Shown: in pieces, positions 1 to 64,000 of the stretch | Layout of the letters: each line of letters opens with the position of its first letter | How positions within the stretch are numbered: position 1 is the first letter of the stretch | Source of the DNA: Candidatus Melainabacteria bacterium SSGW_16 | GTDB lineage: Bacteria; Cyanobacteriota; Vampirovibrionia; 2-02-FULL-35-15 | Direction: 5' to 3' | DNA: 64,000 nt | NCBI GenBank assembly: GCA_004769085.1 | Contig: DUDS01000019.1 | Coordinates: forward strand, 446-64,445 | The notes under the pieces: model-generated | What the model saw: the letters and a program-made list of their open reading frames with translations, nothing else | What the model was told of the DNA's origin: nothing | The model's database searches: none | Program-made: the position numbers and the translations under genes

Positions 1-1362
1 AATTACAGTTTTATTTTTTCTATGTATCCACTCAGTGTATCTAAATCTATTAGTTCTTGCTGATATAACTTTGTATCCTACCCCTGGCATAGCAATAACT
101 GTAAGAGCAGCTTCTTTATGCTCAAGATCAGGATTTTTTAGAACACGTATAAAACTCTCTCCATCTATATTGTTTTTATGAGGTAGTGATGCAAGATCTA
201 TTAAAGTAGGAAATAAATCTACTAGTTCTACTAGTGAATCTGTTTTTATATCCTTTTTAATTAGTTTTGGATATCTAATTATAAGTGGCACTCTACTAGA
301 ATTTTCAAAACAAGTATGTTTTCCAAATGTTCCCTGTTCAAACAAGTGGTAACCATGATCACCTAAAAGTATGACAATAGTATTTTTTTCTAAATTGTTC
401 GCTTCTAAAGCTTTAAGCAAATGACCAACTAATGAATCTACATAAGAGACACAAGCAAAGTAACCTCTTAAAAGTTCTTTTTGTTTAGTCTCGTTTGAAT
501 ATAAATTTTTACTTATATCAGTGTATATTTCTATTTCACCAAGACCTCTGTCTATTGAAAGAGTTGGAGCGCCTTTAGGTAGGTTTTTGTTTTTTGATAA
601 CTTAATTTCAGAAATTGGATATAAGTCATAAAAGTTTTTTGGGGCTACAAAGGGTAGATGAGGCCGATGAAGTCCAACTGCAAGGAAAAATGTTTTGTCT
701 TTTAAGTATTGAAGTCTTTCAATAGCAGCCACTGTTATCCTTCCATCGTATAATTGTTGCTCAGGAAGATTAGGCGCTTCCCATGAGCTTCCTGCATACC
801 ATCTTTCTGAATCAGTCCACCACAAATCTTGCTCTTTAGAAAATGATCCTTTTTTAAAACTTTCTATTTGAAACTCAACATTTTTAACTGTCCTGTATTC
901 AGGGAAAAATAAAAAAGGTTTTGGGTAATATGCTGCACTTGTCCAGGATATTGAGTCCTGAATGTGAAATACTTTTCCAATTGATTCAGTTAAGTAAGCA
1001 TGATCTTTAAAATATTGTGGTAATGTTACTAGATTTGGCATTTTAGTTCTAAAGTATTCTATTAAAAAGTCTTCATTTGGCCTAAGTCCAGTTAAAAATG
1101 ATTGCCTTGAAGGTAAGCATGATGCAACTTGGCAATAGGCCATTGTAAATAAAATCCCTTCACTTGCGAGCTTGTCGATATTTGGCGTTTTCATATGATT
1201 TTTCCCATAACATTTAAGTTCAGGCCTTAAATCATCAACTATGATAAGTAAAATGTTTGGTTTTTTTGAATTGCTTGTTGGATAAAAGGAATTAAATAAA
1301 CTAATTGCAATTAAAAAGATTGCTAAAGTAAATAGTGCTCTAATGTAAAAATTTTTATTCAC
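1..1362 (-). CDS. Sulfatase (formylglycine-dependent arylsulfatase family), 3' end runs off window
   Basis: Reverse-strand translation from GTG at 1362 gives a signal-peptide-like N-terminus (VNKNFYIRALFTLAIFLIAISLF) followed by IIVDDLRPELKCYGKNHMKTPNIDKLASEGILFTMAYCQVASCLPSRQSFLTGLRP. This is the canonical sulfatase C-x-P-S-R-xxx-L/F-TG formylglycine signature. The reading frame stays open to position 1. Confidence 0.8.
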   Translation of the reverse strand, partial: MNKNFYIRALFTLAIFLIAISLFNSFYPTSNSKKPNILLIIVDDLRPELKCYGKNHMKTPNIDKLASEGILFTMAYCQVASCLPSRQSFLTGLRPNEDFLIEYFRTKMPNLVTLPQYFKDHAYLTESIGKVFHIQDSISWTSAAYYPKPFLFFPEYRTVKNVEFQIESFKKGSFSKEQDLWWTDSERWYAGSSWEAPNLPEQQLYDGRITVAAIERLQYLKDKTFFLAVGLHRPHLPFVAPKNFYDLYPISEIKLSKNKNLPKGAPTLSIDRGLGEIEIYTDISKNLYSNETKQKELLRGYFACVSYVDSLVGHLLKALEANNLEKNTIVILLGDHGYHLFEQGTFGKHTCFENSSRVPLIIRYPKLIKKDIKTDSLVELVDLFPTLIDLASLPHKNNIDGESFIRVLKNPDLEHKEAALTVIAMPGVGYKVISARTNRFRYTEWIHRKNKTVI

Positions 1363-1475
1363 TTTATTTAGTTGGGAAAGTTAATTAAAGATTATAGCGG
1401 TTTGTATGTGGACTATAAAAGTAAAATTGGTTAATACTTTGAATTAATCTCTTAAACTATGCAAGGATAGTTACC

Positions 1476-2648
1476 ATGAATGATGCTCCTCAAATTACCA
1501 CTATAATACCTTACTTTAATCCAAGATTTAACTTCTTTGTTGAAGCTATAGAGAGCCTTCTTTCACAATCCTACAAAAAGTGGGAATGCATAATAGTAAA
1601 TGATGGCAGCTCAATAGAAAGTAAAAATGCTCTAGAAGGATATATTCATAGCTTAAGCGATAAAAGATTTTCGATTTTGCACTTTGATAAAAACTATGGT
1701 TCTTCTGCTGCAAGAAATATTGGCATAAGAAATACAAAAAGTGAGATTGTTACTTTTTTAGATACAGATGATATACATTTCCCATGGTACTACCAAGAAA
1801 TTATTAATTTTTTTTCAAAGAGTCCTGAATATTTAATTCTTGCTAGTCCTTCCTATTTGCACATTAAAACAAAGGAAGAGAAAAGTATTTTTCTTGGAGA
1901 ATTTGAAAACAAGATTATTAACAAACCACATGGGATTGTTTTTCACGGTTTTAGATTTCCAAAGATTTTATCTAATGAGGAAAAAGAAGTCTATGATTTA
2001 TTAACAAAAAAAATTGCACTTAAGCTTTTTATAAATACTACTCCAAGGCTTGCACTTAAAAAAGAAGTATTTCAAAGGATTGGTTACGATCCACAATTTT
2101 TAACTAGTGAAGATTCTGATCTTTGTCTTCAGATTTTAAACAGCGAGGACCTATTGAACTCAACTTATATAACCTTAAATCCTTACTACTTACATAGAAT
2201 ATTTTCATCTAGGACAAGACTTACACAAAATTCACTGCTTGTTTTTCAAAATATGGCCAGATTGAAAAATAAATATAATGACAAAGCTTCTATTGCCTCA
2301 AAATCCCTTTGGCTCTTGGGCAGGAGGGATGAATGGCAGTTTAATACAATTATTTATGATCACTTAAATGGGCAATCCTTAATAAAGACAATTAGAGATA
2401 CAATGTCTACCTCTAAAAGTAAAAAAGGTAAAATTAAAAATCTCTGGAGGGTTTTAAAATTAATAATTAAGTATCAGCTTATTACTCAAATTCTTGGTAT
2501 AGATTATAGAGAACATATAATACCAAAGGCAGGAAGTACTAATAAAACTAAAGATATAGAGGAGCTTTTTATTAAGCACCTTCAAAGCATTGAACAAAAT
2601 AGAAATAAAACTTATGTAAATAAAACTTATGAAGCAATTTTTAATTAG
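1476..2648 (+). CDS. Family 2 glycosyltransferase (GT-A fold) with ~170-aa C-terminal domain of unknown function
   Basis: N-terminus IIPYFNP...ECIIVNDGSS...DKRFSILHFDKNYGSSAARNIGI...FLDTDD is the GT2 nucleotide-binding motif plus DxD signature. A divergent promoter region separates it from the sulfatase gene. Confidence 0.8.
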   Translation: MNDAPQITTIIPYFNPRFNFFVEAIESLLSQSYKKWECIIVNDGSSIESKNALEGYIHSLSDKRFSILHFDKNYGSSAARNIGIRNTKSEIVTFLDTDDIHFPWYYQEIINFFSKSPEYLILASPSYLHIKTKEEKSIFLGEFENKIINKPHGIVFHGFRFPKILSNEEKEVYDLLTKKIALKLFINTTPRLALKKEVFQRIGYDPQFLTSEDSDLCLQILNSEDLLNSTYITLNPYYLHRIFSSRTRLTQNSLLVFQNMARLKNKYNDKASIASKSLWLLGRRDEWQFNTIIYDHLNGQSLIKTIRDTMSTSKSKKGKIKNLWRVLKLIIKYQLITQILGIDYREHIIPKAGSTNKTKDIEELFIKHLQSIEQNRNKTYVNKTYEAIFN

Positions 2649-3789
2649 TGTAATTGTTCCATTTTACAATCCTGACTTTGATTTATTTAAAGTTGCTATC
2701 TATAGTATTCTTTCACAGTCATATACAAACTACGAAGTAGTTATAGTAAATGATGGTAGTACCTCCGAGAATAAAACGATCTTAGAAGACTTCATAGATA
2801 ACCTAAACGATAAGAGATTCTTGGTTATTCATTTAGATAGAAATTATGGACCTTCCTTTGCAAGGAATAAAGGGATAGATTCATCAAGGGGTGACATTGT
2901 AACTTTTCTTGATTCTGATGACTTACATCTTCCTTGGTATTATGAGGAAATTGCTAACCATTTTTTGCAGGATCCATCCTCACTTATACTTGGAACCCCA
3001 CCACTACATTACTTACCAAATAAAAAAAGAATATATTTAGATAGGCATCGTTATAGCCTAGTAGAACATCCAGAAAAGCTTGCATTCCCAGCTTTTAAAT
3101 ACTATCCAATTCTTTCGGATGAAGAAGAAAAGACGTTTAAATTACTTGCAAAAAAATGTGGTACAAAGCTTATGTTTTTTTCAACACCCCGCCTAGCTAT
3201 GAAAAAGGAAGCATTTGAAATTACAAAATATGATCCAGATTTTATAGCAATTGAGGATACGGAATTTTGTTTAAGTATCATTAATAATTCCGAGTTAATT
3301 AATAGGGCAATTGTAAATCCCAATTTTGGTTACCTATATAGAATATATTCTTTGAAAAATCGACACACAAGAAAAACTAATTTGAATTTTGAGCATATGT
3401 TCAAAATGATTAAAAAATATTCCAATGAAAACACTCTTGTGTATGACATACTTAATCACTGGAAAAGAAGGGATGAATGGAAATATTGTAGTAATATTTC
3501 AAAAATACTTAAAAATAGATCTAATGGGAATTTCATAGAGATTGCAAGAGAATTTTATACAGTTGGCAGAAAAAATCTCAAAGCTCTTTTTCTTTTGTGC
3601 AAAATAATTTTTAAGTACAAAGTACTTCATGAAGCCCTTGGTATAGATTTTCGAGCGTTTGAAATACCATCTAAAGTAAACATAGACAAGACAAAGGATA
3701 TAAAAGATAAATTTGAGTTTTATTTAACTAGTTACACGAGTGAAATTCAACGAAGATATGCAACTTTAGTAATGAAAAGCATATTTTAA
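2629..3789 (+). CDS. Family 2 glycosyltransferase, tandem paralog of preceding gene
   Basis: VIVPFYNP...EVVIVNDGST...DKRFLVIHLDRNYGPSFARNKGI...FLDSDD. It overlaps the previous stop by 20 bp. The C-terminal half aligns with the upstream paralog (both carry an RRDEW motif). Confidence 0.8.
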   Translation: MKQFLISVIVPFYNPDFDLFKVAIYSILSQSYTNYEVVIVNDGSTSENKTILEDFIDNLNDKRFLVIHLDRNYGPSFARNKGIDSSRGDIVTFLDSDDLHLPWYYEEIANHFLQDPSSLILGTPPLHYLPNKKRIYLDRHRYSLVEHPEKLAFPAFKYYPILSDEEEKTFKLLAKKCGTKLMFFSTPRLAMKKEAFEITKYDPDFIAIEDTEFCLSIINNSELINRAIVNPNFGYLYRIYSLKNRHTRKTNLNFEHMFKMIKKYSNENTLVYDILNHWKRRDEWKYCSNISKILKNRSNGNFIEIAREFYTVGRKNLKALFLLCKIIFKYKVLHEALGIDFRAFEIPSKVNIDKTKDIKDKFEFYLTSYTSEIQRRYATLVMKSIF

Positions 3790-4595
3790 TCAGTGACGCG
3801 TATCCTTGCAGCAAGCTGTTCTAATTTTTGAATAGCTGAAACAATCAAAACAAAAAGAATTAAACTTAGTAAAATCATATTGAATGAACCTGAAATACTA
3901 TCATAAATATCACCAGAAAACATTTCTCTTGTACGTAGAATTGCCCAAACAAAAGGTATGTTTTTATAAAACGTTCTTACATCTTCTGGAATAAAACTTA
4001 AGTTGTAAAAGATTGGAAGCCCTACTAAACTTAGCCTTACAAAAAATGGAAAAATTAATCTTAAATCTGGTATAAACTTTTGCAAGAAAGCAAAAATTAT
4101 ACAAAAAGAAGAAACAAATATAAAACAAACAAGAAGCACTGGCAAGAATTCAATAAAGTGGGAAAATAATTTCTTTTCAAAAAGGAATAAAAGAGAGTAA
4201 TAAACTATAACATTCACAAGAGTTACAATAAAATACACAACTACAACAGAGAGCGGAACTAAAAAAACTGGAAGTTTAAGATTAGAAATAAATTTTGGGT
4301 TTCTTGTAAGGCAATCAATGCTGTTTTGAGCTGACATTACAAAAAAAAGCCACAAAATAAGCAACAAATAAAAATCTATCAAAGAAATTTGACCAACTTC
4401 AAATTTGTGGGAAAAGAAAACCCTGACTCCAATGAAAGATGAGGCAATTAACAAAGGGTGCAATACAAACCAGGATATGCCCAAAAGAGTGTTCTTATAG
4501 CGTGTTTCTAACTCTCTTTTGACTAGCTCAATAAAAAGTTCTAGAGTTCTTGGTATCCATCTTCTAGCTGATACACTTATAATATTAGTATTCAT
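3786..4595 (-). CDS. ABC-2 type polysaccharide/teichoic-acid exporter permease (Wzm/KpsM/TagG-like)
   Basis: 269 aa. N-terminus LELFIELVKRELETRYKNTLLGISWFVLHPLL is typical of the ABC-2 permease family, followed by about 6 hydrophobic segments. No cognate ATPase gene is adjacent. Confidence 0.7.
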   Translation of the reverse strand: MNTNIISVSARRWIPRTLELFIELVKRELETRYKNTLLGISWFVLHPLLIASSFIGVRVFFSHKFEVGQISLIDFYLLLILWLFFVMSAQNSIDCLTRNPKFISNLKLPVFLVPLSVVVVYFIVTLVNVIVYYSLLFLFEKKLFSHFIEFLPVLLVCFIFVSSFCIIFAFLQKFIPDLRLIFPFFVRLSLVGLPIFYNLSFIPEDVRTFYKNIPFVWAILRTREMFSGDIYDSISGSFNMILLSLILFVLIVSAIQKLEQLAARIRVTD

Positions 4596-4617
4596 TAATA
4601 TTTATAGATTATCACAG

Positions 4618-5724
4618 ATGTTATTCACAGATACTATTAAAGAACCAATTTTAAGTAGAGAAGGCAAAAAATTAAAGCCACCTATCTTTCTTACAGGGTG
4701 TGGTAGATCAGGAACATCTTTATTACAAAGAGTTATATCAAATCACAAAAATATCTACTCCTTTAGGTCTGAAACTCACTTTTTTGGGAGATACTACAAT
4801 ATTCCATCATTGAAGGAAGTTAATATTGAGAATCTGTTGGAAAGTGCTAAATATACTGGTGCAATGGAAGTTTTTTATAAGGAGTTTGAAAGTAACCAAG
4901 ATTATGAAAACCTAGCTCTCTCATTGCTTTCTGTAATGTTTCATACCATAGAAATTGCCCCGGATATGGTTAAAAATAAGAATTATCAAAGCAACGTACT
5001 ACAAATTTATGGAGAAATCAAAGAACTTGATGATTATAAAAACGTAAGCAACAGATATGAAATGTTTAACCTCTTGGCAAATCACTTAACAATAAAATCA
5101 AATAAAAAAAGATGGGCAGACAAGTCTTCTGTGAATATGTTTAATACACATACAATTTTAGACTTTTTTCCAGATGCAAAGTTTATTGAAATATACAGAG
5201 ATCCAAGAGGAGTATATTATTCCTGGACAAGATGCCCGTTTAAGTTTTTTAGATTAGCAAGTCCAATTACATGCTCAGAAATGTGGAGAAAAACTTCTAG
5301 ATTAGGAGAAAAACTTGAAAAAGAACTGAATGGCAAATATTATAGGATAAAATATGAAGATTTGCTTATAAGTCCCGTAAAAGAGGTTGAAAAGATCTGC
5401 AACTTTATTGAAGAAGAATTTGATCCTAATATGCTTCAGGTTAAAACTACAAATAGCTCCTTTAGACAATACAATGGTAAAGAAGGAATAGACAGTCAAA
5501 GAACAAGCCACTGGAAAAACTCACTATCAAAAAGTGAACTTATCTTTATAGATTTTGCTACAAGAAAAAATAGAACAAACCTTGGTTATCCTGACATTGC
5601 ACCTAGGTTAACACCTATAAATATCTTACCCTTTTTAGTATTTTTTACTAAACTGTGTCTAAAAGCTAAAACAAATCCTATTAAGTATATTAAAAAAATA
5701 ATAAAAGAAGATGCAAACACTTAA
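4618..5724 (+). CDS. Sulfotransferase (PAPS-dependent, Sulfotransfer_3-like)
   Basis: KPPIFLTGCGRSGTSLL is the 5'-PSB P-loop-like motif, and EIYRDPRGVYYSW is the 3'-PB RDPR motif. The ORF-track start at 4519 would overlap the divergent permease gene, so I prefer the ATG at 4618 (MLFTDTIKEP). Confidence 0.7.
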   Translation: MLFTDTIKEPILSREGKKLKPPIFLTGCGRSGTSLLQRVISNHKNIYSFRSETHFFGRYYNIPSLKEVNIENLLESAKYTGAMEVFYKEFESNQDYENLALSLLSVMFHTIEIAPDMVKNKNYQSNVLQIYGEIKELDDYKNVSNRYEMFNLLANHLTIKSNKKRWADKSSVNMFNTHTILDFFPDAKFIEIYRDPRGVYYSWTRCPFKFFRLASPITCSEMWRKTSRLGEKLEKELNGKYYRIKYEDLLISPVKEVEKICNFIEEEFDPNMLQVKTTNSSFRQYNGKEGIDSQRTSHWKNSLSKSELIFIDFATRKNRTNLGYPDIAPRLTPINILPFLVFFTKLCLKAKTNPIKYIKKIIKEDANT

Positions 5725-7495
5725 AAGTACAACTCAAACTAAAAAGATAACAACAAATGCTTTTGACATAAAATTAAAACCACCTATTTTTATATTAGGT
5801 TCTGGTAGATCAGGAACCTCACTACTTAGAAGTATTTTGAATAATCATCCTGATATTTACTGTATGGAAGGAGAAACTCATTTATTTTCACCGGAGTCAA
5901 ATCCTTATCTTGAAGAATTAGAATTTTTTCAAAGTTCAAATGACATTAAAAGCTTAATATTTACAATTATTTCATCTATATTATTTGGGCATGAATGCAC
6001 AGCTCTATTTGCAAGAAGAAAGAAGTTTCCAAAGGAAGTTATTGAAATATACCACGATCTTCAAGACTTCCTTTTGACTGTAGGCTCGCAAGAAAAGTAC
6101 AAAATCTTTAATATTTGTATAGGACACATAACACTGAAAGAAAATAAAAAAAGGTGGCTTGAAAAAACTCCAAACAATATATTTAATTTACCTGATATTC
6201 TCTCCCTTTATCCAGATGCAAAGTTTATTGAAATATACAGAGATCCAAGGGGAGTATATTATTCCTGGAAAAATGCTAAGCAAGATTATTTTAAAAAAAC
6301 TAATATTATTGAGTGTATAAAAAAGTGGAGCAAAACTTTTGAGTATTCAAAAAAATATGCTCATGAGTTACCAAATCAATTTTACAAACTCAAATATGAA
6401 AACCTGGTCGAAGATCCTAAAGTAGAACTGATTAGTCTTTGTAATTTTTTAAATGAAGATTTCAATCAGTCGTTACTAGGGGTGACAACAAGGAGCCTTG
6501 GTTTTGACGAGACTTCAAGCACTACTATATGGAAAGATAATCTAATAAAAAACGAATTACTATTGATTGACTTGAAAACCAAGGAATACAGGAAAGAGCT
6601 TGGCTATATTGATTCCGGAGTAAAACTTAATTTAATTAACATGATTCCATTTTGTCTTTTTTATATAAGAAACAAATTTTTTGGTCGAATAAATTTTCTT
6701 ACTGAAAAGCTTTTTGGTCAAATCAATTTTCTTACTGAAAAGCTTTTTGGTCAAATCAATTTTCTTGCTAGAAAGCTTTTTGGTCGCATAAATCTTCGTA
6801 CTGAAAAGCTTTTTGGTCGCATAGCTTTGCTTATTAATAAATACATAGCTATTGCAAATGAACTTCTTCAATCAATTTTAAGGAAACCATATTCCTTTAG
6901 AAGAAAATGTAAAACTTTGTATTGGGTTATTAAAAGAAAAAGAAAGGTACAAGAGTACATTGATACGCATAAGGTTAAAAAACTTCACATAGGAGCTGGT
7001 CCTAATATGCTTAAAGACTGGTTAAATACAAATATTATGCCAATTACAAATGAAGATATTTTTTTAGATGCTTCAATACGTTTTCCATTTGATGGTAATA
7101 CTTTTGATTGCATATCTATTAATCAGTCCATAGAGTATCTGAAATATAACCAGTCCAAACACTGTTTGAATGAGTGCTTCAGAGTCTTGAAGCCAGACGG
7201 AAAAATCAGGATCATTACCGTAAATTTGGAGAACTTTATTAAAATCTATTCAAAGAAAGACCCAACAAAAGAAGAAAAAGATTACATAAAATTTGTAATA
7301 GATTCATGCATGCCAGATATTGGCATCTATAAAAATGCTTTTATTATGAACAGTCTGTTTAGCAGGCTTAATTATAAATTTATTCATGACTATGAATCAC
7401 TGAATGACATGCTGGAAAAAATTGGATTTATTTACATTAATTTTTTATCAAAGAATGATTTCGAGACTTTAGTGGTTGAAGCCAGGAAGCCATAA
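5711..7495 (+). CDS. Bifunctional sulfotransferase / class I SAM-dependent methyltransferase fusion with internal 11-aa tandem-repeat linker
   Basis: The N-terminal domain has KPPIFILGSGRSGTSLL and EIYRDPRGVYYSW, a sulfotransferase paralog of the upstream gene. The middle carries FGRINFLTEKL x about 5. The C-terminus has HIGAGPNMLKDW...FDCISINQSIEYL...CFRVLKPDGKIRI, a Methyltransf_11-like SAM-binding fold. Confidence 0.75.
   Translation: MQTLKSTTQTKKITTNAFDIKLKPPIFILGSGRSGTSLLRSILNNHPDIYCMEGETHLFSPESNPYLEELEFFQSSNDIKSLIFTIISSILFGHECTALFARRKKFPKEVIEIYHDLQDFLLTVGSQEKYKIFNICIGHITLKENKKRWLEKTPNNIFNLPDILSLYPDAKFIEIYRDPRGVYYSWKNAKQDYFKKTNIIECIKKWSKTFEYSKKYAHELPNQFYKLKYENLVEDPKVELISLCNFLNEDFNQSLLGVTTRSLGFDETSSTTIWKDNLIKNELLLIDLKTKEYRKELGYIDSGVKLNLINMIPFCLFYIRNKFFGRINFLTEKLFGQINFLTEKLFGQINFLARKLFGRINLRTEKLFGRIALLINKYIAIANELLQSILRKPYSFRRKCKTLYWVIKRKRKVQEYIDTHKVKKLHIGAGPNMLKDWLNTNIMPITNEDIFLDASIRFPFDGNTFDCISINQSIEYLKYNQSKHCLNECFRVLKPDGKIRIITVNLENFIKIYSKKDPTKEEKDYIKFVIDSCMPDIGIYKNAFIMNSLFSRLNYKFIHDYESLNDMLEKIGFIYINFLSKNDFETLVVEARKP
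6680..6830 (+). repeat. In-frame 33-bp tandem repeat (about 4.5 copies) inside the sulfotransferase-methyltransferase gene
   Basis: Units tttggtcgaataaattttcttactgaaaagctt / tttggtcaaatcaattttcttactgaaaagctt / ...gctagaaagctt / tttggtcgcataaatcttcgtactgaaaagctt. They encode the FG(R/Q)INFLTEKL hendecad repeats. Confidence 0.9.
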
Positions 7496-7500
7496 ATCTG

Positions 7501-8748
7501 TCATTTTACTGACATTGATGGCTGCTTATTAAGCATAAGAACTATATCTTTAACTGATTTTATTATATATTCAATATCAGCCTCAGTATTTTCTCTTCCA
7601 AGAGTCAGCCTCAATGAACCATTTCGAAATTCTTCAGGAACTGTAAGAGCAACTAAAACATGAGAAGGTTCAAAGTTAGATTCTTTCTTATCTCTGCTTT
7701 TACACGCAGACCCTGAGCTACATGCTATACCTCTCAGATCAGCTTGTAAAACAAGTGTTTCACCCTCAACATTTTTTACGCATAGACTTACATGTCCAGG
7801 AATTCTGTACAGAAATTTTTCTTCACTGTAATTTTCTTTGATTTTATCTAAGGTAACCCCTGTAAAAACCAAATCGTTGAGTTCTTCCAGTCCTTCCATA
7901 AGTTTGATTTGCAAGAATCTAAGTTTTTTTACATTCTCATCCATCTCAGAATGCATAAGTTTTGCTGCTTTTGCAAAACCTACTATTGAGGGCAAACTTT
8001 CAGTCCCTGATCTTAAATTATTCTCTTGTCCACCACCAACCAAATAAGAACTAAAATCTTCAGGTGACTTGATATACAATGCACCTACTCCTTTTGGTCC
8101 ATAAATTTTATGTGCAGACATGGACATAAAGTCCATATCCATATACTTGACATTTACAGGTACTTTTCCAAATGCCTGAACAGAATCTGTATGAAAAAGA
8201 ACATTATGTTTCCTGCATACTTTAGAAATTTTTCCTATACTCTGTATCGTGCCAATTTCATTGTTTGCATGAATTACTGAAACAAGCAATGTTTTATCTG
8301 AAATGAAAGATTCAAGCTGGTTTAAATCTAAAAACCCTTCCTTATCAACATCCAGCCATGTTATTTTCCAGCCTTTTTTCTCAAGGTATTCCAGAGGCTC
8401 TTTAACTGAAGGATGTTCTATCTTCGAGGTAATTATATGTTTCTCTTTATTCTTGATTTTTCCATCTTCTAATAATCGTACCAGTCCAAAAATTACAGTA
8501 TTATTTGATTCTGTACCTCCGCTTGTAAAAATAATCTGATCTTCTTCAGCATTAATCACAGATGCAATTTCATTTCTGGATTTGTTCAGATACTCGCTGG
8601 CTTTTCTGCCAAAAGCATGAATAGAAGAAGGATTTCCAAAGTTTTCAGTTAATAAAGGCAACATTGCTTCTACCACTTCTGCTCTTACTCTAGTGGTTGC
8701 ACTGTGATCTGCATATATGATTCTTTTTTTATTGTACATAAGTTTCAT
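7501..8748 (-). CDS. iscS: Cysteine desulfurase (IscS/NifS family, PLP-dependent)
   Basis: ADHSATTRVRAEVVEAM...GNPSSIHAFGRKA...SAHKIYGPKGVGALY, and the conserved active-site Cys region SSGSACKS. Confidence 0.8.
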   Translation of the reverse strand: MKLMYNKKRIIYADHSATTRVRAEVVEAMLPLLTENFGNPSSIHAFGRKASEYLNKSRNEIASVINAEEDQIIFTSGGTESNNTVIFGLVRLLEDGKIKNKEKHIITSKIEHPSVKEPLEYLEKKGWKITWLDVDKEGFLDLNQLESFISDKTLLVSVIHANNEIGTIQSIGKISKVCRKHNVLFHTDSVQAFGKVPVNVKYMDMDFMSMSAHKIYGPKGVGALYIKSPEDFSSYLVGGGQENNLRSGTESLPSIVGFAKAAKLMHSEMDENVKKLRFLQIKLMEGLEELNDLVFTGVTLDKIKENYSEEKFLYRIPGHVSLCVKNVEGETLVLQADLRGIACSSGSACKSRDKKESNFEPSHVLVALTVPEEFRNGSLRLTLGRENTEADIEYIIKSVKDIVLMLNKQPSMSVK

Positions 8749-9160
8749 TTTCTTTTGAAGCCTTAAAGCTTATTGAGTCAAAGTATAAATCTTCCAGCGA
8801 TATTGATTTCAATATGCCATATATATTACGGTTTAATTTTTGCCACAGCTGATTTGTTACTTCAAAATCTCTGGATGAATTAGGAGCAACATTTACAGGG
8901 CCTTCAACAGCCTGAATAATATCTGCAAGTGATATTTGTTTTATATCCCTGGAGAGCACGTAACCCCCTGCAGGTCCACGCATGCTTTTTACAAGACCGG
9001 ACTGTCTGAGTTTTATAGCAATTTGTTCTAAAAAAGGTAGAGGAATATTCTGGGTATCTGCAATTTCTCTAAGTGACACAGGATTTTTTGATTTAGTCTT
9101 ATGCAATGCAATGCCAATCATAGCCTGGATTGCATATTGTCCTTTAGTGGTTAACTTCAT
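8729..9160 (-). CDS. iscR: Rrf2-family transcriptional regulator (IscR-like)
   Basis: MKLTTKGQYAIQAMIGIAL...VSLREIADTQNIPLPFLEQIAIKLRQSGLVKSMRGPAGGYVL is the Rrf2 wHTH domain. It lies immediately upstream of iscS. The start is set at MKLTTKG rather than the upstream in-frame Met at 9193. Confidence 0.75.
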   Translation of the reverse strand: MKLTTKGQYAIQAMIGIALHKTKSKNPVSLREIADTQNIPLPFLEQIAIKLRQSGLVKSMRGPAGGYVLSRDIKQISLADIIQAVEGPVNVAPNSSRDFEVTNQLWQKLNRNIYGILKSISLEDLYFDSISFKASKENETYVQ

Positions 9161-9246
9161 AGTTAAATTATAATATAGATACTTATGCGTCATTTGAACT
9201 CACCTTAAAAATCAAGTGCAATCTTTACAGCTTTTATAAGAAAACC

Positions 9247-9360
9247 TTAAGTGTGCTTACACAAAAGCGAAACCCATACCCTAAGCGCAGCGTTGGAAGC
9301 GCCAAGCGGACAAGCGGAGCATGGGTATGGGTTGAGCATAAAAAGTGTAAGCACACTTAA
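9247..9360. repeat. GC-rich ~113-bp nested-hairpin element, copy 1 (TIR ttaagtgtgcttacac / gtgtaagcacacttaa)
   Basis: Perfect 16-bp terminal inverted repeat. Inner stem aaacccataccc / gggtatgggtt. GC-rich core in an AT-rich genome. It lies 10 bp after the fliR stop and is near-identical in architecture and sequence to 22676-22788. Confidence 0.85.
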
Positions 9361-9369
9361 ATAACAGTA

Positions 9370-10155
9370 CTAATACAAATACCTGTTAGGATCCAGAAAT
9401 AGTTTTGCTAAAATCTGAAACAAAGCCGGAAGAAGAATCAACATGAGCAATATACCTACTGAAGGTTTTATTGAAAAACTAACCTGAAAAGCATTAATCT
9501 GAGGGGCAGCTCTCGACATAAGACCAAGTATTAAATCAACAGTAAGAAGTATCATAATAATTGGTGAAACAATAAGAAATGCAATTGAAATTAAATCTGC
9601 AGTAGCTTTTAAAAGTTTAAGAAAATTAAAATTAAAGCTGTATACAATTACCGGGAAAGTATTATAACTTTTGAATAGTCCTTCAATAACCTTTTCCATT
9701 CCTCCAATTGAAACAAAAATCACAAGTCCAAGCATATTAAAGAAATGTCCCATTATTGTTGTTTGACTTTGTGTACCAGGATCAAAAACAGTTGCTGCAT
9801 TTAATGCCATCTGCGAATCAAGCATTTCACCTGCAACCCTTGCAATCTCAATCACAAGGCTTGAAACCCACCCGATAAACATTCCAATCGCTGCATTCAT
9901 AAAAATCAGATAAATAAATTTATAACCCTTTGGATATTCTGAAGGTGTATCAATCATTGGCATAAATATTAATGAGAGTACAATTGCAAAACCTACCTTT
10001 ACAAGTGCGGGTATTTGTTTGCTTCCAATTAATGGTGCTGTGCTTATAAAACCAATAGTCCTTGCAAAGATCAACAACAAAATAATCCATACCCCGCCCA
10101 GTTGGGTAAGAATTTTTGTTTCATTAATTATAAAATCAAACATCAAATACCTCAT
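9370..10155 (-). CDS. fliR: Flagellar type III export gate component FliR
   Basis: 261-aa polytopic membrane protein. ARTIGFISTAPLIGSKQIPALVKVGFAIVLSL matches the FliR N-terminal region. It is the last gene of the fliPQR operon. Confidence 0.8.
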   Translation of the reverse strand: MRYLMFDFIINETKILTQLGGVWIILLLIFARTIGFISTAPLIGSKQIPALVKVGFAIVLSLIFMPMIDTPSEYPKGYKFIYLIFMNAAIGMFIGWVSSLVIEIARVAGEMLDSQMALNAATVFDPGTQSQTTIMGHFFNMLGLVIFVSIGGMEKVIEGLFKSYNTFPVIVYSFNFNFLKLLKATADLISIAFLIVSPIIMILLTVDLILGLMSRAAPQINAFQVSFSIKPSVGILLMLILLPALFQILAKLFLDPNRYLY

Positions 10156-10931
10156 TCAAGCCAGGTGGGTGGCACCTGATCCTTTGGAGCAGTATCAGAT
10201 TCATTTACAGTTTTTGGATTGTCTTCAATTACATCCTGAATACCTATAGGGGAAGCATTTTGAGCAGGGGCTTGTATTTCATTTACATTTGCCTGAGGAT
10301 TTTCATTCTGCTTAATAATATTTGTTGCCGGTGAAGGCACTGGTGTAGGGGTAGGGGTTGGAGCAGGAGCAGTCTGAATATTTGTTAACTCTTGTTCTTT
10401 AACATTTAAAGAATCTGTCTGGGTTTCAATAATTTTATTTTGGTTTATCGGAATAGAAGGCGGCAATAGTTTTGTTATCTGAGGAGGATTTGGAACTTCA
10501 GGTGCACCGGCGTATGGTACTCCAGGCGGCACACCCCCCTGAGGAAGAAGCTCTTCAATTTTTTCAGCCTTGGGAAGTTTTGGTACAGGAATCTCATTCT
10601 CTTCATCAAAAGTAATATTAAATTTATTTTCATCAAAAGCACCTGTAGGGACTGCTTTTTGTGATTGTTTAGGCACAAATGAAAAGGCCGAGTTAAGTGT
10701 CCTTGTTGCATATTGATTTAAATACTGATACATCCAGAAACCTGCAATAATAATCAGTCCAAAAACCCCGATAATTTTTAATGCAGAACCAATTGTCTGT
10801 TCCTGCACCTGTGTAGCAGCCTGCAGAATACCAATCACAAGACCAATTAATGCAGCAGCAAGCACAAGAGGTCCTGAAACAATCAATACAACGATTATTC
10901 CATCCCTAACTGCTTGTGGCATCCATTCCAT
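10152..10931 (-). CDS. fliQ: Flagellar export gate component FliQ with ~170-aa Pro/Gln-rich C-terminal extension
   Basis: The first ~88 aa (LAAALIGLVIGILQAATQVQEQTIGSALKIIGVFGLIIIAGFWM) align with canonical 89-aa FliQ. The ORF then continues through a low-complexity P/Q/T-rich tail (PTPTPTPVPSPATN) and overlaps the fliR start by 4 bp. Confidence 0.7.
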   Translation of the reverse strand: MEWMPQAVRDGIIVVLIVSGPLVLAAALIGLVIGILQAATQVQEQTIGSALKIIGVFGLIIIAGFWMYQYLNQYATRTLNSAFSFVPKQSQKAVPTGAFDENKFNITFDEENEIPVPKLPKAEKIEELLPQGGVPPGVPYAGAPEVPNPPQITKLLPPSIPINQNKIIETQTDSLNVKEQELTNIQTAPAPTPTPTPVPSPATNIIKQNENPQANVNEIQAPAQNASPIGIQDVIEDNPKTVNESDTAPKDQVPPTWLE

Positions 10932-11050
10932 TTTTTATTTGAAAACATTTAGGCTTAAATGTTTTCTTTCCTCCTCGGCGCTCAAAATATTGCTCCTCGC
11001 AACATTTTTCGCTTATCTACTTATCCCCCTTGTACAGATGATATCTCAAG

Positions 11051-11701
11051 CTAATTAAAGCTCTGGACAAGCCCTTTAATAATAAGCGTCCAGCCATCTA
11101 CAGCTACAAATATTAATAACTTAAACGGAAGAGAAACAATAGTCGGAGACAACATTATCATACCTAAAGCAAGAAGTATATTAGCGATAATAAGATCAAT
11201 CACAAGAAAAGGAATGAAAATTAAAAACCCAATCTGAAATGATGTTCGCAATTCACTCAACAGATACGCTGCTACAAGCTCTCTGAAACCAACCTGATCA
11301 GGATTTTTTGGATTTGGAGATTTACTCAGACGATAAAAAAAAGCTAAATCTTTCATGTCAGTCTGCTTCAGCATATAATTTCTAAGTGGTTTATATGCTT
11401 CTCCAACTGCCTGTGGTACAGACATCTGCTGATTACTAAGAGGAATAAGAGCCTTCTCATTCATCTGCCCCAGAGTAGGACCCATTACATAACCAGTAAG
11501 TATAATTGCCATTCCGATTATTACCAGATTTGGCGGCACCTGCTGAGTACCGATTGAGGTTCTAAGCAAGGAAAGAATAATTATTATTCTTAAAAAAGGA
11601 GTCATCGTGACTACTATTAATGGAAGCATTGAAAGCAGAACAAGCAGTACTACTATCTGTAAGGATGGTTCTAAATTAGGCAGAAGATTTTCCCAGTTCA
11701 T
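11051..11701 (-). CDS. fliP: Flagellar export gate component FliP
   Basis: TPFLRIIIILSLLRTSIGTQQVPPNLVIIGMAIILTGYVMGP matches the FliP signature (FTRIIIVxxLLRxALGT...PPNQV). Confidence 0.85.
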   Translation of the reverse strand: MNWENLLPNLEPSLQIVVLLVLLSMLPLIVVTMTPFLRIIIILSLLRTSIGTQQVPPNLVIIGMAIILTGYVMGPTLGQMNEKALIPLSNQQMSVPQAVGEAYKPLRNYMLKQTDMKDLAFFYRLSKSPNPKNPDQVGFRELVAAYLLSELRTSFQIGFLIFIPFLVIDLIIANILLALGMIMLSPTIVSLPFKLLIFVAVDGWTLIIKGLVQSFN

Positions 11702-11711
11702 TTTTTATACC

Positions 11712-11972
11712 TTAAAATATCCTTATCCCTTTTTGAGAAGAAAATAGTTTTAGTTTTTCACCAGCAGGCATTAGAAGTTCATAAAGAGCAGATTTCAGAA
11801 TAACCTTCTTTTTCTTTACAATTTTTATATCAGGAATCCCTGTTAATGCGCCATAAAGCAGCCTTGCAGCAATATTTGATTCTTTTGCTACCCAGAATGC
11901 AAAGAGAGAAACCAGTCCCCCGCCAAGAAAAATAATCATTAGTTTTAATAAAAATGAAAAAATAAATTCCAT
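11712..11972 (-). CDS. Small single-pass membrane protein, FliO/FliZ-like by position
   Basis: 86 aa with one hydrophobic helix (IIFLGGGLVSLFAFWVA). It sits between the fliN-like gene and fliP, where fliO usually lies. The call rests on position only. Confidence 0.4.
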   Translation of the reverse strand: MEFIFSFLLKLMIIFLGGGLVSLFAFWVAKESNIAARLLYGALTGIPDIKIVKKKKVILKSALYELLMPAGEKLKLFSSQKGIRIF

Positions 11973-11975
11973 CTT

Positions 11976-13166
11976 CTATGTCTCTTCAAGGTCTTTCAAT
12001 GCATCAGCAAAAGAAGATGACTGTTCAGTTTTTGTCTGCTGCCCTTTTCCGAGAAGATCATCTATTTCCACAGTAGAACCAGTTGTCCCCTTGGCACCTT
12101 TCTTGGAACCAATCAACAGATCTGTAATCCTCATCCCAAACTGGTTTCCAATAATTACAAGTTCACCTTTTGCAACCGGCTTACCTTGTGCAGTTAAAAC
12201 AAGTTCAGAATCAAGCACCGGACCCAATGGAAGAACACCGCCTGATTTAAGTTCCAGGACCTGCTTCAAAGGAATTAACACCTTCTGGAATTCCGCGGAT
12301 AACTCCAGAGGAAGACTTGAAAGCGGGTCATCATCGTAATTTTGTGGATTTTTTGCCATCTCTTTGGCCAATTGATTTATATTACTAATCCCCTGTAAAA
12401 AAACAGGGTGATCGCTTTCTGGTAAGACGAGACTTATTTCACCTAAGTGCCAGTAAAATTTGCTAATATCACTATCTTCAAAAACAAGAAGGTCCCCGGA
12501 CTCCAGAGACTTGACATCATTCACCGAAACCCTCGTAGAGCCAACTTTTAAGCTAATTGGGACCTTTATACCCGTATTAGCAAGTTTGTTAATATCTATA
12601 ACTTGTTTTCCTTCAAGTGTAACTTTTTTTGGCTTTAAGCTTGCAGGTATACCATATGCAATTCTCCCGATCTCTGCCTCTTCTGATTCAATTAACCATA
12701 CAAGATATATTAAATCCAAAAGATATGCATGTTTTACATCAACCTCCCAGTACTCTCTCATTTTATTTTCAATATTTACAAGTAATCCCTGAAGTATCTG
12801 AATCTCAAGCTGTGTAATTCTTTTTATGCTGAATGGCTGGTTTACAGGAGATGGTCCAAAAGCATGGTTCAAGAGGAAATCAGCCAGCTTCTCATCTATT
12901 CTTATCTGACCATTCTGATTATTATGCTGCCATGAACCTGCAAGTCCAATCCAATTATTTAAATCCAAATCAAGAAGTATTGCAACAATTTTTGTTTTTA
13001 CCCTCAAACCAAAAAATTTTAAAAATATATCCTGTAAATCAATATTTTGATCTGACCACTGAAAAAGGTTATTAATTAAAGGTTCATTTACAATTTGAAA
13101 AGAATCAGGTTTTAGTGGATTCAACCCAATTTGTCTTATTAGCTCTTTGTTCTTATTCTTTGTCAT
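11976..13166 (-). CDS. Flagellar motor switch protein, FliN/FliY family (SpoA domain) with long N-terminal region
   Basis: LVLTAQGKPVAKGELVIIGNQFGMRITDLLIGSKK matches the FliN SpoA surface-presentation domain (GEVVVV.DKFGVRITDI). It is the first gene of the fliOPQR operon. Confidence 0.6.
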   Translation of the reverse strand: MTKNKNKELIRQIGLNPLKPDSFQIVNEPLINNLFQWSDQNIDLQDIFLKFFGLRVKTKIVAILLDLDLNNWIGLAGSWQHNNQNGQIRIDEKLADFLLNHAFGPSPVNQPFSIKRITQLEIQILQGLLVNIENKMREYWEVDVKHAYLLDLIYLVWLIESEEAEIGRIAYGIPASLKPKKVTLEGKQVIDINKLANTGIKVPISLKVGSTRVSVNDVKSLESGDLLVFEDSDISKFYWHLGEISLVLPESDHPVFLQGISNINQLAKEMAKNPQNYDDDPLSSLPLELSAEFQKVLIPLKQVLELKSGGVLPLGPVLDSELVLTAQGKPVAKGELVIIGNQFGMRITDLLIGSKKGAKGTTGSTVEIDDLLGKGQQTKTEQSSSFADALKDLEET

Positions 13167-13221
13167 ATTAGAGAATACCTTTTAAATTTCCCGTTCTTAA
13201 TGTTATTATTCCCTTTTTTAC

Positions 13222-13256
13222 TCAGGTGGCTCGCTCATAATGAGACTCGCCACCTT
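13222..13256 (-). promoter_or_regulatory. Conserved 35-bp imperfect palindrome (motif A: aaggtggcgagtctcattatgagcgagccacctga) upstream of fliN-like operon
   Basis: Identical 35-mer at 31286-31320 upstream of gyrA, in the same orientation relative to the downstream gene. Arms are AGGTGGC/GCCACCT with a central CTCAT-t-ATGAG. Confidence 0.6.
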
Positions 13257-13294
13257 TCACTAGTACACTTAATATAGGCTAAATTTAACAGTTT

Positions 13295-13328
13295 AAAGGT
13301 TTTGCCAAATAAATTGGTCAAAACCTTT
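13295..13328 (-). promoter_or_regulatory. Conserved dyad motif B (aaaggttttgNccaa-N5-6-ttggNcaaaacct) upstream of fliN-like operon
   Basis: A near-identical dyad at 31214-31245 sits 40 bp upstream of motif A in the gyrA leader. Here it lies 38 bp upstream of motif A on the minus strand. Confidence 0.55.
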
Positions 13329-13392
13329 CTCGTCTAGTAGTTTAAAATATTATCTTGAATTTAAAAATCAGTGGTAATTTTAAGAAGCAAAA

Positions 13393-14274
13393 ATGAAAGA
13401 AGTTGAAGTACCAGACTATTTTACCCCTAATCCTAAAAGGCCACTGGAGGCTGACAGGCTTATTGAATTTTTAAGGAAGTTCTGGGGTTATTTCTTAACT
13501 GCAATTTTTTTACTTATGTTTCTCTCAGGATCTATAGTCAGGGTGGGTGCCGGAGAGAGAGCAGTACTCTTCAATATTTTTGGTGGTGTTGAAAAAAGAA
13601 TTCTGGGTGAAGGAATTCATATAATTGCCCCATTCATTCAGAAAGCAACTGTCTATGACGTAAAACAAGCAACTTACAGTTTTGCATCTGAAGATCAAAA
13701 CAGTCAGGGACATATTGTAGGTGGGGAAATTCATTCCCTAACCTCAGATGGTCAGAAAGTAGATATCGAATTAAGTGTTCGCTTAAGACCTGTTCCTGAT
13801 AAATTATGGTTGCTCCACAAGCACATAGGACCTAATTACCTTTATAAAATTGTAGTTCCAAAAACAAGAACTGTTTTAAGAGAAGTTCTTGCTGCTTACC
13901 CTGTTGAAGATGTTTATAGCGGAAAAAGGCAGGAGATACAAAACATGATTCAGGATTTTCTTAAAAAAGATCTTGAAAAAAAATATTTCATTGAGGTTGA
14001 AGAAATTCTATTCAGGAATGTAAAGTTTTCAAAGGAATTCCAGGATGCAATCGACAGAAAACAGCAGGCATATCAGGAATTCTTAAAAATGGAATATGTA
14101 GTTGCTGGAGAACGCGCGAAAAAAGATGCAAAAATATCACAAGCTGAGGGCGAAGCCAAAGCAATTAATCTCAGAGTAAATGCATTAAGATCAAATCCTG
14201 ACTTTATAAGGTACAGAAGAGCACAGGTTTTTGGAAAACGGGCAAAACTTATCTTCACAGATAATTTTGATTAA
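13393..14274 (+). CDS. SPFH/band-7 (prohibitin/HflK-C-like) membrane protein
   Basis: N-terminal TM helix followed by VRVGAGERAVLFNIFGGVEKRILGEGIHIIAPFIQKATVYDVKQATYSF, a PHB-domain core. Confidence 0.8.
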   Translation: MKEVEVPDYFTPNPKRPLEADRLIEFLRKFWGYFLTAIFLLMFLSGSIVRVGAGERAVLFNIFGGVEKRILGEGIHIIAPFIQKATVYDVKQATYSFASEDQNSQGHIVGGEIHSLTSDGQKVDIELSVRLRPVPDKLWLLHKHIGPNYLYKIVVPKTRTVLREVLAAYPVEDVYSGKRQEIQNMIQDFLKKDLEKKYFIEVEEILFRNVKFSKEFQDAIDRKQQAYQEFLKMEYVVAGERAKKDAKISQAEGEAKAINLRVNALRSNPDFIRYRRAQVFGKRAKLIFTDNFD

Positions 14275-14292
14275 GGAGAGAAACCCATTAAA

Positions 14293-15162
14293 ATGGAAAA
14301 AGAAAATCTCATAGCAATAGGAATGGCAATAACCTTTTCATTGTTTTGTATCTTAAGCGGTTCAATGATAAGAGTAATTCCAGCCGGTTATGTTGGTGTT
14401 GCATTTAATTTGTTTGGTGGTGTTGAGAAAAGAATACTGAATGAAGGAGTTAACTTTTTAATTCCATTTGTTGAATCTGTAACAGTATATGATGCCAGGA
14501 AAATCTCATATAACTTTTCCGACAATTACGACAAATCCATTGTAGGTCCAAGTATCAAATGCCAGACAAATGACGGTCAGAATGTTTCAATCGATGTAAC
14601 AGTAATAGCACATATAAACAAAGAGAAAGCATGGAACCTCCACCAAAGTATAGGAAGAGACTATGGAGAAAGATTAATCGTACCTCAAACCAGAAGTATT
14701 TTCCGAAATATAGTTGCAAAATACCCGATTGATACGGTGTACACTTCAGGAAGAACAGGGCTTGCAAGAGATGCTGAAGACTCACTCAAGCAGTCATTTC
14801 TAAAAAGCGGGCTACAGCTGGATGAGTTATTAATCAGAGCAATAGGTTTTTCACCTTCATTTGCTGAAGCTGTTGAAAGAAAACAGATCGCGCTTCAGGA
14901 ATCACAAAGACAAAACTGGATTAAAAAAACTGCTGAAAGAGAAAAAGAAAGAAAAATTATTGAGGGAGAAGGAGATGCAATTGCAGTTAGTGTAAAAGGA
15001 ATGGCACTTCAGCTTGATCCAAAGATTGCAGAGCTTGAATTTCTTGAGCAGTTGGATCAGAGGAATACTGAGATTCAGGTTATTACAGGCACTAAAAGTG
15101 CAATTCTTTCTATAGGCGAACTTTTTAATAATCCTACAAATGAACTGCCAAAGAAAGAATAA
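14293..15162 (+). CDS. SPFH/band-7 protein, tandem paralog
   Basis: IRVIPAGYVGVAFNLFGGVEKRILNEGVNFLIPFVESVTVYDARKISYNF, same architecture as the upstream gene. Confidence 0.8.
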   Translation: MEKENLIAIGMAITFSLFCILSGSMIRVIPAGYVGVAFNLFGGVEKRILNEGVNFLIPFVESVTVYDARKISYNFSDNYDKSIVGPSIKCQTNDGQNVSIDVTVIAHINKEKAWNLHQSIGRDYGERLIVPQTRSIFRNIVAKYPIDTVYTSGRTGLARDAEDSLKQSFLKSGLQLDELLIRAIGFSPSFAEAVERKQIALQESQRQNWIKKTAEREKERKIIEGEGDAIAVSVKGMALQLDPKIAELEFLEQLDQRNTEIQVITGTKSAILSIGELFNNPTNELPKKE

Positions 15163-15172
15163 TCTTTAAATA

Positions 15173-16261
15173 ATGAAAAAGAATTATTTAAGAAACCCAA
15201 AAGGTTCACGTGACTGGCTTCCTGACGAAGTTATTAAACAAGAATTTGTAAGACAGTCACTGGTAAAGGTTTTTGAGCTTTGGGGATATCAGCCAATTCA
15301 AACACCAATTTTAATCAACCATGATACCCTAAGCTTAGGAAGTAAAAAGCTTTCAGATATTGCGTTTAAACTTATTGGCGAACACGGTGAGCTACTGGCT
15401 TTGAGAGCAGATTTAACCACACCAATTGCAAGGGTAACTGCAGAAAGATTACAGGATCAAAAAAAACCACTAAGGTTTTACTACGTTGGGAAAGTGTTCA
15501 GATACCATGCACGGAAAACAACAAATGAAAGAGAGCTTTATCAGGTAGGAATTGAATTAATAGGTGTCAGAGAAGGAATTTCAGATTTGGAATGCCTTGG
15601 AATTCTTTCTGACGGCTTAAAAAAATCAGGTTTGAAAAGTTTTTTAATCCTCATAAACCATTCTTCGTTATGGAATGAGCTTTTCAGATACTTTAAAGAA
15701 ATAGCTTATGAACTACATAAAGCACTCTCACAAAAAAATCTTATTTTATTCAACTCAATATTAAAAAAATCAAGACTTACAAAACCTGAAAAAGAATTCT
15801 GGGAAAAACTCATACAAATAAAAGGAAAGACAGACGCTATAAAACAACTAAAAGAACTAAACAGAAAAATAAAAAAACTCAAACTTAAAAACGTAATTTC
15901 ATACTTTGAAAAAGTGCTGAATTTGTTTGAAGAGAATGTTGAAATAGATCTAAGTTTTACAAGTGATCTTGATTATTATACAGGAATATATTTTGAAGCA
16001 GTTACAGAATCACTTGGGAGAAGCCTAGGATCAGGAGGAAGATATGATCAATTAATAAATAAATTTGGATTTAACATACCTGCAGTTGGTTTTTCCCTTT
16101 GTCTTGAAGATATACTACTTGCTCTTGAAAACCAAAAGAAAGAGTTTTCAAAATTTAATCCTCCAAAACTAATAAAAGCCAGTACGAAAAACATAAAGTC
16201 AGTATTTAAAAATATTTCCAGGCTGCATAAATCAAATAAACATGCATCATTAAGTTTATGA
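15173..16261 (+). CDS. hisZ: ATP phosphoribosyltransferase regulatory subunit HisZ (HisRS-like, no anticodon-binding domain)
   Basis: Class II aaRS-like core (RFYYVGKVFRYHARKTTNERELYQVGIELIG) at 362 aa. It is immediately followed by, and overlaps, a short-form hisG. Confidence 0.7.
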   Translation: MKKNYLRNPKGSRDWLPDEVIKQEFVRQSLVKVFELWGYQPIQTPILINHDTLSLGSKKLSDIAFKLIGEHGELLALRADLTTPIARVTAERLQDQKKPLRFYYVGKVFRYHARKTTNERELYQVGIELIGVREGISDLECLGILSDGLKKSGLKSFLILINHSSLWNELFRYFKEIAYELHKALSQKNLILFNSILKKSRLTKPEKEFWEKLIQIKGKTDAIKQLKELNRKIKKLKLKNVISYFEKVLNLFEENVEIDLSFTSDLDYYTGIYFEAVTESLGRSLGSGGRYDQLINKFGFNIPAVGFSLCLEDILLALENQKKEFSKFNPPKLIKASTKNIKSVFKNISRLHKSNKHASLSL

Positions 16262-16884
16262 AAAACAAAGAAAAGCACAATCTGGTCATTGCAATTCCAA
16301 AAGGTTTTTTACATGATGGAACATACAAATACCTTTCAAGAGGCGGGATCAATTTTACCGAACAGTCCACAACCACTAGAGAGCTTGTTTTTTACGATAA
16401 AAAAAACAAAATTAAGGGACTTCTTGTAAGACCAAATGATGTAACAGTATATGTTGAACATGGAAGTGCTGATGTGGGAATTGTAGGACTTGATCTTTTA
16501 AAAGAACAAATACCCGATGTAGTTATACTTAAAGATTTAAATTTTGGCAGGTGCAAACTTGTTTTAGCAGTAAAGAAAAATTCAAACTACAAAACAGTGA
16601 GGGATCTGCCTGCAAATTCAAAAATTGCAACAAAGTTTACAAAATTAGCAAATGATTTTATTCATAAAAAAGGACTTAGTGCAGAAATTATAAAACTCTA
16701 TGGTTCCGTTGAGCTTGCACCAATTGTGGGATTAAGCGATGCAATTATTGATTTGGTTGCAACAGGAAAAACACTTACTGCAAATGACTTAGTCTCTATT
16801 GAAACAATTCTTGAAAGCAGCGCAGTGTTAATAGCTAATCCTGTTTCTTTTAAATTTAAAAGGACATTGATTAATTCTTTATAA
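16258..16884 (+). CDS. hisG: ATP phosphoribosyltransferase, short form
   Basis: 208 aa. LVIAIPKGFLHDGTYKYL...VRPNDVTVYVEHGSADVGIVGLDLL...KLVLAVKK is typical of HisG(S). Confidence 0.8.
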   Translation: MKNKEKHNLVIAIPKGFLHDGTYKYLSRGGINFTEQSTTTRELVFYDKKNKIKGLLVRPNDVTVYVEHGSADVGIVGLDLLKEQIPDVVILKDLNFGRCKLVLAVKKNSNYKTVRDLPANSKIATKFTKLANDFIHKKGLSAEIIKLYGSVELAPIVGLSDAIIDLVATGKTLTANDLVSIETILESSAVLIANPVSFKFKRTLINSL

Positions 16885-17791
16885 GAAGATTTTTATTTTT
16901 TCCTTCGGGGTTATAAATATCATTTCTCCAGTCACTTGTTTCTTTAAGTATCTTAATTAGATCCTGAGAACTGGACTTGCCCATAGTCAAAAGCCCATTC
17001 AGAGTGGAAGTATATAAAGGAATCAATTTTTCAATGTTATTAAGATTAGAAGTAATCAGATCTCTGCTCAGCTCAGGATTTCCGCCAGCAATCCTGCTTA
17101 TATCCCTAAAACCGCTTGAAGCCAACAATAAAGAAAGAGTGTTTAATTCTTTATCCTGATGATCTTTTACGAGGCTACAAAGAGCTGAGGATATTAAAAG
17201 GGGAATATGACTGATTAAAGCCACTGCTAAATCATGTTTTTCAGGGGAAACGGTTACAGGAATTGCACCAATTTGTTTAATCAAATCTTTTAATTTATTT
17301 AAAGCTTCATTATTTTCTTTACCAAATGGTGTTAATACCCAGGCTGCATCTTTAAAAAGGTTATCAGTGCTTGATTTAAATCCTGCATTTTCGGTTCCAG
17401 CCATTGGATGTCCTCCAATAAATATGATATTTGCAGGTAAAACATCATTAGCAATCTTACAAATATCAGACTTTGTACTCCCAACATCAGTAAGAATAAT
17501 TTCATGTTTAACTATCTCAGCAATCTTTTTTATATATTGTTTAATTAACAAAAGTGGTACAGCCAGAACAATTAAGTCAACGTCATTTAAAGAAGCAGAA
17601 TCTAAAACAGTAAAGCCTTTATCAATTGCTTTTTCATTGAGTGCAAGTTTAATTGTTTCTTCTGATCTGGTTATACCAGTTATGTAATAATTTTTCTCTT
17701 TCAGAGCTTTAGCAAGTGAGCCCCCAATTAATCCAAGCCCTATAATTGCAATGTTTTTAATATTATTTTTCATATCGGGTAACGCTTCCAT
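16871..17791 (-). CDS. tyrA: Prephenate/arogenate dehydrogenase
   Basis: NIAIIGLGLIGGSLAKALKEKNYYITG Rossmann motif; catalytic region DVGSTKSDI...GGHPMAGTE. Confidence 0.75.
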   Translation of the reverse strand: MEALPDMKNNIKNIAIIGLGLIGGSLAKALKEKNYYITGITRSEETIKLALNEKAIDKGFTVLDSASLNDVDLIVLAVPLLLIKQYIKKIAEIVKHEIILTDVGSTKSDICKIANDVLPANIIFIGGHPMAGTENAGFKSSTDNLFKDAAWVLTPFGKENNEALNKLKDLIKQIGAIPVTVSPEKHDLAVALISHIPLLISSALCSLVKDHQDKELNTLSLLLASSGFRDISRIAGGNPELSRDLITSNLNNIEKLIPLYTSTLNGLLTMGKSSSQDLIKILKETSDWRNDIYNPEGKNKNLLIKN

Positions 17792-17816
17792 TATATATTG
17801 AGGTTATCGTTTTATA

Positions 17817-18530
17817 ATGATTCACATGCCGAAGCTTTGTGTAAATGTAGATCATATTGCCACTGTAAGGGAAGCAAGAAAAACCATAGAGCCTGATCCT
17901 CTGGCTGGTGCAATGCTTGCCATAGAAGGTGGTGCAGATGGAATTACAGTCCATTTAAGGGAAGACAGAAGACACATAAAAGATAGAGATGTACTTGTAC
18001 TTAGACAAAATTTAAAAGGTGTGATTTTTACCATGGAAATGGCAGCAACAGAAGAAATGGCAGAGATTGCAAAAAAAATAAAACCAGATTTAATAACTCT
18101 CGTACCTGAAAAAAGACAGGAATTAACTACAGAAGGCGGATTGAATGTAACTGATCAAAAGGAACATCTTAAAAGATATATAGAAGATTTGCATAAAAGC
18201 AATCTGGTTATAAGCATTTTCATAAATGCAGATACTGATCAAGTTAAAACTGCAAAAGAAATTGATACGGATTTTGTAGAGATACACACAGGTCCCTATG
18301 CAGAAAATCCAGATGTAAAAGAGCTGAAAAAAGTTACAGATGCAATAAATTTTTCAAATAAAATAGGACTTAAAACAAATGCAGGACACGGGTTAAATTA
18401 CGAGAACACGGCCCCCATAGTAAATATTCCTGGCATAAAGCAACTTCATATAGGACATTCTGTAATTAGCAGGGCAGTCTTAGTAGGTATAAAACAGGCT
18501 GTATGGGAGATGAAACAAATCCTAAAATAG
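17817..18530 (+). CDS. pdxJ: Pyridoxine 5'-phosphate synthase
   Basis: KLCVNVDHIATVREARKTIEPDPLAGAMLAIEGGADGITVHLREDRRHI is the PdxJ signature. Confidence 0.85.
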   Translation: MIHMPKLCVNVDHIATVREARKTIEPDPLAGAMLAIEGGADGITVHLREDRRHIKDRDVLVLRQNLKGVIFTMEMAATEEMAEIAKKIKPDLITLVPEKRQELTTEGGLNVTDQKEHLKRYIEDLHKSNLVISIFINADTDQVKTAKEIDTDFVEIHTGPYAENPDVKELKKVTDAINFSNKIGLKTNAGHGLNYENTAPIVNIPGIKQLHIGHSVISRAVLVGIKQAVWEMKQILK

Positions 18531-18616
18531 TTTTTATTTAAACTAGGTTTATCCTATGTTATAGAGGCCACCAAAACGGGAATAATATACTCACGTTAAA
18601 ATAAAGAAGAGATTTA

Positions 18617-18639
18617 GGAACCGCAAGGTTCTTTTTTTA
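18617..18639 (+). terminator. Putative Rho-independent terminator after pdxJ
   Basis: gGAACCgcaaGGTTC followed by TTTTTTT. The stem is only 5 bp and loop-adjacent positions are imperfect, so this is a weak call. Confidence 0.4.
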
Positions 18640-18673
18640 TTTTATAGTTATATTTTGTTGTAGGGGGCGTACT

Positions 18674-20188
18674 GTGGTACGCCCCTACTGTTATTATTTT
18701 CATGTGCCTTTGGATATTGATATAAAACTTGGACAACAATTTTTTGTAGGCTTTAAAGGGACAACCCTGTCAAAAAAAACGGGTAGTTTTTTGGAAAAAA
18801 TACAACCCGGTGGAATTGTTTTTTTTGAAGAGAATATAAGAGATAAAAAACAGGTTAAAAACCTAATAAGAAGTATTAAAAGTATTCTTAGTATAAAGCC
18901 ATTTATTGCAGTTGACCAGGAAGGTGGTCCAGTTGAGAGACTAAGAAGGATCTGTACTTCACTATCAAGTCCTTGGGGACTTGGAAAAGTTGGACTAAAG
19001 GAGTTATTACTTGCTCATGAAATTATTGCTTCAGAACTTTCAGAGCTTGGTTTTAATATGAACTTTGCCCCGGTTCTTGATATAAATTCAAATCCCGAAA
19101 ACCCGGTTATTGGCACAAGAGCAATAAGCGCTGATCCGGAAACCGTAAACAAATACGGGAATAAAATAATTGAACTGTATATGAAGCATAATATTATTCC
19201 GGTTGCCAAACACTTTCCCGGACATGGAGATTTAAATATTGATTCACACTTTGATTTGCCAATTTTAAACAAATCAAAAAAAGAACTGTTTAGATCAGAA
19301 TTGATTCCTTTTATTAATGCCATTCATAAAAAAGTACCATGTATAATGATCGGACATATTTATCTTCCAAAACTAGAGAAAGAAAAAAATAAACCTGCAA
19401 GTATTTCAAAAAACATAACAACAAAACTCTTAAGAAATGAACTTGGGTATAAAGGGCTCATTCTTACTGATGAACTAAACATGAAAGGGGTTACAAAGAA
19501 TTACCCATTAAACACTGCTACATTTCATGCACTTAAAGCCGGAGCTGATTTATTACTACTTAATCAGAATGAAGAGCTAACATTAAATGCATTTAATTAT
19601 TTACGAGATGCAGTCCATAAGGATAAATCTCTTGTTCAGATAAATAACAAAGCCTATAAAAGAATAATCTCAATAAAGAACACTTTTATAGATAGAACAG
19701 GAAGGCTTTTTAAGAAGGATTTATCAAATCATGAAAAGATCTCAGAAGAACTTGCTCAAAAAACAGTTCATTGGTATAAGAGAGATTTATTTCTGAAGCC
19801 ATTAAAACCTAAATCACCAGTAGAAATAATATATCCCGAGAGCCCAAAACTAAGAGAAGTAGATTTGAAGGCTATCTGTAAAAAATTAAGATTTGATACC
19901 TTTAGGTTAACCAGATATAAAATTAATCCTTCATCAAAAGAAATAAATAAAATAACAGCCAGGCTAAACTATAAAAGGAATATAGTAATAATTACCTATG
20001 ACATTGCATGCAGAAAAGGACAAAAGAAACTTGTTAACAGGATTTTAAAAAAGCACCGTAATCTAATCGTGATTGCAGCAGGATTAGAACAGGATTTGAG
20101 GGCTATCCCCAATATTAATAGTTTCATAGCTGCCTTTGCGCCTAATTTCATTAGTCTTTATGCTGCTTTTAAAAAGCTTTTACTTTAA
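18674..20188 (+). CDS. nagZ: Beta-N-acetylhexosaminidase, glycoside hydrolase family 3 (NagZ-like) with C-terminal extension
   Basis: AVDQEGGPVERL and KHFPGHGDLNIDSHFDLP are GH3 catalytic motifs. The predicted GTG start lies inside a GC-rich hairpin, so the true start may be GTG 18713 or TTG 18719. Confidence 0.7.
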   Translation: MVRPYCYYFHVPLDIDIKLGQQFFVGFKGTTLSKKTGSFLEKIQPGGIVFFEENIRDKKQVKNLIRSIKSILSIKPFIAVDQEGGPVERLRRICTSLSSPWGLGKVGLKELLLAHEIIASELSELGFNMNFAPVLDINSNPENPVIGTRAISADPETVNKYGNKIIELYMKHNIIPVAKHFPGHGDLNIDSHFDLPILNKSKKELFRSELIPFINAIHKKVPCIMIGHIYLPKLEKEKNKPASISKNITTKLLRNELGYKGLILTDELNMKGVTKNYPLNTATFHALKAGADLLLLNQNEELTLNAFNYLRDAVHKDKSLVQINNKAYKRIISIKNTFIDRTGRLFKKDLSNHEKISEELAQKTVHWYKRDLFLKPLKPKSPVEIIYPESPKLREVDLKAICKKLRFDTFRLTRYKINPSSKEINKITARLNYKRNIVIITYDIACRKGQKKLVNRILKKHRNLIVIAAGLEQDLRAIPNINSFIAAFAPNFISLYAAFKKLLL

Positions 20189-20283
20189 AGTATATGAAAG
20201 AACATTATCAGATTTTAATAATTTCTCTAAACCTTCTCTTAACTAATCTCATGTAGTTTACCTCTACCGCATAAAGGGACATT

Positions 20284-20727
20284 ATGTCATTCAAATATCG
20301 TTTAGAAAAAGTCCTGAAGATTCGAGAAGAACAACTCGATGAAGCAATACTTAAAATGAAAAAAGCAGAAGAAAATCTTAAATCCATTTCATACGATCTC
20401 AGTGTAACAACTGAACACAGAAATGATCTTCATACTGAACTTATAAAAGAGGGATTATCACATGCAACTCTCTACGTAAGAAGGATTAAGCAACTGAATG
20501 AAAGAATTGCAAAATTAGAAAAAGATCTTCAGTCCGCACAAGATGCACTTATTAAGGCCAAAGAAGATGTAATCGAAGCAAAGATGAAACTTGAAGCTCT
20601 GAAAAAACATAAACAGAAAAAATACAGTGATTATATAAATGAAGAAAACAGAAAAGAAAGACTTATGCTGGATGAAATTGGTGTACTAAAGCACACAAGA
20701 GAGCTGATAGAAAGTAGGGAGGAATAA
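20284..20727 (+). CDS. fliJ: Flagellar export chaperone FliJ-like coiled-coil protein
   Basis: 147 aa, entirely coiled-coil (YRLEKVLKIREEQLDEAILKMKKAEENL). It lies upstream of FliK-like and rod-protein genes. Confidence 0.5.
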   Translation: MSFKYRLEKVLKIREEQLDEAILKMKKAEENLKSISYDLSVTTEHRNDLHTELIKEGLSHATLYVRRIKQLNERIAKLEKDLQSAQDALIKAKEDVIEAKMKLEALKKHKQKKYSDYINEENRKERLMLDEIGVLKHTRELIESREE

Positions 20728-21519
20728 GTGGCTGGACCAATAATACAACCTGGCGACACAAAAGCCTTCAGACTTGGAATAAGTTTGCTTGATAATCCTT
20801 ATGTAAAACCTGCCAGTGCACTAAGCTTTGAAGAAGTACTGGATAGCAAAACAAAAGAGGTTACAGAAAAAGTAAAAGATGAGACTGTTAAAACCTCGGA
20901 AGAAACTTCTGACACGAAAAACAAGAAGTTAGACAGAAACTCAAAAGATGAACTTTTTAACATTAATAAGATAGTTCAAAATGACAGAAACCAAGGTGCT
21001 GAATTAAAAAACACATACACATTATTAAAGCAGTTTAAACAAAACAGGAAATCCTATGAGGAAGAGTCTTCAAAAGGATCAAGACACAACACTCTAACCA
21101 ATGTATACAACGCTGCAGGACAACCCCAAATACAAGCGACTTACGAAAGAGGATCACAGAGAAGAATGTCAAAATCACAACTTCTCAATTTGTGGGAAAA
21201 AGTAGCTCCATGGATAACAGAAGACGCAATGAAGAAATCAATTAGGGTTGACATTCCATTGGTAAATGACATACAAGCCCTCGTACTTAGAATGCACCCG
21301 GACAAAAGTGTAACAGCATCACTTCTGGGATCAGAAGAGATGGGAAAACTAATCAAAGAAAACAAAGACAAGCTTGACAGAAACCTAAAGCATCACAAGC
21401 TCTCATTAAGGGAATTTAATACCTATCATTCAGAGCTTACATTTAATTCGGAATCCGGAACAAAGAAACAAAAGAAAAAAGCAAAAATAGGTGACAAGAA
21501 ACAGGTAGATTTAATTTAA
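20728..21519 (+). CDS. Flagellar hook-length control protein FliK-like
   Basis: The C-terminal region IRVDIPLVNDIQALVLRMHPDKSVTASLLGSEEMGKLIKEN resembles the FliK Flg_hook domain (LRLQLHPEELGRV...). It sits between fliJ and a rod/hook gene. Confidence 0.45.
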   Translation: MAGPIIQPGDTKAFRLGISLLDNPYVKPASALSFEEVLDSKTKEVTEKVKDETVKTSEETSDTKNKKLDRNSKDELFNINKIVQNDRNQGAELKNTYTLLKQFKQNRKSYEEESSKGSRHNTLTNVYNAAGQPQIQATYERGSQRRMSKSQLLNLWEKVAPWITEDAMKKSIRVDIPLVNDIQALVLRMHPDKSVTASLLGSEEMGKLIKENKDKLDRNLKHHKLSLREFNTYHSELTFNSESGTKKQKKKAKIGDKKQVDLI

Positions 21520-21541
21520 GGTTTAGAAGGAGAAAGAAAAC

Positions 21542-22426
21542 ATGTTTAACTCAACAACAATATCAGCAAATGCAGCCCAGTCATCACTGGAATTGATTGA
21601 CATACTGTCAACAAACATAATCAATTCAGAAGCCCCTGGTTTCAACAGCAAAAGATTTTCATTTCATGATTATCTTACAGGTGGACAGGTAGAAATTAAT
21701 GGTAATTCATGGAGACAAGGGAAAAAAATTGTCAGAGTGGGTGAGCCAACCAAAATGATGCTCTCAGGAAAAGGCTTTTTTACAACTGTAAATCCACAAA
21801 ACAATGAGATCCTTTATACAAGGCTTGGTGATTTTAATTTTGACAGAAGCGGTTACCTCGCAACACAGGAAGGTTTTCTTCTTTTAGGAACACCTTTGAT
21901 ATCAAATGTACAGCCAAAAGGTGGTAACTCACAGTACAAAACTCCAGGAGCAAAATATGATATTTCTACATTTGTGGATCCTTTTAATAATCCTTTAAAC
22001 AGAGAGCATCCACAGGCAGATCAGGGAGCAGCACTAGGTGGCCCACAGCCAATTAATCTGGCAGTTGATCCAACAAACGGACTATACCTGGGCAAATATG
22101 AAAAAATAAGAATTGATGAATCAGGTGTGGTTTGGGGAAGATACGGTGATAGTGAAGTATCCCTCTATAAAATTACACTTAATAATTTTCAAAATCTAAA
22201 TGGATTGAAAAATTTCCGCGACACATACTGGAAGCAAACTTCAGAAAGCGGTGCCCCGCTTCCGTGCAGTGCAACAGTATTCAATGAAGCTTTAGAAAAA
22301 TCAAATGTATGGGCAAAGGTCGAGGTTGATTACATTATTGAAGCTCAAAGACAATATTCCGCTGCAATAAATGCTCACAAGGTAGCAGACAGACTGATGC
22401 AGCAAGCAATTGAACTTGTTGGTTAA
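21542..22426 (+). CDS. Flagellar basal-body rod / hook family protein (FlgF/FlgG-like)
   Basis: The N-terminal motif LSTNIINSEAPGF matches flg_bb_rod. The C-terminal SNVWAKVEVDYIIEAQRQYSAAINAHKVADRLMQQ matches the FlgG C-terminal motif (SNVDLxxEMVNMIxAQRxYEANSK). Confidence 0.7.
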   Translation: MFNSTTISANAAQSSLELIDILSTNIINSEAPGFNSKRFSFHDYLTGGQVEINGNSWRQGKKIVRVGEPTKMMLSGKGFFTTVNPQNNEILYTRLGDFNFDRSGYLATQEGFLLLGTPLISNVQPKGGNSQYKTPGAKYDISTFVDPFNNPLNREHPQADQGAALGGPQPINLAVDPTNGLYLGKYEKIRIDESGVVWGRYGDSEVSLYKITLNNFQNLNGLKNFRDTYWKQTSESGAPLPCSATVFNEALEKSNVWAKVEVDYIIEAQRQYSAAINAHKVADRLMQQAIELVG

Positions 22427-22466
22427 TCCCACCCAAATTACCCCTGTCAACTGACAAGTTCGTATG

Positions 22467-22493
22467 AAAACCCCTGGGAAACCAGGGGTTTTT
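22467..22493. terminator. Bidirectional Rho-independent terminator
   Basis: aaaaCCCCTGGgaaaCCAGGGGttttt: a perfect 7-bp GC stem, GAAA loop, and A-tract / T-tract on either side. It serves the convergent rod-protein gene (+) and carA (-). Confidence 0.75.
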
Positions 22494-22675
22494 CATTTCT
22501 TTATACCGGTTTTTGTCACGCTGCGTCGCTTCTTCGTTTTTTCATATCTTCTCTTAAGGAACTACGAAGACTCCTTGCTATTTTGATCTAATCATTTTCG
22601 ACGCTCAGATTTTCGCTATTGGAAAATCTTCGCTTTGATTCTAGTTTATCCTTGAATGTTACAAAATATTTTTGA

Positions 22676-22788
22676 CAAATGTGCTTACACAACGCGAAAC
22701 CCATGCCCGAAGTCGAGCGTTGTAGGCTTCGAGCCGTACAAGCGAGCGCAGGGTATGGGTGGAGCATAAAAAGTGTAAGCACATTTGA
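22676..22788. repeat. GC-rich ~113-bp nested-hairpin element, copy 2 (TIR caaatgtgcttacac / gtgtaagcacatttg)
   Basis: Perfect 15-bp TIR. Inner stem aacccatgccc / gggtatgggtg. It shares ...gcgaaacccat.ccc...gggtatgggt.gagcataaaaagtgtaagcaca with copy 1 and lies 14 bp after the carA stop. Confidence 0.85.
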
Positions 22789-22802
22789 GGTTTACTATAA
22801 AC

Positions 22803-23942
22803 TTAATCAATCGGCTTATAATTTTGTTTTTTAATTATCTCTACAAAATCTCTAAACAAATAATCACTATCGTGAGGACCGGGAGACGCTTCAGGATGAT
22901 ACTGAACAGAAAATACAGGAAGTTCTTTGTGTCTGAAACCTTCGTTTGTATTATCGTTTAAATTATAGTGTGTTATCTCGAGCTCTTTAGGTAAAGTATC
23001 AGCATCAACTGCAAAACCATGATTTTGAGCAGTTATTTCAACCCTACCAGTAAGAACATTTTTGACAGGTTGGTTTGCACCTCTATGACCGAATTTCATT
23101 TTAAAGGTTTTTGCACCAAATGCCTGTGCCAAAAGCTGGTGCCCAAGACAAATTCCAAAAACAGGGATTTTTAGATCATTTATTATTTTTTTTATTGTTT
23201 CAACAGCATATTTTACCGGTTCAGGATCACCAGGACCATTTGACAAAAATAACCCGACTGGATTTATAGATTTAATTTCATCAAATGTACTTGTTGCAGG
23301 AACAACAAGAGGAGCCAGCCCATAATGACTAAGTCTATTCAATATATTTTGTTTTATCCCGAAATCAATGGCAACTATAGGCCATGCTGGCTGTCTTTTT
23401 GGCATTGGTCCTCGGTATTTTTCTTTTGTACTAACAACCTTTGCAAGATCTGTTCCTAACATTAAAGGAGAATTTAAAACCTCTTTCTGAAGCTTATCCG
23501 GAGCCAGAATTTCAGTAGAAATTCCTGCCCTCATGGCACCAGAGGATCTGATTTTTTTTGTTATTGCCCTTGTATCCACACCACTAATACCAACCAGCTT
23601 GTGAGATTGCAAGAAATCACTTAATGTACCTTCTGCGCGCCAGTTGCTAATCACCGGGCTTAAATCTTTAACAACAATCCCTTTTGCAAAACTCATTTTG
23701 GATTCGTTATCGCTACTATTAACACCATAGTTTCCTATTTCAGGATAAGTAAATGTAATTATTTGTCCCGCATAACTTGGATCAGTAATAATTTCCTGAT
23801 ATCCAGTCATGCTTGTATTAAATACAATCTCTCCAAAAGCAGTCCCATCAGAACCAAAGTTTTCCCCTTCAAAAAAAGTTCCATCTTCAAGTACTAAAAT
23901 TGCTTTTTTGCTTTGCATCTTTAACATTTTACTTCCAGCCAA
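22803..23942 (-). CDS. carA: Carbamoyl-phosphate synthase small (glutaminase) subunit
   Basis: LVLEDGTFFEGENFGSDGTAFGEIVFNTSMTGYQEIITDPSYAGQI; the GATase triad region GICLGHQLL. Confidence 0.85.
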   Translation of the reverse strand: MAGSKMLKMQSKKAILVLEDGTFFEGENFGSDGTAFGEIVFNTSMTGYQEIITDPSYAGQIITFTYPEIGNYGVNSSDNESKMSFAKGIVVKDLSPVISNWRAEGTLSDFLQSHKLVGISGVDTRAITKKIRSSGAMRAGISTEILAPDKLQKEVLNSPLMLGTDLAKVVSTKEKYRGPMPKRQPAWPIVAIDFGIKQNILNRLSHYGLAPLVVPATSTFDEIKSINPVGLFLSNGPGDPEPVKYAVETIKKIINDLKIPVFGICLGHQLLAQAFGAKTFKMKFGHRGANQPVKNVLTGRVEITAQNHGFAVDADTLPKELEITHYNLNDNTNEGFRHKELPVFSVQYHPEASPGPHDSDYLFRDFVEIIKKQNYKPID

Positions 23943-24154
23943 ATAATAGTAACTAAGTACTACTTCTGTTCTTAATCTTTTATATCTTAATGAAGCATCT
24001 CTTTGTTTTATTCAAAAAGTAGTTAATTCTTAGCATTAAAGGTAATTAACAAAAGATTTAATTATTAGGAGTTGACTTTACACATAGAATGTTTAGAATC
24101 AGAAGTAGAGAGGTCCTTAATTGTCTCTTAACCAAATTGAAGAAGGAAAACTAA

Positions 24155-24658
24155 ATGCCACCCAGAACACCACAAAGAAGACCACAAATAGCTAGAACAA
24201 GAGGAAGCGATCCTACAGTAAGTATTGCAAGTGCTGCTGCTGCTAAAACCCAGCTTGCAAATGAAACAGAAGTATTCCCAGAACAACAAAACGCCCAGCC
24301 TAAAGAACAAAAGCAGCAGGCAAATGATGATCTCAAAAAATTAATTGAAACACTTAAAAACAAACTTGGAAATGGTCCGGCAGGTCAAGTGCAGAAAAAA
24401 GTACCACCTCAGCCATCGCGTGCTCCATGGAACAGAAGCATAGAAGAAAAACAGGATAAAAATGAAACTGGCTGGAAACCTGCATACACAGTTCTCACAA
24501 GAATTTCAAACCATGAAAAAGTACCTGTAAAGAATGTAAAATCTGCAGAAGTTACATTAAATTCACTTCCACACTCATTCATTTACAAGCCAGGCATAGA
24601 TGGAATTAAAGTTGATAAACTCCAGGTCAAACCAGGTAAACAAATCTGTATGGGCTAG
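24155..24658 (+). CDS. Hypothetical protein (basic/Gln-rich, low complexity N-terminus)
   Basis: AGGA about 8 nt upstream of the ATG and a reasonable amino-acid composition. No recognisable domain. The overlapping minus-strand ORFs are Cys/Phe-rich and look spurious. Confidence 0.4.
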   Translation: MPPRTPQRRPQIARTRGSDPTVSIASAAAAKTQLANETEVFPEQQNAQPKEQKQQANDDLKKLIETLKNKLGNGPAGQVQKKVPPQPSRAPWNRSIEEKQDKNETGWKPAYTVLTRISNHEKVPVKNVKSAEVTLNSLPHSFIYKPGIDGIKVDKLQVKPGKQICMG

Positions 24659-24872
24659 GTTCTTTTTATCAGCCCTCCTTGCTCCTTCGTCGCTTGTCGG
24701 GCTTTGCAAAGTGCTCCTGGTTTGCCATTTGCCACATTATTCAGATTTTACCGAATGAATCGGATAAAATCTTACTTTATAAGTAGTTTACTCTGATAAC
24801 TTACCATAGCTAGGCAGTAACCATTAATTGTTTACTATTAAATCTTCCTCTAGCTAAGAAGTAAATAAAAGT

Positions 24873-25538
24873 TTATTTAGAAGACTTTGATTTCTTATTA
24901 GTCCAATTTGGTTTATTTTCCTGTTTTGGTCTGGTAATTGCCAGCGCATTTTTTGGAACGTTTTTAGTAATTACAGAGCCGGCTGCTACCATTGCTCCTT
25001 CTTCAAGGGTAACCGGTGCAACAAGTACAGAATTTGAGCCTGTAGAAGCTTTGTCTTTTATTATTGTTTTGCTCTTTTTACCAGTGAGTGAATTATAGTT
25101 TGCAGTTATTGTACCTGCTCCAATATTTACACTTTTTCCAATTTTTGAATCTCCTATGTAACTCAAATGTGCAATCTGAGTTTTATCACCTATTGAACTG
25201 TTTTTTACTTCAACAAAATTTCCTACCTTCACATAGTTTGAAATCCGGGAATTGTCCCTGATCCTTGTATATGGACCAATCTGATTATTGTTTCCAATTT
25301 TTGAATCTGTAATATGAGAATAAGTTATTGTATTTCCGGAACCAATTGTTACATTGCCCTCAATATAAAGATTTGGTCCAAGGCTATTCCCTATTCCAAG
25401 TCTGACTTTACCCTTTAAAAAAGTATTGGGATAAATAATATTTCCTTTTGCAATTTTTACCTCAGTGCCAATATATGTGTTTCGTGGATCAAGTACTGTT
25501 ATGCCCTTATCTCTGAATTTTTTTATAACTTTTTCATT
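24873..25538 (-). CDS. Left-handed beta-helix acetyltransferase closely resembling the GlmU C-terminal domain (glucosamine-1-phosphate N-acetyltransferase), no uridyltransferase domain
   Basis: IGAGTITANYNSLTGKKSKTIIKDKASTGSNSVLVAPVTLEEGAMVAAGSVITKNVPKNALAI nearly matches the GlmU IGAGTITCNYDG..K.KT.IGD.VFVGS...VAPV tail. I set the start at MNEKVIKKF (25538) to avoid the 45-bp divergent overlap. Confidence 0.6.
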   Translation of the reverse strand, partial: NEKVIKKFRDKGITVLDPRNTYIGTEVKIAKGNIIYPNTFLKGKVRLGIGNSLGPNLYIEGNVTIGSGNTITYSHITDSKIGNNNQIGPYTRIRDNSRISNYVKVGNFVEVKNSSIGDKTQIAHLSYIGDSKIGKSVNIGAGTITANYNSLTGKKSKTIIKDKASTGSNSVLVAPVTLEEGAMVAAGSVITKNVPKNALAITRPKQENKPNWTNKKSKSSK

Positions 25539-25571
25539 CATACTGTAAAATGATATCAAATAAATTACGCT

Positions 25572-26729
25572 ATGCTTAAGAACTTCATAGAACAAGTTAA
25601 AGAAATAACGGAACATAAACCAAAAGCTTTCTCATTAATTACAAAATGGAAAGAATGCCAGAATTTCATTGGCAAAGTAAAAGATAAAAAGCCTCTTTTT
25701 ATCCTCGTAATTGGTTCAACAGAAACTGCCTTAATACCAGGAATTTCAGCAGCAGGTCAGAATCCCGAAAAAATAAAACATACCCCTTCGCTGGATGCTG
25801 ATTTTTTGCTGTCAAGAGAAAAAGGAGCTAAAAACTCAATACCTATTTCCCCTCATGGGATACCATCTCCAGCAATTATTTCAAAAGCACTTATTAAACT
25901 TTTAGAATTAGAGATAAATATCATAGATACAGGAGCATTTTTTAAACCACAATGTGATCACATAAGCCTGAATATGGGTGCCGGGAAATCTATTACTACA
26001 GGAAAAGCGCTTGACCCGATTAAAACAGATTTTTTATTTCAGAAAGGCGAGAAATTTGGTGCTAGTCTTTCTTCACATCCATATGTAATTATTGGGGAAT
26101 GTGTCCCTGGAGGAACAACAACAGCATTAAGTGTTTTATGTTCACTTGGAATAAATGCATTTGATCTTGTAAGCAGCAGCAGCCCGGACGGAAATAACAT
26201 GTGGAAAAATGAGGTTGTAAAAGATGCCCTTTTAAATAATCCTGAAGCCTTTACTGCCATTAAAAAAAATCCGCTTAAGTCAATTGAGTTTTTTGGAGAT
26301 ACAATGCAGGCATTTTTATGCGGGTTTATAAAAGGTGCACAAAAGATAAATCTACCTGTAATGCTAGCAGGTGGGTCACAAATGCTTGCTGTTTATTATT
26401 TAACTAAAAGAGTTCTGGAATATAGTCCACATGATACCGTGGTAGCAACTACCTCATGGATTACCAACGATAAAAATGCAAAAACAAAAAAACTAGCAGA
26501 ACTTTGTAATGCACCACTTATATCTTCAAATATAAGCTTTGCGGGCTCAAAACATTCTGGTCTAAGAGCATATGAAGAAGGACATATAAAAGAAGGTGTT
26601 GGCGCTGGTGGGCTAATGGTAGCTGCTGATTTATATAAAAATATTTCAATGGAGAACATAACAGAAAGGATTGAAACTTCTTATTCAGAAGTGATTAATT
26701 CAATAAATACTTTTAAACAACATTCCTAA
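25572..26729 (+). CDS. CobT-like phosphoribosyltransferase homolog (archaeal-type, TIGR00303/UPF0284-like)
   Basis: LFILVIGSTETALIPGISAAGQNPEKIKHTPSLDADFLL resembles the archaeal CobT-homolog signature. Adjacent convergent cobS supports a cobalamin lower-ligand role. The assignment is from memory of the family motif. Confidence 0.45.
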   Translation: MLKNFIEQVKEITEHKPKAFSLITKWKECQNFIGKVKDKKPLFILVIGSTETALIPGISAAGQNPEKIKHTPSLDADFLLSREKGAKNSIPISPHGIPSPAIISKALIKLLELEINIIDTGAFFKPQCDHISLNMGAGKSITTGKALDPIKTDFLFQKGEKFGASLSSHPYVIIGECVPGGTTTALSVLCSLGINAFDLVSSSSPDGNNMWKNEVVKDALLNNPEAFTAIKKNPLKSIEFFGDTMQAFLCGFIKGAQKINLPVMLAGGSQMLAVYYLTKRVLEYSPHDTVVATTSWITNDKNAKTKKLAELCNAPLISSNISFAGSKHSGLRAYEEGHIKEGVGAGGLMVAADLYKNISMENITERIETSYSEVINSINTFKQHS

Positions 26730-27482
26730 CACAAGTACCACTGTTTCAGAAAGTTCAACTATTGCACCATAAGTATCCCCACTGTGTCCTTTAAAATGGG
26801 AATTCAGCCAATAAGCTATTAGTAAACTTACAAAAACTGATATGAAAATAAAAACCAACACCATAAAACTAAAATTAAAATCTGACAGACAGATGTAGGC
26901 AAAAAATATTATTAAAAAAACAATCAGATTAACAAAAAAATCAAATGGTTTTTTAACTCCGCTTAAAATCAAATTTGCACTCAATGAGTGTTTATTATTT
27001 GAACCTAAAAAAGTAAATGAGTAAATCACAATTAGCCTCGCAATAACAGGTGCTAATAGAATCACAAAAAATAATTTATTTAAAAGTATAGTACATAAAG
27101 AAATAATCTTAAAAAGAATTACAAATATTCCACCCATGGCTCCAAATGCCCCGATTCTACTATCTTTTAAGGCTTCTATCTTTCTTTCTTTTTCTTTACA
27201 ACCAATTCCATCAAAGGTATCAAAAACACCATCCAGGTGTAATCCCCCAGTAATAAGGACCCACAATAAAACAATTAAAAGTGATGAAAATAAGATTGGT
27301 AAGTTACTTCCAGTTAATAATTTAGCTACAAAATAAAGAATGCCACCAATAATAAATCCAATCAAAACAAAAAAGGGTGCAATTCTTCCCCAGTCTTCTT
27401 TTGTAGCTTTTGGCAAAGGTGGCGCAGGAAGTTTTGTTAAAAAAAGCCATGCATAAAAGAATCTATGAAGTGTTTTTATCAT
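26700..27482 (-). CDS. cobS: Adenosylcobinamide-GDP ribazoletransferase (cobalamin synthase)
   Basis: Polytopic membrane protein with a GGLHLDGVFDTFDGIG motif (the CobS LDGLADTADG signature). Confidence 0.75.
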   Translation of the reverse strand: MIKTLHRFFYAWLFLTKLPAPPLPKATKEDWGRIAPFFVLIGFIIGGILYFVAKLLTGSNLPILFSSLLIVLLWVLITGGLHLDGVFDTFDGIGCKEKERKIEALKDSRIGAFGAMGGIFVILFKIISLCTILLNKLFFVILLAPVIARLIVIYSFTFLGSNNKHSLSANLILSGVKKPFDFFVNLIVFLIIFFAYICLSDFNFSFMVLVFIFISVFVSLLIAYWLNSHFKGHSGDTYGAIVELSETVVLVLGMLFKSIY

Positions 27483-27483
27483 T

Positions 27484-28764
27484 CTAGGAATCTTTCAGTC
27501 TAATTTTTACTGCATCTCCATGAGCTTTTAAGCCTTCTGCACTGGCAAGCTCAACTACATCTTTTGCAACTGATTTAAATGACTTTTCAGAAAACGATAA
27601 AATTGATATCTTTTTTATAAAATCCATTACTGTGAGTCCGCTTGAAAATCTTGCAGTACCACCAGTAGGAAGACAGTGGCTGGGTCCAGCCACATAGTCA
27701 CCAACTGATTCACAGGAATATTCGCCTACAAATATAGCCCCAGCATGCCTTATCTTATTAATCAGAGATGAAGGATTTCTTACTATGACTTCAAGATGCT
27801 CAGGAGCAAAGAGATTTATCAAATCAGCTGATTTTTGAATATTGTTTACAACAGCAATTACACTGTTTTTTCTCCAGGATTTTAATACTGTTTTTCTATT
27901 CGGCAGACTTTTTGCAAAATTTAAGATATTCTTCTCCACTTCTTTACCAAAACCATAGTTGTCCGTCACCAATAGAGCAGATTCAAGCCCGCTCCCATGC
28001 TCTAACTGACTCAATAAATCCATTGCAACATGAGAAGGGTTTGCAAATCTGTCAGCAATAATTGCAATTTCACTGGGTCCATAAAGTCCATCAATCCCAA
28101 CCTCTCCATAAACTATTTTTTTTGCCAGTGTAACAAATACATTCCCAGGCCCAACAATTTTATCCACTGGTTTTATTGTTTCAGTGCCAAATGCTGCTGC
28201 TGCAACTGCCTGGGCACCTCCAGCCTGATAAATCTCATTTATCCCCAAAATCTTACATGCAGCAAGTATTCCATCATGTACAGGTGGTGGTGTAAAAATA
28301 GCTATCCGTTTTACTCCTGCCACCTTTGCAGGAATAACAGTCATTAATACAGTAGAGATAAGTGGAATTTTACCGCCAGGTATATAAACTCCAACCGAAT
28401 CAAGAGGAATATATTTATAGCCTAATTTTTCACCATTTCCAAATGTTTTAAGCCAGCTCTTAGGAACATTTGTTTTTTGAAATTGTTCAACTCTTTTTGC
28501 AGCTCGTTTTATTGATAGAAGCAGACTCTTTTTTATTTTTTTAGAATCATTGCTTAGTTTTTTATGGGATATCCTGAAATCTAAAATATCAACATTGTCG
28601 AACTTCTTCGAATAAAGAATTAATGCTTTATCACCATTTTTCCTTACATTTTCAACTATTTTTTCAACAGTCTTAAATTCTTTTTTTCTCTGAGACAGAT
28701 TAAACCTGGATTTCATTACCAGGATTTTTCTCTTTATTTTTTTTAAGTCAGTTATTATTGACAT
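27484..28764 (-). CDS. hisD: Histidinol dehydrogenase
   Basis: LDSVGVYIPGGKIPLISTVLMTVIPAKVAGV and SQLEHGSGLESALLVT motifs; 426 aa. Confidence 0.85.
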   Translation of the reverse strand: MSIITDLKKIKRKILVMKSRFNLSQRKKEFKTVEKIVENVRKNGDKALILYSKKFDNVDILDFRISHKKLSNDSKKIKKSLLLSIKRAAKRVEQFQKTNVPKSWLKTFGNGEKLGYKYIPLDSVGVYIPGGKIPLISTVLMTVIPAKVAGVKRIAIFTPPPVHDGILAACKILGINEIYQAGGAQAVAAAAFGTETIKPVDKIVGPGNVFVTLAKKIVYGEVGIDGLYGPSEIAIIADRFANPSHVAMDLLSQLEHGSGLESALLVTDNYGFGKEVEKNILNFAKSLPNRKTVLKSWRKNSVIAVVNNIQKSADLINLFAPEHLEVIVRNPSSLINKIRHAGAIFVGEYSCESVGDYVAGPSHCLPTGGTARFSSGLTVMDFIKKISILSFSEKSFKSVAKDVVELASAEGLKAHGDAVKIRLKDS

Positions 28765-28782
28765 ATTTATTATTATATAGAC

Positions 28783-29658
28783 CTAAGGTTCCACATGGAC
28801 AGTTACTTTACAGTTACCGAAATCACTTTTTAATTTGTCTTCAACCTTATCAGCAAGCTGATGTGCACCATATAAATCTTTAGGAGCTACTTTAATCTTG
28901 CATTCAATAAATGAAACATATGGACTTCGTCTGGAATAAATATCGTAACATTCAATAACACCACTGACTGAAAGAGCTGATTCTGAGACTACTTTAGGAT
29001 CAACCCATACCTCATCTACAAGGATAGGAACAGTACTTGTAAGGATCTCATATCCAGCTTTAATCACAAAAATTGCAATAGCTATTCCAACAATTGGATC
29101 AACCCACAAAAACCCCTTTGCTATAAAAACCTGGGATAAAATAACTGATATGGTAATAAGAATATCTGACCCTGTATGAGATGAATCGGCAATAAGTAAA
29201 TCACTTTTTAGTTTTTTCCCCATGTATCTTTCATAAATCCAGACAATTAAATTAATTACTAAAGTCAGAACAAGAAGCCAGACAATTTCCTTTCTATATA
29301 CAGGTAAATTCACAGGATGAATCAGTCTGGATATAGAATTTTTTATAATTTCAAGACATGCAATAGCCAGAAATATGACAATCCCAAATGCAGAAAGAGT
29401 TTCAAACTTACCATGTCCATAAGGATGTTTATCATCCGGAGGTTCAACTGCAAACCGTAAAACAAAAAAACCAACAAGGTTATTTATAGCATCAAAAGCA
29501 GAATGTACAGCACCTCCAATAATACCCAGGGATCTTGTAGCAATTCCTGAAATTATATCTATTACTAAAACCAGTATATTTAATACAAAGATGTACAACA
29601 AAACTTTTTTAGTTTCTGTTGAATATTCAGATATATCATTTATGGCTGTTGTTTTCAT
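28783..29658 (-). CDS. Cation diffusion facilitator (CDF) family metal efflux transporter
   Basis: Six TM helices, HSAFDAINNLVG in TM2 and DxxxH-type motifs, and a C-terminal cytoplasmic domain. Confidence 0.8.
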   Translation of the reverse strand: MKTTAINDISEYSTETKKVLLYIFVLNILVLVIDIISGIATRSLGIIGGAVHSAFDAINNLVGFFVLRFAVEPPDDKHPYGHGKFETLSAFGIVIFLAIACLEIIKNSISRLIHPVNLPVYRKEIVWLLVLTLVINLIVWIYERYMGKKLKSDLLIADSSHTGSDILITISVILSQVFIAKGFLWVDPIVGIAIAIFVIKAGYEILTSTVPILVDEVWVDPKVVSESALSVSGVIECYDIYSRRSPYVSFIECKIKVAPKDLYGAHQLADKVEDKLKSDFGNCKVTVHVEP

Positions 29659-29729
29659 TCTTACAATAATATATTTTATATTATCCCTTTAAGAAATTTT
29701 GTTGTTAGGAATAAGATATAATCTAACTT

Positions 29730-30500
29730 GTGCGAATACTTATATCAAATGATGATGGAATTCATTCAAGCGGGATTAAATCACTAGCTGAAGCAGTTTC
29801 AAAAGAACATGAAGTCTATGTCGTTGCTCCTGACAGAGAAAGAAGTGCAACAGGGCATTCTCTAACACTCCACAGACCTCTCAGGCTTGATGAAGTAACC
29901 CACCTTTCAGGAGTATCAATTGCATATTCAACTGACGGTACCCCAAGCGATTGCGTAAAAATTGCAATAGGAGCAATTTTAAAAGAACCTCCGGAAATAG
30001 TACTTTCCGGAATCAACCATGGTCCAAACATGGGATCTGATGTATTGTACTCTGGCACAGTCAGTGCAGCAATGGAAGGTGCCATTTACAACATTCCAAG
30101 CATAGCCATAAGCCTGGCGGACAATAAACCTCAGGACTTTACATCTGCTGCACTTTTTATTACTAAACTTTTAAAAATAATTCCTCAGATAAAATTCCCT
30201 GATAGAACCCTTCTAAACATAAACATACCACCTCTTCCTGTTGAAGAAATTGCAGGGATTCAGATTACAGAATTAGGTGTGAGGCCTTATAACGACTATT
30301 TTGTAAAAAGAGTCGATCCGCGGGGTAGAACCTATTACTGGTTAGCTGGAGAAGCTGTAGAAGAAAATGAACTCCCCGGCACAGACGTATTTGCTGTAAG
30401 GAATAATATGATTTCAATTACACCTGTTACAGTTCATATGACAAATAGATCTATGTTGCCTGAGCTAAAGGATTGGGTTAAACAGATAAAAATAAATTAA
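29730..30500 (+). CDS. surE: 5'/3'-nucleotidase SurE
   Basis: GTG start. MRILISNDDGIHSSGIKSLAEAV...VYVVAPDRERSATGHSLTLHRPLR is the canonical SurE N-terminus. Confidence 0.85.
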   Translation: MRILISNDDGIHSSGIKSLAEAVSKEHEVYVVAPDRERSATGHSLTLHRPLRLDEVTHLSGVSIAYSTDGTPSDCVKIAIGAILKEPPEIVLSGINHGPNMGSDVLYSGTVSAAMEGAIYNIPSIAISLADNKPQDFTSAALFITKLLKIIPQIKFPDRTLLNINIPPLPVEEIAGIQITELGVRPYNDYFVKRVDPRGRTYYWLAGEAVEENELPGTDVFAVRNNMISITPVTVHMTNRSMLPELKDWVKQIKIN

Positions 30501-30588
30501 AAAATCACTCAAAAAGAACTTCTCTCTATTTTAAGTAAAAACTACAATCTGGGAAGAGTTGACCTATAATAATCACGGTTGTTACTAC

Positions 30589-31050
30589 TCATGATTTAAG
30601 TTGAAAAACACAGACAGTACAGTGACCTTTTGGCGATTTTACCTTTTGATCATTTAAATCAAAACCTTCCTGTATCCAGATTCTCAGAGGGTTCTCACAA
30701 ACAGGACATGAAATATTTGAATTGCCTGAAAGTATTTGTTCTTGTATTCTTTCTATCACCTCATACGGAGGATATTTCATTTGTTCTTCACTAAATAATT
30801 TTTTAATTTCAACCTCTTCAAGAATATTTGGATCCACCTTTAGCACTCTTGCAATTCTTTGCCTGACTGATGTGGGCAGCCATGTTTCTATACCTGCTTC
30901 TATATCCTCAAGCATTTTTATGGAAACTCTGGCTTGGTGTGACAATTCAGCCATATGAAGTCTTCTGGCATTTCTAAGAAATAAAACTCTTGAACCTAAA
31001 GTATTAGGTAAGCTCTCTTCATGTCCATGAATATATTTTGGTAAATCCAT
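30589..31050 (-). CDS. Putative transcriptional regulator: XRE-like HTH plus C-terminal CxxC...CxxC zinc ribbon
   Basis: LFLRNARRLHMAELSHQARVSIKMLEDIEAG is HTH-like. C-terminus has CPVCEN...CTVCVF. It is divergent from gyrA and shares the conserved upstream module region. Confidence 0.5.
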   Translation of the reverse strand: MDLPKYIHGHEESLPNTLGSRVLFLRNARRLHMAELSHQARVSIKMLEDIEAGIETWLPTSVRQRIARVLKVDPNILEEVEIKKLFSEEQMKYPPYEVIERIQEQILSGNSNISCPVCENPLRIWIQEGFDLNDQKVKSPKGHCTVCVFQLKS

Positions 31051-31213
31051 AATTTATGGAAATTATATCAATCAAATAGTCATATTATTTAATAATATTT
31101 GTCGTGTCATTACAACGTTATTCTTACTGTTTTTAAGCCTAAAATACGATAGAATAATCTATTGGAAGTAATAAAGCATGTCGCTAGTAATTAAAATAAA
31201 TCAGTTAATTAGA

Positions 31214-31245
31214 AAAGGTTTTGTCCAATTCATTTGGCAAAACCT
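31214..31245 (+). promoter_or_regulatory. Dyad motif B (aaaggttttgtccaattcatttggcaaaacct) upstream of gyrA
   Basis: Same dyad as 13295-13328; 40 bp upstream of motif A. Confidence 0.55.
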
Positions 31246-31285
31246 GGGAAACGTTAAAGTTGGTTTATTATAAGTACGCTATGCA

Positions 31286-31320
31286 AAGGTGGCGAGTCTC
31301 ATTATGAGCGAGCCACCTGA
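31286..31320 (+). promoter_or_regulatory. Motif A palindrome (aaggtggcgagtctcattatgagcgagccacctga) 14 nt upstream of gyrA start
   Basis: A 35/35 identical copy of the element upstream of the fliN-like operon. No canonical SD lies between it and the ATG. Confidence 0.6.
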
Positions 31321-31334
31321 TTAAAAAAAATTCT

Positions 31335-33827
31335 ATGGCTAAGCAAAAAGATACCATACCGGAAAATCCAGGAAAAATTATTGAAGTAGATATTAAGGAC
31401 GAAATGAGACGTAGTTTTATAGACTACGCCATGAGTGTAATTGTCAGCCGGGCATTACCTGATGCCAGGGATGGATTAAAACCTGTACATAGACGAATAC
31501 TTTTTGCAATGAGTGAGCTTAGTCTGACGCCTGACAAGCCATATAAAAAATGTGCTCGTATAGTTGGAGAAGTTTTAGGTAAATATCACCCACATGGAGA
31601 CACTGCAGTTTATGAAGCACTTGTCAGACTAGCCCAACCATTCAGTTCACGATATCCCCTGATTGACGGTCACGGTAACTTTGGATCACTTGATGATGGT
31701 CCAGCAGCCATGCGTTATACAGAAGCTAAGCTTACCGGCGTATCAACAGAAATACTAAGTGACATTGATTCTGAAACAGTGGATTTTGTTGACAATTTTG
31801 ATGGCAGCCTGAAAGAGCCTGTTTTACTCCCGGCTAAACTACCTGTACTTCTTCTAAATGGCGCAAGTGGGATTGCAGTAGGTATGGCAACAAACATTCC
31901 CCCTCATAATCTTGGCGAAGTATTAGACGGAACAATTGCCCTGGTAGATAATCCCGATATAACAATTGAAGGATTGATGCAGCATATAAAAGGTCCTGAT
32001 TTCCCTTCCGGTGGGCAAATAATGGGTACTGCAGGTATTAAAGAAGCTTTCGAAACAGGACGTGGTTCCATAACAGTTCGCAGCCAGGTTTCGGTCGAAG
32101 AAGTACCAAGTAGCTCGGGAAGAGGCATGGTAACAGGCATAGTTATAACAGAACTTCCATACCTTGTTGGACCTGAAATGGTAATAAATAAAATTGCAGA
32201 TCTTGTAAAAGATGAAAAGATTACAGGAATTGCTGATCTAAATGATGAGTCAGGAAGAGATGGTCTTCGTGTAGTAATAAAACTAAAAAGAGACGCAAAA
32301 CCTGATGTTGTTTTGAATAACTTATACAAACATACCCAAATTCAGGAAACATTTTCTACAAATACTCTTGCACTTATTGGGAAAAAACCAAAAACACTAA
32401 ATCTTAAGGAACTACTTAATGAGTTTGTTGAACACAGAGTTGAAGTAATAACCAGACGATGCAAATTTGAACTTGGAAAAGCAGAAGCAAGGGTACATAT
32501 ACTTGAAGGACTTTTAATAGCACTTGAAAATATCGATGCAATTATAAAACTTATAAGAGCTGCAGCAGATAATGAAAAAGCCAGGGAATCCCTAATTAAA
32601 AAATATAATCTTGATGAACCACAGGCAAATGCCATCCTTGAAATGCAGCTTAGAAGATTAACAGGACTTGAGAGTGAGAAAATTGAAAAAGAAAACAAAG
32701 AACTAAATAAAAGAATTAAGGAGCTTAAGAAAATACTTTCACAAAGACAACTGATTCTTGACATTATTAAGGAAGAGCTTACTGAGATAAAGAAAAAATA
32801 TGCAGACTCCCGTAGAACAAAGATTGTACCTGCTGCTGAAGAATTTTCTGCTGAAGATTTAATTCCAAATGAAAGAATGGTTGTCTTTTTAACCGAAAAA
32901 GGTTATATGAAGCGCATTCCGCTTACAAAATTTGAAAGACAAAACAGAGCAACAAGAGGAAAAGGCGGCATAAAAACCCGAGAAGAAGATGCTGTAGAAC
33001 ATTTTCTTACTGCTAACATGCACGATACACTTCTTTTCTTTACGCAAGGTGGTTCTGTTTTCAGCGCAAAAGTATATGATGTTGTAGAAGGAAGTGCCCA
33101 GCATAAAGGGCAGGCTATTTTCAATCTTGTTTCAATCAGACAGGATGACAAAGTTACTGCTATTTATACAGCAAGTGAGTTCAAAGAAGACAATTATTTC
33201 GTAATGCTTACAAAACTAGGTGTTATCAAAAAGATCTCAATGGATAATTTTGAGAGTGTAAGAAGATCTGGCATTGTTGCTATGAACATAGATGAAGGCG
33301 ATCAACTTTCCTGGGTTAGAAGAAGCTATGGCAGTGATCACATTATAATAGGCACTTATGACGGCATGGTTTTAAGATTTGCAGAAGAAGATTTAAGGCC
33401 GCTTGGAAGAACAGCAAGAGGTGTAAGAGCTATAAATCTACGAGAAGGTGATTATGTTGTTGGTTTTGATACTTTTGGCTCAGACTCAAAAGATCAAATA
33501 CTTCTTGTAACTACTGATGGATTTGGAAAAAGAGTTGAAATTGAAGAATTTAGAGTGCAGAATCGATCAGGAATAGGTTTAATTGGTACAAAATTTAAAT
33601 CAGAATCAAGCCACTTGGCTTCATTAAGAGTAGTAAAAGATACTGATGAAGTAATTATTGCTTCAGCACAAGGTGTTGTTCTTCGATCCAAAACAGGTGA
33701 TATTAGCTGTCAAAGCAGAATGGCTACAGGTGTAAGACTTCAAAGGCTTGACGAAGAAGATTATGTAGCATCAGTGACAAAACATACAGAAGAAGAAAGT
33801 AAGCTTGAAAGCGGTCCAGTAGATTAG
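31335..33827 (+). CDS. gyrA: DNA gyrase subunit A
   Basis: [29 protein letters not shown] plus the active-site Tyr region; 830 aa with a C-terminal beta-pinwheel domain. Confidence 0.9.
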
Positions 33828-33902
33828 TACTCTTTTCCTTTGTAAGGTTTTTGGAAGACTCAGCCCTTACCAAACAAAATCATGTTATAAGGAGTAGTAA
33901 AA

Positions 33903-34706
33903 ATGGAGAGAAAAAATATGAATGTATCAGCTGTTACTGCTAGTCCAAAAACTTATACCAGGAAAACCTTAGCAAATATGATTGATCATACCGTTTTAAA
34001 ACAAAATGCAACTGAAAAAGATATAAGGTCAGGTGCTTCTAGTGCTATTCAACGTGATTTTCGTGCTTTTGTTGTAGAGCCTCATCATGCAGCATTTGTA
34101 ATAAGACAAAATTTGCTTGCAAAGAGTAGTGTTTTCTGTGCAGCTGTTTGTGATTTTCCTAAAGCAGGTAGTACTACTAGAATGAGGGTTTCAATGATAA
34201 ACGAGCTTCTTGGTTTAGGGGTAGATGAGGTTGATATTGTTTCTAAATTTTATTTATTGTTAAATGATAACTATCCTGAATATAAAGAAGATATTAGAGA
34301 AGTAGTAAAAGCAATGAGAGGCAAAACATTAAAGATTATTCTTGAATGTGATTATTTAAATGAAGCACAAATAAGAAAGGCAACTGATTTAATTTGTGAG
34401 GTTGCAAAAGAAGAAAAAGCCAAATACCTGATTGTAAAAACGAATACGGGTTTTGCAAAAGAAATAAAGACTGAAAATACAGATGCATTAAGATATATCA
34501 AAGAGACTTTGGAAAAACATGGGCTTTACGCAGAAAGATTGGAAGATATTTCAAATGGCAAGATAGGCATAAAGGTTTCAGCCAGGGTTAAAACAACAGA
34601 TTCTGCAATAACCTTGCTAAATGCAGGAGCTCATATTATTGGTACAAGCAGTGGTGAGGAAATTGTGGATGGAGTTTCAAGCAACAAGACTGATTCATCT
34701 TACTAA
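33903..34706 (+). CDS. deoC: Deoxyribose-phosphate aldolase (DeoC/LacD aldolase family)
   Basis: IDHTVLKQNATEKDI..., CAAVCDFPKAGSTT (compare CTVIGFPLGA), GVDEVDIVSK (compare GADEIDMVIN), and LKIILECDYL. Confidence 0.55.
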   Translation: MERKNMNVSAVTASPKTYTRKTLANMIDHTVLKQNATEKDIRSGASSAIQRDFRAFVVEPHHAAFVIRQNLLAKSSVFCAAVCDFPKAGSTTRMRVSMINELLGLGVDEVDIVSKFYLLLNDNYPEYKEDIREVVKAMRGKTLKIILECDYLNEAQIRKATDLICEVAKEEKAKYLIVKTNTGFAKEIKTENTDALRYIKETLEKHGLYAERLEDISNGKIGIKVSARVKTTDSAITLLNAGAHIIGTSSGEEIVDGVSSNKTDSSY

Positions 34707-34733
34707 TTCAGAAGAAGTAGTGGAGTTCAATAT

Positions 34734-35519
34734 TTATTTATAGTTTTGTTTTGTCAGCAGGTTTTCCAGATCTTTTCTTAAGAATAAATAACCTTCATAA
34801 CCATTTTTGGTTTTATATGTCTCTGAGACTTTTAAAGTCCCGCTGTTAACTAATTCATAGAGCCTATCTTTTGGCATACTTAAATATTCAGCAGCCTCAA
34901 AAGATTTTAATTTATCAGTTTGAGCGCTTTCAATATAATCAAGCAGCTCCTGTTTTCTTTTTTTTATTTCTTCCAGGCAAATTAAAAGTATTTTTGCAGT
35001 AGCCTTTGCATCTTCAAGAGCACGGTGTCTTTTTTCAGTCTGTATATTAAAATGTGTTATAAGATCCCCCAGTTTTCTGCTTTTTAAATCAGGGAATAAA
35101 ATACGGGTGGTCTTAACGGTACAAAAAAAAGTAAGGCTATCAAGCCCTGCCATAGGTAAATTAAGGGTTTTAAGATATTTATAGATAAAATCATAATCAA
35201 ACATCACATTATGGGCACAAAAGAAATCAGAACCTTTAATAAAATCAACCCACTCAGTTAAAACACTATTAATTCCTGGCGCATTTTCAACATCTTCATT
35301 TTTAATTCCTGTCATATCAGTAATAAATGAAGGAACCAGATTGTTTGGTTTCACATAAGAACAATATTCATCAGTAATTTTGCAATTATGGACTTTTACA
35401 CTTGCAATTTCAATAATTTCAGAGTCTTCGGGCTTTTGGCCTGTAGTTTCTATATCGGTTACACAAAAAGTCTTTGTAAGGTTTTCTTCCAGATTTAAAA
35501 GGAAATTCTTAGTTAGCAT
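34734..35519 (-). CDS. DEDDh 3'-5' exonuclease (DnaQ/Pol III epsilon-like) with C-terminal extension
   Basis: FCVTDIETTGQKPEDSEIIEIASVKV (Exo I), FFCAHNVMFDYDFI (Exo II), and HRALEDAKATAKIL (Exo III). Confidence 0.65.
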   Translation of the reverse strand: MLTKNFLLNLEENLTKTFCVTDIETTGQKPEDSEIIEIASVKVHNCKITDEYCSYVKPNNLVPSFITDMTGIKNEDVENAPGINSVLTEWVDFIKGSDFFCAHNVMFDYDFIYKYLKTLNLPMAGLDSLTFFCTVKTTRILFPDLKSRKLGDLITHFNIQTEKRHRALEDAKATAKILLICLEEIKKRKQELLDYIESAQTDKLKSFEAAEYLSMPKDRLYELVNSGTLKVSETYKTKNGYEGYLFLRKDLENLLTKQNYK

Positions 35520-35611
35520 TTTATTATTTTAACGCAGTATTGTCATTCCGAGCCCTGAGTGAAACGAAGGGCGTGGCAATCTCCTAACGTTTGTGAGATT
35601 GCTTCGTCGTT

Positions 35612-36859
35612 TCACTCCTCGCAATGACGTGGAACTTTATCCCTATCGTTAGACTCAAAGTATTTTTTACTTTGCAATTCTTTCGGCAGGTACTCTTGAT
35701 CAACCTTTGCATCTTTAAATGAATGTGGATATTTATATCCTTCACCACCAATATTTCTGATATTTAAAGGAACAGGATAGGGTTCAAGCTCGGTTGCATC
35801 TTTAATAGCTTTGTCAATAGAAACAATTGCAGTATTTGATTTGGGAGCACAGGATAGATAAATTACTGCCTGTGAAAGCGGAATCCTTGCTTCAGGCATT
35901 CCAAGAAATTGCGCAGCCTGATAAGCATTTATTGCAACCGTTAGAGCATTATTATCAGCAAGTCCTATGTCTTCCGAAGCAGTAACAAGTATTCGCCTCG
36001 CTACATGAACAGGATCAATCCCTCCTGAAAGCAGTCTGGCTAACCAGTAAAGAGCAGCATCTGGATCAGAACCACGGATAGATTTTTGCAGGGCACTTAC
36101 ACAGTTATAATAACTCTCTGCATCTGTTCCAATCTGAAGCTGTGTATCTTTAAGAGCCTTTTTTACAATATTCTCATCAATTAAAAAATCACTTGTAATT
36201 TTTACTGCCTGTTCAAGATTAAACAAAAGCCTCCTGGCGTCTCCATTTGAGTTTCTAGCCAGGTATTCAGCTGCACTATCAGTAATTTTATGTTTTGGAC
36301 ACCCTAAAGGATGCGATAAAGCTCTGTTTATGAGCTTTTTTAAGCTGTTATTGTCGTGTGGTTTCAGCTCAAGAACTTTTACACGTGAATGAAGAGCTCT
36401 TGTAATTGAAATATGTGGATTTTCAGTAGTTGTCCCTATTAATATTAGCTGACCAGCTTCAACAGATTCAAGCAAAACATCCTGTTGATTTTTTGAAAGC
36501 CTGTGAATTTCATCTATAAATAAAATTGTTCTTCCAGGAATACTTCTAGCACTATCAATTGATTCCCTGAGTTCAGCTACTGATGTACTTGCACCAGAGA
36601 GATAAATAAATTCTTTTCCAGAAATAGTTTGTGCAAGTTTTGCAATTGAGGTTTTCCCAGTACCAGGCGGACCCCACAAAATCAATGAATATGGAGCACC
36701 GCTTTTAAGATATGATGTTAATACCCCATCTTTTCCAAGCAAATGATCCTGACCTATAATGTCACCTGTAGTTGAAGGTCTTATTCTGTATGGAAGCGGC
36801 TTATCCCCTTCAAACAAGTTAATTTGTGAGTCAGATACTAATTTTCTATTTTTTATCAT
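35612..36859 (-). CDS. rarA: Replication-associated recombination protein A (AAA+ ATPase)
   Basis: LILWGPPGTGKTSIAKL Walker A, ILFIDEIHRLSKNQQDVLL Walker B/sensor, and the MgsA C-terminal domain. Confidence 0.85.
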   Translation of the reverse strand: MIKNRKLVSDSQINLFEGDKPLPYRIRPSTTGDIIGQDHLLGKDGVLTSYLKSGAPYSLILWGPPGTGKTSIAKLAQTISGKEFIYLSGASTSVAELRESIDSARSIPGRTILFIDEIHRLSKNQQDVLLESVEAGQLILIGTTTENPHISITRALHSRVKVLELKPHDNNSLKKLINRALSHPLGCPKHKITDSAAEYLARNSNGDARRLLFNLEQAVKITSDFLIDENIVKKALKDTQLQIGTDAESYYNCVSALQKSIRGSDPDAALYWLARLLSGGIDPVHVARRILVTASEDIGLADNNALTVAINAYQAAQFLGMPEARIPLSQAVIYLSCAPKSNTAIVSIDKAIKDATELEPYPVPLNIRNIGGEGYKYPHSFKDAKVDQEYLPKELQSKKYFESNDRDKVPRHCEE

Positions 36860-36873
36860 AGAATTATCTATAT

Positions 36874-38049
36874 ATGAAAAAATTATTCTTTATAACTGGC
36901 GAATTATCAGGTGATATACATGCTGCAAAAGTACTCAATGAACTTTATAAAATAATACCACCTAAAGATATTTTAGTTAAAGCCATAGGTTCAGTTAATC
37001 TTGAAAAAGCAGGAGCTGAAATATTTTTTGACTGCAAGTATCTTAGCTCAATGGGTCTTACTGAGGTTATTAAAAAACTTCCATTATATGTTGGTCTTGA
37101 AAGAGAGCTTTTGTCAAAACTAAGTACTTTCCTCCCTGACGTTGTAATTTTGGTTGATTTTCCGGGCTTTAATTTAAGAATTGCTAAGAAAATTAGAGAA
37201 AGATTTCCAAATACAAAGGTTGTTTATTATTTACCACCCCAGGTATGGGCTTGGAATGAAGGTCGTACAAAAATACTTGCTAAATATTGTGACCTTGTTT
37301 TATGTGGACTTCCATTTGAAGAAGAGTTTCACAAAAAGCGCGGGGTTAATGCTTATTATGTAGGAAACCCTCTTTTAAATGAATTAGAAATCTTTGATCG
37401 TGAAAAAGTTAGAAATGAATTTGGTATTACAAAAGAAGATACGTTAGTTGGTCTATTTCCAGGGAGTAGAGCATCAGAGATATATTATATGCTTCCTGTT
37501 TTACTTCAAGCAAGTGCATTACTTTATAAAGTTTTTCCTCACTATCGGTTTATGATAGCTCAAGCACCAACTATTTCTAACTTAGAGTCAGAAGTTCAGA
37601 ATGGTTTACAAAAACATGGTCTCTTAAATATTCGAGAAAAAATAAAAATCTTACCTCCAGGAAATAATCATAAACTTTTATATGCAAGTGACTTTGTTTG
37701 GCTTACTTCTGGAACAGTTACTTTAGAAGCTGCATTATACGAGACGCCAATGATTTTAGGTTATAAGAGTAATCAGATTAACTATCTTTTATATCTACTC
37801 GTTAAAAGAATAAATATGATTGGGTTGCCAAATATTATTCTAAGTGAAAAAATAGTACCTGAGCTTATTCAAAATGATGCCACTGCACAAAACTACTACC
37901 AAGCCACAAAAGAATGGCTTCAAGTTCATGGACATTTAGAAAAAATTAAAAACAATTTAAAAAGAGTAAAAGAAAAACTTGGTTCAAAGGATGCCTCAAG
38001 GGAAACAGCAGAAAGAATCATTAAATTAATAACAAAAAGGTCTTTTTAA
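36874..38049 (+). CDS. lpxB: Lipid-A-disaccharide synthase
   Basis: N-terminus MKKLFFITGELSGDIHAAKVL (compare IAGEASGDILGA); GT19 fold length of 391 aa. Confidence 0.8.
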   Translation: MKKLFFITGELSGDIHAAKVLNELYKIIPPKDILVKAIGSVNLEKAGAEIFFDCKYLSSMGLTEVIKKLPLYVGLERELLSKLSTFLPDVVILVDFPGFNLRIAKKIRERFPNTKVVYYLPPQVWAWNEGRTKILAKYCDLVLCGLPFEEEFHKKRGVNAYYVGNPLLNELEIFDREKVRNEFGITKEDTLVGLFPGSRASEIYYMLPVLLQASALLYKVFPHYRFMIAQAPTISNLESEVQNGLQKHGLLNIREKIKILPPGNNHKLLYASDFVWLTSGTVTLEAALYETPMILGYKSNQINYLLYLLVKRINMIGLPNIILSEKIVPELIQNDATAQNYYQATKEWLQVHGHLEKIKNNLKRVKEKLGSKDASRETAERIIKLITKRSF

Positions 38050-38055
38050 GCATTC

Positions 38056-38763
38056 TTAATTTAACAGATCAAAAGCTTTTCTTATCTCCTGCACATCTTT
38101 CCACATTTGTCCTTTTGGAGAATCAGGGGCTTTATTCCATTCATGTCTTAAGAGATACGATGGATGAAAAATAGGCATTATTTTTCTACCATTTAGTAAG
38201 GGATCATTTGAATCTATCCAGCTACCACGTATTTTTGTGATTTTTACATCTTTTACTTTTAAAACACCTTTTACTGCTACAGCACCAGCAAGAATTATAA
38301 TTTTTGGATCTATATAACGAATCTGAGCTTCCAGGTAATCACGACATGAAGCTGCTTCTTCCTCAAGAGGTGCACGGTTATTAGGTGGACGACATTTAAC
38401 AATATTACAAATATAAAGATGTTCTTTTCTGTTTAACTCTACTGAAGCAAATATTTTATCAAGCAATTGCCCGGCTCTACCAACAAAAGGAAGTCCCTGT
38501 AAATCCTCATTTTCTCCAGGTCCTTCTCCAATAATCATAATTTTTGCTTTTTCATTACCATCACTGAATACAACATTAGTTCTGCCGCTGCAGAGTACAC
38601 ATCTTTTGCATTTTAAAGCATCAGATTTTGCTTCTTCCAAGGATTTGTATTTTATTTGAACAAGTTGAGGTATAGGTGATTTAGGACTTTTTCCCTCTTC
38701 CTTCCTGATTTTTGCTTCTTGTTTTGATTCTTTAAGGCTGAATAAATTTAATTGACTGTCCAT
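38056..38763 (-). CDS. Uracil-DNA glycosylase, family 4
   Basis: GEGPGENEDLQGLPFVGRAGQLL is the family-4 UDG motif, together with a Cys cluster CKRCVLCSG. Confidence 0.8.
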   Translation of the reverse strand: MDSQLNLFSLKESKQEAKIRKEEGKSPKSPIPQLVQIKYKSLEEAKSDALKCKRCVLCSGRTNVVFSDGNEKAKIMIIGEGPGENEDLQGLPFVGRAGQLLDKIFASVELNRKEHLYICNIVKCRPPNNRAPLEEEAASCRDYLEAQIRYIDPKIIILAGAVAVKGVLKVKDVKITKIRGSWIDSNDPLLNGRKIMPIFHPSYLLRHEWNKAPDSPKGQMWKDVQEIRKAFDLLN

Positions 38764-38883
38764 AGATAATATTTTAACGCATTCTAGTAAAGGCTGAGCA
38801 AAGAATGTCTGGTAGCAACATCCTGAGCGTTGTAAATTGATGCACCAAATAGCCGAAGAGTCTGCATAGCAGCGACGAGGCGT

Positions 38884-40053
38884 TTAAGAAAAATAAGCAG
38901 AATTAAGTTTTACATAATCAAAACTCAAATCACATCCAAATGCTAGTCCTAATGCTTTGCCAAGTTTAAGATTTACAGTTAACTTAACTTCTTTAGATTG
39001 TTTTATTTCTTTATTAAGTTTGTTTTTATTAAACTCCACTGGTGTTCCATTTTTAAATACAAGTGTTTTATTTATAGAAATTTCAATTCTATTCTGATTA
39101 ACTAAAACACTTGTAGCACCAATTCTTGCTGCAGCACGACCCCAGTTAGGATCAGATCCAAATATTGCACATTTAAAAAGATTTGAACTTGCTATTGATC
39201 TTGCAATTTCATTTGCATCTTTTTGTGATTTTGCACCATTTACATACACTGTGATTACCTTATTTGCACCCTCACCATCAGCAACTATTTCTTTTGCAAG
39301 TTTAAGACATTGCTCATTTAATATTTTCTTGAAATTTGAAAATAAAGGGTCGTTTTTTTTTGTTATTTTCTTTTTACCGTGGCAATTTGAAAGAAGTATA
39401 ACCATATCATTTGTGCTCATATCACCATCTACTGATATAAGATTAAAGCTATTTTCTACAGCAGATTTTAATGCACTTTGTAACATAAGCTGTGATGCAT
39501 TAATATCAGTCATAAAGTAACAAAGCATTGTTGCCATATTTGGATGAATCATTCCTGCGCCTTTTGTAAACCCAACAATACTAAAGTCTTTCGTTTGCTT
39601 TTTAATAGTCTTTAGATATCTGTCAGTCGTAAGAATTGCTTTTGCTGCATTTTTTAAATTCCTAACATTTAATTTTGGTACAGCAGCAACTATTCCTTTT
39701 TCCATCTTCTCCATATCCAGATGAACCCCGATAACACCAGTACTTGCAACAAGCACTTCACTAGACTTTATTTTTAATATCCTGGCTGTTATTTCTCTGG
39801 TCTTTCTAACAGCATTTATACCTCTTTTACCTGTACAGGCATTTGCATTTCCAGAATTAACAACTATTGCCCTGATTTTTTGTTTTTTCTTTAATAAAAT
39901 CCTGTTTTCATCTACGCAGGCTGCACGAACTTGGTTTGTAGTAAAAACCCCTGCATAAACACATGGAACTGGTGAATAAATTAATGCCAGATCCGGCTTT
40001 CCTGTCCGTTTAAACCCACATGTAGCAGATGAATATAAAAAATGTGACTTCAT
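38884..40053 (-). CDS. argJ: Bifunctional glutamate N-acetyltransferase / amino-acid acetyltransferase
   Basis: GFKRTGKPDLALIYS, the ATMLCYFMTD self-cleavage/active-site Thr region, and 389 aa. Confidence 0.85.
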   Translation of the reverse strand: MKSHFLYSSATCGFKRTGKPDLALIYSPVPCVYAGVFTTNQVRAACVDENRILLKKKQKIRAIVVNSGNANACTGKRGINAVRKTREITARILKIKSSEVLVASTGVIGVHLDMEKMEKGIVAAVPKLNVRNLKNAAKAILTTDRYLKTIKKQTKDFSIVGFTKGAGMIHPNMATMLCYFMTDINASQLMLQSALKSAVENSFNLISVDGDMSTNDMVILLSNCHGKKKITKKNDPLFSNFKKILNEQCLKLAKEIVADGEGANKVITVYVNGAKSQKDANEIARSIASSNLFKCAIFGSDPNWGRAAARIGATSVLVNQNRIEISINKTLVFKNGTPVEFNKNKLNKEIKQSKEVKLTVNLKLGKALGLAFGCDLSFDYVKLNSAYFS

Positions 40054-40350
40054 GAATTTACATCCATTATGCTATCATTTTTGTAAGCCAATGGAAAAAA
40101 CTAAACTTATATTTTTCAGGGATTTTCTTTTCAGATATTTTATCACTGGTCTTTTCTTTGCAATTCTTATGTTTTCTATAACGAAATTTTTCTGGTTCAA
40201 GTGGTCATATTTTATCTGTTCAAGTTTTCAGTTAACCCAAAGCGAACTTGGCAGTCTTGTTGTAAATTCATTTTTGCAATTCAGATTCTTTCTGGTTTTT
40301 TTACTACTTGTACCTGCAATAGCACTTCATTGGACCATTAAAAGAAAACA

Positions 40351-40716
40351 CTAATCAGACACGCATACAGCATACAGTTCATGTGTAAACATATTATGTC
40401 TTCCCTGGCAATGCCTGCCAGAACCTTGTGGGCAATCATTATTACAAATCTCATCAGGTAATATTGGATCCTGAATAACACATTCAGGCGGAATACATGC
40501 AGGAGGGTCTTGGAATTGTGCTGGAGGTTGGGGAGTTGGCTTTTTGCCTTTTTTCTTTTTCCTATCCATCAAGTGTCCTTCAGGTTCATCTTCTTCTGGT
40601 GATACAGTCCTGTCATAGTGATATTTTTTCAAATCCTGTGCAGATGCCTGAAGTTGCATAAATGGTGCACTAAGTACAAAAGAGAGAAATATAATGGCAA
40701 AAGACTTTCCAAGCAT
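40351..40716 (-). CDS. Small secreted protein with K/G-rich basic tract and C-terminal 6-Cys domain
   Basis: Signal peptide MLGKSFAIIFLSFVLSAPFMQLQASA; ...RKKKKGKKPTPQPP...PACIPPECVIQDPILPDEICNNDCPQGSGRHCQGRHNMFTHELYAVCVSD. Confidence 0.5.
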   Translation of the reverse strand: MLGKSFAIIFLSFVLSAPFMQLQASAQDLKKYHYDRTVSPEEDEPEGHLMDRKKKKGKKPTPQPPAQFQDPPACIPPECVIQDPILPDEICNNDCPQGSGRHCQGRHNMFTHELYAVCVSD

Positions 40717-40795
40717 AACTTAAATATTCCCATCACTTGTTATAGGAATCTAAAATTCATACATATAGCTTAATAGGGGTATCCCGACAGGAATA

Positions 40796-41236
40796 CTAAT
40801 CAGGGACACAGACAGCAATATTTTCCTCACCAACTCTTATATCTTTTCTTCCCTGACAATGGGAATCAGCTTTACACTTGTTTTCGCACTCATTAGCTGA
40901 TAATGGGTCCCTAAGGATAGTACAAACTGGTGGATCACATGGAAATAACGGTGGTGAAACCGGGCTATTAATAACACTATTTTGATCCGGATAAAATTCA
41001 TCAAAATCATTTGCTCCAAAAGCATCTGTATCTATACCGCTGCCTTTTTTCCCACCTTTTTTACCTCCATGTTTACCCTTTTTTCTTTCCATATCAGCCG
41101 AATCATAACCTGTTCTTGCATTTAATGAACCATCTTTAGTATTGTTATAGCCATCATAAAATTTAAATTCACCTGCACTAACTGTCAAAGCAGCAACACC
41201 AAACAATAAAAAAATTGTCGTATAAAATACCCTCAT
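40796..41236 (-). CDS. Small secreted protein, tandem paralog with the same C-terminal 6-Cys domain
   Basis: Signal peptide MRVFYTTIFLLFGVAALTVSA; RKKGKHGGKKGGKKGSG; ...FPCDPPVCTILRDPLSANECENKCKADSHCQGRKDIRVGEENIAVCVPD. Confidence 0.5.
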   Translation of the reverse strand: MRVFYTTIFLLFGVAALTVSAGEFKFYDGYNNTKDGSLNARTGYDSADMERKKGKHGGKKGGKKGSGIDTDAFGANDFDEFYPDQNSVINSPVSPPLFPCDPPVCTILRDPLSANECENKCKADSHCQGRKDIRVGEENIAVCVPD

Positions 41237-41454
41237 TAATTAATGATATTCCTTATTTTTTCAGGGTTAAAACTTAAATTTCACTAATACAGAAATAGTA
41301 ATGCCCCTAATGGAAATCCCTAAGTCCAAAAAGGTCCTGTTTTCAAATCAATGTTTACATTTTTGATTCCTTGAAAATGCTCTTAATTAAGGATTAATCC
41401 TGAAAATTTTACATATAGCACAAAATTATAAAAATTTCGTCTATTATTCTCCAT

Positions 41455-42237
41455 ATGGCTTTTGATATAAACAAACTTTCAAAAAGAGAAAAAATGCTGG
41501 TTGGTGTTCTGATTTTAGCAGTTTCTACAGTCCCATTTTTTCAGCTTACAATACCTGCATGGAATAAATATAACGAATTCAATACAAAAATAAAAGAACT
41601 ACAGAATAAATTGTTTGAAACCGGAAGTAAAATTAAAAAACTTGAAAGATTAAAATCTGAGAATCAGAAAATGCTCAAGAAAGTAGAAGGTCAAAAAATT
41701 TATCTTGCAAAATCGTATGAGATTGATTTTCTTGTCCAGGATCTGAAAAAAATATGTGATGAGAGTCTTATAAGCCTTGAAAGCTTTACACCAACAAACC
41801 CCGAACCAGTAAACATTGTTCTTGAAAAACAACTTGAAGCTGACAGTGCAGGTGGACAAAGAAATAAACTAAAAGAAGCACTGGAAAAACTAAAAGGACA
41901 GGATTTACCTATTGACTTATATCGCTTTCCTGTAGAAGTAAGAGTTGCAGGAAACTTTTCAGAAGTACTTGAGCTTTTAAAAAAACTGGAAACTTACGGC
42001 AGAGTAATCTCTGTAGAAAATATTTCAATTGGGAAAATCCAGTCAAAAGATTTTGGCGGGGGGAACAGACTCTCAAAATCAAAATCCAAAAAGAAGGCGG
42101 AAACAGGTGGTTTATTAAGCACATTTGATCTTGTAGCGTATAGCCTTCCCTTAAGTGATGAAAAAATTCCTGTAAAACAATTACAGAAATCGCTGGGTGC
42201 AAAGTCTTCCTTTTCAATTAAAAAAACCAATCGCTAA
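41455..42237 (+). CDS. Membrane-anchored coiled-coil protein with PilO/GspM-like C-terminal domain
   Basis: N-terminal TM, coiled coil, then LPIDLYRFPVEVRVAGNFSEVLELLKKLETYGRVISVENISIGK, which resembles PilO C-terminal regions. No other pilus genes are nearby. Confidence 0.4.
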   Translation: MAFDINKLSKREKMLVGVLILAVSTVPFFQLTIPAWNKYNEFNTKIKELQNKLFETGSKIKKLERLKSENQKMLKKVEGQKIYLAKSYEIDFLVQDLKKICDESLISLESFTPTNPEPVNIVLEKQLEADSAGGQRNKLKEALEKLKGQDLPIDLYRFPVEVRVAGNFSEVLELLKKLETYGRVISVENISIGKIQSKDFGGGNRLSKSKSKKKAETGGLLSTFDLVAYSLPLSDEKIPVKQLQKSLGAKSSFSIKKTNR

Positions 42238-42359
42238 TCGTAGAATTGTAGAGACATTCTAGATACAACATGTTTAGTTGACAGTACAATTTACATCTCT
42301 ACTGACAAAGCAGTTATCTCCTAGAAGCATTCAGTGTATAATATAATTTCCTTAGAGAA

Positions 42360-42809
42360 ATGAAGACTTACCTAGCAAAAAAACACGAAGTAAAGCAAAG
42401 CTGGTGGCTGTTAAATGCTGAAGGCCAAGTACTTGGCAGAGTTGCAAGTCAGGTTGCAGCAATATTAAGGGGAAAAACAAAACCGGAATTTACTCTAAAT
42501 GTTGATACAGGTGACTTTGTCGTTGTAGTAAATGTTGAAAAAATCAAAATCAGTGGTAAAAAGGAAAACAAGAAATTATACATAAGGCACAGTGGAATCC
42601 CGGGTGGATTTAAGTCGGTTTCTGTTGAAAAAATGAGACAGAAAAACCCTATAAAGATCCTAAAAAATGCAGTCAGAGGAATGATCCCACATACTACTTT
42701 AGGTGAAAAACAGTTTAAAAAACTAAAGCTCTATGTAGGGCAGGCACATCCACACAAGGCACAAAATCCAAAAGAACTAAAATTAACTTCTGCCGGCTCA
42801 AGCAGATAG
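42360..42809 (+). CDS. rplM: 50S ribosomal protein L13
   Basis: MKTYLAKKHEVKQSWWLLNAEGQVLGRVASQVAAILRGKTKPEFT. Confidence 0.9.
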   Translation: MKTYLAKKHEVKQSWWLLNAEGQVLGRVASQVAAILRGKTKPEFTLNVDTGDFVVVVNVEKIKISGKKENKKLYIRHSGIPGGFKSVSVEKMRQKNPIKILKNAVRGMIPHTTLGEKQFKKLKLYVGQAHPHKAQNPKELKLTSAGSSR

Positions 42810-42823
42810 TATGAGGTGAAACG

Positions 42824-43234
42824 ATGGCAAGAACAGTAAGCAAAAAAAATCAATTTATTGCAACAGGCAGAAGAAAAACTTCAGTAGCAAGGGTTTTTTT
42901 AAAAGGCGGCAAGGGAAAATTTATTATTAACGGCAAAGAACCAGTTAAATATTTAGGGGATGTATCATCATTTCTTAATCTCATAAAAAAACCTCTTATT
43001 GCAACACAGACCGAAACTAAATATGATGTAGACGCAAAAGTACATGGTGGTGGTATATCCGGGCAAGCCGATGCAATAAGGCTTGGCATAGCCCGAGCAC
43101 TTGTTTATATTAATTCTTCATATAAAGCTGTACTTAAATCAGAGGGACTTTTAACACGCGATCCGAGAGATAAAGAGCGTAAGAAATATGGACGCAAGAG
43201 GGCAAGAAAACGATTCCAGTTCTCAAAGAGATAA
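42824..43234 (+). CDS. rpsI: 30S ribosomal protein S9
   Basis: GGGISGQADAIRLGIARAL...RDPRDKERKKYGRKRARKRFQFSKR. Confidence 0.9.
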   Translation: MARTVSKKNQFIATGRRKTSVARVFLKGGKGKFIINGKEPVKYLGDVSSFLNLIKKPLIATQTETKYDVDAKVHGGGISGQADAIRLGIARALVYINSSYKAVLKSEGLLTRDPRDKERKKYGRKRARKRFQFSKR

Positions 43235-43265
43235 TTTTTCAAATTATTGCTCAATTAATCTAAAA

Positions 43266-43916
43266 ATGAAATTAAGTATTGAAAATATTGTAATCTTAAA
43301 AAATGATCTTTCTGCCGAACTACTTAACTATTATTCTTCATCACAGTTTTTGGCTATAGATTGTGAAATGATGGGATTAAATCCTGTGAGAGACAGGCTT
43401 TGCCTTATACAAATGTGTGACCAGAAAGAAAAAGTAACTCTGGTAAAGCTAGAATCAGACATTCTTTCAAAAGAAGTTAATCAAAGATCCCCAAATCTTA
43501 AAAAACTTCTTGAGGATCCAGAGATAAAAAAGATTTTTCATTTCGGCAGAACAGACATAGCTTTTCTCTATTGGTGGCTTGGTATAGAAATTAAAAACGT
43601 TTTCTGTACAAAAAGCGCAAGTAAACTAACAAGAACATATACTGATAAACACAGTCTGAAAGATCTATTAAAAGATACTTTAAGTGTTGATATTGATAAA
43701 ACCAGTCAGTTAACGGATTGGGGAGCACCTGAGCTTTCCAAAGATCAGATTAAATATGCAGCAAATGATGTTTTACATTTAATCCCTCTTCATTTCAGAC
43801 TTATTGATTTTCTAAAGAGAGAAAACCGGCTTGAAATTGCAGAAGAAGCAAATAAGTTCTTGCCTACACTGGCAAGACTTGATTTACTTGGATATATTGA
43901 TTTTTTTGCACATTAA
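43266..43916 (+). CDS. DEDDy 3'-5' exonuclease domain protein (RNase D-like)
   Basis: FLAIDCEMMGLNPVRDRLCLIQM (Exo I), IFHFGRTDIAFL (Exo II), and YAANDVLHLIPLH (Exo III with Tyr). The start is moved to MKLSIEN after the rpsI stop. Confidence 0.6.
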   Translation: MKLSIENIVILKNDLSAELLNYYSSSQFLAIDCEMMGLNPVRDRLCLIQMCDQKEKVTLVKLESDILSKEVNQRSPNLKKLLEDPEIKKIFHFGRTDIAFLYWWLGIEIKNVFCTKSASKLTRTYTDKHSLKDLLKDTLSVDIDKTSQLTDWGAPELSKDQIKYAANDVLHLIPLHFRLIDFLKRENRLEIAEEANKFLPTLARLDLLGYIDFFAH

Positions 43917-43989
43917 TTTGTATCCGCTGCCAGACTTTGCAAAGCAAAGATATGCTCATATACCTTTCATATGTTAAATTAATATTGAA

Positions 43990-45039
43990 ATGCAAAAGAA
44001 TGAAATATATAGAATCATCGATGCAAATCTAAACAGAGCTTCAGAAGCGCTTAGAGTCCTGGAAGACTGGAGCAGATTTGCAAAGAACAACCAGGTATTA
44101 TCACAGAAATTAAAATCACTAAGACATGAATTAAACAATTTTTTCCAGACAAATATTGTTTTCCACAGAGAGTCAGTAAGCGATGTAGGAAGATTTATTG
44201 AAAATAAAACAAAAAGAAACTCAGTGAGAGATATTATAAGAGCCAATAGTAAAAGATTTGAAGAGTCCGTTCGTACACTTTCTGAATATGGCTCACTTAT
44301 TGATTTAAATACAATCAGACTTGAAGAAATTCGTTATGAAATGTACACGATTGAAAAAGAGCTACTGAAAAATGAAAAAGTTCTCAGGTTGTTTAACGCT
44401 TCTTTATACCTGATTTCAAACAGCGATGGCTTCAGCTCCAATAAAGATTTTTTTAAAGTACTGGAAGGAGCAATAGAGGGCGGCATAGATATCATTCAGT
44501 TACGGGAGAAAAATCAAACCGAAAAAAAGATAATAGAAATTGGCAAGGAAATACAAAAACTAATAAACAACACAAATGTTTTATTTATAGTAAATGACAG
44601 GCTTGATCTGGCACTGGCATGTGATGCTGATGGTGTTCACTTTGGACAGAATGATCTGCCAGTACATGAGGCAAGAAAAATATCTCCTGATGGATTTATT
44701 ATTGGACTTTCAACTCACAATATTGAACAGGGAGTAGAGGGTAAAATCTCCGGAGCAGATTATCTTGGGGTAGGACCTGTATTTGCAACCCCGACAAAAC
44801 CTGATTACAATCCTTGTGGACTTGAATATGTAAAATGGGCAAATGAAGACCTAAAGAATATTCCCTGGTTTGCTATCGGCGGAATTGATGAAACAAATGT
44901 CCATAAAGTGACAGACGCTGGTGCAGGAAGAATTGCTGTGGTCCGTGCAATAATGAAAGCTGACAAGCCTAAAGAAATAAGTCGTAAGTTAAAAGAAATT
45001 ATAAATAAAAACAAATTGGCTTATGCAGAAAACGCTTAA
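43990..45039 (+). CDS. thiE: Thiamine-phosphate synthase with ~130-aa N-terminal extension domain
   Basis: The C-terminal 210 aa have LYLISN...IIQLREK...FIVNDRLDLALACDADGVHFGQNDL...LGVGPVFATPTK...IGGI, the ThiE TIM-barrel motifs. The N-terminal domain (IIDANLNRASEALRVLEDWSRF) is of unknown function. Confidence 0.75.
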   Translation: MQKNEIYRIIDANLNRASEALRVLEDWSRFAKNNQVLSQKLKSLRHELNNFFQTNIVFHRESVSDVGRFIENKTKRNSVRDIIRANSKRFEESVRTLSEYGSLIDLNTIRLEEIRYEMYTIEKELLKNEKVLRLFNASLYLISNSDGFSSNKDFFKVLEGAIEGGIDIIQLREKNQTEKKIIEIGKEIQKLINNTNVLFIVNDRLDLALACDADGVHFGQNDLPVHEARKISPDGFIIGLSTHNIEQGVEGKISGADYLGVGPVFATPTKPDYNPCGLEYVKWANEDLKNIPWFAIGGIDETNVHKVTDAGAGRIAVVRAIMKADKPKEISRKLKEIINKNKLAYAENA

Positions 45040-46060
45040 AATTAATCGAAAAAAGCTTGATGAACAAATTAAAAGCTTTTCTTCAGGCTCAGTTCTTGTA
45101 GTAGGGGATATCATCCTGGATGAATTTATTGTTGGTTCTCCTGAAAGAATTTCACGAGAAGCCCCTGTAGTTATACTTGAGCACATGTCAAGCCAATTTG
45201 CACTCGGTGGAGCTTCAAATGCAGCTCACAACATAAGTGCCATTGGCGCCAAATGTTTCCTGCTGGGTGTAGTAGGTGAAGATTTGTATTCAAAAGCGCT
45301 TGAAACAGAATGCCTAAAAAACAGCATTAGCCCTCTATTTATATTTGATAAAACCAGGCCAACCACAGTTAAAACCAGGCTTCTTTCAACAGCACATAAA
45401 CACCCGACAAGCACCATAATTTTTAAACAACAACTTTTAAGACTTGACAGACTCAGCAGAAGTCCAATAAATAAAAGTACTGAAGATTCCATTCTTCAGA
45501 AAATAAAGGACCACATTCCAAAAGTAAAATCTATACTAATATCCGATTACAATCTCGGGGTCTGTACCAAAAGATTAGTAACCCAGATTGTTAAATTATC
45601 CATAAAATATAAATTACCTGTGATTGCAGATGCATCAAAAAATTTCAACTGGTTTAAGGGCTCATTTCTTATTACTCCAAATCAGCCTGATGCTGAATCA
45701 GCTGTCGGATTCAGCATTAAAGATCATGAATCACTCATAAAAGCAGGAAAGAAACTTTTAAAATCCTCTTCAGCAAAAAATGTTCTCATGACAAGAGGTT
45801 CAGAAGGCATGGCTTTATTTACAGGTAATAATCCGGACAGTCCGTTTTTACTTCCTGCATTTAATGTCAGTGAAGTTTTTGACGTTACAGGAGCTGGTGA
45901 TACTGTAGCTGGGTTAATCTCTACCGGATTAAGCCTTAAATCATCACTTGAGACATCCTGCACAATTGCAAATCTTGCAGCAAGCATCGTAGTAAAAAAA
46001 TACGGGACTGCTGTAACAAGCATAAAAGAATTAAGAAGATATATGAACAGTCTTTCATGA
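45023..46060 (+). CDS. D-glycero-beta-D-manno-heptose 7-phosphate kinase (HldE domain I / RfaE1-like, PfkB family), stand-alone
   Basis: VLVVGDIILDEFIVGSPERISREAPVVILEH...GGASNAAHNISAIGAKCFLLGVVG closely matches the HldE kinase domain. A C-terminal GAGD motif is present and there is no adenylyltransferase domain. Confidence 0.7.
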   Translation: MQKTLKINRKKLDEQIKSFSSGSVLVVGDIILDEFIVGSPERISREAPVVILEHMSSQFALGGASNAAHNISAIGAKCFLLGVVGEDLYSKALETECLKNSISPLFIFDKTRPTTVKTRLLSTAHKHPTSTIIFKQQLLRLDRLSRSPINKSTEDSILQKIKDHIPKVKSILISDYNLGVCTKRLVTQIVKLSIKYKLPVIADASKNFNWFKGSFLITPNQPDAESAVGFSIKDHESLIKAGKKLLKSSSAKNVLMTRGSEGMALFTGNNPDSPFLLPAFNVSEVFDVTGAGDTVAGLISTGLSLKSSLETSCTIANLAASIVVKKYGTAVTSIKELRRYMNSLS

Positions 46061-46278
46061 GATTTCTTTGTACAAAAGTAAAGGGGTTCTGGCTGACATC
46101 TGCAGAAAATGTCACTAAAGTACATGATGCTGGTTTAAGTATTAAAAGCCCTTTTATAGGAATAGAAATCCACAGCAACAAGCCATCAGAAGAAGAATAT
46201 AATAAAATCAATAAAGCAATCGAGCTTTTATTTGAAAAAAACAAAAAAGTTTTTCCTGTAAGGTTCCTGGAAATATAA
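46057..46278 (+). CDS. Hypothetical small protein
   Basis: A 73-aa ORF filling the gap between the hldE-kinase and trpG-like genes, with no recognisable motif. Confidence 0.3.
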   Translation: MRFLCTKVKGFWLTSAENVTKVHDAGLSIKSPFIGIEIHSNKPSEEEYNKINKAIELLFEKNKKVFPVRFLEI

Positions 46279-46283
46279 AAATT

Positions 46284-46871
46284 ATGCATGTATTAGTAAT
46301 AGATAACTACGACAGTTTTACTTATAACCTTGTTCAATACATAGGTGAATTAAAATATGAGGTTTCAGTATTCAGGAATGATGAAATTACAATTGAAAAA
46401 ATAAAGTCATTAAATCCATGTCATATAGTAATTTCACCCGGTCCAGGAAGGCCTGACGATGCAGGAATCAGCAAATCAATAATAAAAGAACTTGCCGGAA
46501 AAATACCAATACTTGGAGTATGTCTTGGACATCAGTGCATTGGTGAAGTATATGGCGGAAAAATAACTAATGCACCTGAACTTATGCATGGGAAAACTTC
46601 AGATATTCATCATTCAGGAGATTCAATATTTTCAGATATTCCAAGCCCTTTTACAGCGACCAGGTACCATTCATTAATTGTTGATTTAAAAAGTATTGAA
46701 AAAAGTCCTTTAAAAATAACTGCAAAAACAAAAGACAATCTTATAATGGCTCTTGAACATAAGGAATTTAACAGCCTTATTGGTGTACAATTTCATCCTG
46801 AATCAATTCTTACTGAGCACGGACATAAACTACTGACTAATTTCTTAAAGTTAAAAGGAATCAAATCATGA
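46284..46871 (+). CDS. Glutamine amidotransferase class I: anthranilate/aminodeoxychorismate synthase component II
   Basis: MHVLVIDNYDSFTYNLVQYIGELKYEVSVFRNDE; PILGVCLGHQ catalytic Cys; FHPES. Confidence 0.8.
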   Translation: MHVLVIDNYDSFTYNLVQYIGELKYEVSVFRNDEITIEKIKSLNPCHIVISPGPGRPDDAGISKSIIKELAGKIPILGVCLGHQCIGEVYGGKITNAPELMHGKTSDIHHSGDSIFSDIPSPFTATRYHSLIVDLKSIEKSPLKITAKTKDNLIMALEHKEFNSLIGVQFHPESILTEHGHKLLTNFLKLKGIKS

Positions 46872-47359
46872 GGACATTATTAAAATATTTATTGTTTATT
46901 TTATTTCTTGCAATATCTCTAAATATCCCGGCAAACGCACTATTAGATAAGGACAAAGACATTGCCAGGAAAAACCCAAACAGCGCTTTTGCAGAAGGAC
47001 TTACACAAAACCCAAGATATAAAGTCACTGAAGATGACAGAGTTTTTGCACGGAACAATCCACAAACAAGATTTGCCAAAACAATAGCGGCAAACCCAAA
47101 TTATATTGTAGATCTGCCAGACAAAACATTTGCAATGAAAAACCCCGACAGTGCTTTTGCTGAAGGACTTGCACAAAATCCTACTTATCTAATCAGAAAT
47201 GAAGACAAAGAATTTGCAAGAAGTAATCCAAATACAAAGTTTTCAGAATTCCTGGTTACAAATCCTGCTTATATAATTGAACCTGCAGACAGGGAATTCG
47301 CAAGAAACAACCCTGATACAAAAGCAGCATATGGGATTGCCAAGAATCCAAGTCATTAA
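46868..47359 (+). CDS. Secreted protein made of about five ~28-aa repeats (D-K/R-x-F-A-R-x-NP-x-S/T-x-F-A-E-x-L-x-x-NP-x-Y)
   Basis: Signal peptide MRTLLKYLLFILFLAISLNIPANA, then DKDIARKNPNSAFAEGLTQNPRYKVTE / DDRVFARNNPQTRFAKTIAANPNYIVDLP / DKTFAMKNPDSAFAEGLAQNPTYLIRNE / DKEFARSNPNTKFSEFLVTNPAYIIEPA / DREFARNNPDTKAAYGIAKNPSH. Confidence 0.55.
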   Translation: MRTLLKYLLFILFLAISLNIPANALLDKDKDIARKNPNSAFAEGLTQNPRYKVTEDDRVFARNNPQTRFAKTIAANPNYIVDLPDKTFAMKNPDSAFAEGLAQNPTYLIRNEDKEFARSNPNTKFSEFLVTNPAYIIEPADREFARNNPDTKAAYGIAKNPSH

Positions 47360-47360
47360 A

Positions 47361-48482
47361 ATGAGAAGTAATTACGTTATAGGGCTGAATTCAGGAACTT
47401 CATTTGATGGAATTGATGTTGCACTGGTTAAATTTAAAAAAAATGATTTAAGACCTATCTTTGTAGACGGAATTGTTTGTGAATATCCGAAAAAAATCAA
47501 GGAACAAATCAGAGAATTAATTGCTTCAGCAGGATCAATTCATAATCTATCTCCACAGAAAATATCAAAATTAGATATAAGCCTTGGCAATTTATTTGCA
47601 AATACTGCTCTGCAAATCATCAAAAAACGCGGATTAAAAAAAGAAGATATTTTATTAATAGGTTCTCATGGTCAAACTATTTACCATAAACCAAGAGTAA
47701 AATCAGTACAAATCGGTAACGGAAAAATAATTGCAAAAAGAACAGACATAAAAACAATTAATGATTTCAGAGAAGCGGACATTAAAGCAGGTGGCGAGGG
47801 TGCACCACTTATGCCATTTCTGGATCAGGTATGTTTTGGCAAAACGAAAAAAGGAATTATTACTTTAAATATTGGCGGTATAGCAAATATAACTGCTACA
47901 GGAAAGAACATAAAACCTATTGCATTTGATACAGGCCCAGGAAATGCACTCATAGACCTGGTTACAAGAAAATATTTTAATACTGATTTTGACAGGGATG
48001 GACTAATAGCAAAAAAAGGTAATGTGATTTTTAAGTATATAAAAAAAGCAGCCCTAGATCCTTATTTTAGGATTTCTCCGCCAAAGTCTACAGGCAAAGA
48101 ATATTTCAATCAACAATTCATAGATAGATATTTTTCACAAATAAAGAAGAAAAGGGATCTTATTTCAACTCTTACATTTTTCACTGCATACACAATTAAA
48201 TACTCGCTCGAGAAATATGTTTTTCGAAAACATAAAATAAGCGAAATTGTAATCTCAGGAGGAGGGTTAAAAAATAAAACTCTTGTAAGTTTTCTTAAGA
48301 AGATTTTACCCAGGATAAATATTACAAGCTCAGATAAATACGGGCTGCCGTCGAAATATAAAGAAGCTATACTTTTTGCATTACTTGGTTATACATGTCT
48401 GAAACAAATCCCTAATAACATTCCAAGCTGTACAGGTGCCAGAAAAAAAACAGTAACTGGTAAAATATGTGTAGGTATTTAA
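47361..48482 (+). CDS. anmK: Anhydro-N-acetylmuramic acid kinase
   Basis: YVIGLNSGTSFDGIDVALV (compare GLMSGTSLDGVDAALI). The start is placed at MRSNYV after the upstream stop. Confidence 0.8.
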   Translation: MRSNYVIGLNSGTSFDGIDVALVKFKKNDLRPIFVDGIVCEYPKKIKEQIRELIASAGSIHNLSPQKISKLDISLGNLFANTALQIIKKRGLKKEDILLIGSHGQTIYHKPRVKSVQIGNGKIIAKRTDIKTINDFREADIKAGGEGAPLMPFLDQVCFGKTKKGIITLNIGGIANITATGKNIKPIAFDTGPGNALIDLVTRKYFNTDFDRDGLIAKKGNVIFKYIKKAALDPYFRISPPKSTGKEYFNQQFIDRYFSQIKKKRDLISTLTFFTAYTIKYSLEKYVFRKHKISEIVISGGGLKNKTLVSFLKKILPRINITSSDKYGLPSKYKEAILFALLGYTCLKQIPNNIPSCTGARKKTVTGKICVGI

Positions 48483-48489
48483 GCAATAA

Positions 48490-49452
48490 TTGAGGAAAGT
48501 AACCATGGTCTTAAAAAATCCAAAAGTAACAGTTGTAGGTGCAGGAAATGTAGGTGCCACCTGTGCGCAAAGACTAATTGAGAAAAATATTTGTGATGTT
48601 GTACTGATAGATATTTTAGAAGGAATTCCTCAGGGAAAAGCACTGGATTTAATGGAAGCAAGACCTGTTGAACTGCATGACAGGAAAATCAAAGGTACAA
48701 ATAATTATTCAGCGACAAAAGATTCAGATGTAGTAGTAATTACTGCAGGCATTGCCAGAAAACCAGGCATGAGCAGAGATGATCTTTTAAAAACAAATGC
48801 TCAGATTGTCAGTGGAGTCACAACAGAAGTAGTAAAATACTCACCTGATTCAATAATAATAGTAGTATCTAACCCTCTGGATGTAATGACTCACCTTACC
48901 TGGCTAAAAAGCAAATTCCCTCCGAAAAGGGTTTTTGGTATGGCAGGAGTTCTTGATTCAGCCAGAATGAGATTTTTTATTGCTGAGGCACTTAATGTTT
49001 CTACAGATGATGTTCAGGCAATGGTTTTAGGAGGTCATGGTGATCAAATGGTTCCATTACCCAGGTTTTCAACTGTTTCCGGTATTCCTATTACAGAACT
49101 TCTCCCGCCACAAAAAATTAATGAAATAAATGAAAGAACAAAAAATGGTGGGATTGAAATAGTAAATCTTTTAAAAACCGGAAGCGCATATTACGCCCCT
49201 GCAAGCTCTGCTGCAACAATGGTAGAAGCTATAGTACAGGACAGAAAAAGAGTTTTCCCGGTTGCTGCTTATCTAAATGGAGAATATGGACTCAAAGATG
49301 TTTTTATAGGAGTTCCTGTAAAACTTGGTTCAGGTGGCATTGAAGAGATAATTGAATTAAAACTTGCGGCAGAAGAACTGGAAGCACTACATAAAAGTGC
49401 TGAAGCTGTAAAAAGCAATACTAGTAAGCTTTTTGAACTTGCTCTGGTTTAA
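48490..49452 (+). CDS. mdh: Malate dehydrogenase (LDH-like MDH family)
   Basis: [16 protein letters not shown]...[22 protein letters not shown]; the IPQGKALD motif and substrate-loop region [14 protein letters not shown]. Confidence 0.8.
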
Positions 49453-49495
49453 CCTCTTAACTTTCTTCTTATTTCTTTACAGCCAAATTTAGGCC

Positions 49496-49522
49496 TTGAC
49501 ATCACAATATTTTTTTTATTAT
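49496..49522 (+). promoter_or_regulatory. Candidate sigma-70-type promoter (TTGACA-N15-TATTAT) upstream of the Cys-rich protein gene
   Basis: TTGACA at 49496-49501 and TATTAT at 49517-49522. The 15-bp spacing is suboptimal, so the call is tentative. Confidence 0.3.
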
Positions 49523-49603
49523 TATCGGGATATCAGTACATATATTCTATTTACTTCAAGCGGGAAGTGTATCTAGAGGAGGAGGCACTTCCCGTGCATT
49601 TAT

Positions 49604-49626
49604 TAAACCCTCTCAATAACAGCAGC
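49604..49626. repeat. 23-bp direct repeat copy 1 (taaaccctctcaataacagcagc), a displaced duplicate of the thiolase 3' end
   Basis: Identical 23-mer at 50747-50769, where it encodes the thiolase C-terminus AAVIERV plus stop on the minus strand. Here it is non-coding. Confidence 0.85.
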
Positions 49627-49685
49627 GTATTTACTCTATAGGGGCAACCCTAAACACTGATCTTTTCAGCGGGTAAAAATCCTTT

Positions 49686-50726
49686 ATGAGAATGTTAAAA
49701 GTTATTTTTGGTTTGCTGATATTTATTAGCATTATCCAAACAGTAAATATTCAAAATTTATTCACATCATTACCTGCTATTGCATGTCCAAGCGGTTCCA
49801 CGGCAAGTGACTGCTCGTTAAGAGGATGCTCTGGTAATGCACAATGCAAAGACAGATGTATCTGTACTCACTGTACAAATGAAACATATGGGGGTTCATG
49901 CTTTAAAGACAGTGACTGTAAAAATGGAGGTAAATGTATCGGGGGAGATAGTGAACAATGTATAGTTGGCGAATGTCGCTTTTTACCAACAACTGATGAT
50001 GATTGTTATAATTTTTGCCATGGACTAAAAGAAGGTTATCGAAATGGATTTCATTTAAAGCAAGGAGAAACTTGTACCTCAATTGGGAAAAACACTGAAA
50101 ATAAATGTCTTAATAGCAAAGAAATAAATAATTGTTGTTGTGTACCCTGCAAAGATAATGATAATAGCTGTCATTGTGAATATGGCACAGATGAATCCGT
50201 GATTTGCTCAGCAAAAGAACATATAAATTCAGAATGCCCAAGCTATTTAAAATCTACAAATGTAAATGTCCCTGATCCCCCCATAACTTATAAAAGAGAC
50301 TGCAGTACAAATGATCATGGATATTGTGGATATTGCTCTTGTCCAGAAAATAATAATAATATATGCATAAGTACATGTTCACATCAAGGTTGTATATCAG
50401 ATATTTGTGAAATAGCAAATCATGAAATGGGTCATTGGTGGGATTGTTTCACAAATAGAACTGGATCTAATTCTGATTCTGCTTGCACCGGAATAAAAAA
50501 CCATGTAGTAATTGAAAATGCTACCTATAATGACTGTATTGAAAGAAATCAATTCCCTTCCGATTGTAATGATACGAAAAATAGACTTATAAATTATTGC
50601 AATAATTACTGTAGTAATAAATGTCCCTTCAGTAATGAGGTAAAACTTATTTGTGAAAAGTTTGGAATAACCTGTGGTTCTGCTGCCTCTGGAGCTGGAG
50701 CTGCAGTTCCAATGCCAACCCCATAA
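49686..50726 (+). CDS. Secreted, extremely cysteine-rich protein (about 50 Cys in 346 aa), unknown function
   Basis: Signal peptide MRMLKVIFGLLIFISIIQTVNIQN. There are dense CxxC, CC and CxC patterns, several N-x-S/T sites, a G/A-rich C-terminus, and no recognisable domain. It is bounded by the 23-bp direct repeats. Confidence 0.55.
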   Translation: MRMLKVIFGLLIFISIIQTVNIQNLFTSLPAIACPSGSTASDCSLRGCSGNAQCKDRCICTHCTNETYGGSCFKDSDCKNGGKCIGGDSEQCIVGECRFLPTTDDDCYNFCHGLKEGYRNGFHLKQGETCTSIGKNTENKCLNSKEINNCCCVPCKDNDNSCHCEYGTDESVICSAKEHINSECPSYLKSTNVNVPDPPITYKRDCSTNDHGYCGYCSCPENNNNICISTCSHQGCISDICEIANHEMGHWWDCFTNRTGSNSDSACTGIKNHVVIENATYNDCIERNQFPSDCNDTKNRLINYCNNYCSNKCPFSNEVKLICEKFGITCGSAASGAGAAVPMPTP

Positions 50727-50745
50727 GCTCTTATCAAAGGCTGCT

Positions 50746-51903
50746 CTAAACCCTCTCAATAACAGCAGCAATTCCCTGACCAAATCCTATACAAAGACTG
50801 GACACGCCTCTCTTTAGATTTCTTCGTTCAAGTTCATGCAACAAAGTAGTAATCAGCCTGGCACCACTAGCCCCCAAAGGATGCCCGATAGCAATTGCAC
50901 CACCGTTTACATTTACTTTATCTGCAGGAATACTTAGTTCTCTCTGAGCTGCAAGAACAACAGATGCAAATGCTTCATTTATTTCAAATAAATCTATATC
51001 CTTCATTTCAAGTCCTGATTTTTTCAATGCCTTGGGAATTGAATAAATTGGTCCTGTAAGCTGAAGTTCTACATCAGTACCCACTACTGAAAAACCCAAA
51101 AACTTTGCCCTTGGTTTAAAACCATATTTCTTTACAGCACTTTCACTTGCTATTAATAGTGCAGAAGCTCCGTCACTAACCTGGCTGGCATTGGCTGCTG
51201 TAATAACTCCGCCTTCTTTAAAGGCAGGTGCTAAAGTACCCATTTTCTCAATGGATGTATCACTTCTGATTCCTTCATCCTTTTCAATCAGTCCCTTGGA
51301 AGTACTAACAGGAATAATTTCTTTTTTGAAAAATCCTTTGCCTGTTGCAATAGCAGCTTTCATGTGACTTTCATATGAAAACTCATCCAGATCCCTTCTG
51401 CTTAATTTCCATTTTGCAGCCATTAATTCTCCGGAAATTCCCATTGGATTTGCTTTAAAATTCTTTAAAAAACTATCTGGTAAAGTTGGTTTTGTTTTGC
51501 CTGGCATGGGAAACCCATCACCACCAAGTGGAATTTTTCCCATGCTTTCTACGCCACCTGCTATAAGAAGATCATGAGCACCAGCCATTACAGCCTGAAT
51601 CGCAAAATGAATTGCCTGCTGCCCTGATCCACACATTCTGTTTAGCTGGACGCCCGGCACAGTAATATCAAGAGCTGTTATTGCAATAAGCCTGGCAATA
51701 TTTAATCCCTGCTCAGCAACAGGACTTGCACAACCATAAATTAAATCCTCAATATCAGTTGGTTTTAGATTATTTCTTTTAACTAATTCTTTTACAGGTA
51801 TCCCTCCAAGATCCACTGGATGAACTTCAGCAAAAACACCTGTATCTTTTCCACGACCAATCGGTGTTCTTATTGCATCAATAATATAAGCTGCATTTGA
51901 CAT
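50746..51903 (-). CDS. Thiolase (acetyl-CoA C-acetyl/acyltransferase)
   Basis: [15 protein letters not shown]...[21 protein letters not shown] and the catalytic Cys region [12 protein letters not shown]. Confidence 0.85.
50747..50769. repeat. 23-bp direct repeat copy 2 (within thiolase 3' coding end)
   Basis: Perfect match to 49604-49626, 1143 bp apart. Confidence 0.85.
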
Positions 51904-52000
51904 TTTTATTTCTTTCTGGTTTTAGAAAACATTAATAGTTTACTCTAAGATTATAAAAATGTAACTACTCAGTATATATATAAAAAACAAAGTGAAATTT

Positions 52001-53227
52001 TTAAACTCTTTCAAAGATAATAGCTATAGCCTGTCCACCGCCAATACACAGTGTTACCAATCCATATCGGGATGGAAGCCCTTCATCTGCTCTTTTATGC
52101 ATCTCATGTAATAGAGTTACAGGAAGCCTTGTCCCACTTGCTCCTAATGGATGTCCTAAAGCAATAGCGCCACCGTTTACATTTACTTTTTCAGGATCTA
52201 TGCCAAGTTCTTCTATTGTTGCAAGTGCAACAGATGCAAATGCTTCATTTATTTCAAATAAATCTATATCTTTAATTTTCATATTAGCTTTTGCAAGAAC
52301 TTTTCTTACAGCATCTATTGGTCCAATTAAATGTTCTGCAGGTTTTTGAGAATCTGTTTTTACTACAGCAGAGGCAACAATCCTCGCCATAGGAACAAGA
52401 TCATGTTCTTTAAGTGCCTGTTCACTAACGACTAAATACCCTGCAACACCAGCACTAATCTGACTGGAAGTAGCAGCAGTATGCAGACCAAACCTGCCAA
52501 ATGAAGGCTTGAGTTTTTTAGATAAAACTTCAAGCGAAGTATCAGATCTTATCCCTTCATCAAAATCAAGATACCCTCTCGGTGTTCTGACTGTAACTAT
52601 TTCGTCTTTAAATCTTCCATTCTGCATTGCATAAGCTGCCTTCATCTGGCTAAAAAAACCGTATTCATCAAGCATTTTCCTGGAATATCCACGGCTTGTT
52701 GCTATGGCATCACCATAAGCTCCCATTGGTAATAGTGAATACCCTTCCGGAAGAGAAAGTTTAACAACCGATGCACCCATTGCAACAATCTTTCTAAGAT
52801 TTTTTAAATTCCCGCCAAGAGTATTTGATGCAGGCATTAAATCCTGTCCCTGGAAAACTCTGTGATTATTTTCTACCCCCATTACAAGCACTATTTCATT
52901 TTCACCGCTTGCAATTTGAGCCTGAGCTAATCGGGTAGCCTGTGCACTGGAACCACATAAATCATTAATTGTTGTTGCATGAACAAACGGACCAAATGCT
53001 AATTCACCAATTCTTGTAGCCATGTTACATCCCTGTTCACCAGTTTGAGTAGCACAGCCTACAAAAAGTTCATTAATGTACTTTGGATCTAAATTTGCCC
53101 TGTTAACTATTTCTTTTGCAACTGTAACACCAAGAGTTTCAGGTTTTACCCTAGAGAAAAGTCCACCTTTAGCACTAGTTGCTGTTCTGAGAGGTCCCAC
53201 AAGAAATGCTGATCTTACTTCAGGCAC
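52001..53227 (-). CDS. Thiolase paralog
   Basis: [52 protein letters not shown] active-site region. Confidence 0.8.
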   Translation of the reverse strand: MPEVRSAFLVGPLRTATSAKGGLFSRVKPETLGVTVAKEIVNRANLDPKYINELFVGCATQTGEQGCNMATRIGELAFGPFVHATTINDLCGSSAQATRLAQAQIASGENEIVLVMGVENNHRVFQGQDLMPASNTLGGNLKNLRKIVAMGASVVKLSLPEGYSLLPMGAYGDAIATSRGYSRKMLDEYGFFSQMKAAYAMQNGRFKDEIVTVRTPRGYLDFDEGIRSDTSLEVLSKKLKPSFGRFGLHTAATSSQISAGVAGYLVVSEQALKEHDLVPMARIVASAVVKTDSQKPAEHLIGPIDAVRKVLAKANMKIKDIDLFEINEAFASVALATIEELGIDPEKVNVNGGAIALGHPLGASGTRLPVTLLHEMHKRADEGLPSRYGLVTLCIGGGQAIAIIFERV

Positions 53228-53448
53228 AGATAACTCCTTAACTACTTTTTATCTTTACTCCGGCCCCTTATATGAGGAATTTACCCAAGAGCATTTACTA
53301 TTTCATGTGTAATTATTAATTGTTATCAAGAATAACAAATTAGCTTAAAAAAGTATATGTCTCTACTAACAATTAAGGCACAAAAAAGAAAGGGAGTTAG
53401 TCTCTAATAAAGCTCGGCTAAAGAACTAGCCCTAAAAGGAGAAAAAAA

Positions 53449-53658
53449 ATGTTTTCTTTTAACCTCTTAAAGTATGAACCTTTGACATTTGAAAAATATA
53501 AAAACTATATTCCACAAGCACCAAGAGAAATTAGAAAAATGATTCAGACACTTAATAAATGTCCAAACTGTAATTTCCTTATATTTGATAATTACTGGTC
53601 AGATAATATTGAAAGAAACGAGAAAAAAGTCTGCCCTACATGTGGAAATAAGCTTTAG
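53449..53658 (+). CDS. Small zinc-ribbon protein (CxxC...CxxC)
   Basis: 69 aa, CPNCNF...CPTCGNKL, with a strong SD (aaaggagaaaaaaaATG). Confidence 0.45.
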   Translation: MFSFNLLKYEPLTFEKYKNYIPQAPREIRKMIQTLNKCPNCNFLIFDNYWSDNIERNEKKVCPTCGNKL

Positions 53659-53673
53659 GAACCTCAGGATTAT

Positions 53674-55071
53674 TTACCTTTCAAGAAGAACTATACATTC
53701 AGTGTGATATGAATGGGGAAACATATCTATAGGCTGAATGGTTTTAATACTAAAGCCTCTCTGATTACTTTCACCAAGGCATAAAATATTTAAATCTCGT
53801 ATAAGTGTCGAGGGATTACAACTTACATAAATAATTTTTCTCACATCTGAATCACATATAGTATTAAGGATATTTTTGGCACATCCTCCTCTTGGAGGAT
53901 CTAAAATAATTACTTCAGGTTTATAAGTTTCAATACCTTGCTGAATTTTATTTTCAACTTTTCCATTTATTAGAATTACATTATTAATATTATTTTCCTG
54001 CAAGCTGGTTTTTGCATCTTCAATAGATTGCTTTATTTCCTCTATGCCAATAACTTTCTTTACAAATTTTGCCATATAGAGTGAAATCAGTCCCACTCCA
54101 CAATAAGCATCAACCAATACCTCCTCTCCTGAAAGCTGCAATAAATCACTTATAGTCGAAAGAAGTTTTTCTGTCTGCAATGTATTCACCTGAAAGAAGC
54201 TTGTTGCAGATATTTTAAATTTGATACCGTTTACAATTTCATTAATATAGCCTTTCCCTTTTAATACTTCAGTTTTATTTCCATAAATTACGTTTGTAGT
54301 CTGATTGTTTACATTAATGCAAACACCAACAAGCTGAGGGAATTTTCCCATTAACTCTGATACAAACATTTGTGAATTTGAAAGTCCGAGATCAACACCA
54401 ACTAGTGTAAGCAAAGCCTCTCCTGTATTAATCCCAAGCCTTACACAAATATGTCTTAGCCAGCCTTTTTTTGTGCTGCTGTCATAAGCAATTATTTTAT
54501 ATTTTTCAGCTATGTTTCTGACTGCTTCAATAATTTCATCAAAAAGATTATTCTGGATAGGACAGTGCTTTATATTAACCAGCTCATTTGAATGCCATTC
54601 AAAATATCCTGCTTTAAGCCTGCCTGTTTCCTGTATAGTTCTTACAGGGTACTGGACTTTATTTCTATAATTCCATATATCTGGGGAAGGAATTATTGGT
54701 TTAATTTGATCTGATGATATATTAAGTGTTTTAAGAAAATCAGCAATGAGTATATTTTTTTGCTCAAGTTGTTTTTCATATGGCAAATGCTGCCACTGGC
54801 ATCCACCACACACTTTAAAAACCTTACACTTAGCTTCAATCCTGTAAAGAGGATCAGAACCCTGAACCTCAAGTATTTTTGCCCTTGCATAATTATGCCT
54901 CAACGTTGTTGCCTGAGCTAAGACTTTGTCTCCTGGTGCAGCTCTATCAACAAAAACAACAAAATCTTTATATCTTCCAACAGCTGAATTGTCATAAGCC
55001 ATAGAAGTTATTTCTATTTCAAATGTTTGATTTTCAGATAGAGGTATAGATTTAAGTGTTTCTTTTGCCAT
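53674..55071 (-). CDS. 23S rRNA (uracil-C5)-methyltransferase RumA/RlmD family (TRAM + Fe-S + SAM MTase)
   Basis: The TRAM domain N-terminus, a Cys cluster CKVFKVCGGCQWQH, MTase motifs VLVDAYCGVGLISL, and ILDPPRGGC. Confidence 0.8.
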   Translation of the reverse strand: MAKETLKSIPLSENQTFEIEITSMAYDNSAVGRYKDFVVFVDRAAPGDKVLAQATTLRHNYARAKILEVQGSDPLYRIEAKCKVFKVCGGCQWQHLPYEKQLEQKNILIADFLKTLNISSDQIKPIIPSPDIWNYRNKVQYPVRTIQETGRLKAGYFEWHSNELVNIKHCPIQNNLFDEIIEAVRNIAEKYKIIAYDSSTKKGWLRHICVRLGINTGEALLTLVGVDLGLSNSQMFVSELMGKFPQLVGVCINVNNQTTNVIYGNKTEVLKGKGYINEIVNGIKFKISATSFFQVNTLQTEKLLSTISDLLQLSGEEVLVDAYCGVGLISLYMAKFVKKVIGIEEIKQSIEDAKTSLQENNINNVILINGKVENKIQQGIETYKPEVIILDPPRGGCAKNILNTICDSDVRKIIYVSCNPSTLIRDLNILCLGESNQRGFSIKTIQPIDMFPHSYHTECIVLLER

Positions 55072-55114
55072 AATGGTTATCTCTTATTAAACTATTATAT
55101 TTGAAATTTAAATG

Positions 55115-55250
55115 ATGGACTTGCTTTTTTTGCTTGCCCTATGCCATTCGCTCCTTTTCACCCTGCGCTAATTTCACATTGTTAATTATATGTGAAATTA
55201 GCTTGGGATACATCCGCTTCAGGCATAGGGCTCTCTTTTGCAAGTCCATT
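55115..55250. repeat. 136-bp nested palindromic element (three stems) in a divergent intergenic region
   Basis: Outer stems atggacttgc / gcaagtccat and gccctatgcc / ggcatagggc. Inner perfect 13-bp stem gctaatttcacat / atgtgaaattagc. Confidence 0.7.
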
Positions 55251-55319
55251 TAGTTAGATATTTCTATAAGGAGTTTAAAATGAACTCAAAGAATAATCAG
55301 CATGCTAAAATCGTGAATC

Positions 55320-56105
55320 ATGTTTAACATAGATCTATCAGATAAAGTAGCAGTAATAACAGGTGCAAGCCAGGGAATCGGAAAAGCAATTGCTGAGGTA
55401 TTTGCAGAAGCTGGTTCTTCTTTAATATTACTTTCAAGAAATAAAACGAAGTTGGAAGAAAACATAAAACAGCTAAAAGCTAACAGCCACAAGCCAATAG
55501 CTAAATACCATATTCTTGACGTTTCGGACAGTGAAAGTGTTGAAAAGATTTTTAAAGAGATTGGCAATGTTGATATTTTAATAAATAATGCAGGGATTCA
55601 CTTTACATCACCCGTTGAAAGTATGGATATTAAAAAATGGAAAGAATTACTCGATACTAACCTGAACGGTGTAATGTATTGCTCAAAAGCAGTAATTAAA
55701 ACCATGATGAAAGACAAAAAGGGAAGAATAATAAATATTTCATCAGTAAGCGGTAAGGTTGGTGATGCCTATGGAAGTGCATACAGTGCATCAAAATTCG
55801 GAGTAATTGGATTTACACAGTCACTGGCACAGGAAGTAGCTAAGCACAATATTACAGTAAATGCAGTCTGCCCTGGATGGGTAGAAACACAAATGGCAGA
55901 AGAAATATTACATGATAAAGACTATGCCAAACTGCATAACATTAGAGTTGATGAGCTTAAAAAAACATCACTTGAAGCAGTACCTATTGGAAGATACATC
56001 CACCCGGCTGAAATAGGCTATCTGACACTGTTTCTGGCAAGTGACTATGCAAGTGCAATTACTGGTCAATCTATAAACATCTGCGGCGGGGTTTATATGC
56101 ATTGA
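55320..56105 (+). CDS. Short-chain dehydrogenase/reductase (FabG-like 3-oxoacyl-ACP reductase family)
   Basis: KVAVITGASQGIGKAIA (TGxxxGIG), NNAG, and the catalytic YSASKFGVIGFTQSLA (YxxxK). Confidence 0.8.
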   Translation: MFNIDLSDKVAVITGASQGIGKAIAEVFAEAGSSLILLSRNKTKLEENIKQLKANSHKPIAKYHILDVSDSESVEKIFKEIGNVDILINNAGIHFTSPVESMDIKKWKELLDTNLNGVMYCSKAVIKTMMKDKKGRIINISSVSGKVGDAYGSAYSASKFGVIGFTQSLAQEVAKHNITVNAVCPGWVETQMAEEILHDKDYAKLHNIRVDELKKTSLEAVPIGRYIHPAEIGYLTLFLASDYASAITGQSINICGGVYMH

Positions 56106-56418
56106 TTCAATGTAAATTCTTGGTATTTGATACAAGGTGAAAGCTTTTTGTGTGATTCACTCACCAAAAAGCGCCGTGACTCTACAAGCGAGTTGAGCGT
56201 TCGCGCGAAACGAGCGATATTAAAAAATATGCATTAAAATCTCATGTGATATATAGCACATTAAATCATAGATATTTCATACTAATTAAATAAACATCAA
56301 TATGTAACTTAACGAAATTTAATTAATATAAAAAATGTTTTTTACATTATTTTAAACTTCAAGTATTTTACTATGAAAAAATAAAAAGTAAGAAATACTT
56401 CTTACTAAGGGGGTCGCT

Positions 56419-56781
56419 ATGGGGAATAATCCCACCTTAACTACAGGTTCAAGTATTCTTCTGTCAAAACTAAGTGCAATAAGAGACCAGCTATTTCTGG
56501 CTAAAAGAGATATTTTTGAACTTGAAAGCCTTTACTTATATTTAGCTATGGGTTCACCAAATAGTAAAATTATGGGTTCTGATAGTCCCTCACTGGCATT
56601 TTTTTACGATATAACCAAGATTCGGGAAAGGCTTTCAGACACATTAGATACAAGGAATTTCCTTGAAATGGATGAAAGTACATACCTCTCAATGATTAAA
56701 AGTATGTATGCTCAGACGGGGCCGGCGGGAGCCGAAATAGTCAATTTAGCTCGTATTCATAATTATGTTCCGATAAGCTGA
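56419..56781 (+). CDS. Hypothetical protein
   Basis: 120-aa ORF with a good SD (aagggggtcgctATG) and no recognisable motif. It is preceded by about 310 bp of AT-rich non-coding DNA. Confidence 0.4.
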   Translation: MGNNPTLTTGSSILLSKLSAIRDQLFLAKRDIFELESLYLYLAMGSPNSKIMGSDSPSLAFFYDITKIRERLSDTLDTRNFLEMDESTYLSMIKSMYAQTGPAGAEIVNLARIHNYVPIS

Positions 56782-56811
56782 GAATATTTTTAATGTTGCT
56801 TATTTTTAATA

Positions 56812-58431
56812 TTACTTATCGCCAGGCTTAGGAGGAGGAAATATTCTGATTCTTCTCTTCGGCTCCTGTCCTATACTAAGACTGTCTAATTTATATTCTT
56901 CTACAAGTTCATGTTGCAATTTTCTTATTTCAGCATTTCTGGGACTAAGGTCAATAGATTTTTCTGTATCCATTACCATGCTTATAGCACCCCGGACTTC
57001 TTCAAGAGCATTTTGAACATCATCAACTTTCTTTTTTTCAATTTCTTCTATAATGAAATCACTTATTAAATCAGGGAAGAGTTCTTTTAGTGCATTTTGA
57101 ATGCCATCAATGGTATTGTTCTTGACTATATAAAGAGGTATTTTATGCTTCTTTGCAAGTTCAAGAATCTTCGCCCCGACTTTTGCATAATTTTTAAGTG
57201 CAAAAATGACACCTGCTTCATCAATTGTTCTGCACACCATTCCAGGAAGCTGAAGATTTCTTATAACCCTTTCAAGTTGTCCACGGCTCACTGCATAGGG
57301 ATAGATTTTAATGGTTTCAACAGGATGCTCAGCCATCTCTGTAGTAGAAAATGAGACTTGTCCCTGGGAAATTGTTTCCTTCTTTGTAAGGATTTCAACC
57401 TTTCCGGTTTTCAGATCAAGTTTACGAATTTCAGGGAACAGGGCTTTTCCTCTTAAAAGATTATCAACTGCAACAGCCACTTCTTTATGGATTGCAAGTC
57501 TTTGATGATCCAGGATTTCAATTGCAATCTGAAATGTTGGTTCATTGGCTCTTTCAAGTATTGTTTTTTGTGTGCCACGTCTTTTTGCTTCTTCATCTCC
57601 CAGAGTAACTGTTTGTATCCCTCCGATCAGATCAGATAAAGTAGGATTTTTTAAGAGATTTTCAAGCGCATTTCCGTGAGCAGTACCTATAAGCTGCACG
57701 CCTCGTTCAGCAATAGTTCTTGCTGCCTGTGCTTCAAGTTCAGTACCAATCTCATCAATTATTATCACTTCTGGAGTATGATTTTCCACAGCTTCAATCA
57801 TTACAGCATGCTGAAGCTCAGGTCTTCCCACCTGCATTCTTCTTGCACGACCAATTCCATGGTGCGGAATATTACCATCACCTGCAATTTCATTTGAAGT
57901 ATCAATTACAATTACTCTTCTGTTTAAATCTTCAGCCAGAAATCTTGCCATCTCCCTGAGTTTTGTTGTTTTCCCGACTCCTGGGGGACCTAACAATAGG
58001 ATAGATTTCTTTGATTCTACAAAATCCCTGATAATATCAATTGTCCCTGTTATCGATCTGCCAACTCTGCATGTTAGTCCTACTATTTCACCCCTGCGAT
58101 TTCTAATACAACTTATCCTGTGAAGTGTCCGTGCAATACCAGCCCTGTTGTCAGAGGTGAAGTCTCCCACCCTGTTAACAGCATAATTAATATCCCCCAG
58201 AGTAACAGGTTCATGTTCAAGTTCAATTCTCTTACCATTAAAAAACCGTGCTTCAGGTAATCTTCCAAAATCCATAACTATTTCAATAAGCCCAGCCAAG
58301 TTATGTTTTTCAAGTGATGTCCTGAGCTTATCAGGAAGCACATCCAACATAAGAGGCAAATCCTGTGCAGGGACATGATCAATTTCCTGGATTTCTTCAT
58401 TTTTCAAATTTAACTTTTCTTCTTTAGTCAT
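56812..58431 (-). CDS. AAA-type ATPase of the SpoIIIAA/Ycf45-like family with C-terminal nucleic-acid-binding region
   Basis: LLLGPPGVGKTTKLREMARFL Walker A, VIIIDEIGTELEAQAARTIAERGVQLIGTAHG Walker B, and an N-terminal region like SpoIIIAA. Confidence 0.55.
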   Translation of the reverse strand: MTKEEKLNLKNEEIQEIDHVPAQDLPLMLDVLPDKLRTSLEKHNLAGLIEIVMDFGRLPEARFFNGKRIELEHEPVTLGDINYAVNRVGDFTSDNRAGIARTLHRISCIRNRRGEIVGLTCRVGRSITGTIDIIRDFVESKKSILLLGPPGVGKTTKLREMARFLAEDLNRRVIVIDTSNEIAGDGNIPHHGIGRARRMQVGRPELQHAVMIEAVENHTPEVIIIDEIGTELEAQAARTIAERGVQLIGTAHGNALENLLKNPTLSDLIGGIQTVTLGDEEAKRRGTQKTILERANEPTFQIAIEILDHQRLAIHKEVAVAVDNLLRGKALFPEIRKLDLKTGKVEILTKKETISQGQVSFSTTEMAEHPVETIKIYPYAVSRGQLERVIRNLQLPGMVCRTIDEAGVIFALKNYAKVGAKILELAKKHKIPLYIVKNNTIDGIQNALKELFPDLISDFIIEEIEKKKVDDVQNALEEVRGAISMVMDTEKSIDLSPRNAEIRKLQHELVEEYKLDSLSIGQEPKRRIRIFPPPKPGDK

Positions 58432-58439
58432 AATTGAAA

Positions 58440-59489
58440 TTAATTATAATTCCCACTTACAGCAGACGATTGTACTAATGATCTTGCTATACGAAAAGCA
58501 CTGGAAAAATTCTGATCACTATATATATCATTTAAATATGGAATTAACAGTTTTCTTGCATAAGAACCAACAGCTATTCCGTTAACCGGAAGGCCAGAGT
58601 TTTTTACATTGTCAAAAGAAAACTCTGTGGTACCGCCTGCAATCTGCAAATATACAGGCATTTTTTCTTCCTCTATAAGCTTTGCTACATGAAGGCTCAA
58701 TTCATCATTATTATGCCCGTTTTTACCTGCATTACTCCTGCCGCCACTCATGGGAATACCATCACACTGCAAGATAATATTACTCCCTGCAAGCTCAAAA
58801 CAAAGCCTAGCTGCATCCTTGATTTCAATATCACTTAATAAGCCACTTCCAAGGCTAAATGAAACCAGTTCAAGTTTCTTTACTAAATCTTTAATTTTGT
58901 CCCATATTTCCCTGATTCTTAAATAGTTTTTCCCAAAATGAAACTCAATTGATTTAAGGCCTAGAAGGAGCATATCATTTAAAGTATTATAAGGATCCAT
59001 TTTCACTTCAGTCATATTTAGCGCTTTTACATGGCAATATGAAGGACAGATACCACAGCCATAACATCTTTCTTTATTGTAAATAAAATCTTTCACTCCT
59101 TCATTTTCGTTAATTTTAAATGCTTCCGTAGGACAGACTTTTACACAAGCTCCACATACATCACACAAGTTTCTGTCTACTTCTACTTTTCTGAAATGTG
59201 GATCAAGATCAAGCTGGATGCTTGCCATTAGAAGAGGTGGTTTCAAATTATATTTAAATCTTTTATCCTTTTTACCAAACTCAATAGCTTTTTCAACACC
59301 ATTTTTTGCTGCAATAACAATATCTGCATGCGGAGCCAGATCAATAACATGTGCACCGGCTAAAGTAAAAATAAACGACAAATTTTCAACAAGTACATTA
59401 TCAGTAAAACTAGCTCCACAAATAAGTTTAAAGAAACTTTTATTTCCTAGTGCTTCGAAAACATGGTTTTCTTTTTTAAGAGTCAGCAT
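58440..59489 (-). CDS. 4Fe-4S dicluster ferredoxin-domain protein
   Basis: CDVCGACVKVCP and CYGCGICPSYC motifs. The flanking domains are unassigned. Confidence 0.45.
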   Translation of the reverse strand: MLTLKKENHVFEALGNKSFFKLICGASFTDNVLVENLSFIFTLAGAHVIDLAPHADIVIAAKNGVEKAIEFGKKDKRFKYNLKPPLLMASIQLDLDPHFRKVEVDRNLCDVCGACVKVCPTEAFKINENEGVKDFIYNKERCYGCGICPSYCHVKALNMTEVKMDPYNTLNDMLLLGLKSIEFHFGKNYLRIREIWDKIKDLVKKLELVSFSLGSGLLSDIEIKDAARLCFELAGSNIILQCDGIPMSGGRSNAGKNGHNNDELSLHVAKLIEEEKMPVYLQIAGGTTEFSFDNVKNSGLPVNGIAVGSYARKLLIPYLNDIYSDQNFSSAFRIARSLVQSSAVSGNYN

Positions 59490-60802
59490 TTATTGTTCCC
59501 GGGAATATTTACTGCATAACCTGGAGGACATGGAGCAACTACATCACATTCATATTTTAAACTATCCTTATTTCTAAACCCACGCAGGAATGCTTCCCGT
59601 GGATTTTCTTTCATGGAAATATTATTTGGATTTACCAAAACTGTTCCAGCCTTAGAGTCAGATATAACAGGAGGTTTTTCAGCTACCATATCGTTAACTG
59701 CTAATAATACTTTTTCGGCAGATTCCCTGGTAAAACCCTGCCCAATCTGCATTAAAAAACCAATTTCATTTGCACTTTCAATTTCAACAGAATATTTTTC
59801 AAAAAGTTTTATTCCAGAATCAATTCCTGAATAATTATAATGCTTAACATACACCTTGAAAGGATCTTCATTTTTTAAGAGAGAAATGTTTTTTATCGGC
59901 ATTAATCCCTTTTTGAATGACTGAGCCAACATTAACAAATCATTAAAACTATTACTATTTTCAGCAAAATATTTTCTGGTCAATTCAAGCGAAAGTAAAA
60001 GCAAAAACGATGGACTTGTCGAACACACCAAATCAAGCGATCTTTTTAAGTCATTATATGAAAAATATTTATCAGAGACCAGGTGAAGTACCCCGCTTTG
60101 TGTAAGACTGCCCAATGATTTATGCCAGGACTGAATAACTATATCTGCTCCAAGGTTTATTGCTGAATTTAACTCGTTATCTTTCAAAAGAGATAAATGC
60201 GCTCCGTGTGCCTCATCCACTATTAGTGGAATATCATATGTATGGCAAACTTCAGAGATATAAGAAACATCAGAAATAATTCCTTCATAGGTTGGAGAAA
60301 CTATTACACAGCCAGCCAGATCATTATAGTTTTTAATTATTTTTATAAGACTCTCAGGATCTGCCTTCGAAAAAATACCCCATTTTTCATCAAACTCAAT
60401 ATCCAGCCAGACTGGCTCAAGTCCACTTAAAACCAGTCCATTAATTACCGACTTATGCACATTTCTCGCTACAATAACCCTTTTACCAATTTTATTTAAT
60501 GCAATAAGACTAGCTAACAATCCTGCACTTGCACCACCTGTAAGATAAAAAGAATGCAATACTCCAAAAAAGTCTGCTGTAATCTTTTCAGATTTAAATA
60601 AAGGGTTATTTTCTCCACCAGCATCATAACCACTTACTTCAGATATATCCAATTTATAAATTTCATTCGGGAAAAGATTATTGTTTGACATTCCACCATG
60701 AAAAGGAACATGCATACGAACAGGATTTTTTGAAATATAATCATTCAGCACATCAAGGATTGGTGTTTCTGTAAAATTAGTTGTTTCTTTTTTATTCATC
60801 AT
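59483..60802 (-). CDS. PLP-dependent Orn/Lys/Arg decarboxylase family protein
   Basis: N-terminal VRMHVPFHGG and FFGVLHSFYLTGGASAG..., and SWHKSLGSLTQSG (PLP-Lys region), typical of the OKR_DC_1 major domain. Confidence 0.7.
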   Translation of the reverse strand: MMNKKETTNFTETPILDVLNDYISKNPVRMHVPFHGGMSNNNLFPNEIYKLDISEVSGYDAGGENNPLFKSEKITADFFGVLHSFYLTGGASAGLLASLIALNKIGKRVIVARNVHKSVINGLVLSGLEPVWLDIEFDEKWGIFSKADPESLIKIIKNYNDLAGCVIVSPTYEGIISDVSYISEVCHTYDIPLIVDEAHGAHLSLLKDNELNSAINLGADIVIQSWHKSLGSLTQSGVLHLVSDKYFSYNDLKRSLDLVCSTSPSFLLLLSLELTRKYFAENSNSFNDLLMLAQSFKKGLMPIKNISLLKNEDPFKVYVKHYNYSGIDSGIKLFEKYSVEIESANEIGFLMQIGQGFTRESAEKVLLAVNDMVAEKPPVISDSKAGTVLVNPNNISMKENPREAFLRGFRNKDSLKYECDVVAPCPPGYAVNIPGNNKC

Positions 60803-60817
60803 CTGATATCTTTTATT

Positions 60818-61363
60818 TTATACAGGTAGCACTTCATAAATTTTTCTCTCAACGGTTACCTGTCTTATTGCTTCATATAAGACAACACCAACTGCTGTTG
60901 AAAGATTTATGCTTCTTGTTAAACCATTCATTGGAATTGAAATTACAGACTCACTGTACATTTTTAAAATATCTTCATCAAGTCCTTTTGTCTCACTTCC
61001 AAAAACAAGATAATCACCAGGGTTAAATTTAACATCCCATATATTTTTTTCACCTCTTGTAGATATGAACCAAGATTGGGATTTACTATCATCCTGAGGA
61101 ACGTTAATGACATTATTGCTGTTGCAAAATTCTTCCCAGTCTTTGTATTCTTTAATATCAAGCAGCGGCCAATAATCAAGACCTGCCCTTTTAAGATGTT
61201 TGTTATTGATTTCAAAGCCAAGTGGATGAACTAAATGCAGCAGAGAGCCTGTAGCAGCACATAGTCTAGCTATATTCCCGGTATTAGGAGGAATTTCAGG
61301 ATTTACAAGGACAATGTTAAATGGTTCAGAAATTTTTAATTTTTGTTTTGAGCGAATAACCAC
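60818..61363 (-). CDS. trmL: tRNA (cytidine/uridine-2'-O)-methyltransferase, SpoU-TrmL family
   Basis: IVLVNPEIPPNTGNIARLCAATGSLLHLVHPLGF strongly matches TrmL. Confidence 0.8.
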   Translation of the reverse strand: MVIRSKQKLKISEPFNIVLVNPEIPPNTGNIARLCAATGSLLHLVHPLGFEINNKHLKRAGLDYWPLLDIKEYKDWEEFCNSNNVINVPQDDSKSQSWFISTRGEKNIWDVKFNPGDYLVFGSETKGLDEDILKMYSESVISIPMNGLTRSINLSTAVGVVLYEAIRQVTVERKIYEVLPV

Positions 61364-61440
61364 AAAAATAATTATAACCGTGCTAAATCCAAAATTTTGT
61401 ATTCAGTTTAACCCCGAAAAATCAATAATTATAGCTGTTC

Positions 61441-62457
61441 GTGCTGTATTATATTATTACTGCTATGGCTACTATTACTTCATCAAAATATTTACTTGAT
61501 ACATTAAGCGTCCTTGAAACAGAAAAAGGAGCAATTAAAGACCTTATTGTTGATTTAGAAACAAAACAGGCAAAAGATCTTAATCTTGCTATTGATATTT
61601 TATTAGGCTGCAAAGGCAGAATTGTTGTAACAGGCATGGGTAAATCAGGACACATTGCAGGAAAAATTGCTGCAACATTTGCAAGCACCGGCACACCAGC
61701 TTTTTTTGTTCACCCGGCAGAACTTGGTCATGGTGATTTTGGAATGTTAACAAATTCAGACATAATGCTTGCTCTATCATTCAGCGGTGAAACAGATGAG
61801 CTAAAAAAAGTACTAATTCCAATAAAAAGACTTGGAATAAAACTTATTTCAATAACAGGTAATGAGAATTCCACCCTTGCACAAAATAGTAATGTGGCAC
61901 TGTTTGTTAAAGTCCAGAAAGAAGCATGTCCATTAAATCTGGCTCCAACTGCAAGTACCACATGCACGCTTGCACTTGGTGATGCACTGGCAATTACTTT
62001 AATGCAGGCTAAGGGTTTTAGTACAGAAGATTTTGCAAAATCTCACCCTGCAGGATCTCTCGGGAAAAAATTTATCAAAGTAAAAGAAGTAATGAGAAAA
62101 GAGAACGAGATGCCATCTGTTAAACCTGATGAAAGTTTTTACAGAATCCTTGAGGAAATAAGCTCCAAAAAGCTTGGTTTTACAATGGTTACAAACAATA
62201 GCGGAAAACTTGAAGGAGTTGTTACAGACGGTGATATAAGAAGAGCATGCATAAAATTTCAGGATAAAGCAACTACAAAATCAGCTAAAGATATAATGTC
62301 AACCAGTCCAAAAACAATATTAGCTGACGATCTTGCTGTAAGTGCATTAAGAATAATGGAAGAATTTAGGATTTCTGATTTAATTGTTATAAATGATTCC
62401 GGGAAACCCTTAGGAATCATAGATTTAAAAGACCTGCTTAAGGCTGGTTTAATATAA
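61441..62457 (+). CDS. kdsD: Arabinose-5-phosphate isomerase (SIS + tandem CBS)
   Basis: GRIVVTGMGKSGHIAGKIAATFASTGTPAFFVHPAELGHGDFGM is the KdsD/KpsF signature; C-terminal CBS pair. Confidence 0.85.
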   Translation: MLYYIITAMATITSSKYLLDTLSVLETEKGAIKDLIVDLETKQAKDLNLAIDILLGCKGRIVVTGMGKSGHIAGKIAATFASTGTPAFFVHPAELGHGDFGMLTNSDIMLALSFSGETDELKKVLIPIKRLGIKLISITGNENSTLAQNSNVALFVKVQKEACPLNLAPTASTTCTLALGDALAITLMQAKGFSTEDFAKSHPAGSLGKKFIKVKEVMRKENEMPSVKPDESFYRILEEISSKKLGFTMVTNNSGKLEGVVTDGDIRRACIKFQDKATTKSAKDIMSTSPKTILADDLAVSALRIMEEFRISDLIVINDSGKPLGIIDLKDLLKAGLI

Positions 62458-62598
62458 AGGAGCCAAAAATGAAAAAAACAAAATCAAAAAAATCAGATGG
62501 AGCATTATTAAAGAATAAAAAAATATATTCTAAAAGACATGCCTCAAGGCTGCTTGATTTAGTTTTAATATCTTTAATCAGTAACTTATCCAGGTAAG

Positions 62599-63219
62599 AT
62601 GCAGGAGTTAAAAAAGAAAATTATTGTCCTGGTATCCGGCTCAGGTACAAACCTTCAGGCTGTTATTGATGCAATAAAAACCAATGAAATTGAAAATGTA
62701 GAGATTTCAATGGTAATTTCAAATAAGCAGGATGCTTTTGCATTAAAAAGAGCAGAAAAAGAAGGAATACCTACCTGTTTTATTAATCCAAAAGAATTTT
62801 CTGACAATACTCAGTATGATAAAAAACTAACAGAAATAATAAGCAAATACAATCCTGATTTAATTATTCTTGCTGGCTATACAAGAATTCTTACAAACCA
62901 ATTTATAAATTCTTTTAAAAACAAAATAATAAATATCCATCCGTCCTTACTACCTGCATTTGGTGGAAAAGGTATGTATGGCCACAAAGTTCACGAAGCA
63001 GTACTAAAAAGTAAAGTTAAAGAAAGCGGTTGCACAGTTCATTTTGTAACAGAAAATCTTGATGCAGGACCAGTAATTGCACAGAAAAAAGTCCCTATTA
63101 CAGATAGTGATACAGTAAAAACACTTTCAGAAAGAGTATTAAAGGAAGAACATAAGCTCTTAGTCGAAGCTATTAAAAAGATTATTTTTTCTTCACGTCA
63201 TTTCGTATATAATACTTGA
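62599..63219 (+). CDS. purN: Phosphoribosylglycinamide formyltransferase
   Basis: KIIVLVSGSGTNLQAVIDA; NIHPSLLPAFGG; HFVTENLDAGPVIAQ. Confidence 0.85.
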   Translation: MQELKKKIIVLVSGSGTNLQAVIDAIKTNEIENVEISMVISNKQDAFALKRAEKEGIPTCFINPKEFSDNTQYDKKLTEIISKYNPDLIILAGYTRILTNQFINSFKNKIINIHPSLLPAFGGKGMYGHKVHEAVLKSKVKESGCTVHFVTENLDAGPVIAQKKVPITDSDTVKTLSERVLKEEHKLLVEAIKKIIFSSRHFVYNT

Positions 63220-63836
63220 TTATGATTTTTCTAATAGTTTTAGTTATTTTAGCTTTCTTTGCACTTTACCTTTTATTTTTTTCAAGCGGCAATCTTGTTG
63301 ACTGGCAGCTTAAGCTTTATCTAAAACTAGGTCTTTTAAAGATTGATAACTACAGAGAAGATGCTATACAGCCAAATAGCCTTGATGTACATCTGGGTAA
63401 TCACTTTGCTATTCAGTTAAATGATGGGGCTTTTGAAGAAATCATTGCTGATGAGTTTGTGCTACAGCCCAGAGATTTTGTTTTAGCAATAACTAAAGAA
63501 TATTTTCATTTTGGAAGCACATTGCATGGTGTTTTGCAGGGAAAATCCAGCTGGGCTAGAGTAGGACTGTACGTAGAATCTGCAGGGCTTTTCGACTCGG
63601 GGTTTGAAGGAGTTGCTGTTGTAGAGCTAACAAACCAGGGAAAAGCTCCTCTTCTTTTAAAATCAGGCCAGCCTATTGCACAAATGATATTCCAGAAAAA
63701 TCTTCCTGTATTCAAATCCTATAAAAAGAAAGGTCATTATCAGGGGCAAAAGAAAGCAACACAAACCTGGATGAAAAATGTTATAGAAAAAACAAAACAA
63801 AAAATATCAATAAAAGAAGAATATATTACAAATTAA
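63216..63836 (+). CDS. dcd: dCTP deaminase (dUTPase superfamily)
   Basis: SLDVHLGNHF..., ARVGLYVESAGLFDSGFEGVAVVELTNQGKAPLLLKSGQPIAQMIFQ (compare the Dcd motif GWIDPGF.G..TLEL.N). Confidence 0.75.
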   Translation: MIMIFLIVLVILAFFALYLLFFSSGNLVDWQLKLYLKLGLLKIDNYREDAIQPNSLDVHLGNHFAIQLNDGAFEEIIADEFVLQPRDFVLAITKEYFHFGSTLHGVLQGKSSWARVGLYVESAGLFDSGFEGVAVVELTNQGKAPLLLKSGQPIAQMIFQKNLPVFKSYKKKGHYQGQKKATQTWMKNVIEKTKQKISIKEEYITN

Positions 63837-63904
63837 AGAAAGATTTACTGCGATTTATAGCAATTATCTGGTAAAATAAATTGGTTTTTATTTTTTAACT
63901 AAAG

Positions 63905-64000
63905 GAATGTTTTGAATGTTTATTAATGGATGGTTCTTTGAAGATGATGCCCCGCTTGCAATTGCCCTAAAGGTAAAAGAACATCTTTATTCCGGTAAAA
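63905..64000 (+). CDS. 5' end of unidentified ORF running off window
   Basis: ATG at 63905 (MFINGWFFEDDAPLAIALKV...) remains open to the window end; function not assignable. Confidence 0.2.

Follow-up and report, generated by a model that had tools for sequence, protein, structure and literature searches.

FliQ/SctS (PF01313) belongs to the export gate of type III secretion systems, in flagella as well as in injectisomes. Normally 89 residues long, it is the smallest component of this gate and one of those that vary least in length. Why, then, does a flagellar gene cluster of the Melainabacteria, the non-photosynthetic sister group of cyanobacteria, encode a FliQ of 259 residues, and why does a gap of 119 bp separate this gene from fliP? 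Both features had been pointed out in an initial annotation of a 64,000-nucleotide stretch of DNA from Candidatus Melainabacteria bacterium SSGW_16, which we refer to as the window.

The fliQ gene, its core and its tail

All genes at the locus lie on the minus strand in the order fliN-(fliO)-fliP-fliQ-fliR, and fliQ is situated between fliP and fliR in the window as well as in 34 of 34 clade loci. The C terminus of FliP (...DGWTLIIKGLVQSFN) is conserved across all relatives. Residues 1–88 of the fliQ product are a bona fide FliQ. Pfam Bac_export_3 covers residues 7–75 with 72.9 bits (cut-off 25), phmmer against FliQ in the PDB gives E = 8e-12, and the core aligns to solved FliQ/SpaQ chains, each of 86–89 aa (PDB 6F2D, 6S3L, 6PEM, 7CGO, and others). 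AlphaFold2 places the core helices at residues 6–40 and 47–84, the core loop, LQAATQVQEQT, shows no variation in the family alignment, and the dN/dS of the core against the closest relative, L081, is 0.055. The protein shares with FliQ/SctS the PF01313 match, the two-helix hairpin, the conserved QAATQ(x)xE loop, and the gene order, whereas at 259 aa it departs from the small size of the family (about 86–92 aa, hairpin only) by a predicted disordered C-terminal tail without counterpart outside Vampirovibrionia. Since the 89-aa Salmonella FliQ aligns with query residues 11–83, the extension comprises residues 89–259, or 171 aa, which bears out the initial description of a FliQ core followed by about 170 residues without a stop.

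Table 1 Coordinates of the fliN–fliR features in the window
Feature	Position	Strand	Remarks
fliN/fliY-like switch protein	11976..13166	(-)	First in cluster; Pfam FliMN_C, 77.8 bits
86-aa ORF at FliO position	11712..11972	(-)	Single TM; no Pfam match; same place in L081 and L084
fliP, 216 aa	11051..11701	(-)	Pfam FliP, 241.5 bits
fliP–fliQ gap, 119 nt	10932..11050	(-)	Two hairpin modules
Hairpin module A	10977..11014	(-)	GCGAA, 9–10 bp stem, loop GAGGA, TGAGC; regex scan
Shine-Dalgarno-like GAGGAGGA	10969..10976	(-)	Between modules A and B; 37 nt 5' of ATG
Hairpin module B	10941..10966	(-)	gaaaacattt-aagcct-aaatgttttc; perfect 10-bp stem, loop aagcct
A-rich spacer aaataaaaa	10932..10940	(-)	Hairpin B to fliQ ATG
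fliQ, 259 aa	10152-10931	(-)	Pfam Bac_export_3 (PF01313)
fliQ core, residues 1–88	10668..10931	(-)	Canonical helical hairpin
fliQ C-terminal extension, residues 89–259, 171 aa	10155..10667	(-)	Predicted disordered
fliQ tail block, residues 119–150	10482..10577	(-)	LPKAEKIEELLPQGGVPPGVPYAGAPEVPNPP; best conserved block
fliQ C-terminal motif PPTWLE	10155..10172	(-)	Family consensus: acidic run + [PS][ST]W[LIV][NED] at C terminus
fliR, 257 aa	9370..10143	(-)	Conserved MFDF start; Pfam Bac_export_1; start comparison at 10 loci; gene calls

The core reads into the tail without a stop, and P, E, N, Q, and T are abundant there. Of the 176 tail residues from residue 84 onward, 30 are P, 16 each are E and N, 15 are I, and 14 each are Q and T, in agreement with the low-complexity, P/Q/T/N-rich character described initially, with E and I also frequent; the string quoted at that time, APAPTPTPTPVPSPATN, corresponds to residues 188–204. 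The initial annotation had suggested a disorder prediction, and the AlphaFold2 model (92 sequences) contains two helices, both in the core, and leaves the tail without secondary structure. The pLDDT of the tail is about 40–60, with values of 70–74 at residues 141–160. A Foldseek search of this FliQ model against the PDB returned no matches because the model is mostly disordered. Likewise, a Pfam scan of the window tail and four other extended FliQs matched only the FliQ core, and a tail profile (A3) found no match in the PDB. Overall, the FliQ tail is acidic and proline-rich, and it is predicted to be intrinsically disordered.

Translation of the tail had been argued from an ATGA overlap between fliQ and fliR. 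The tetranucleotide is present at 10152–10155, but the true fliR start is in all likelihood the next ATG. FliR of every relative starts with MFD, MYD, or MFE, the upstream ATG hits a stop two codons later in the closest relative, and gene callers also choose the second ATG. By this comparison, fliR almost certainly starts at 10141–10143, and the ATG at 10153–10155, the source of the apparent overlap, is probably not used. In addition, fliQ ends 8 nt ahead of the real fliR start, and a GAGG overlaps the fliQ stop 8 nt 5' of the fliR ATG. The overlap argument rests on the wrong start and falls with it; translation stands on other evidence.

An identical 259-aa protein is called on seven contigs, with NCBI, JGI, Logan, and ENA as the listed sources, the frame is open to fliR in 34 of 34 clade loci, and about 110 protein clusters are also extended. 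Against L081, dN/dS is 0.13 in the proximal and 0.30 in the distal tail. These comparisons indicate translation of the tail and purifying selection on it, so the initial claim of translation holds on these grounds. An artefact of frameshift or misassembly, or else a separate ORF, would be favored by the unusual length alone, whereas the recurrence of the identical protein on seven contigs, with its listing under four sources, the same architecture in more than 100 protein clusters and 34 species loci, and a codon-level selection pattern that fits coding sequence leave this explanation virtually no probability. It might also be supposed that the tail goes back to the ancient loss of a stop codon and persists as a neutral, functionless relic whose disorder makes it tolerable; its low complexity, its fast divergence, and a length that varies widely, from about 70 to 245 residues, would be in keeping with such a relic. 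However, all 34 species loci have kept the tail and none has reverted to about 89 aa, dN/dS is well under 1, and there are conserved motifs as well as synonymous codon variation at the C terminus, all of which make a neutral relic quite improbable.

In a tail-only alignment, the family consensus of the tail block reads PEKxE...GxPYLGxPExPKPP. Among 27 homologues, E123 and G142 are invariant; G142 is likewise invariant among 92 sequences, over which K92 is also conserved and W257 is nearly invariant. The C-terminal motif stands at the end of most of the 92 homologues (about 80, by eye), and its codons for Ser and Leu vary synonymously among species while the amino acids are conserved. Within the window subclade, the tail consists of conserved short linear motifs with variable low-complexity spacers between them, and its tip is formed by an acidic run followed by [ST]-W-[LIV]. 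Several mid-tail motifs of relatives (LPLSDFQEP, NLVPGxP, LWQREE) are degenerate in the window tail. All types of tail start at one shared point, behind an AFxx[VI]P motif that follows helix 2, and past this junction they have diverged into several forms (with an SWL tip, with a C-terminal amphipathic helix, or of 160 aa) that are completely different between orders.

The complete FliQ ORFs, present in 32 of the 34 Vampirovibrionia (Melainabacteria) species loci, encode 206–333 aa, and the remaining two ORFs (186 and 271 aa) end at a contig end. Each of the flagellated relatives checked carries a tail, of 120–245 residues. FliQ stops right after the core in 46 of 46 outgroup loci, and FliQ/SctS clusters are 88–106 aa long among the best 120 of 7,396 clusters. 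The ortholog comparison called for initially thus identifies the tail as lineage-specific, with every clade locus tailed and every outgroup locus canonical; that such a tail is unexpected is borne out by the solved and sampled members outside the clade, all of 86–106 aa. As far as these sequences tell, the tail is a trait of the whole clade (Vampirovibrionia) and not of the window genome alone. When 1.84 billion proteins (representatives) were searched with a tail profile, ten matches were obtained and the tail occurred only attached to FliQ. Eight of these matches span the junction, with the tail beginning at residue 79–85, directly after the FliQ core, and the remaining two, P0119 and P0120, are fragments of tailed FliQ proteins. 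A fused copy of another flagellar or periplasmic protein was ruled out as the origin of the tail by the same search, which finds FliQ C termini only.

A literature search for FliQ in Melainabacteria and for extended, proline-rich, or disordered forms of FliQ turned up no account of the tail; in Di Rienzi 2013, fliQ merely appears as one of the genes used for trees. Database records label the tailed proteins merely "FliQ" or "hypothetical." The initial annotation had allowed that the extension might prove to be common and annotated among orthologs. It is common in the clade, but neither the records nor the papers found mention it.

The junction between fliP and fliQ

The 119-bp gap between fliP and fliQ was confirmed, and so was the view that it is unusual for genes that are otherwise tightly coupled. 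The corresponding gap is 2–15 nt in the other orders, which make up most of the clade, and 10–261 nt in the window subclade, where the sets of modules differ. The GC-rich patch noted initially exists as local 30-nt stretches of 50–53%, but the gap as a whole has 36% GC, as against 34% in the window and 32% in intergenic DNA overall, and the patch is marginal. The RNA of the gap folds with −28.2 kcal/mol (z = −2.76). A scan for promoter-like sites in the gap found none. A terminator was rejected, as hairpin B has two G-C pairs and is followed by aaataaaaa, and the scan was without a terminator-like site. Moreover, Rfam 15 gave no match at the gathering threshold in the whole window, and the sole match in 9100–11200 was a sub-threshold, chance-level ssnA inside fliP.

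The gap is occupied by two hairpin modules. Module A has tandem G.A pairs at its base and a conserved G.U in its stem, and the copy in the gap scores 56.6 bits with the covariance model R1. In an alignment of seven copies, 92.6% of cells are paired and 6 of 12 pairs are compensatory, and 0 of 500 shuffles were as good; the conserved G.U pair points to selection acting on the RNA of the sense strand. Further copies of module A are present in the window at 22600–22635(-) and 38796–38831(+) and in the relatives L001, L003 (two), L005, L081, and L095 (located copies: L003, 453–490; L005, 714–749), whereas the covariance model found none in 319 kb of outgroup DNA. A K-turn at the base of module A was considered and rejected by inspection, the base being a plain helix with tandem G.A pairs and without a 3-nt bulge or flanking C-stem. 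The GGA in the loop of module A, considered as a CsrA-type site, is present in the window and absent in L001.

Module B is the perfect 10-bp hairpin that the initial annotation had placed just upstream of fliQ; it was confirmed there, with a stem of 11 bp when the A-U closing pair is counted, and it ends 9 nt before the ATG. On its own, this hairpin was rejected as significant because perfect hairpins of at least 10 bp, overlapping variants included, give 6 hits at 4 loci in the window, and Markov shuffles already yield about 2. Its significance derives from its recurrence in relatives: hairpin B precedes fliQ also in L001 and L005/L100, and a decayed B stands beside module A upstream of fliN in L003, where this A+B composite is followed by aaataaaaa. 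In addition, one composite is common to the L095 gap, L005 640–820, and window 22520–22640, and L081, the closest relative, carries another set of modules in its gap. Two further hairpins were named along with modules A and B, a AGCTTGTCT-loop hairpin and a CCRATTYAYTYGG hairpin.

These occurrences mark modules A and B as members of families dispersed in the intergenic DNA of the subclade, and such dispersed modules, rather than a regulator dedicated to fliQ, account for the gap. The gap would have arisen by insertion of an A+B palindromic composite into an otherwise tightly coupled junction. Enterobacterial REP/BIME elements, which have a cognate RAYT (TnpA-REP) transposase and a conserved 5' head of the GTAG type, are small imperfect palindromes that form mosaics in intergenic and intercistronic regions. 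The modules described here resemble them in being palindromes of 26–38 nt of several types in differing orders, in lying in intergenic and intercistronic DNA at unrelated loci, with several copies in the 64-kb window and in short loci, and in their rapid turnover between close relatives. However, their flanks are GCGAA...TGAGC, not a GTAG head, and their stems covary rather than being identical copies.

Such an insertion would have left hairpin B between a retained Shine-Dalgarno sequence and the AUG, and the folded hairpin may keep the Shine-Dalgarno sequence usable. Phage T4 genes 38 and 25 have split ribosome-binding sites of this kind, in which a hairpin lies between Shine-Dalgarno sequence and AUG. 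It is conceivable that hairpin B is likewise a functional split site or translational tuner, bringing the upstream GGAGG near the AUG. The T4-like order of Shine-Dalgarno sequence, stable hairpin, short A-rich spacer, and AUG occurs in three species (window, L001, and L005), all with GGAGG, 0–4 nt, the 26-nt hairpin, 8–9 A-rich nt, and the start codon. Short-gap relatives have GGAGG or AGGAG 6–11 nt from the start, and the A+B copy of L003, which does not stand before fliQ, lacks GGAGG in its linker. The stem changes are compensatory (two pairs, with 100% pairing), although with only three sequences this covariation is not significant, 54 of 500 shuffles being as good. Moreover, the Shine-Dalgarno sequence is rare in the window genome (8 of 52 ORFs), the effective spacing would still be about 12 nt or more and is longer than in T4, other relatives have a different hairpin with the Shine-Dalgarno sequence too distant, and the modules are dispersed repeats. 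We consider a functional split site rather unlikely; given the rare use of Shine-Dalgarno sequences and the different module set of L081, hairpin B may be functionless.

Position and possible role of the tail

In the solved FliPQR–FlhB structures the FliQ loop faces the cytoplasm, so helix 2 ends on the periplasmic side. Consistent with this topology, the termini of FlhB lie in the cytoplasm, FliQ has its hairpin in the orientation opposite to that of FlhB, and at the base the FliQ loops are in contact with the FlhB loop (PMC7064499). The MS ring surrounds the gate, which rotates with the rod (bioRxiv 10.64898/2026.05.13.724734). We infer that the tail is periplasmic and enclosed by the rotating MS ring. 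Counting against this location, the residues R77, K88, and K92 just after helix 2 are basic, and the positive-inside rule would mildly favor a cytoplasmic tail.

If the tail is periplasmic, helix 2 would serve as a signal-anchor that exports it, and four tails per motor (by homology with gates in which four FliQ copies sit on FliP5R1) would leave the gate at its outer face and enter the lumen of the FliF MS ring; by a rough estimate, four tails of 171 residues would fit the limited space inside. The tail motifs may dock onto rotor parts around the gate, for example the periplasmic ring domains of FliF or the proximal rod. Such docking would recruit or anchor rotor components as the motor assembles, and the spacers would serve as flexible linkers. 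We put forward motif docking onto rotor components as the mechanism of the tail only tentatively. More speculatively still, the tail may be a built-in periplasmic adaptor, with a single origin at the base of the flagellated Vampirovibrionia, whose motifs and acidic-[ST]W[LIV] tip recruit or anchor FliF or rod subunits on the gate.

The initial annotation had also proposed that the tail could span the periplasm. A TonB-like tail of this kind, tethering the gate to peptidoglycan or outer-membrane components, would agree with the proline-rich, predicted extended character of the FliQ tail, with its anchorage by an inner-membrane helix and its inferred periplasmic location, and with the TonB-like (PEPKI)n repeats of one FliQ homologue, P0027. 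However, the window tail is without EP/KP repeats, AlphaFold2 predicts no folded C-terminal domain, and Pfam gives no match to TonB or a peptidoglycan-binding domain. In addition, the FliQ anchor belongs to the rotating rotor, which makes envelope tethering implausible: a static attachment would wind up or break. Spanning is very improbable on these grounds, and docking to rotor parts is likelier because the gate lies inside the MS ring and rotates with it.

Speaking against specific docking, the tail types are wholly different between orders, and bulk properties could matter more. The tail could then be an entropic bristle or spacer that acts by its bulk and charge; it could, for instance, limit the number of FliQ copies that join the gate, preserve the lipid-filled gap that separates the FlhA ring from the FliQ side of the gate, or occupy the MS-ring lumen. 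Disorder, length class, and proline-richness persist between orders while the sequence differs, and the constraint on the distal tail is relaxed (dN/dS 0.30). Moreover, over-expressed gates can take up a fifth FliQ in a non-native manner (PMC7064499), and in situ the gap is broader on its FliQ-facing side (bioRxiv 10.64898/2026.05.13.724734). However, a pure bristle would have no need for motif conservation, whereas single residues are conserved in the subclade (K92, G142, and W257 over 92 sequences, E123 over 27), as is the C-terminal motif. A role of bulk and charge alone is therefore unlikely in our view. Overall, the best explanation combines a selected disordered tail, which may dock to the rotor, with a gap that arose from inserted hairpin modules, and as a whole we regard this account as fairly probable.

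Implications for gate architecture and annotation

To our knowledge, all gate structures and assembly models assume a bare FliQ hairpin of 89 residues. Here, a whole bacterial class adds 120–245 selected disordered residues to each FliQ copy (four by homology), so the space between gate and MS ring must be organized differently in the motors of this clade. The tail offers a natural handle, for instance through tags or binding motifs, on how gate and MS ring find one another and stay together. It further provides a clean sequence marker of flagellated Melainabacteria, and annotation pipelines should not treat a "FliQ" of about 250 aa in this clade as an error. Furthermore, as the gap illustrates, an essential operon can be invaded by small hairpin repeats at a junction that is translationally coupled. 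Finally, if the tail does act as an adaptor, it would represent a gate-encoded assembly principle not seen in the flagella or injectisomes studied so far.

An extended FliQ throughout the clade

Pfam Bac_export_3 covers only residues 7–75 of the window's FliQ, Salmonella FliQ (89 aa) aligns with residues 11–83, and all seven distinct sequences of solved FliQ/SpaQ proteins measure 86–89 aa. The C-terminal extension, or tail, thus comprises residues 89–259, and its 171 residues match the size of about 170 estimated in the initial annotation. The stretch from residue 84 to the C terminus lacks Arg and includes 30 Pro, 16 Glu, 16 Asn, 14 Gln, and 14 Thr residues. AlphaFold2, run on a 92-sequence alignment, predicted helices at residues 6–40 and 47–84 and no secondary structure past residue 90, with a tail pLDDT of about 40–60 that rises to 70–74 at residues 141–160. 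The tail has no similarity to entries in Pfam or the PDB. A tail profile built from 29 sequences matched only 10 of the 1.84 billion representative proteins searched; eight of these matches span the junction, with the tail starting at residue 79–85 straight after the FliQ core, and two (P0119 and P0120) are fragments. Capture of the tail as a domain from another protein is thereby ruled out.

In a survey of one genome per GTDB species, an extended FliQ was present in all 34 Vampirovibrionia, Melainabacteria, or Caenarcaniphilales loci returned (32 complete ORFs of 206–333 aa and two, of 186 and 271 aa, truncated where the contig ends), some of which are mislabeled "uncultured Gammaproteobacteria" in their records. 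The FliQ ORF ends no more than a few residues past the core in all 46 outgroup loci, which represent Planctomycetota, Myxococcota, Bacillota, Chlamydiota, Pseudomonadota, Eremiobacterota, Armatimonadota, Chloroflexota, and Acidobacteriota. The protein clusters matching the window's FliQ all fall at 155–329 aa (112/112), and the best 120 of the 7,396 clusters found with an outgroup-FliQ profile fall at 88–106 aa.

An AFxx[VI]P....P junction directly after helix 2 is common to all clade members, which diverge beyond it. Tails of the window's subclade end in an acidic run and [PS][ST]W[LIV][NED], those of the Caenarcaniphilales type have an amphipathic C-terminal segment (e.g., ...SSAIEKLKxNA or ...RIKSSI), and a 160-aa form carries the motif YVLPxDYYKYTRPF. 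The simplest reading is that the tail arose once and then diverged fast. The window's own tail retains the proximal block (residues 119–150) and the tip PPTWLE, with degenerate mid-tail motifs in between. In Di Rienzi et al. 2013 (PMC3787301), fliQ serves as a phylogenetic marker and its length goes unmentioned, and our literature search found no other paper tying FliQ to such an extension.

Features of the window and conserved motifs of subclade tails (motifs in N- to C-terminal order)
Feature	Position	Strand	Remarks
fliN/Y-like gene	11976–13166	−	
ORF at FliO position	11712–11972	−	86 aa, single TM; matches no Pfam family
fliP	11051–11701	−	
fliP–fliQ gap	10932–11050	−	119 nt
Module A	10977–11014		GCGAA, 9–10 bp stem, TGAGC; tandem G.A pairs at base
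Module B	10941–10966		perfect hairpin of the initial annotation
fliQ	10152–10931	−	259 aa
fliR		−	next after fliQ; then rrf2 and a cysteine desulfurase gene
Sulfotransferase + methyltransferase ORF	5711–7495		33-nt tandem repeat at 6645–6842, ~6 units, 67–92% identical
Second small flagellar cluster	20284–22426		FliJ, unannotated 263-aa ORF, FlgD/FlgE-like protein; separated from fliNOPQR by housekeeping genes
GC-rich perfect 10-bp hairpin	22467–22492		A-run and T-run flanks, between flgE-like gene and convergent carA; probably a bidirectional terminator
Tail motif 1			FVPxQxQKxxP; K92 invariant
Tail motif 2			FNxxF
Tail motif 3			PEKxE; E123 invariant among 27 sequences
Tail motif 4			GxPYLGxPExPKPP; G142 invariant
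Tail motif 5			LPP..P
Tail motif 6			LPLSDFQEP
Tail segment 7			variable spacer; TonB-like PEPKI repeats in the homologue P0027
Tail motif 8			NLVPGxP
Tail motif 9			LWQREExFSE
Tail segment 10			acidic run
Tail motif 11			C-terminal [ST]W[LIV][NED]; most of 92 homologues, about 80 by eye; W257 at least 90% conserved

At L165, the locus of the 160-aa variant, the ORF at the FliO position has 141 aa and a weak FliO match, and a 23S rRNA intervening-sequence protein gene (PF05635; L165 4516–4899) is inserted between fliQ and fliR in this lineage.

Translation and selection of the tail

A local frameshift or misassembly is excluded, since the identical FliQ protein was called on seven contigs and appears in four sources (NCBI, JGI, Logan, and ENA). 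Comparison of fliQ with that of the closest relative, L081 (75% identity; Nei–Gojobori method, dS about 1), gave dN/dS values of 0.055 for the core, 0.13 for tail residues 88–165, and 0.30 for residues 165–259, and the indels between the two keep the frame. The tail is translated, as the initial annotation had argued from an ATGA overlap with fliR, but the overlap itself does not serve as an argument because fliR almost certainly starts at the next ATG. This conserved start lies at 10141–10143, and the first ATG would over-extend fliR by four codons (10141–10155). FliR begins with MFD, MYD, or MFE in ten loci, gene callers take the second ATG, and the upstream ATG of L081 is followed by a stop two codons later. 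The fliQ stop TGA lies within GAGG, with the fliR ATG 8 nt downstream. The fliQ stop and the fliR start share 1 nt in L002 and L007 and lie 1–10 nt apart in L004, L005, L006, and L009, the exceptions being L001 (28 nt) and L003 (>100 nt, with a hairpin insert). Given so tight a junction in the window and most relatives, ribosomes still must read to the end of the tail. Moreover, Ser and Leu codons in the C-terminal tip vary synonymously between species, so that conservation acts on the protein and does not stem from the fliR initiation region.

The first codon of fliQ (conserved M-D/E-W-M-P) is ATA in L005/L100 (3001) and TTG in L009, L090, L097, and L107; either a non-ATG start is used at these loci or the start is the Met at codon 4.

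Mosaic repeats in the fliP–fliQ gap

The fliP–fliQ spacing is 2–15 nt in most of the clade and 10–261 nt in the window's subclade. Two hairpins, modules A and B, make up the RNA fold of the gap in the window (−28.2 kcal/mol, z = −2.76). Seven copies of module A show 92.6% pairing with 6 of 12 pairs compensatory, and none of 500 shuffles was as good. A stem G.U pair is common to the window, L001, and L081 copies and, together with the G.A pairs at the base, points to a module acting as sense-strand RNA. A covariance model located more copies at window 22600–22635 (−) and 38796–38831 (+), L003 453–490, and L005 714–749, and none in 319 kb of outgroup DNA. Module B also precedes fliQ in L001 and L005/L100, where two pairs are compensatory (n = 3, not significant), and L003 has a decayed A+B composite, trailing aaataaaaa included, upstream of fliN. 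The initial annotation had noted the perfect hairpin and a GC-rich patch in the gap; a lone hairpin is at chance level and the patch is marginal. Along with the fliR start, these are the three corrections to an annotation whose core observation is confirmed.

GGAGG stands directly 5′ of module B in all three fliQ-proximal copies, and short-gap relatives have the same Shine–Dalgarno (SD) sequence 6–11 nt from the ATG; therefore, folding of module B may hold the SD within reach of the fliQ start. Against this speculative and rather unlikely role, the genome seldom uses SD sequences: only 8 of 52 window ORFs have an SD-like motif 6–17 nt upstream of the start, and leaders are A/T-rich. Translation initiation in this organism seems largely SD-independent.

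Some relatives carry in their gaps a hairpin with loop AGCTTGTCT, and others (L007, L008, L081, L086, L087, L091, and L098) a 12-bp hairpin centered on CCRATTYAYTYGG, often followed by GATCAA; the 12-bp hairpin is also found in the L003 fliQ–fliR gap and at window 13289–13328 and 31216–31250. Its stem is one of the two hairpin modules that make up an inverted repeat of 115 nt (83% complementary) at window 13214–13328 and 31214–31328. A longer composite is common to the L095 gap (2350–2500), L005 640–820, and window 22520–22640 (−). Composites of the same small modules, including L003 453–530, occupy different loci from one genome to another (upstream of fliN, within the fliP–fliQ gap, and downstream of carA), which indicates mobile mosaic elements. 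A GC-rich long-hairpin element of about 95–125 nt has two copies, 75–83% identical, at window 9234–9358 and 22691–22786, one of which follows the fliR stop and precedes the start of rrf2; the inner base of the element bears the GCGAA...TGAGC signature of module A, opposite in strand to the genes on either side. The 215-nt gap of L081, the closest relative, holds a different module set, so the gap is a REP/BIME-like mosaic repeat hot spot rather than a conserved fliQ regulator. No terminator-like or sigma-70-like site and no Rfam match was found in the gap, which is of minor interest.

Possible location and role of the tail

In the Vibrio FliPQR–FlhB structure, FlhB has its two termini in the cytoplasm, the hairpin of FliQ is antiparallel to that of FlhB, and the FlhB loop wraps the gate base and touches every conserved FliQ loop (PMC7064499). 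From the cytoplasmic FlhB termini and the reversed FliQ hairpin, it follows that FliQ helix 2 ends on the periplasmic side. In situ, the MS ring encloses the gate, which turns together with the rod and has its FliQ face separated from the FlhA ring by a lipid-filled gap (bioRxiv 10.64898/2026.05.13.724734). The MS-ring lumen would then presumably receive four acidic tails, each with a net charge of about −11; the basic residues directly after helix 2 are a point against a periplasmic tail. A tail spanning the periplasm, as initially proposed, is unlikely; tethering to static peptidoglycan or outer-membrane parts would be incompatible with rotation of the gate, so that any partner is expected to belong to the rotor (FliF ring domains, FliE, or FlgB) or to engage the tail during assembly only. 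Our preferred hypothesis, held tentatively, is that the tail motifs might dock MS-ring or rod subunits, recruiting or anchoring them on the gate. Its main rival is that the tail is an entropic spacer in which bulk is more important than sequence.

The window's FliQ belongs to the FliQ/SctS family yet departs from what is most constant in it, its size, and the extension, a trait of the whole clade and under selection, is a newly described feature. While the extension alone does not open a long-standing question, an extended FliQ is surprising to flagellar structural biologists and yields testable predictions.

What the first reader, a model, noticed from the sequence alone, without database searches (positions are those of the whole stretch)
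40351..41236. Tandem pair of small secreted proteins with a shared novel 6-cysteine C-terminal domain and lysine/glycine-rich basic tracts
Two adjacent minus-strand genes (121 and 146 aa) each encode three parts. First a signal peptide. Then an acidic or variable region ending in a basic K/G-rich stretch (RKKKKGKKPTPQPP / RKKGKHGGKKGGKKGSG). Last a C-terminal domain with identical cysteine spacing and conserved residues: C-x-PP-x-C-x-I-x-DP-x4-5-C-x-N-x-C-x3-5-HCQGR-x7-8-AVCV-x-D. The pattern resembles disulfide-knotted secreted effectors, toxins or bacteriocin-like peptides. I do not recognise the family.
Basis: seen in the sequence. Interest (0 to 1): 0.6.

Follow-up and report, generated by a model that had tools for sequence, protein, structure and literature searches.

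The report
New secreted six-cysteine protein pair
Two neighbouring genes in an uncultured groundwater Melainabacterium (a non-photosynthetic relative of cyanobacteria) encode small exported proteins that share a previously undescribed six-cysteine mini-domain; the family is real and conserved but confined to one bacterial lineage, and its function is still unknown.

Summary
Genes A (40796..41236, minus strand, 146 aa) and B (40351..40716, minus strand, 121 aa) are real paralogues. Each has a Sec-type signal peptide, a disordered acidic arm carrying one short polybasic island, and a C-terminal domain of about 47 residues with six invariant cysteines.

An exhaustive profile search found 17 relatives among 50%-identity cluster representatives. 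All are 98-170 aa and share this architecture. Every locus with enough flanking sequence puts them in the same place: pilO-like gene | Cys gene(s) | small convergent 2-TM gene | argJ.

The host is a groundwater Melainabacterium (GyrA 84-89% identical to named MAGs). Purifying selection is strong (domain dN/dS 0.05-0.08).

Pfam, NCBIfam, PADLOC, PHROGs, PDB sequences, PDB folds and viral folds gave no significant match. AlphaFold2 predicts a confident three-stranded beta mini-domain (pLDDT 85) and a disordered N-terminal arm.

My best reading (about 0.4) is a vertically inherited, non-enzymatic envelope or extracellular binding protein. The basic island would hold it on anionic polymers or mark a processing site. 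The toxin/bacteriocin reading is weakened by the acidic domain and core-genome setting, but the always-adjacent small membrane protein keeps it alive.

It is a new family of moderate interest.

The parts
40796..41236 (-). Gene A (146 aa): signal peptide, disordered acidic arm with a polybasic island, conserved acidic/aromatic linker, and C-terminal 6-Cys domain.
   Evidence: ORF. Orthologues at 56-82% identity, P0002-P0004. dN/dS against the L002 orthologue is 0.11. AlphaFold2 full-length model: signal-peptide helix 2-18, residues 28-95 at pLDDT below 50, strands 105-112, 125-132 and 139-145.
41174..41236 (-). Signal peptide of A (residues 1-21, predicted cleavage VSA|GE).
   Evidence: Read directly from the sequence. 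Hydropathy. Helix at pLDDT 81-89. No signal-peptide predictor was available.
41045..41086 (-). Polybasic island of A (R51-K64, RKKGKHGGKKGGKK).
   Evidence: A basic island of net +5 to +10 is present at the equivalent position in all 21 members tabulated. Most of them show a hydrophobic-Leu-x-x lead-in.
40799..40939 (-). 6-Cys domain of A (C100-D146).
   Evidence: Pairwise E = 2e-7 to B. Family alignment A3. AlphaFold2 domain model pLDDT 85.4, pTM 0.59. Domain dN/dS 0.046.
40717..40795 (-). 79-bp A-B spacer; A and B are probably one transcription unit.
   Evidence: No terminator-like site in 39900..41600. The spacer is only 10 bp in L093. Co-transcription is inferred, not shown.
40351..40716 (-). 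Gene B (121 aa): same layout as A, with a short Pro-rich linker.
   Evidence: ORF. Orthologues P0006 and P0007 at 63-66% identity. More distant B-type copies P0010, P0015 and L093:6233-6637. dN/dS 0.18.
40639..40716 (-). Signal peptide of B (residues 1-26, predicted cleavage ASA|QD).
   Evidence: Sequence and hydropathy.
40540..40563 (-). Polybasic island of B (R52-K59, RKKKKGKK).
40354..40497 (-). 6-Cys domain of B (C74-D121).
   Evidence: Domain dN/dS 0.081.
40091..40354 (+). Conserved small membrane protein (87 aa, two hydrophobic segments). It converges on B and overlaps B's stop codon by 4 nt. It is a possible partner; the association is positional only.
   Evidence: An intact ORF starting MEK[TQK]KL... 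is present in L002, L003, L084, L086, L087, L093, L094 and L095. Identity to the window copy is 44-60% in the four loci measured (L084, L087, L093, L094). dN/dS 0.11 and hydropathy. No Pfam, NCBIfam, PADLOC or PHROGs hit. It was not called as a gene in L001 or L002.
41237..41454 (.). Divergent intergenic region between A and the pilO-like gene. It should hold A's promoter.
   Evidence: Promoter-like hexamers are no more frequent than in shuffled sequence. The only block conserved in six lineages abuts the pilO-like start codon.
41455..42237 (+). pilO-like gene (260 aa), the invariable divergent neighbour. It is context, and is not shown to be functionally linked.
   Evidence: Pfam PilO 42.8 bits (cut-off 22), with weak T2SSM/GspM hits. 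It is the neighbour in the window and L001, L002, L084, L088, L091 and L093, and in the P0021 contig.

Best explanation
A and B are real, probably co-transcribed paralogues of a new protein family. The family is restricted to one family- or order-level clade of groundwater Melainabacteria.

Shown here:
- Each precursor has a Sec-type, SPase-I-type signal peptide.
- The mature protein (about 95-125 residues) has a predicted disordered, net-acidic arm carrying a single polybasic island of 8-12 residues.
- It ends in a compact domain of about 47 residues with six invariant cysteines and an invariant C-[QE]-G-R motif.
- AlphaFold2 models that domain as a three-stranded antiparallel beta mini-domain.
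- The genes are vertically inherited at one core-genome locus and are under strong purifying selection.

Inferred:
- After export, the domain is locked by three disulfides in the periplasm.
- The protein then acts in the envelope or outside the cell as a non-enzymatic binding protein. The Cys domain is the specific recognition module, with the invariant Arg as a candidate contact.
- The polybasic island either holds the protein electrostatically on anionic envelope polymers (LPS, exopolysaccharide, DNA) or is a multibasic processing site that releases the domain.
- A and B have sub-functionalised (their clade-specific beta2-beta3 sequences differ) or act together.
For: - Real genes. Orthologues exist for both. 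dN/dS is 0.11 for A and 0.18 for B, and 0.046 and 0.081 for the domains. Four neighbouring genes (pilO-like, argJ, rplM, UDG) give 0.08-0.16.
- Family and architecture. The profile search found 17 cluster representatives at 50% identity, all 98-170 aa, with the domain always C-terminal. The layout of signal peptide, acidic segment (-2 to -13 in 20 of the 21 members tabulated, 0 in P0015), basic island (+5 to +10), linker (+1 to -8, net acidic in all but three) and acidic domain (0 to -10) is kept in all members. Two apparent exceptions are miscalled start codons.
- Export. Signal peptides are present, with no lipobox and no further hydrophobic segment.
- Fold and disorder. The domain model has pLDDT 85.4 with strands at 14-21, 34-41 and 48-54. 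In the full-length model residues 28-95 fall below pLDDT 50.
- Core-genome, vertical inheritance. The same locus (pilO-like | Cys gene(s) | small TM | argJ) is seen wherever flanks are available, in lineages whose L13, ArgJ and PilO proteins are only 58-69% identical to the window's. The A+B pair is kept in L002, L003 and the more distant L093. All of the window's surroundings that were annotated are housekeeping genes. There are no viral relatives.
- Non-enzymatic. The domain is only about 47 residues, and no catalytic family matched.
Against: - No experimental or homology-based functional evidence exists. The binding role, the ligand and the cellular location are inferences from architecture alone.
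- Disulfide formation is assumed. Neither the pairing nor the host's oxidative-folding machinery was examined.
- The conserved adjacency of a small membrane protein and the prepro-like layout (signal, acidic piece, multibasic site, Cys domain) fit a processed toxin or peptide just as well.
- Low dN/dS was measured on one orthologue pair, with pS about 0.5-0.6, which is near saturation.
- K-rich tracts arise easily in a 34% GC genome, although their fixed position in every member argues for function.
Confidence: 0.4

Rival explanations
1. Secreted antimicrobial or toxic peptides, defensin- or bacteriocin-like. The precursor would be cut at the multibasic site, releasing the disulfide-rich C-terminal domain. 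The adjacent small 2-TM protein would be the immunity or self-protection factor.
For: - The proteins are small, exported and Cys-rich, with a signal / acidic pro-piece / multibasic tract / Cys-domain layout.
- A small hydrophobic protein is encoded immediately downstream in every locus where the region is sequenced.
- That protein evolves about as fast as the Cys proteins: 44-60% identity against 33-56%, compared with 58-69% for housekeeping neighbours.
- The family has duplicated and diversified into four clades.
- Bacterial cis-defensins with acidic N-terminal tails exist (PMC11561630).
Against: - The released domain would be acidic (net 0 to -10). Most membrane-active peptides are cationic (general knowledge).
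- The family fails the cis-defensin pattern in 21 of 22 sequences.
- It is fixed at one core locus across family- or order-level divergence, and the domain is under strong purifying selection (dN/dS 0.05-0.08). It does not show the patchy, mobile, fast-evolving pattern usual for bacteriocins.
- The TM gene is on the opposite strand, not co-transcribed.
- No export or processing transporter or modification enzyme is nearby.
Confidence: 0.2
2. A periplasmic or secreted tight-binding inhibitor of a hydrolase (protease, lysozyme or lytic transglycosylase). A rigid disulfide-locked loop would be presented to the enzyme: either the C1-x4-C2 'C-D-P-P-x-C' loop or the invariant C-Q-G-R segment with Arg as a P1-like residue.
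For: - It is a small disulfide-rich exported domain with an invariant Arg next to a Cys, and a Pro-rich C-x(3-5)-C segment. No closed loop is shown, because the disulfide pairing is unknown.
- The bacterial lysozyme and lytic-transglycosylase inhibitor Ivy is defined by a conserved CKPHDC motif, which has the same C-x4-C spacing (PMC3660660).
- Strong purifying selection and a core-genome location suit a housekeeping protective inhibitor.
Against: - No sequence or fold match to any inhibitor family. WAP scores E = 0.38 in 1 of 21 members. No Kazal, Kunitz, BBI, Ivy or other inhibitor family appears in the Pfam scan. Foldseek against PDB gave nothing below E = 1.
- The C1-C2 loop varies in length (3-5 residues) and in sequence (CDPPVC, CEDEC, CDASVQC). 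That is unusual for a reactive loop.
- The model places C-Q-G-R inside a beta strand.
Confidence: 0.15
3. A cargo or accessory of the type IV pilus / type II secretion-like machinery. One option is a folded periplasmic substrate expelled by the pseudopilus. Another is a periplasmic DNA- or polymer-binding factor that uses the K-rich tract and works with the PilO-like protein.
For: - The divergent neighbour is a PilO/GspM-like protein in every locus with upstream sequence.
- T2SS substrates are Sec-exported and fold, with disulfides, in the periplasm (general knowledge).
- K/G-rich tracts bind polyanions such as DNA (general knowledge).
Against: - The whole block thiE-rnd-rpsI-rplM-pilO-like | Cys | argJ-udg is syntenic. 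Adjacency therefore carries little specific information.
- The parts of the window that were annotated hold no other pilus or secretion genes.
- No co-occurrence test outside this clade was possible.
Confidence: 0.1
4. Spurious ORFs, or a chance cysteine pattern in AT-rich DNA.
For: The genome is 34% GC and throws up many short ORFs.
Against: Pairwise E = 2e-7. There are 17 cluster representatives at 50% identity with invariant cysteines. dN/dS is 0.05-0.18. Synteny is conserved. The AlphaFold2 domain model is confident.
Confidence: 0.01

Closest known systems
Bacterial cis-defensins (CS-alpha-beta; five classes described in PMC11561630)
   Same: They are small, signal-peptide-bearing, three-disulfide bacterial proteins. 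Several classes have an unstructured, acidic and hydrophobic N-terminal tail before the Cys domain. A C-x3-C pair is present. The domain-only model has strand, short helix, strand, strand.
   Different: - The terminal C-x-C is missing, so the defining pattern CX(2,18)CX(3)CX(2,12)CX(4,17)CXC fails in 21 of 22 members.
- There is no conserved G-x-C gamma-core.
- The 'helix' is four residues in one model and absent in the other.
- The scan of all 21 members against Pfam-A listed no defensin family among its weak hits.
- The domain is acidic.
- No Cyanobacteria or Melainabacteria are among the reported bacterial defensin producers.
Eukaryote-type prepro cysteine-rich peptides (signal, anionic pro-piece, multibasic site, Cys-rich mature domain)
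   Same: The order of the parts and the opposite-charge blocks.
   Different: This is an analogy from general knowledge only. No kexin- or furin-type processing is known for this bacterium. The presumed mature domain is acidic, not cationic. Cleavage has not been shown.
Ivy (inhibitor of vertebrate lysozyme) and other periplasmic disulfide-loop inhibitors
   Same: It is an exported bacterial protein with a short C-x4-C motif (CKPHDC in Ivy, PMC3660660; C-[DEN]-P-P-x-C here).
   Different: No sequence similarity, and no Ivy hit in the Pfam scan. No His in the loop. Loop length varies from 3 to 5 residues. The domain is one third of Ivy's size (Ivy's size is from general knowledge).
WAP four-disulfide-core domain (PF00095)
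   Same: It is the only Cys-rich Pfam family with any score: E = 0.38, 11.5 bits, over 19 residues of A.
   Different: The score is below the 20.8-bit cut-off, it appears in 1 of 21 members, and this domain has six cysteines rather than eight. Treated as noise.
EGF-like domains (best Foldseek TM match: Spitz EGF, 3ca7)
   Same: Six cysteines, small and beta-rich. TM-score 0.45 over 41 columns.
   Different: E = 2.0 and probability 0.25, which is noise level. The hallmark C-x-C of EGF (general knowledge) is absent. No EGF family appears in the Pfam scan.

Membership tests
Cis-defensin / CS-alpha-beta | Cysteine pattern CX(2,18)CX(3)CX(2,12)CX(4,17)CXC (the selection pattern used in PMC11561630) | tested here: not met
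   The regular expression matches 1 of 22 family proteins. That one is P0015, and only because of an extra, non-family Cys pair.
Cis-defensin / CS-alpha-beta | Conserved G-x-C gamma-core between the beta strands | tested here: not met
   Alignment A3 has no conserved G-x-C. The residues before C5 are S-H, R-H, T-F, T-K and so on.
Cis-defensin / CS-alpha-beta | An alpha helix carrying C-x3-C, stapled by two disulfides to the last strand | tested here: inconclusive
   C-x3-C is present. The domain model shows only a four-residue helix (23-26) and the full-length model shows none. Disulfide pairing could not be read because no coordinates were returned.
Any Pfam-A / NCBIfam family (including WAP, Kazal, Kunitz, EGF, defensins, knottins, bacteriocin families) | A score at or above the curated gathering cut-off | tested here: not met
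   All 21 members were scanned one by one. No family recurs in more than 3 members, and the best E-value is 0.0041, to an unrelated disordered-region model. WAP scores 11.5 bits against a 20.8-bit cut-off in one member.
Any solved structure | Sequence-profile or fold similarity to a PDB chain | tested here: not met
Bacteriocin + immunity locus | Toxin gene with a co-transcribed immunity gene and a dedicated export or processing system, with patchy or mobile distribution | tested here: not met
   A small TM gene is adjacent, but on the opposite strand. There is no transporter or peptidase nearby. The locus is fixed in the core genome. Activity is not testable here.
Sec-exported soluble protein (SPase I substrate) | N-terminal n/h/c regions with small residues at -3 and -1; no lipobox; no twin-arginine motif | tested here: met
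   VSA|G in A and ASA|Q in B. There is a hydrophobic core and no later hydrophobic segment. Signal-peptide-like N-termini are seen across the family once two miscalled start codons are corrected. This was assessed by eye and hydropathy; no SignalP-type predictor was available.
Type IV pilus / T2SS component | Homology to a pilin, pseudopilin or assembly protein | tested here: not met
   A and B have no such hits. Only the neighbouring gene is PilO-like.
Phage or defence-system protein | A match to PHROGs or PADLOC models, or relatives on viral contigs | tested here: not met
   No hits.

The most novel reading that the evidence does not exclude
The domain is a truly new disulfide-rich mini-fold. 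A/B plus the always-adjacent small membrane protein would form a Melainabacteria-specific secreted-effector module. One version is a processed, non-cationic toxin with its own membrane immunity protein. Another is a cell-surface or host/prey-directed effector whose polybasic tract acts as a cell-penetrating or polyanion-binding address. Either version would be the first functional handle on how these uncultured, non-photosynthetic relatives of cyanobacteria interact with other cells.
Probability: 0.15. Interest if true: 0.65.

Novelty: new variant of a known kind. Interest (0 to 1): 0.38.

Why it matters
Melainabacteria (Vampirovibrionia) are the closest non-photosynthetic relatives of cyanobacteria and are almost entirely uncultured. 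Their lineage-specific exported proteins are the likeliest clues to how they deal with their surroundings.

This family gives three things:
- a compact domain of about 47 residues with six cysteines and no detectable relative in Pfam or the PDB, so it is a candidate new mini-fold and a stable scaffold;
- a strictly conserved 'acidic arm + single polybasic island + Cys domain' layout, which is a testable design;
- a fixed three- or four-gene micro-locus (Cys gene(s) plus an unannotated small membrane protein) that gene callers partly miss.

If the function turns out to be ordinary envelope biology, the value is mainly as an annotation: a new domain-family entry. If it is an effector/immunity pair, it would be of wider interest.

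Tried and rejected
- **Family libraries.** Pfam, NCBIfam, PADLOC and PHROGs scans of A, B and all 21 family members gave nothing at or near threshold.
- **GTDB representative genomes.** The pattern scan found no relative. This is probably because the patterns were narrow and the MAGs carrying the family are not species representatives. It is not evidence of absence. The second genome scan went on GyrA, to identify the organism, with only 1-kb flanks. The syntenic pilO/argJ junction in the four nearest named MAGs therefore could not be inspected.
- **Word-indexed search.** Run with the 20-sequence domain profile, it returned only one protein. The exhaustive search is the informative one.
- **Metagenome scan.** It added four short loci and no new context type.
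- **Viral contigs.** None.
- **RNA and expression signals.** Rfam found nothing in the window. The promoter and terminator scan found nothing above the shuffled background.
- **Metal site via the 'HCQGR' His.** Rejected, because the His is not conserved.
- **Lipoprotein or Tat export.** Rejected from the sequence.
- **N-terminal motif docking on the domain.** The full-length AlphaFold2 model gives no support; the arm is at low confidence throughout.
- **Further paralogues in the window.** None.
- **Literature.** Searches for Melainabacteria plus cysteine-rich proteins found nothing relevant.
Full report

Yes.

Both begin with a typical Sec signal:
- A: MRVFYTTIFLLFGVAALTVSA|GEF
- B: MLGKSFAIIFLSFVLSAPFMQLQASA|QD

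Each has a basic n-region, a hydrophobic core and small residues at -3 and -1. Neither has a lipobox cysteine or a twin-arginine motif, and there is no hydrophobic segment after residue 35.

BLASTP of A against B aligns only the C-terminal 50 residues, at 42% identity and E = 2e-7.

- The C4-C5 spacing is 5 residues in A and 7 in B. The C5-C6 spacing is 15 in A and 14 in B.
- The His of 'HCQGR' is not conserved in the wider family.

A profile scan of all six reading frames found no further copy in the 64-kb window.

**2. Which organism, and what surrounds the genes?**

The window is 31-38% GC. Its GyrA is 84-89% identical to four groundwater MAGs named 'Candidatus Melainabacteria bacterium', and only about 60% identical to Gastranaerophilales or other Cyanobacteria-labelled MAGs. 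Melainabacteria are the non-photosynthetic sister group of Cyanobacteria, first described from gut and aquifer samples (PMC3787301).

The genes around the locus are housekeeping:
- downstream on the minus strand: argJ, a uracil-DNA glycosylase, lpxB, rarA and gyrA;
- on the other side: a pilO-like gene, rplM, rpsI, an RNase D-like gene and the thiamine genes.

The more distant annotated parts of the window hold amino-acid and cofactor biosynthesis genes, flagellar genes and an LdpA-like gene. I saw no mobile element, transporter or modification enzyme. Rfam found nothing.

**3. Does the family recur?**

The word-indexed searches found only close relatives: 56-82% identity for A and 63-66% for B.

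An exhaustive HMMER search with a seven-sequence profile of the C-terminal domain, run against 1.84 billion cluster representatives, found 17 proteins at E <= 1e-3, ten of them at E <= 1e-10. All are 98-170 aa, and the domain is always at the C-terminus.

All of them repeat the same layout:
- a signal peptide;
- a short aromatic motif ([YF]-x-[FY]);
- an acidic stretch;
- a basic island, usually introduced by a hydrophobic residue then Leu-x-x (for example ...HLMDRKKKKGKK, ...NLLERKKGKGKK);
- a Pro-rich or acidic linker;
- the six-Cys domain.

| Segment | Net charge |
|---|---|
| pre-basic segment | -13 to 0 (negative in 20 of the 21 members tabulated) |
| basic island | +5 to +10 |
| linker | +1 to -8 (net acidic in all but three members) |
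| Cys domain | 0 to -10 |

The signature C-x(3,8)-C-x11-C-x3-C-x(2,7)-C-[QE]-G-R-x(11,12)-C matches 21 of 22 members. The exception, P0021, departs from the family at its C-terminal end and lacks the sixth Cys.

Two members that seemed to lack a signal peptide (P0013, P0020) are miscalled starts. The upstream in-frame sequence encodes one in both cases.

No source gives any member a name. Two scans of viral contigs found no relative.

**4. Synteny**

Every locus with usable flanks shows the same arrangement:

pilO-like (divergent) | one or two Cys genes | small ORF on the opposite strand | argJ

These lineages are far apart. Their L13, ArgJ and PilO-like proteins are only 58-69% identical to the window's, while the Cys proteins are 33-56% identical.

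The domains fall into four clades: A-type, B-type, an 'RIW..YYF' type and an 'EGRHYT' type.

- The A+B tandem is present in the window, in L002 and L003, and in the more distant L093, where the second gene is a B-type protein of 134 aa.
- Other lineages carry a single copy (L084, L086, L095 and probably L091).
- L087 has an unrelated 287-aa exported PT-rich protein in the A position, followed by a B-type gene.

The family is therefore vertically inherited and bound to this locus, and the duplication is old.

**5. Selection**

These are Nei-Gojobori estimates for the window against L002.

| Gene or region | dN/dS |
|---|---|
| A, whole gene | 0.11 |
| A, Cys domain | 0.046 |
| A, signal peptide | 0.47 |
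| B, whole gene | 0.18 |
| B, Cys domain | 0.081 |
| pilO-like | 0.08 |
| rplM | 0.11 |
| argJ | 0.14 |
| UDG | 0.16 |

Synonymous differences are near saturation (pS 0.5-0.6), so the ratios are rough. They still show coding constraint as strong as in the neighbouring housekeeping genes.

**6. Structure**

AlphaFold2 on the 20-sequence domain alignment gives mean pLDDT 85.4 and pTM 0.59. It predicts strands at 14-21, 34-41 and 48-54 and a four-residue helix at 23-26.

The full-length model of A keeps the three strands (pLDDT 75-81). It shows the signal-peptide helix, and residues 28-95 fall below pLDDT 50, meaning a disordered arm.

No coordinates were returned, so disulfide pairing is not determined. 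One variant, P0015, has an extra Cys in the C1-C2 segment and another two residues before C5. This hints that those two loops are neighbours in space.

**7. Comparison with known families**

- Pfam-A (all 21 members), NCBIfam, PADLOC and PHROGs gave nothing at threshold. The only Cys-rich family with any score is WAP, at E = 0.38 in one member.
- A profile search of PDB sequences gave nothing at E <= 10.
- Foldseek gave a best E of 1.8 against PDB and 1.3 against BFVD. The best TM-score (0.45) is to an EGF domain at noise-level probability.
- The published selection pattern for bacterial cis-defensins, CX(2,18)CX(3)CX(2,12)CX(4,17)CXC (PMC11561630), is met by only 1 of 22 members, and only through an extra Cys pair. 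The G-x-C gamma-core is also absent.

The family therefore belongs to no described family I could test. It resembles bacterial defensin precursors only in general layout.

**8. The neighbour nobody called**

Between B and argJ, on the plus strand, lies an ORF whose conserved start is at 40091 (40091..40354, 87 aa). It has two hydrophobic segments.

- It is intact in eight other loci: L002, L003, L084, L086, L087, L093, L094 and L095. Identity to the window copy is 44-60% in the four loci where it was measured.
- Its dN/dS is 0.11.
- It has no family match.
- It converges on the last Cys gene with a 4-nt overlap of stop codons. Its start is 37 bp from the argJ start.
- The pipelines that produced L001 and L002 did not call it as a gene.

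**9. How it most likely works**

Shown:
- The proteins carry Sec-type signal peptides, so they are exported-type precursors.
- They have a conserved tripartite layout.
- The C-terminal domain is confidently predicted to be compact, and the arm is predicted to be disordered.
- The genes are core-genome, vertically inherited and under purifying selection.

Inferred:
- The six invariant cysteines form three disulfides after export.
- The protein is non-enzymatic, because the domain is only about 47 residues.
- It works by binding.

My preferred reading (about 0.4) is an envelope or extracellular binding protein. The Cys domain would be the specific recognition module. The single basic island, embedded in an otherwise acidic chain, would either stick the protein to anionic polymers (LPS, exopolysaccharide, DNA) or be a multibasic cleavage site.

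Rivals:
- **A processed toxin with the small TM protein as immunity (0.2).** The adjacency favours it. The acidic domain, the opposite-strand arrangement, the fixed core locus and the low dN/dS weigh against it.
- **A hydrolase inhibitor presenting a disulfide-locked loop (0.15).** The lead is the C-x4-C motif, as in Ivy's CKPHDC (PMC3660660). No fold or sequence evidence supports it.
- **A type IV pilus / T2SS-linked cargo or accessory (0.1).** It rests only on the PilO-like neighbour, and that gene is part of a long syntenic block.
- **An artefact (0.01).** Excluded by the evidence above.

**10. Verdict**

The toxin/effector interpretation is neither supported nor excluded.

This is a new, lineage-restricted family with a new small domain, belonging to a known general kind (small exported cysteine-rich proteins). 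Interest is moderate (0.38). It is a clean candidate for a new domain entry and a small structural and biochemical project. Nothing yet shows that it does something unexpected.

Noticed in passing
window 40091..40354 (+): A conserved 87-aa ORF with two hydrophobic segments lies between gene B and argJ. It converges on B with a 4-nt stop-codon overlap, and its start is 37 bp from the argJ start. It is intact in eight other loci (44-60% identity in the four measured) with dN/dS 0.11, has no family match, and was not called as a gene in two assemblies.
   Followed up: yes
window 41412..41454 (intergenic, next to the pilO-like start at 41455): This is the only block of the divergent intergenic region conserved in six lineages. 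On the plus strand it reads CACAAAA-N12/13-TCGTCTATTATT-N6-ATG. It could be a promoter very close to the start codon (a leaderless mRNA?) or an operator. The 12-mer AATAATAGACGA occurs only once in the window.
   Followed up: partly
window 41455..42237 (+): A stand-alone PilO-like gene (Pfam PilO 42.8 bits, weak GspM hits) sits directly upstream of rplM-rpsI, with no pilM, pilN or pilQ beside it. It carries its own K-rich insert (NRLSKSKSKKK), which is also present in L091.
   Followed up: partly
L087 405..1268 (+): In one lineage the 'A slot' holds an unrelated 287-aa exported protein with a long Pro/Thr-rich linker, followed by a B-type Cys gene. This suggests the slot tolerates replacement by other secreted proteins.
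   Followed up: partly
L094 118..504 (P0015): A B-type member has eight cysteines. One extra Cys lies in the C1-C2 segment and one lies two residues before C5. This probably forms a fourth disulfide and hints that the two loops are adjacent in the fold.
   Followed up: no
L084 9944..10297; L095 upstream of 150: The database proteins P0013 and P0020 have miscalled start codons. The in-frame upstream sequence supplies a normal signal peptide in both.
   Followed up: yes
window 11976..13166 (-), 20284..20727 (+), 21542..22426 (+): Flagellar genes are scattered among biosynthetic genes: FliM/N-like, FliJ, and a protein with the FlgE/F/G D1 domain. The 263-aa ORF between them (20728..21519) has no Pfam hit.
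   Followed up: no
window 58440..59489 (-): An LdpA-like Fe-S protein. LdpA is the cyanobacterial 'light dependent period' clock-input protein, here in a non-photosynthetic Melainabacterium.
   Followed up: no
window 13393..15162 (+); 50746..53227 (-): Two tandem paralogue pairs: two SPFH/Band-7 genes and two thiolase genes.
   Followed up: no
window 24155..24658 (+), 46868..47359 (+), 49686..50726 (+), 56419..56781 (+): ORFs of 120-346 aa with no Pfam match at the thresholds used. They were not examined further.
   Followed up: no

Follow-up and report, generated by a model that had tools for sequence, protein, structure and literature searches.

In a groundwater Melainabacterium, the convergent genes mdh and thl1 are separated by a 1.1-kb segment that carries a single gene and is bordered by two copies of a 23-bp sequence, one of which forms the end of thl1. 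The question raised by this locus is how the gene came to lie there and by what kind of recombination. In a first-pass annotation of the window (the whole 64-kb stretch of DNA analysed), the segment was described as an insertion of foreign origin that had duplicated its target, possibly by site-specific integration, and in which no integrase remained. Here, the repeat, the flanking genes and the cargo gene (Table 1) were analysed, and the mdh-thl1 junction was compared in about 14 related lineages or loci.

Table 1. Features of the mdh-thl1 region, in window coordinates
Feature	Position	Strand	Description
mdh, malate/lactate dehydrogenase	48490–49452	+	Conserved left flank, convergent with thl1; Pfam Ldh_1_N/Ldh_1_C
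mdh-side intergenic region, 151 bp	49453–49603	+	Present in the window/L092 clade only
Sigma-70-like promoter, TTGACA-18-TATTAT	49496–49525	+	11/12 matches; directed at the cargo gene
GC-rich hairpin	49560–49596	+	Candidate leader structure or weak mdh terminator
Left 23-mer	49604–49626	-	AAVIERV + TA; base 49603 completes the presumed ancestral TAA
Leader, 59 nt	49627–49685	+	Left repeat to cargo start codon; first unique DNA of the presumed insert
Cargo gene	49686–50726	+	346-aa predicted secreted Cys-rich protein; sole plausible ORF between the repeat copies
3' spacer, 20 nt	50727–50746		End of the presumed insert; last base (50746) is the G of the thl1 TAG
thl1, thiolase	50746–51903	-	Conserved right flank, presumed insertion target; Pfam Thiolase_N/C
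Right 23-mer	50747–50769	-	Presumed duplicate; now the functional 3' end of thl1, within an intact 385-aa ORF
Mosaic tract, 358 bp	50800–51157	-	In thl1; 25 sites (7%) differ from L002

The 23-bp repeat and the 3' end of thl1

The 23-mer TAAACCCTCTCAATAACAGCAGC occurs in the window exactly twice, as a perfect direct repeat at the two positions reported in the annotation, and no further copy was found in the window even when three mismatches were allowed. The chance expectation from 100 dinucleotide shuffles is 0.01 matches, and none of the shuffles gave two copies. The arrangement is 100% identical in the independent assemblies L001 (Logan SRR8867079) and L083 (NCBI GCA_900218045.1), and the sequence of L002 (ENA ERZ978523) does not differ from that of the window over positions 47877–50799. 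The same structure in independent assemblies rules out an assembly artefact; furthermore, the repeat is shorter than the assembler k-mer (k127). Hence, a chance repeat or an assembly chimera is refuted by the shuffles and by the assemblies, which come from different runs, and its probability is practically nil.

Identity between the copies stops abruptly, the bases that flank the 23-mer being different on both sides. A perfect 23-bp duplication bounded by full dissimilarity is also what an att core looks like.

The right copy comprises the last seven codons of thl1 (AAVIERV), as annotated, together with only the TA of the stop codon, which had been thought to be included in full. The stop codon is TAG (50746–50748, minus strand); its G is not part of the repeat and is supplied by the inserted DNA. 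The left copy reads GTT-TAA, as do the thl1 ends of 14 of 14 relatives. Given the ancestral TAA at the left copy and the insert-completed TAG at the right copy, the left 23-mer looks like the original 3' end of thl1, displaced by 1.14 kb.

The thiolase paralogs thl1 and thl2 lie in tandem and have a perfect 43-mer in common, which would agree with an origin of the left copy in a second, tandemly duplicated thl1 that has since decayed; the left copy would be its last piece, and the cargo ORF would have arisen within it. However, neither nucleotide nor translated similarity to thl1 or thl2 was found by blastn and tblastn in positions 49453–50745 beyond the 23 nt, the boundary of identity is abrupt, and 11 homologs of the cargo gene are found at loci unrelated to this one. 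The longer thiolase remnant considered in the annotation as an alternative was thus not found, and the missing similarity effectively refutes a tandem duplication, which is left with a minimal probability.

Flanking genes and the mdh-side intergenic region

Pfam matches of mdh to Ldh_1_N (E 2e-44) and Ldh_1_C (E 8e-34) and of thl1 to Thiolase_N (E 7e-63) and Thiolase_C (E 4e-47) were obtained, and the orthologs in relatives share 83–95% and 78–94% identity, respectively. Outside the 358-bp tract in thl1, L002 is identical to the window strain. This mosaic tract indicates that imports by homologous recombination do occur in thl1 beside the insertion; thl2 and all sampled relatives were ruled out as its source.

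The 151-bp stretch from mdh to the left copy is shared, hairpin included, with L092 at 88% identity and is absent from every other relative. Its lack in the relatives with an empty site (see below) means that at least one additional, unexplained step is needed. The site with the top score in the promoter scan lies in this region, and both of its hexamers are kept in L092; as judged from its sequence, it may function as a promoter of the cargo gene.

The GC-rich hairpin noted in the annotation is real (-21.4 kcal/mol, z = -3.1 on the plus strand), whereas its proposed role as the thiolase terminator is doubtful, since it folds better on the mdh/cargo strand than on the minus strand (z = -1.4), lies downstream of the strong promoter-like site directed towards the cargo gene, and lacks a canonical U-tract on both strands. 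A dispersed REP/MITE-type repeat is ruled out by the restriction of the hairpin to the window clade. Neither the hairpin nor the leader matched Rfam or a known RNA family, and a scan of the junction gave no terminator-like site between the convergent genes.

The 59-nt leader has no counterpart in thl1 or in the relatives. The 20-nt spacer at the other end is absent from L092 and folds only as a weak 6-bp stem. An integron gene cassette, which would have an attC recombination site downstream of the ORF and an intI/attI platform, is not supported in view of this weak stem, the position of the cargo stop codon only 20 nt from thl1, and the lack of an integrase in the window.

The mdh-thl1 junction in related genomes

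Empty sites in related genomes, proposed in the annotation as a check of the insertion, were found in seven Melainabacteria lineages, in which mdh and thl1 are convergent with their stop codons -4 to +32 nt apart (spacers of -4, 0, 0, 2, 2, 4 and 32 nt). Five or six further lineages have other, unrelated orphan genes at the junction. L003/L088 encode a 567-aa membrane protein, L006 a protein of 1060 aa (to which one in L087 is weakly related), L086 two proteins of 577 and 636 aa, and L092 one of 248 aa; L090 has a MITE-like element. No Pfam or NCBIfam family was assigned to the junction cargo of the relatives, and the cargo of L003 and L006 has no flanking repeats. Genes have repeatedly been gained and lost at the mdh-thl1 junction, which makes it a hot spot.

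L086 and L087 were rejected as a clean filled/empty pair, as their homology ends about 15 nt past the thl1 stop codon. Exact-protein look-ups of mdh, thl1, thl2 and anmK gave no empty site in near-identical strains. The seven empty-site lineages and the TAA/TAG polarity of the two copies bear out the annotation as regards an insertion that duplicated its target, and it is very probable that the 1.1-kb segment arose in this way.

Decay and stranded gene ends in L092 and L086

L092 is the closest relative, with 94% (thl1) and 95% (mdh) amino acid identity and a nucleotide divergence of 12–13%. At the same place, the cargo gene is reduced to its last ~43 codons, and the left 23-mer is deleted. 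This remnant indicates that the cassette is older than the split between the window strain and L092 and is being lost. A recent insertion is therefore not supported.

After the cargo remnant, L092 has a 64-nt 3' fragment of mdh (21 codons and the stop), followed by a different orphan gene. The fragment is 67–84% identical to real mdh ends at the amino acid level and 56–74% at the nucleotide level, and shares only 64% nucleotide identity with the mdh of L092 itself. Its junction with the cargo remnant lies in a microhomology of 6 nt, CCATAA. A foreign mdh end and the microhomology are the signature of an illegitimate join that imported DNA of another lineage. Searches for the donor of the 248-aa gene returned self hits only. 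In L086, a degenerate second thl1 end (QGIAGVIERV) follows the first cargo gene; the match is short and has an E value of 0.23 in a small database. Gene-end fragments with differing boundaries, one of them joined by microhomology, point to recombination and repair rather than to an att site.

The 23 nt are identical in both copies, though the cassette seems older than the 12–13% nucleotide divergence; about 2–2.5 differences would be expected over that age, and the probability of none is about 0.1. The unchanged copies may point to a younger event, to gene conversion or to selection. Selection rather than youth would account for the identity if the left 23-mer were retained as a functional element, in which a putative 5' leader of the cargo gene, perfectly complementary to the 3' end of the thl1 mRNA, could couple the expression of the two genes by antisense pairing. 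If transcription started from the promoter-like site, the 5' UTR of the cargo gene would contain both the hairpin and the left 23-mer, and the lack of a terminator-like site between the convergent genes agrees with this. However, L092 deleted the left copy with no visible consequence for thl1, the other family members have no such repeat, the identity has the chance probability given above, and a functional leader would explain the maintenance of the repeat, not its origin. Such a role is highly improbable.

The cargo protein and its family

As annotated, a single gene for a 346-aa protein lies between the repeats; the number of cysteines, estimated at roughly 50, is 41 (11.8%). The protein has three CxxC, two CC and four CxC motifs and four N-x-S/T sequons. 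Its sequence, which contains a zincin-type HExxH motif (H246, E247 and H250), suggests secretion, a high disulfide content and possible zinc-peptidase activity. In the AF2 model (pLDDT 70 overall, 75–92 over most of residues 100–333), the HExxH motif is in a predicted helix at 240–255 and the near-invariant H273 in another at 267–287.

Homologs were found only by an exhaustive HMMER scan, which revealed 11 distant ones; hardly anything was recovered for the orphans by word-indexed protein searches. The family comprises 12 of 1.84 billion clusters. In the family alignment of 11 sequences, the HExxH motif and eight cysteines are invariant, and H273 is kept in 10 sequences. The members are at unrelated loci on contigs of 32–37% GC, several of them from the same groundwater samples, and have no flanking repeats. 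Placement of these contigs by tetranucleotide signature was not discriminating, with SAR86 scoring as high as Melainabacteria. Judged by its sequences, the family is tiny and fast-evolving, and it represents a small, previously undescribed group of predicted secreted, cysteine-rich and probably zinc-binding proteins.

Neither sequence nor fold searches gave a significant match to a peptidase family; the top Foldseek matches, both non-significant, were lethal factor and a viral 'peptidase'. The zincin assignment, based on the motif and these fold matches, is tentative. As in zincins such as the catalytic core of anthrax lethal factor, a predicted helix carries the HExxH. The near-invariant H273 on the next helix is a candidate for the third metal ligand, which in zincins is a Glu, His or Asp on a downstream element. 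Unlike zincins, the cargo protein has a very high cysteine content, with the eight invariant cysteines in the core domain, an extra N-terminal cysteine-rich module, and no significant match to peptidase families.

The GC content, GC3 and codon usage of the cargo gene are typical of the window (z = -0.1, -1.1 and -0.6, respectively), which rules out a foreign composition. No relatives of the protein were found in phage and plasmid collections or in viral contigs, the family alignment used to scan the latter being too divergent for that purpose. Native codon usage, the lack of phage or plasmid relatives and the 32–37% GC of the contigs with related genes do not agree with the foreign origin assumed in the annotation.

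Search for mobility machinery

Transposons, IS elements and MITEs are recognised by a target-site duplication of 2–14 bp, terminal inverted repeats and a transposase. In the segment, there are no terminal inverted repeats at the insert ends and the duplication is 23 bp, and no transposase is encoded in the window; hence, such an element was rejected. No recombinase, integrase, transposase or phage Pfam domain was found in the about 60 ORFs of the window, and the recombinase, transposase and phage domains were likewise absent from the junction cargo genes of the about 14 related lineages. A recombinase could sit elsewhere in the genome, beyond the window.

In E. coli, prophages 21 and e14 in icd are integrative elements located at the 3' end of a housekeeping gene. 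The 23-mers may be attL and attR of a small element that targeted the 3' end of thl1 and brought a replacement gene end. The element would either have lost its integrase, like a decayed CIME, or have been mobilised by a recombinase encoded elsewhere. The perfect direct repeats with sharp limits, one of them rebuilding the 3' end of a conserved gene, are consistent with integration of this type, as are the seven lineages with unoccupied, attB-like sites, and the structure is the product of a crossover between a circle and the chromosome inside the 23 bp. The size and content of the segment are within the range of classical CIMEs (PMC7563491). However, no mobility gene and no cognate element were found as described, the viral contigs lack the 23-mer, the phage and plasmid collections lack the protein, and other members of the cargo family are not flanked by repeats. 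Inspection of the 23-mer revealed no recombinase-type inverted repeats, the cargo composition is native, and the insertion is old and decaying in L092. In addition, the gene-end fragments in L086 and L092 vary in length and limits, one having a microhomology joint and a foreign origin. In view of the missing recombinase, the viral contigs without the 23-mer and the boundaries that vary between lineages, the integrase-type integration proposed in the annotation is considered unlikely.

Less likely still, the 23-mer is a working site of a trans-encoded recombinase and the junction a dedicated capture site at which single orphan genes are swapped. If so, the system would be functionally similar to an integron or a CIME, with no adjacent integrase and with the flanking gene end regenerated each time, and continued use of the site would be why the two copies are still perfectly identical in a cassette of this age.

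Proposed origin of the segment

In the preferred reading, a one-gene cassette would have been inserted into the last 23 bp of thl1, duplicating these bases. As there is essentially no DNA between the convergent mdh and thl1, an insertion would be tolerated only with the broken gene end regenerated. The original end of thl1 would thus have been shifted to the position of the left copy, and the duplicate, the right copy, would now close thl1 with TAG. The event was most likely mediated by the general recombination and repair machinery of the cell, and less likely by a dedicated integrase. Two routes may be envisaged. A circular DNA may have entered the chromosome by one crossover at a short sequence common to both, or DNA of a related donor may have been taken in by one-sided homology-facilitated illegitimate recombination (HFIR), with thl1 as the anchor. 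Since neither a donor genome nor a strain-level empty site was found, the mechanism in the window is proposed by analogy with L092 and L086.

The predicted empty-site junction is CACTTCCCGTGCATTTAT followed by the 23-mer and AATTCCCTGACC, and the predicted circle junction is AAAGGCTGCTC followed by the 23-mer and GTATTTACTC. Taken as a whole, the interpretation of the segment as a duplicative recombination scar at a zero-spacer hot spot, formed by an integrase-independent mechanism, is slightly better than an even proposition.

Comparison with known systems

Cassette displacement of the HFIR type, as in the T6SS effector-immunity arrays of Vibrio cholerae and the displacement of Rhs C-termini, leaves stranded 3' ends (PMC5361080). 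As in these systems, new genes are found beside a conserved anchor, and the cassettes are bordered by 3' ends left stranded from displaced or donor genes, with no integrase involved (PMC5361080). The cargo at the one locus likewise differs between lineages, and the L092 joint, with its 6-nt microhomology and foreign stranded mdh end, is of the same kind. A scar of this type is expected to have one border in homologous anchor DNA and the other at a joint of a few bases of microhomology, with gene fragments of the donor or recipient left stranded. The mdh-thl1 locus differs in its anchors, two convergent housekeeping genes without a spacer, and in the stranded piece of the window, which duplicates the end of the resident gene perfectly over 23 bp. 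In place of toxin/immunity modules, its cargo genes are unrelated orphans.

For RecA-dependent exchange, 23 bp is close to the minimum length. When a circular molecule integrates by a single crossover (Campbell type), the shared segment is duplicated in direct orientation around the inserted DNA (PMC3240628), as seen here, but the documented duplications are 109–950 bp long (PMC3240628), as compared with 23 bp in the window.

Classical CIMEs of 1.2–13 kb carry cargo genes and are located at 3' ends of housekeeping genes, such as fda, rpsI and rpmG of streptococci (PMC7563491). Like the segment studied, they are small elements with cargo and without an integrase, bordered by direct att-like repeats, one of which restores the 3' end of a conserved gene (PMC7563491). 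In contrast to CIMEs, the segment has no cognate integrase-bearing element or tandem partner in the related genomes examined, shows no sign of mobility between genomes and has a native composition.

Biological implications

The segment is a clear but fairly ordinary recombination scar in a groundwater Melainabacterium. It provides a natural example of how a compact genome adds a gene where two essential genes abut: the insertion must rebuild the broken gene end, and a short duplicated 3' end is left as a datable scar. Across about 14 lineages, gain, replacement and decay of orphan genes are seen at one junction with no visible mobile-element machinery, which is of relevance to the interpretation of 'islands without integrases' in metagenome-assembled genomes. 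The cargo belongs to a very small family of HExxH proteins, predicted to be secreted and disulfide-rich, in non-photosynthetic relatives of cyanobacteria about which little is known. Were these proteins active metalloproteases, the family members would be candidates for extracellular or host/prey-directed functions.

A perfect direct repeat around a single gene

Exactly two copies of the 23-mer TAAACCCTCTCAATAACAGCAGC lie in the 64-kb window, one on each side of a gene for a Cys-rich protein (cargo gene), and no third copy was found in the window with up to three mismatches allowed. Identity between the copies ends sharply at both borders. Two copies were found in 0 of 100 dinucleotide shuffles of the window, and the repeat-cargo-repeat layout is base-for-base identical in two independent assemblies from other runs (L001, Logan SRR8867079; L083, GCA_900218045.1). 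Therefore, the repeat is neither a chance occurrence nor an assembly artefact, and the perfect 23-bp direct repeat around a single gene described in the first-pass annotation is real. The right copy had been taken for the last seven codons plus stop of the thiolase gene thl1; the seven codons (AAVIERV) stand, but the repeat gives only 'TA' of the stop, the G coming from unique DNA. The cargo protein contains 41 cysteines (11.8%) and not about 50 as estimated previously. A perfect 14-mer shared by thl1 and the intergenic region next to the malate/lactate dehydrogenase gene (mdh) has an E value of about 0.06, borderline versus chance, and is possibly another tiny thiolase-derived scrap.

Melainabacteria are the non-photosynthetic sister lineage of Cyanobacteria, and the window represents an ordinary stretch of chromosome from a groundwater member. 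Among genomes, the nearest are MAGs carrying the labels Candidatus Melainabacteria or Caenarcanales, and contigs matching it derive from groundwater metagenomes. Pfam analysis of about 60 ORFs of the window revealed housekeeping and flagellar genes (gyrA, hisD, hisG, L13/S9, fliP/Q/R, argJ, lpxB and others) and no integrase, transposase, relaxase or phage protein, which agrees with the earlier statement that no integrase remains. Given the flagellar export and structural genes, this bacterium is probably motile.

Coordinates of features in the window and, where a contig is named, in related contigs
Feature	Position	Strand	Remarks
Sulfotransferase paralogs, adjacent	4618-7495		share perfect 39-mer and 19-mer (5169/6211, 5209/6251)
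Tandem repeats, second sulfotransferase gene	about 6692-6830		33-nt units
MITE-like palindromic element	9247-9360		114 bp; ends TTAAGTGTGCTTACAC / GTGTAAGCACACTTAA, internal CCCATACCC...GGGTATGGG; 3' of Rrf2-family regulator gene
Partial second copy of the same element	about 22700-22785		3' of carA; perfect 22-mer in common
Flagellar export/structural genes	9373-13166; 20284-22423		FliR/Q/P-type export proteins, FliN-like, FliJ, FlgE/F/G-like
Palindromic hairpin GGTGGCTCGCTCATAATGAGACTCGCCACC	13222-13257; 31285-31320		36 nt; inverted orientation
Hairpin-like motif AAAGGTTTTGCCAAA...	13297-13330; 31216-31250		same two intergenic regions
pabA-anmK repeat protein	46868-47359		163 aa
Segment identical in L002	47877-50799		100% identity
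14-mer TATTTCTTTACAGC, mdh-side intergenic	49470-49483		perfect match
14-mer TATTTCTTTACAGC, inside thl1	51125-51138	-	codons AVKKY
Promoter-like site	49496-49525	+	TTGACA-18-TATTAT; 11/12 consensus matches; best of the region
Hairpin	49560-49596	+	folding: -21.4 kcal/mol, z = -3.1; - strand z = -1.4
Left 23-mer	49604-49626		
Cargo gene	49686-50726	+	346 aa; sole credible gene between copies
Right 23-mer	50747-50769		
thl1	50746-51903	-	thiolase; stop TAG, not TAA
Divergent tract in L002	50800-51157		within thl1
20-mer shared by thl1 and thl2	50900-50919; 52170-52189		perfect
43-mer shared by thl1 and thl2	50958-51000; 52228-52270		perfect
L092: orphan gene (minus strand of the locus)	990-1736		248 aa
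L092: mdh 3' end copy (minus strand of the locus)	1847-1912		64 nt
L090: MITE-like palindrome	1637-1757		about 120 bp; terminal inverted repeats CGTCATTGCGAGGAG / CTCCTCGCAATGACG
L004: pabA-anmK-type repeat array	9341-11231		much larger array
L168 (Ga0209515_10000035): cargo homolog P0007 and giant gene	1-5970		255-kb contig

The mdh/thl1 junction in related genomes

Fourteen thl1 loci of the same clade, four from species-representative genomes and ten from metagenome contigs, were compared by mapping the window proteins onto each locus; their thl1 proteins are 78-94% identical in amino acid sequence to that of the window. In seven lineages the site is empty, mdh and thl1 being convergent practically without a spacer (stop-to-stop distance -4 nt in L084, 0 in L005 and L091, 2 in L089 and L093, 4 in L004 and 32 nt in L085). 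Elsewhere the junction holds different DNA: genes for a 567-aa membrane protein (L003/L088), a 1060-aa protein (L006, with a weak relative in L087), 577-aa and 636-aa proteins (L086) or a 248-aa protein (L092), or a MITE-like palindrome directly 3' of the thl1 stop (L090). No Pfam or NCBIfam family was found for the proteins at the L003/L088, L006/L087, L086 and L092 junctions. Therefore, mdh and thl1 abutted ancestrally, and lineage-specific gene gain recurs at their junction. These empty sites bear out the proposal of an insertion that duplicated its target. The left 23-mer as the end of a longer thiolase remnant was rejected, since thiolase similarity does not extend past the 23 nt.

Short repeats related to the L090 palindrome lie in intergenic regions of L006 and L086. 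Two genes from the junction, the gene between pabA and anmK, whose product is made of repeats of about 27 aa (..ARNNP.T.FA..), is another fast-changing spot; its array is expanded in L004, and the gene is missing from L172, an L092-type genome.

Polarity and age of the duplication

The 3' end of thl1 is GTT-TAA in 14 of 14 relatives. Of the two copies in the window, the non-coding one on the left has this GTT-TAA, with TAAATGCAC and the hairpin after it; the right copy, the working thl1 end, reads GTT-TAG, the G being contributed by the inserted DNA. On the simplest reading, the left copy would be the original thl1 end, moved by 1143 bp, and the right copy a duplicate that preserves an intact thl1.

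The closest relative, L092 (thl1 94% and mdh 95% amino acid identity, about 87% nucleotide identity), includes a 151-bp region 3' of mdh, with the promoter-like site and the hairpin, that is 88% identical to that of the window and absent from every other relative examined. Directly after the hairpin, all that L092 retains of the Cys-rich gene is its final ~43 codons (75% nucleotide, 58% amino acid identity). Thus, a deletion of about 1 kb, which also removed the left 23-mer, gave rise to the L092 arrangement, and the cassette is therefore older than the 12-13% nucleotide divergence, is decaying in one lineage and is not a recent arrival. The absence of differences between the 23-mers, as compared with about 2-2.5 expected at this age (P roughly 0.1), is mildly odd, not significant; the L092 thl1 end already shows two synonymous differences.

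The promoter-like site, conserved in L092, lies between mdh and the hairpin; if transcription began there, the cargo mRNA would have both the hairpin and the left 23-mer in its leader. The hairpin folds less stably on the minus strand, lacks a canonical U-tract on either strand and matches no Rfam family; hence its assignment as the original thiolase terminator is not the best-supported reading. As judged by consensus matches and folding, the hairpin is no less likely to be a leader structure or a weak terminator of mdh. A repeat search ruled out a dispersed repeat. The paired hairpin motifs occur in two other intergenic regions, separated by 18 kb and located 5' of a Band_7/SPFH-family gene and of gyrA; they may represent REP-like or terminator modules.

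Gene-end fragments and the mode of insertion

In L092, a copy of the mdh 3' end (VHKSAEVVKKNVLKLSELALV and stop; 21 codons plus stop, in frame) stands straight after the stop of the cargo remnant, followed by about 110 nt and the orphan gene, the end of which is 1 nt short of the thl1 stop. This fragment is 67-84% identical to real mdh ends at the protein level but only 56-74% at the nucleotide level, and only 64% to the mdh of L092 itself; it therefore evolved within an mdh that was functional in a different, unsampled lineage and came in with the 248-aa gene. The joint between remnant and fragment falls inside CCATAA, 6 nt common to the end of the Cys-rich gene and the mdh 3' region; such microhomology is typical of an illegitimate join. 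The arrangement was seen in six contigs from five samples. In L086, a short degenerate copy of the thl1 end (QGIAGVIERV; 23-25 of 30 nt matching real ends) lies right 3' of the first cargo gene; it is at the expected place, yet with E = 0.23 is weaker evidence on its own.

The near-identical strain L002 (ERZ978523) has the sequence of the window unchanged for 2.9 kb, from anmK through mdh and the cassette with its two repeats. Beginning 31 bp from the right repeat, 358 bp of thl1 then show 25 differences (7%), after which identity resumes for 374 bp. This tract is a recombination import from an unsampled lineage and shows homologous recombination at work at the locus. Neither the tandem paralog thl2 nor any sampled relative matches the tract. 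The ERZ978523 assembly breaks within thl1. The thl1 and thl2 proteins are about 42% identical, yet the genes are 77% identical along a stretch of 175 nt that includes a perfect 43-mer and a perfect 20-mer, a pattern suggestive of gene conversion between the paralogs.

When circular DNA and the chromosome undergo a single crossover within a short chromosomal segment, that segment ends up directly duplicated around the inserted DNA, and the outcome is alike whether catalysed by a site-specific recombinase or by the general recombination machinery. In E. coli, single crossovers of circular DNA gave duplications and true homology-facilitated illegitimate recombination (HFIR) gave deletions (PMC3240628). 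One route here would thus be a single crossover of a circular molecule in the 23-bp segment. The other would be one-sided HFIR from a donor with the cargo gene already adjoining thl1, in which homologous exchange in thl1 would be combined with an illegitimate joint lying 23 bp into the thl1 end of the recipient; the severed recipient end (TAA) would become the left copy, and the donor end (TAG) would be installed as the right copy. For the T6SS effector arrays of V. cholerae and for Rhs loci, an integrase-free displacement of cassettes that strands 3' ends in a similar manner has been proposed (PMC5361080).

The first-pass annotation had named site-specific integration with att-like repeats as an example of such an event. 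On this alternative the segment would resemble a cis-mobilizable element (CIME; defined in PMC7563491), and the perfect, sharply bounded repeat does look like an att core. However, no recombinase was found in the 64-kb window or at any related junction, and no cognate element in viral, phage or plasmid collections. Moreover, the gene-end fragments differ in length and boundaries among three lineages, L092 displays a microhomology joint and a foreign gene fragment, the cargo gene is native in composition, and its homologs have no flanking repeats. For these reasons, recombination or repair is favoured, and integrase-type, CIME-like integration is unsupported and considered unlikely. As a general argument, duplicated gene ends are the expected footprint here regardless of the enzyme: where spacers measure -4 to +32 nt, an insertion has hardly any neutral sequence to land in, and can therefore survive only if it rebuilds the broken gene end.

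The cargo protein and its family

Word-indexed protein searches with the cargo protein returned nothing but itself. An exhaustive HMMER scan of 1.84 billion cluster representatives revealed 11 distant homologs (32-46% identity, E 1e-4 to 8e-22). In the family alignment, H246-E247-x-x-H250 and eight cysteines of the C-terminal ~230 residues are invariant, H273 is near-invariant, and most members have hydrophobic N-termini; homolog P0010 has only the N-terminal Cys-rich module (residues 25-102) in common. The AlphaFold2 model based on this alignment (pLDDT 70 overall, 75-92 across most of residues 100-333) places HExxH in helix 240-255 and H273 in the following helix 267-287. Foldseek gave no significant match, the best PDB matches being almost all anthrax lethal factor (E about 3) and the two best viral ones a minor capsid protein (E = 0.28) and a protein annotated 'Peptidase' (E = 0.29). 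PDB profile, Pfam and NCBIfam searches were negative. Remote homology and structure prediction, as advised in the first-pass annotation, thus gave distant homologs and an HExxH helix but no significant known fold or family. The protein is interpreted as a zincin-like domain, secreted and rich in disulfides, from a small family that is new; metal binding or peptidase function is somewhat favoured.

The homologs occur at unrelated loci on contigs of 32-37% GC, and several share samples with Melainabacteria relatives (Ga0209515; PRJEB22302); a tetranucleotide test did not confirm the taxonomy of these contigs. Homolog P0007 is encoded immediately downstream of a giant gene (>3470 aa) on a contig from the same sample as three Melainabacteria relatives. 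The cargo gene itself is typical of the window (z = -0.1 for GC, -1.1 for GC3, -0.6 for codon usage); thus the suggested foreign origin is unsupported. This gene is part of the accessory gene pool of this lineage or of others with a similar base composition.

At this convergent junction with zero spacer, a hot spot of gene gain and loss in this Melainabacteria clade, a recombination scar has been well preserved. The scar is a new example of known processes; what is new is the small undescribed family of Cys-rich HExxH proteins, one member of which is carried in it.
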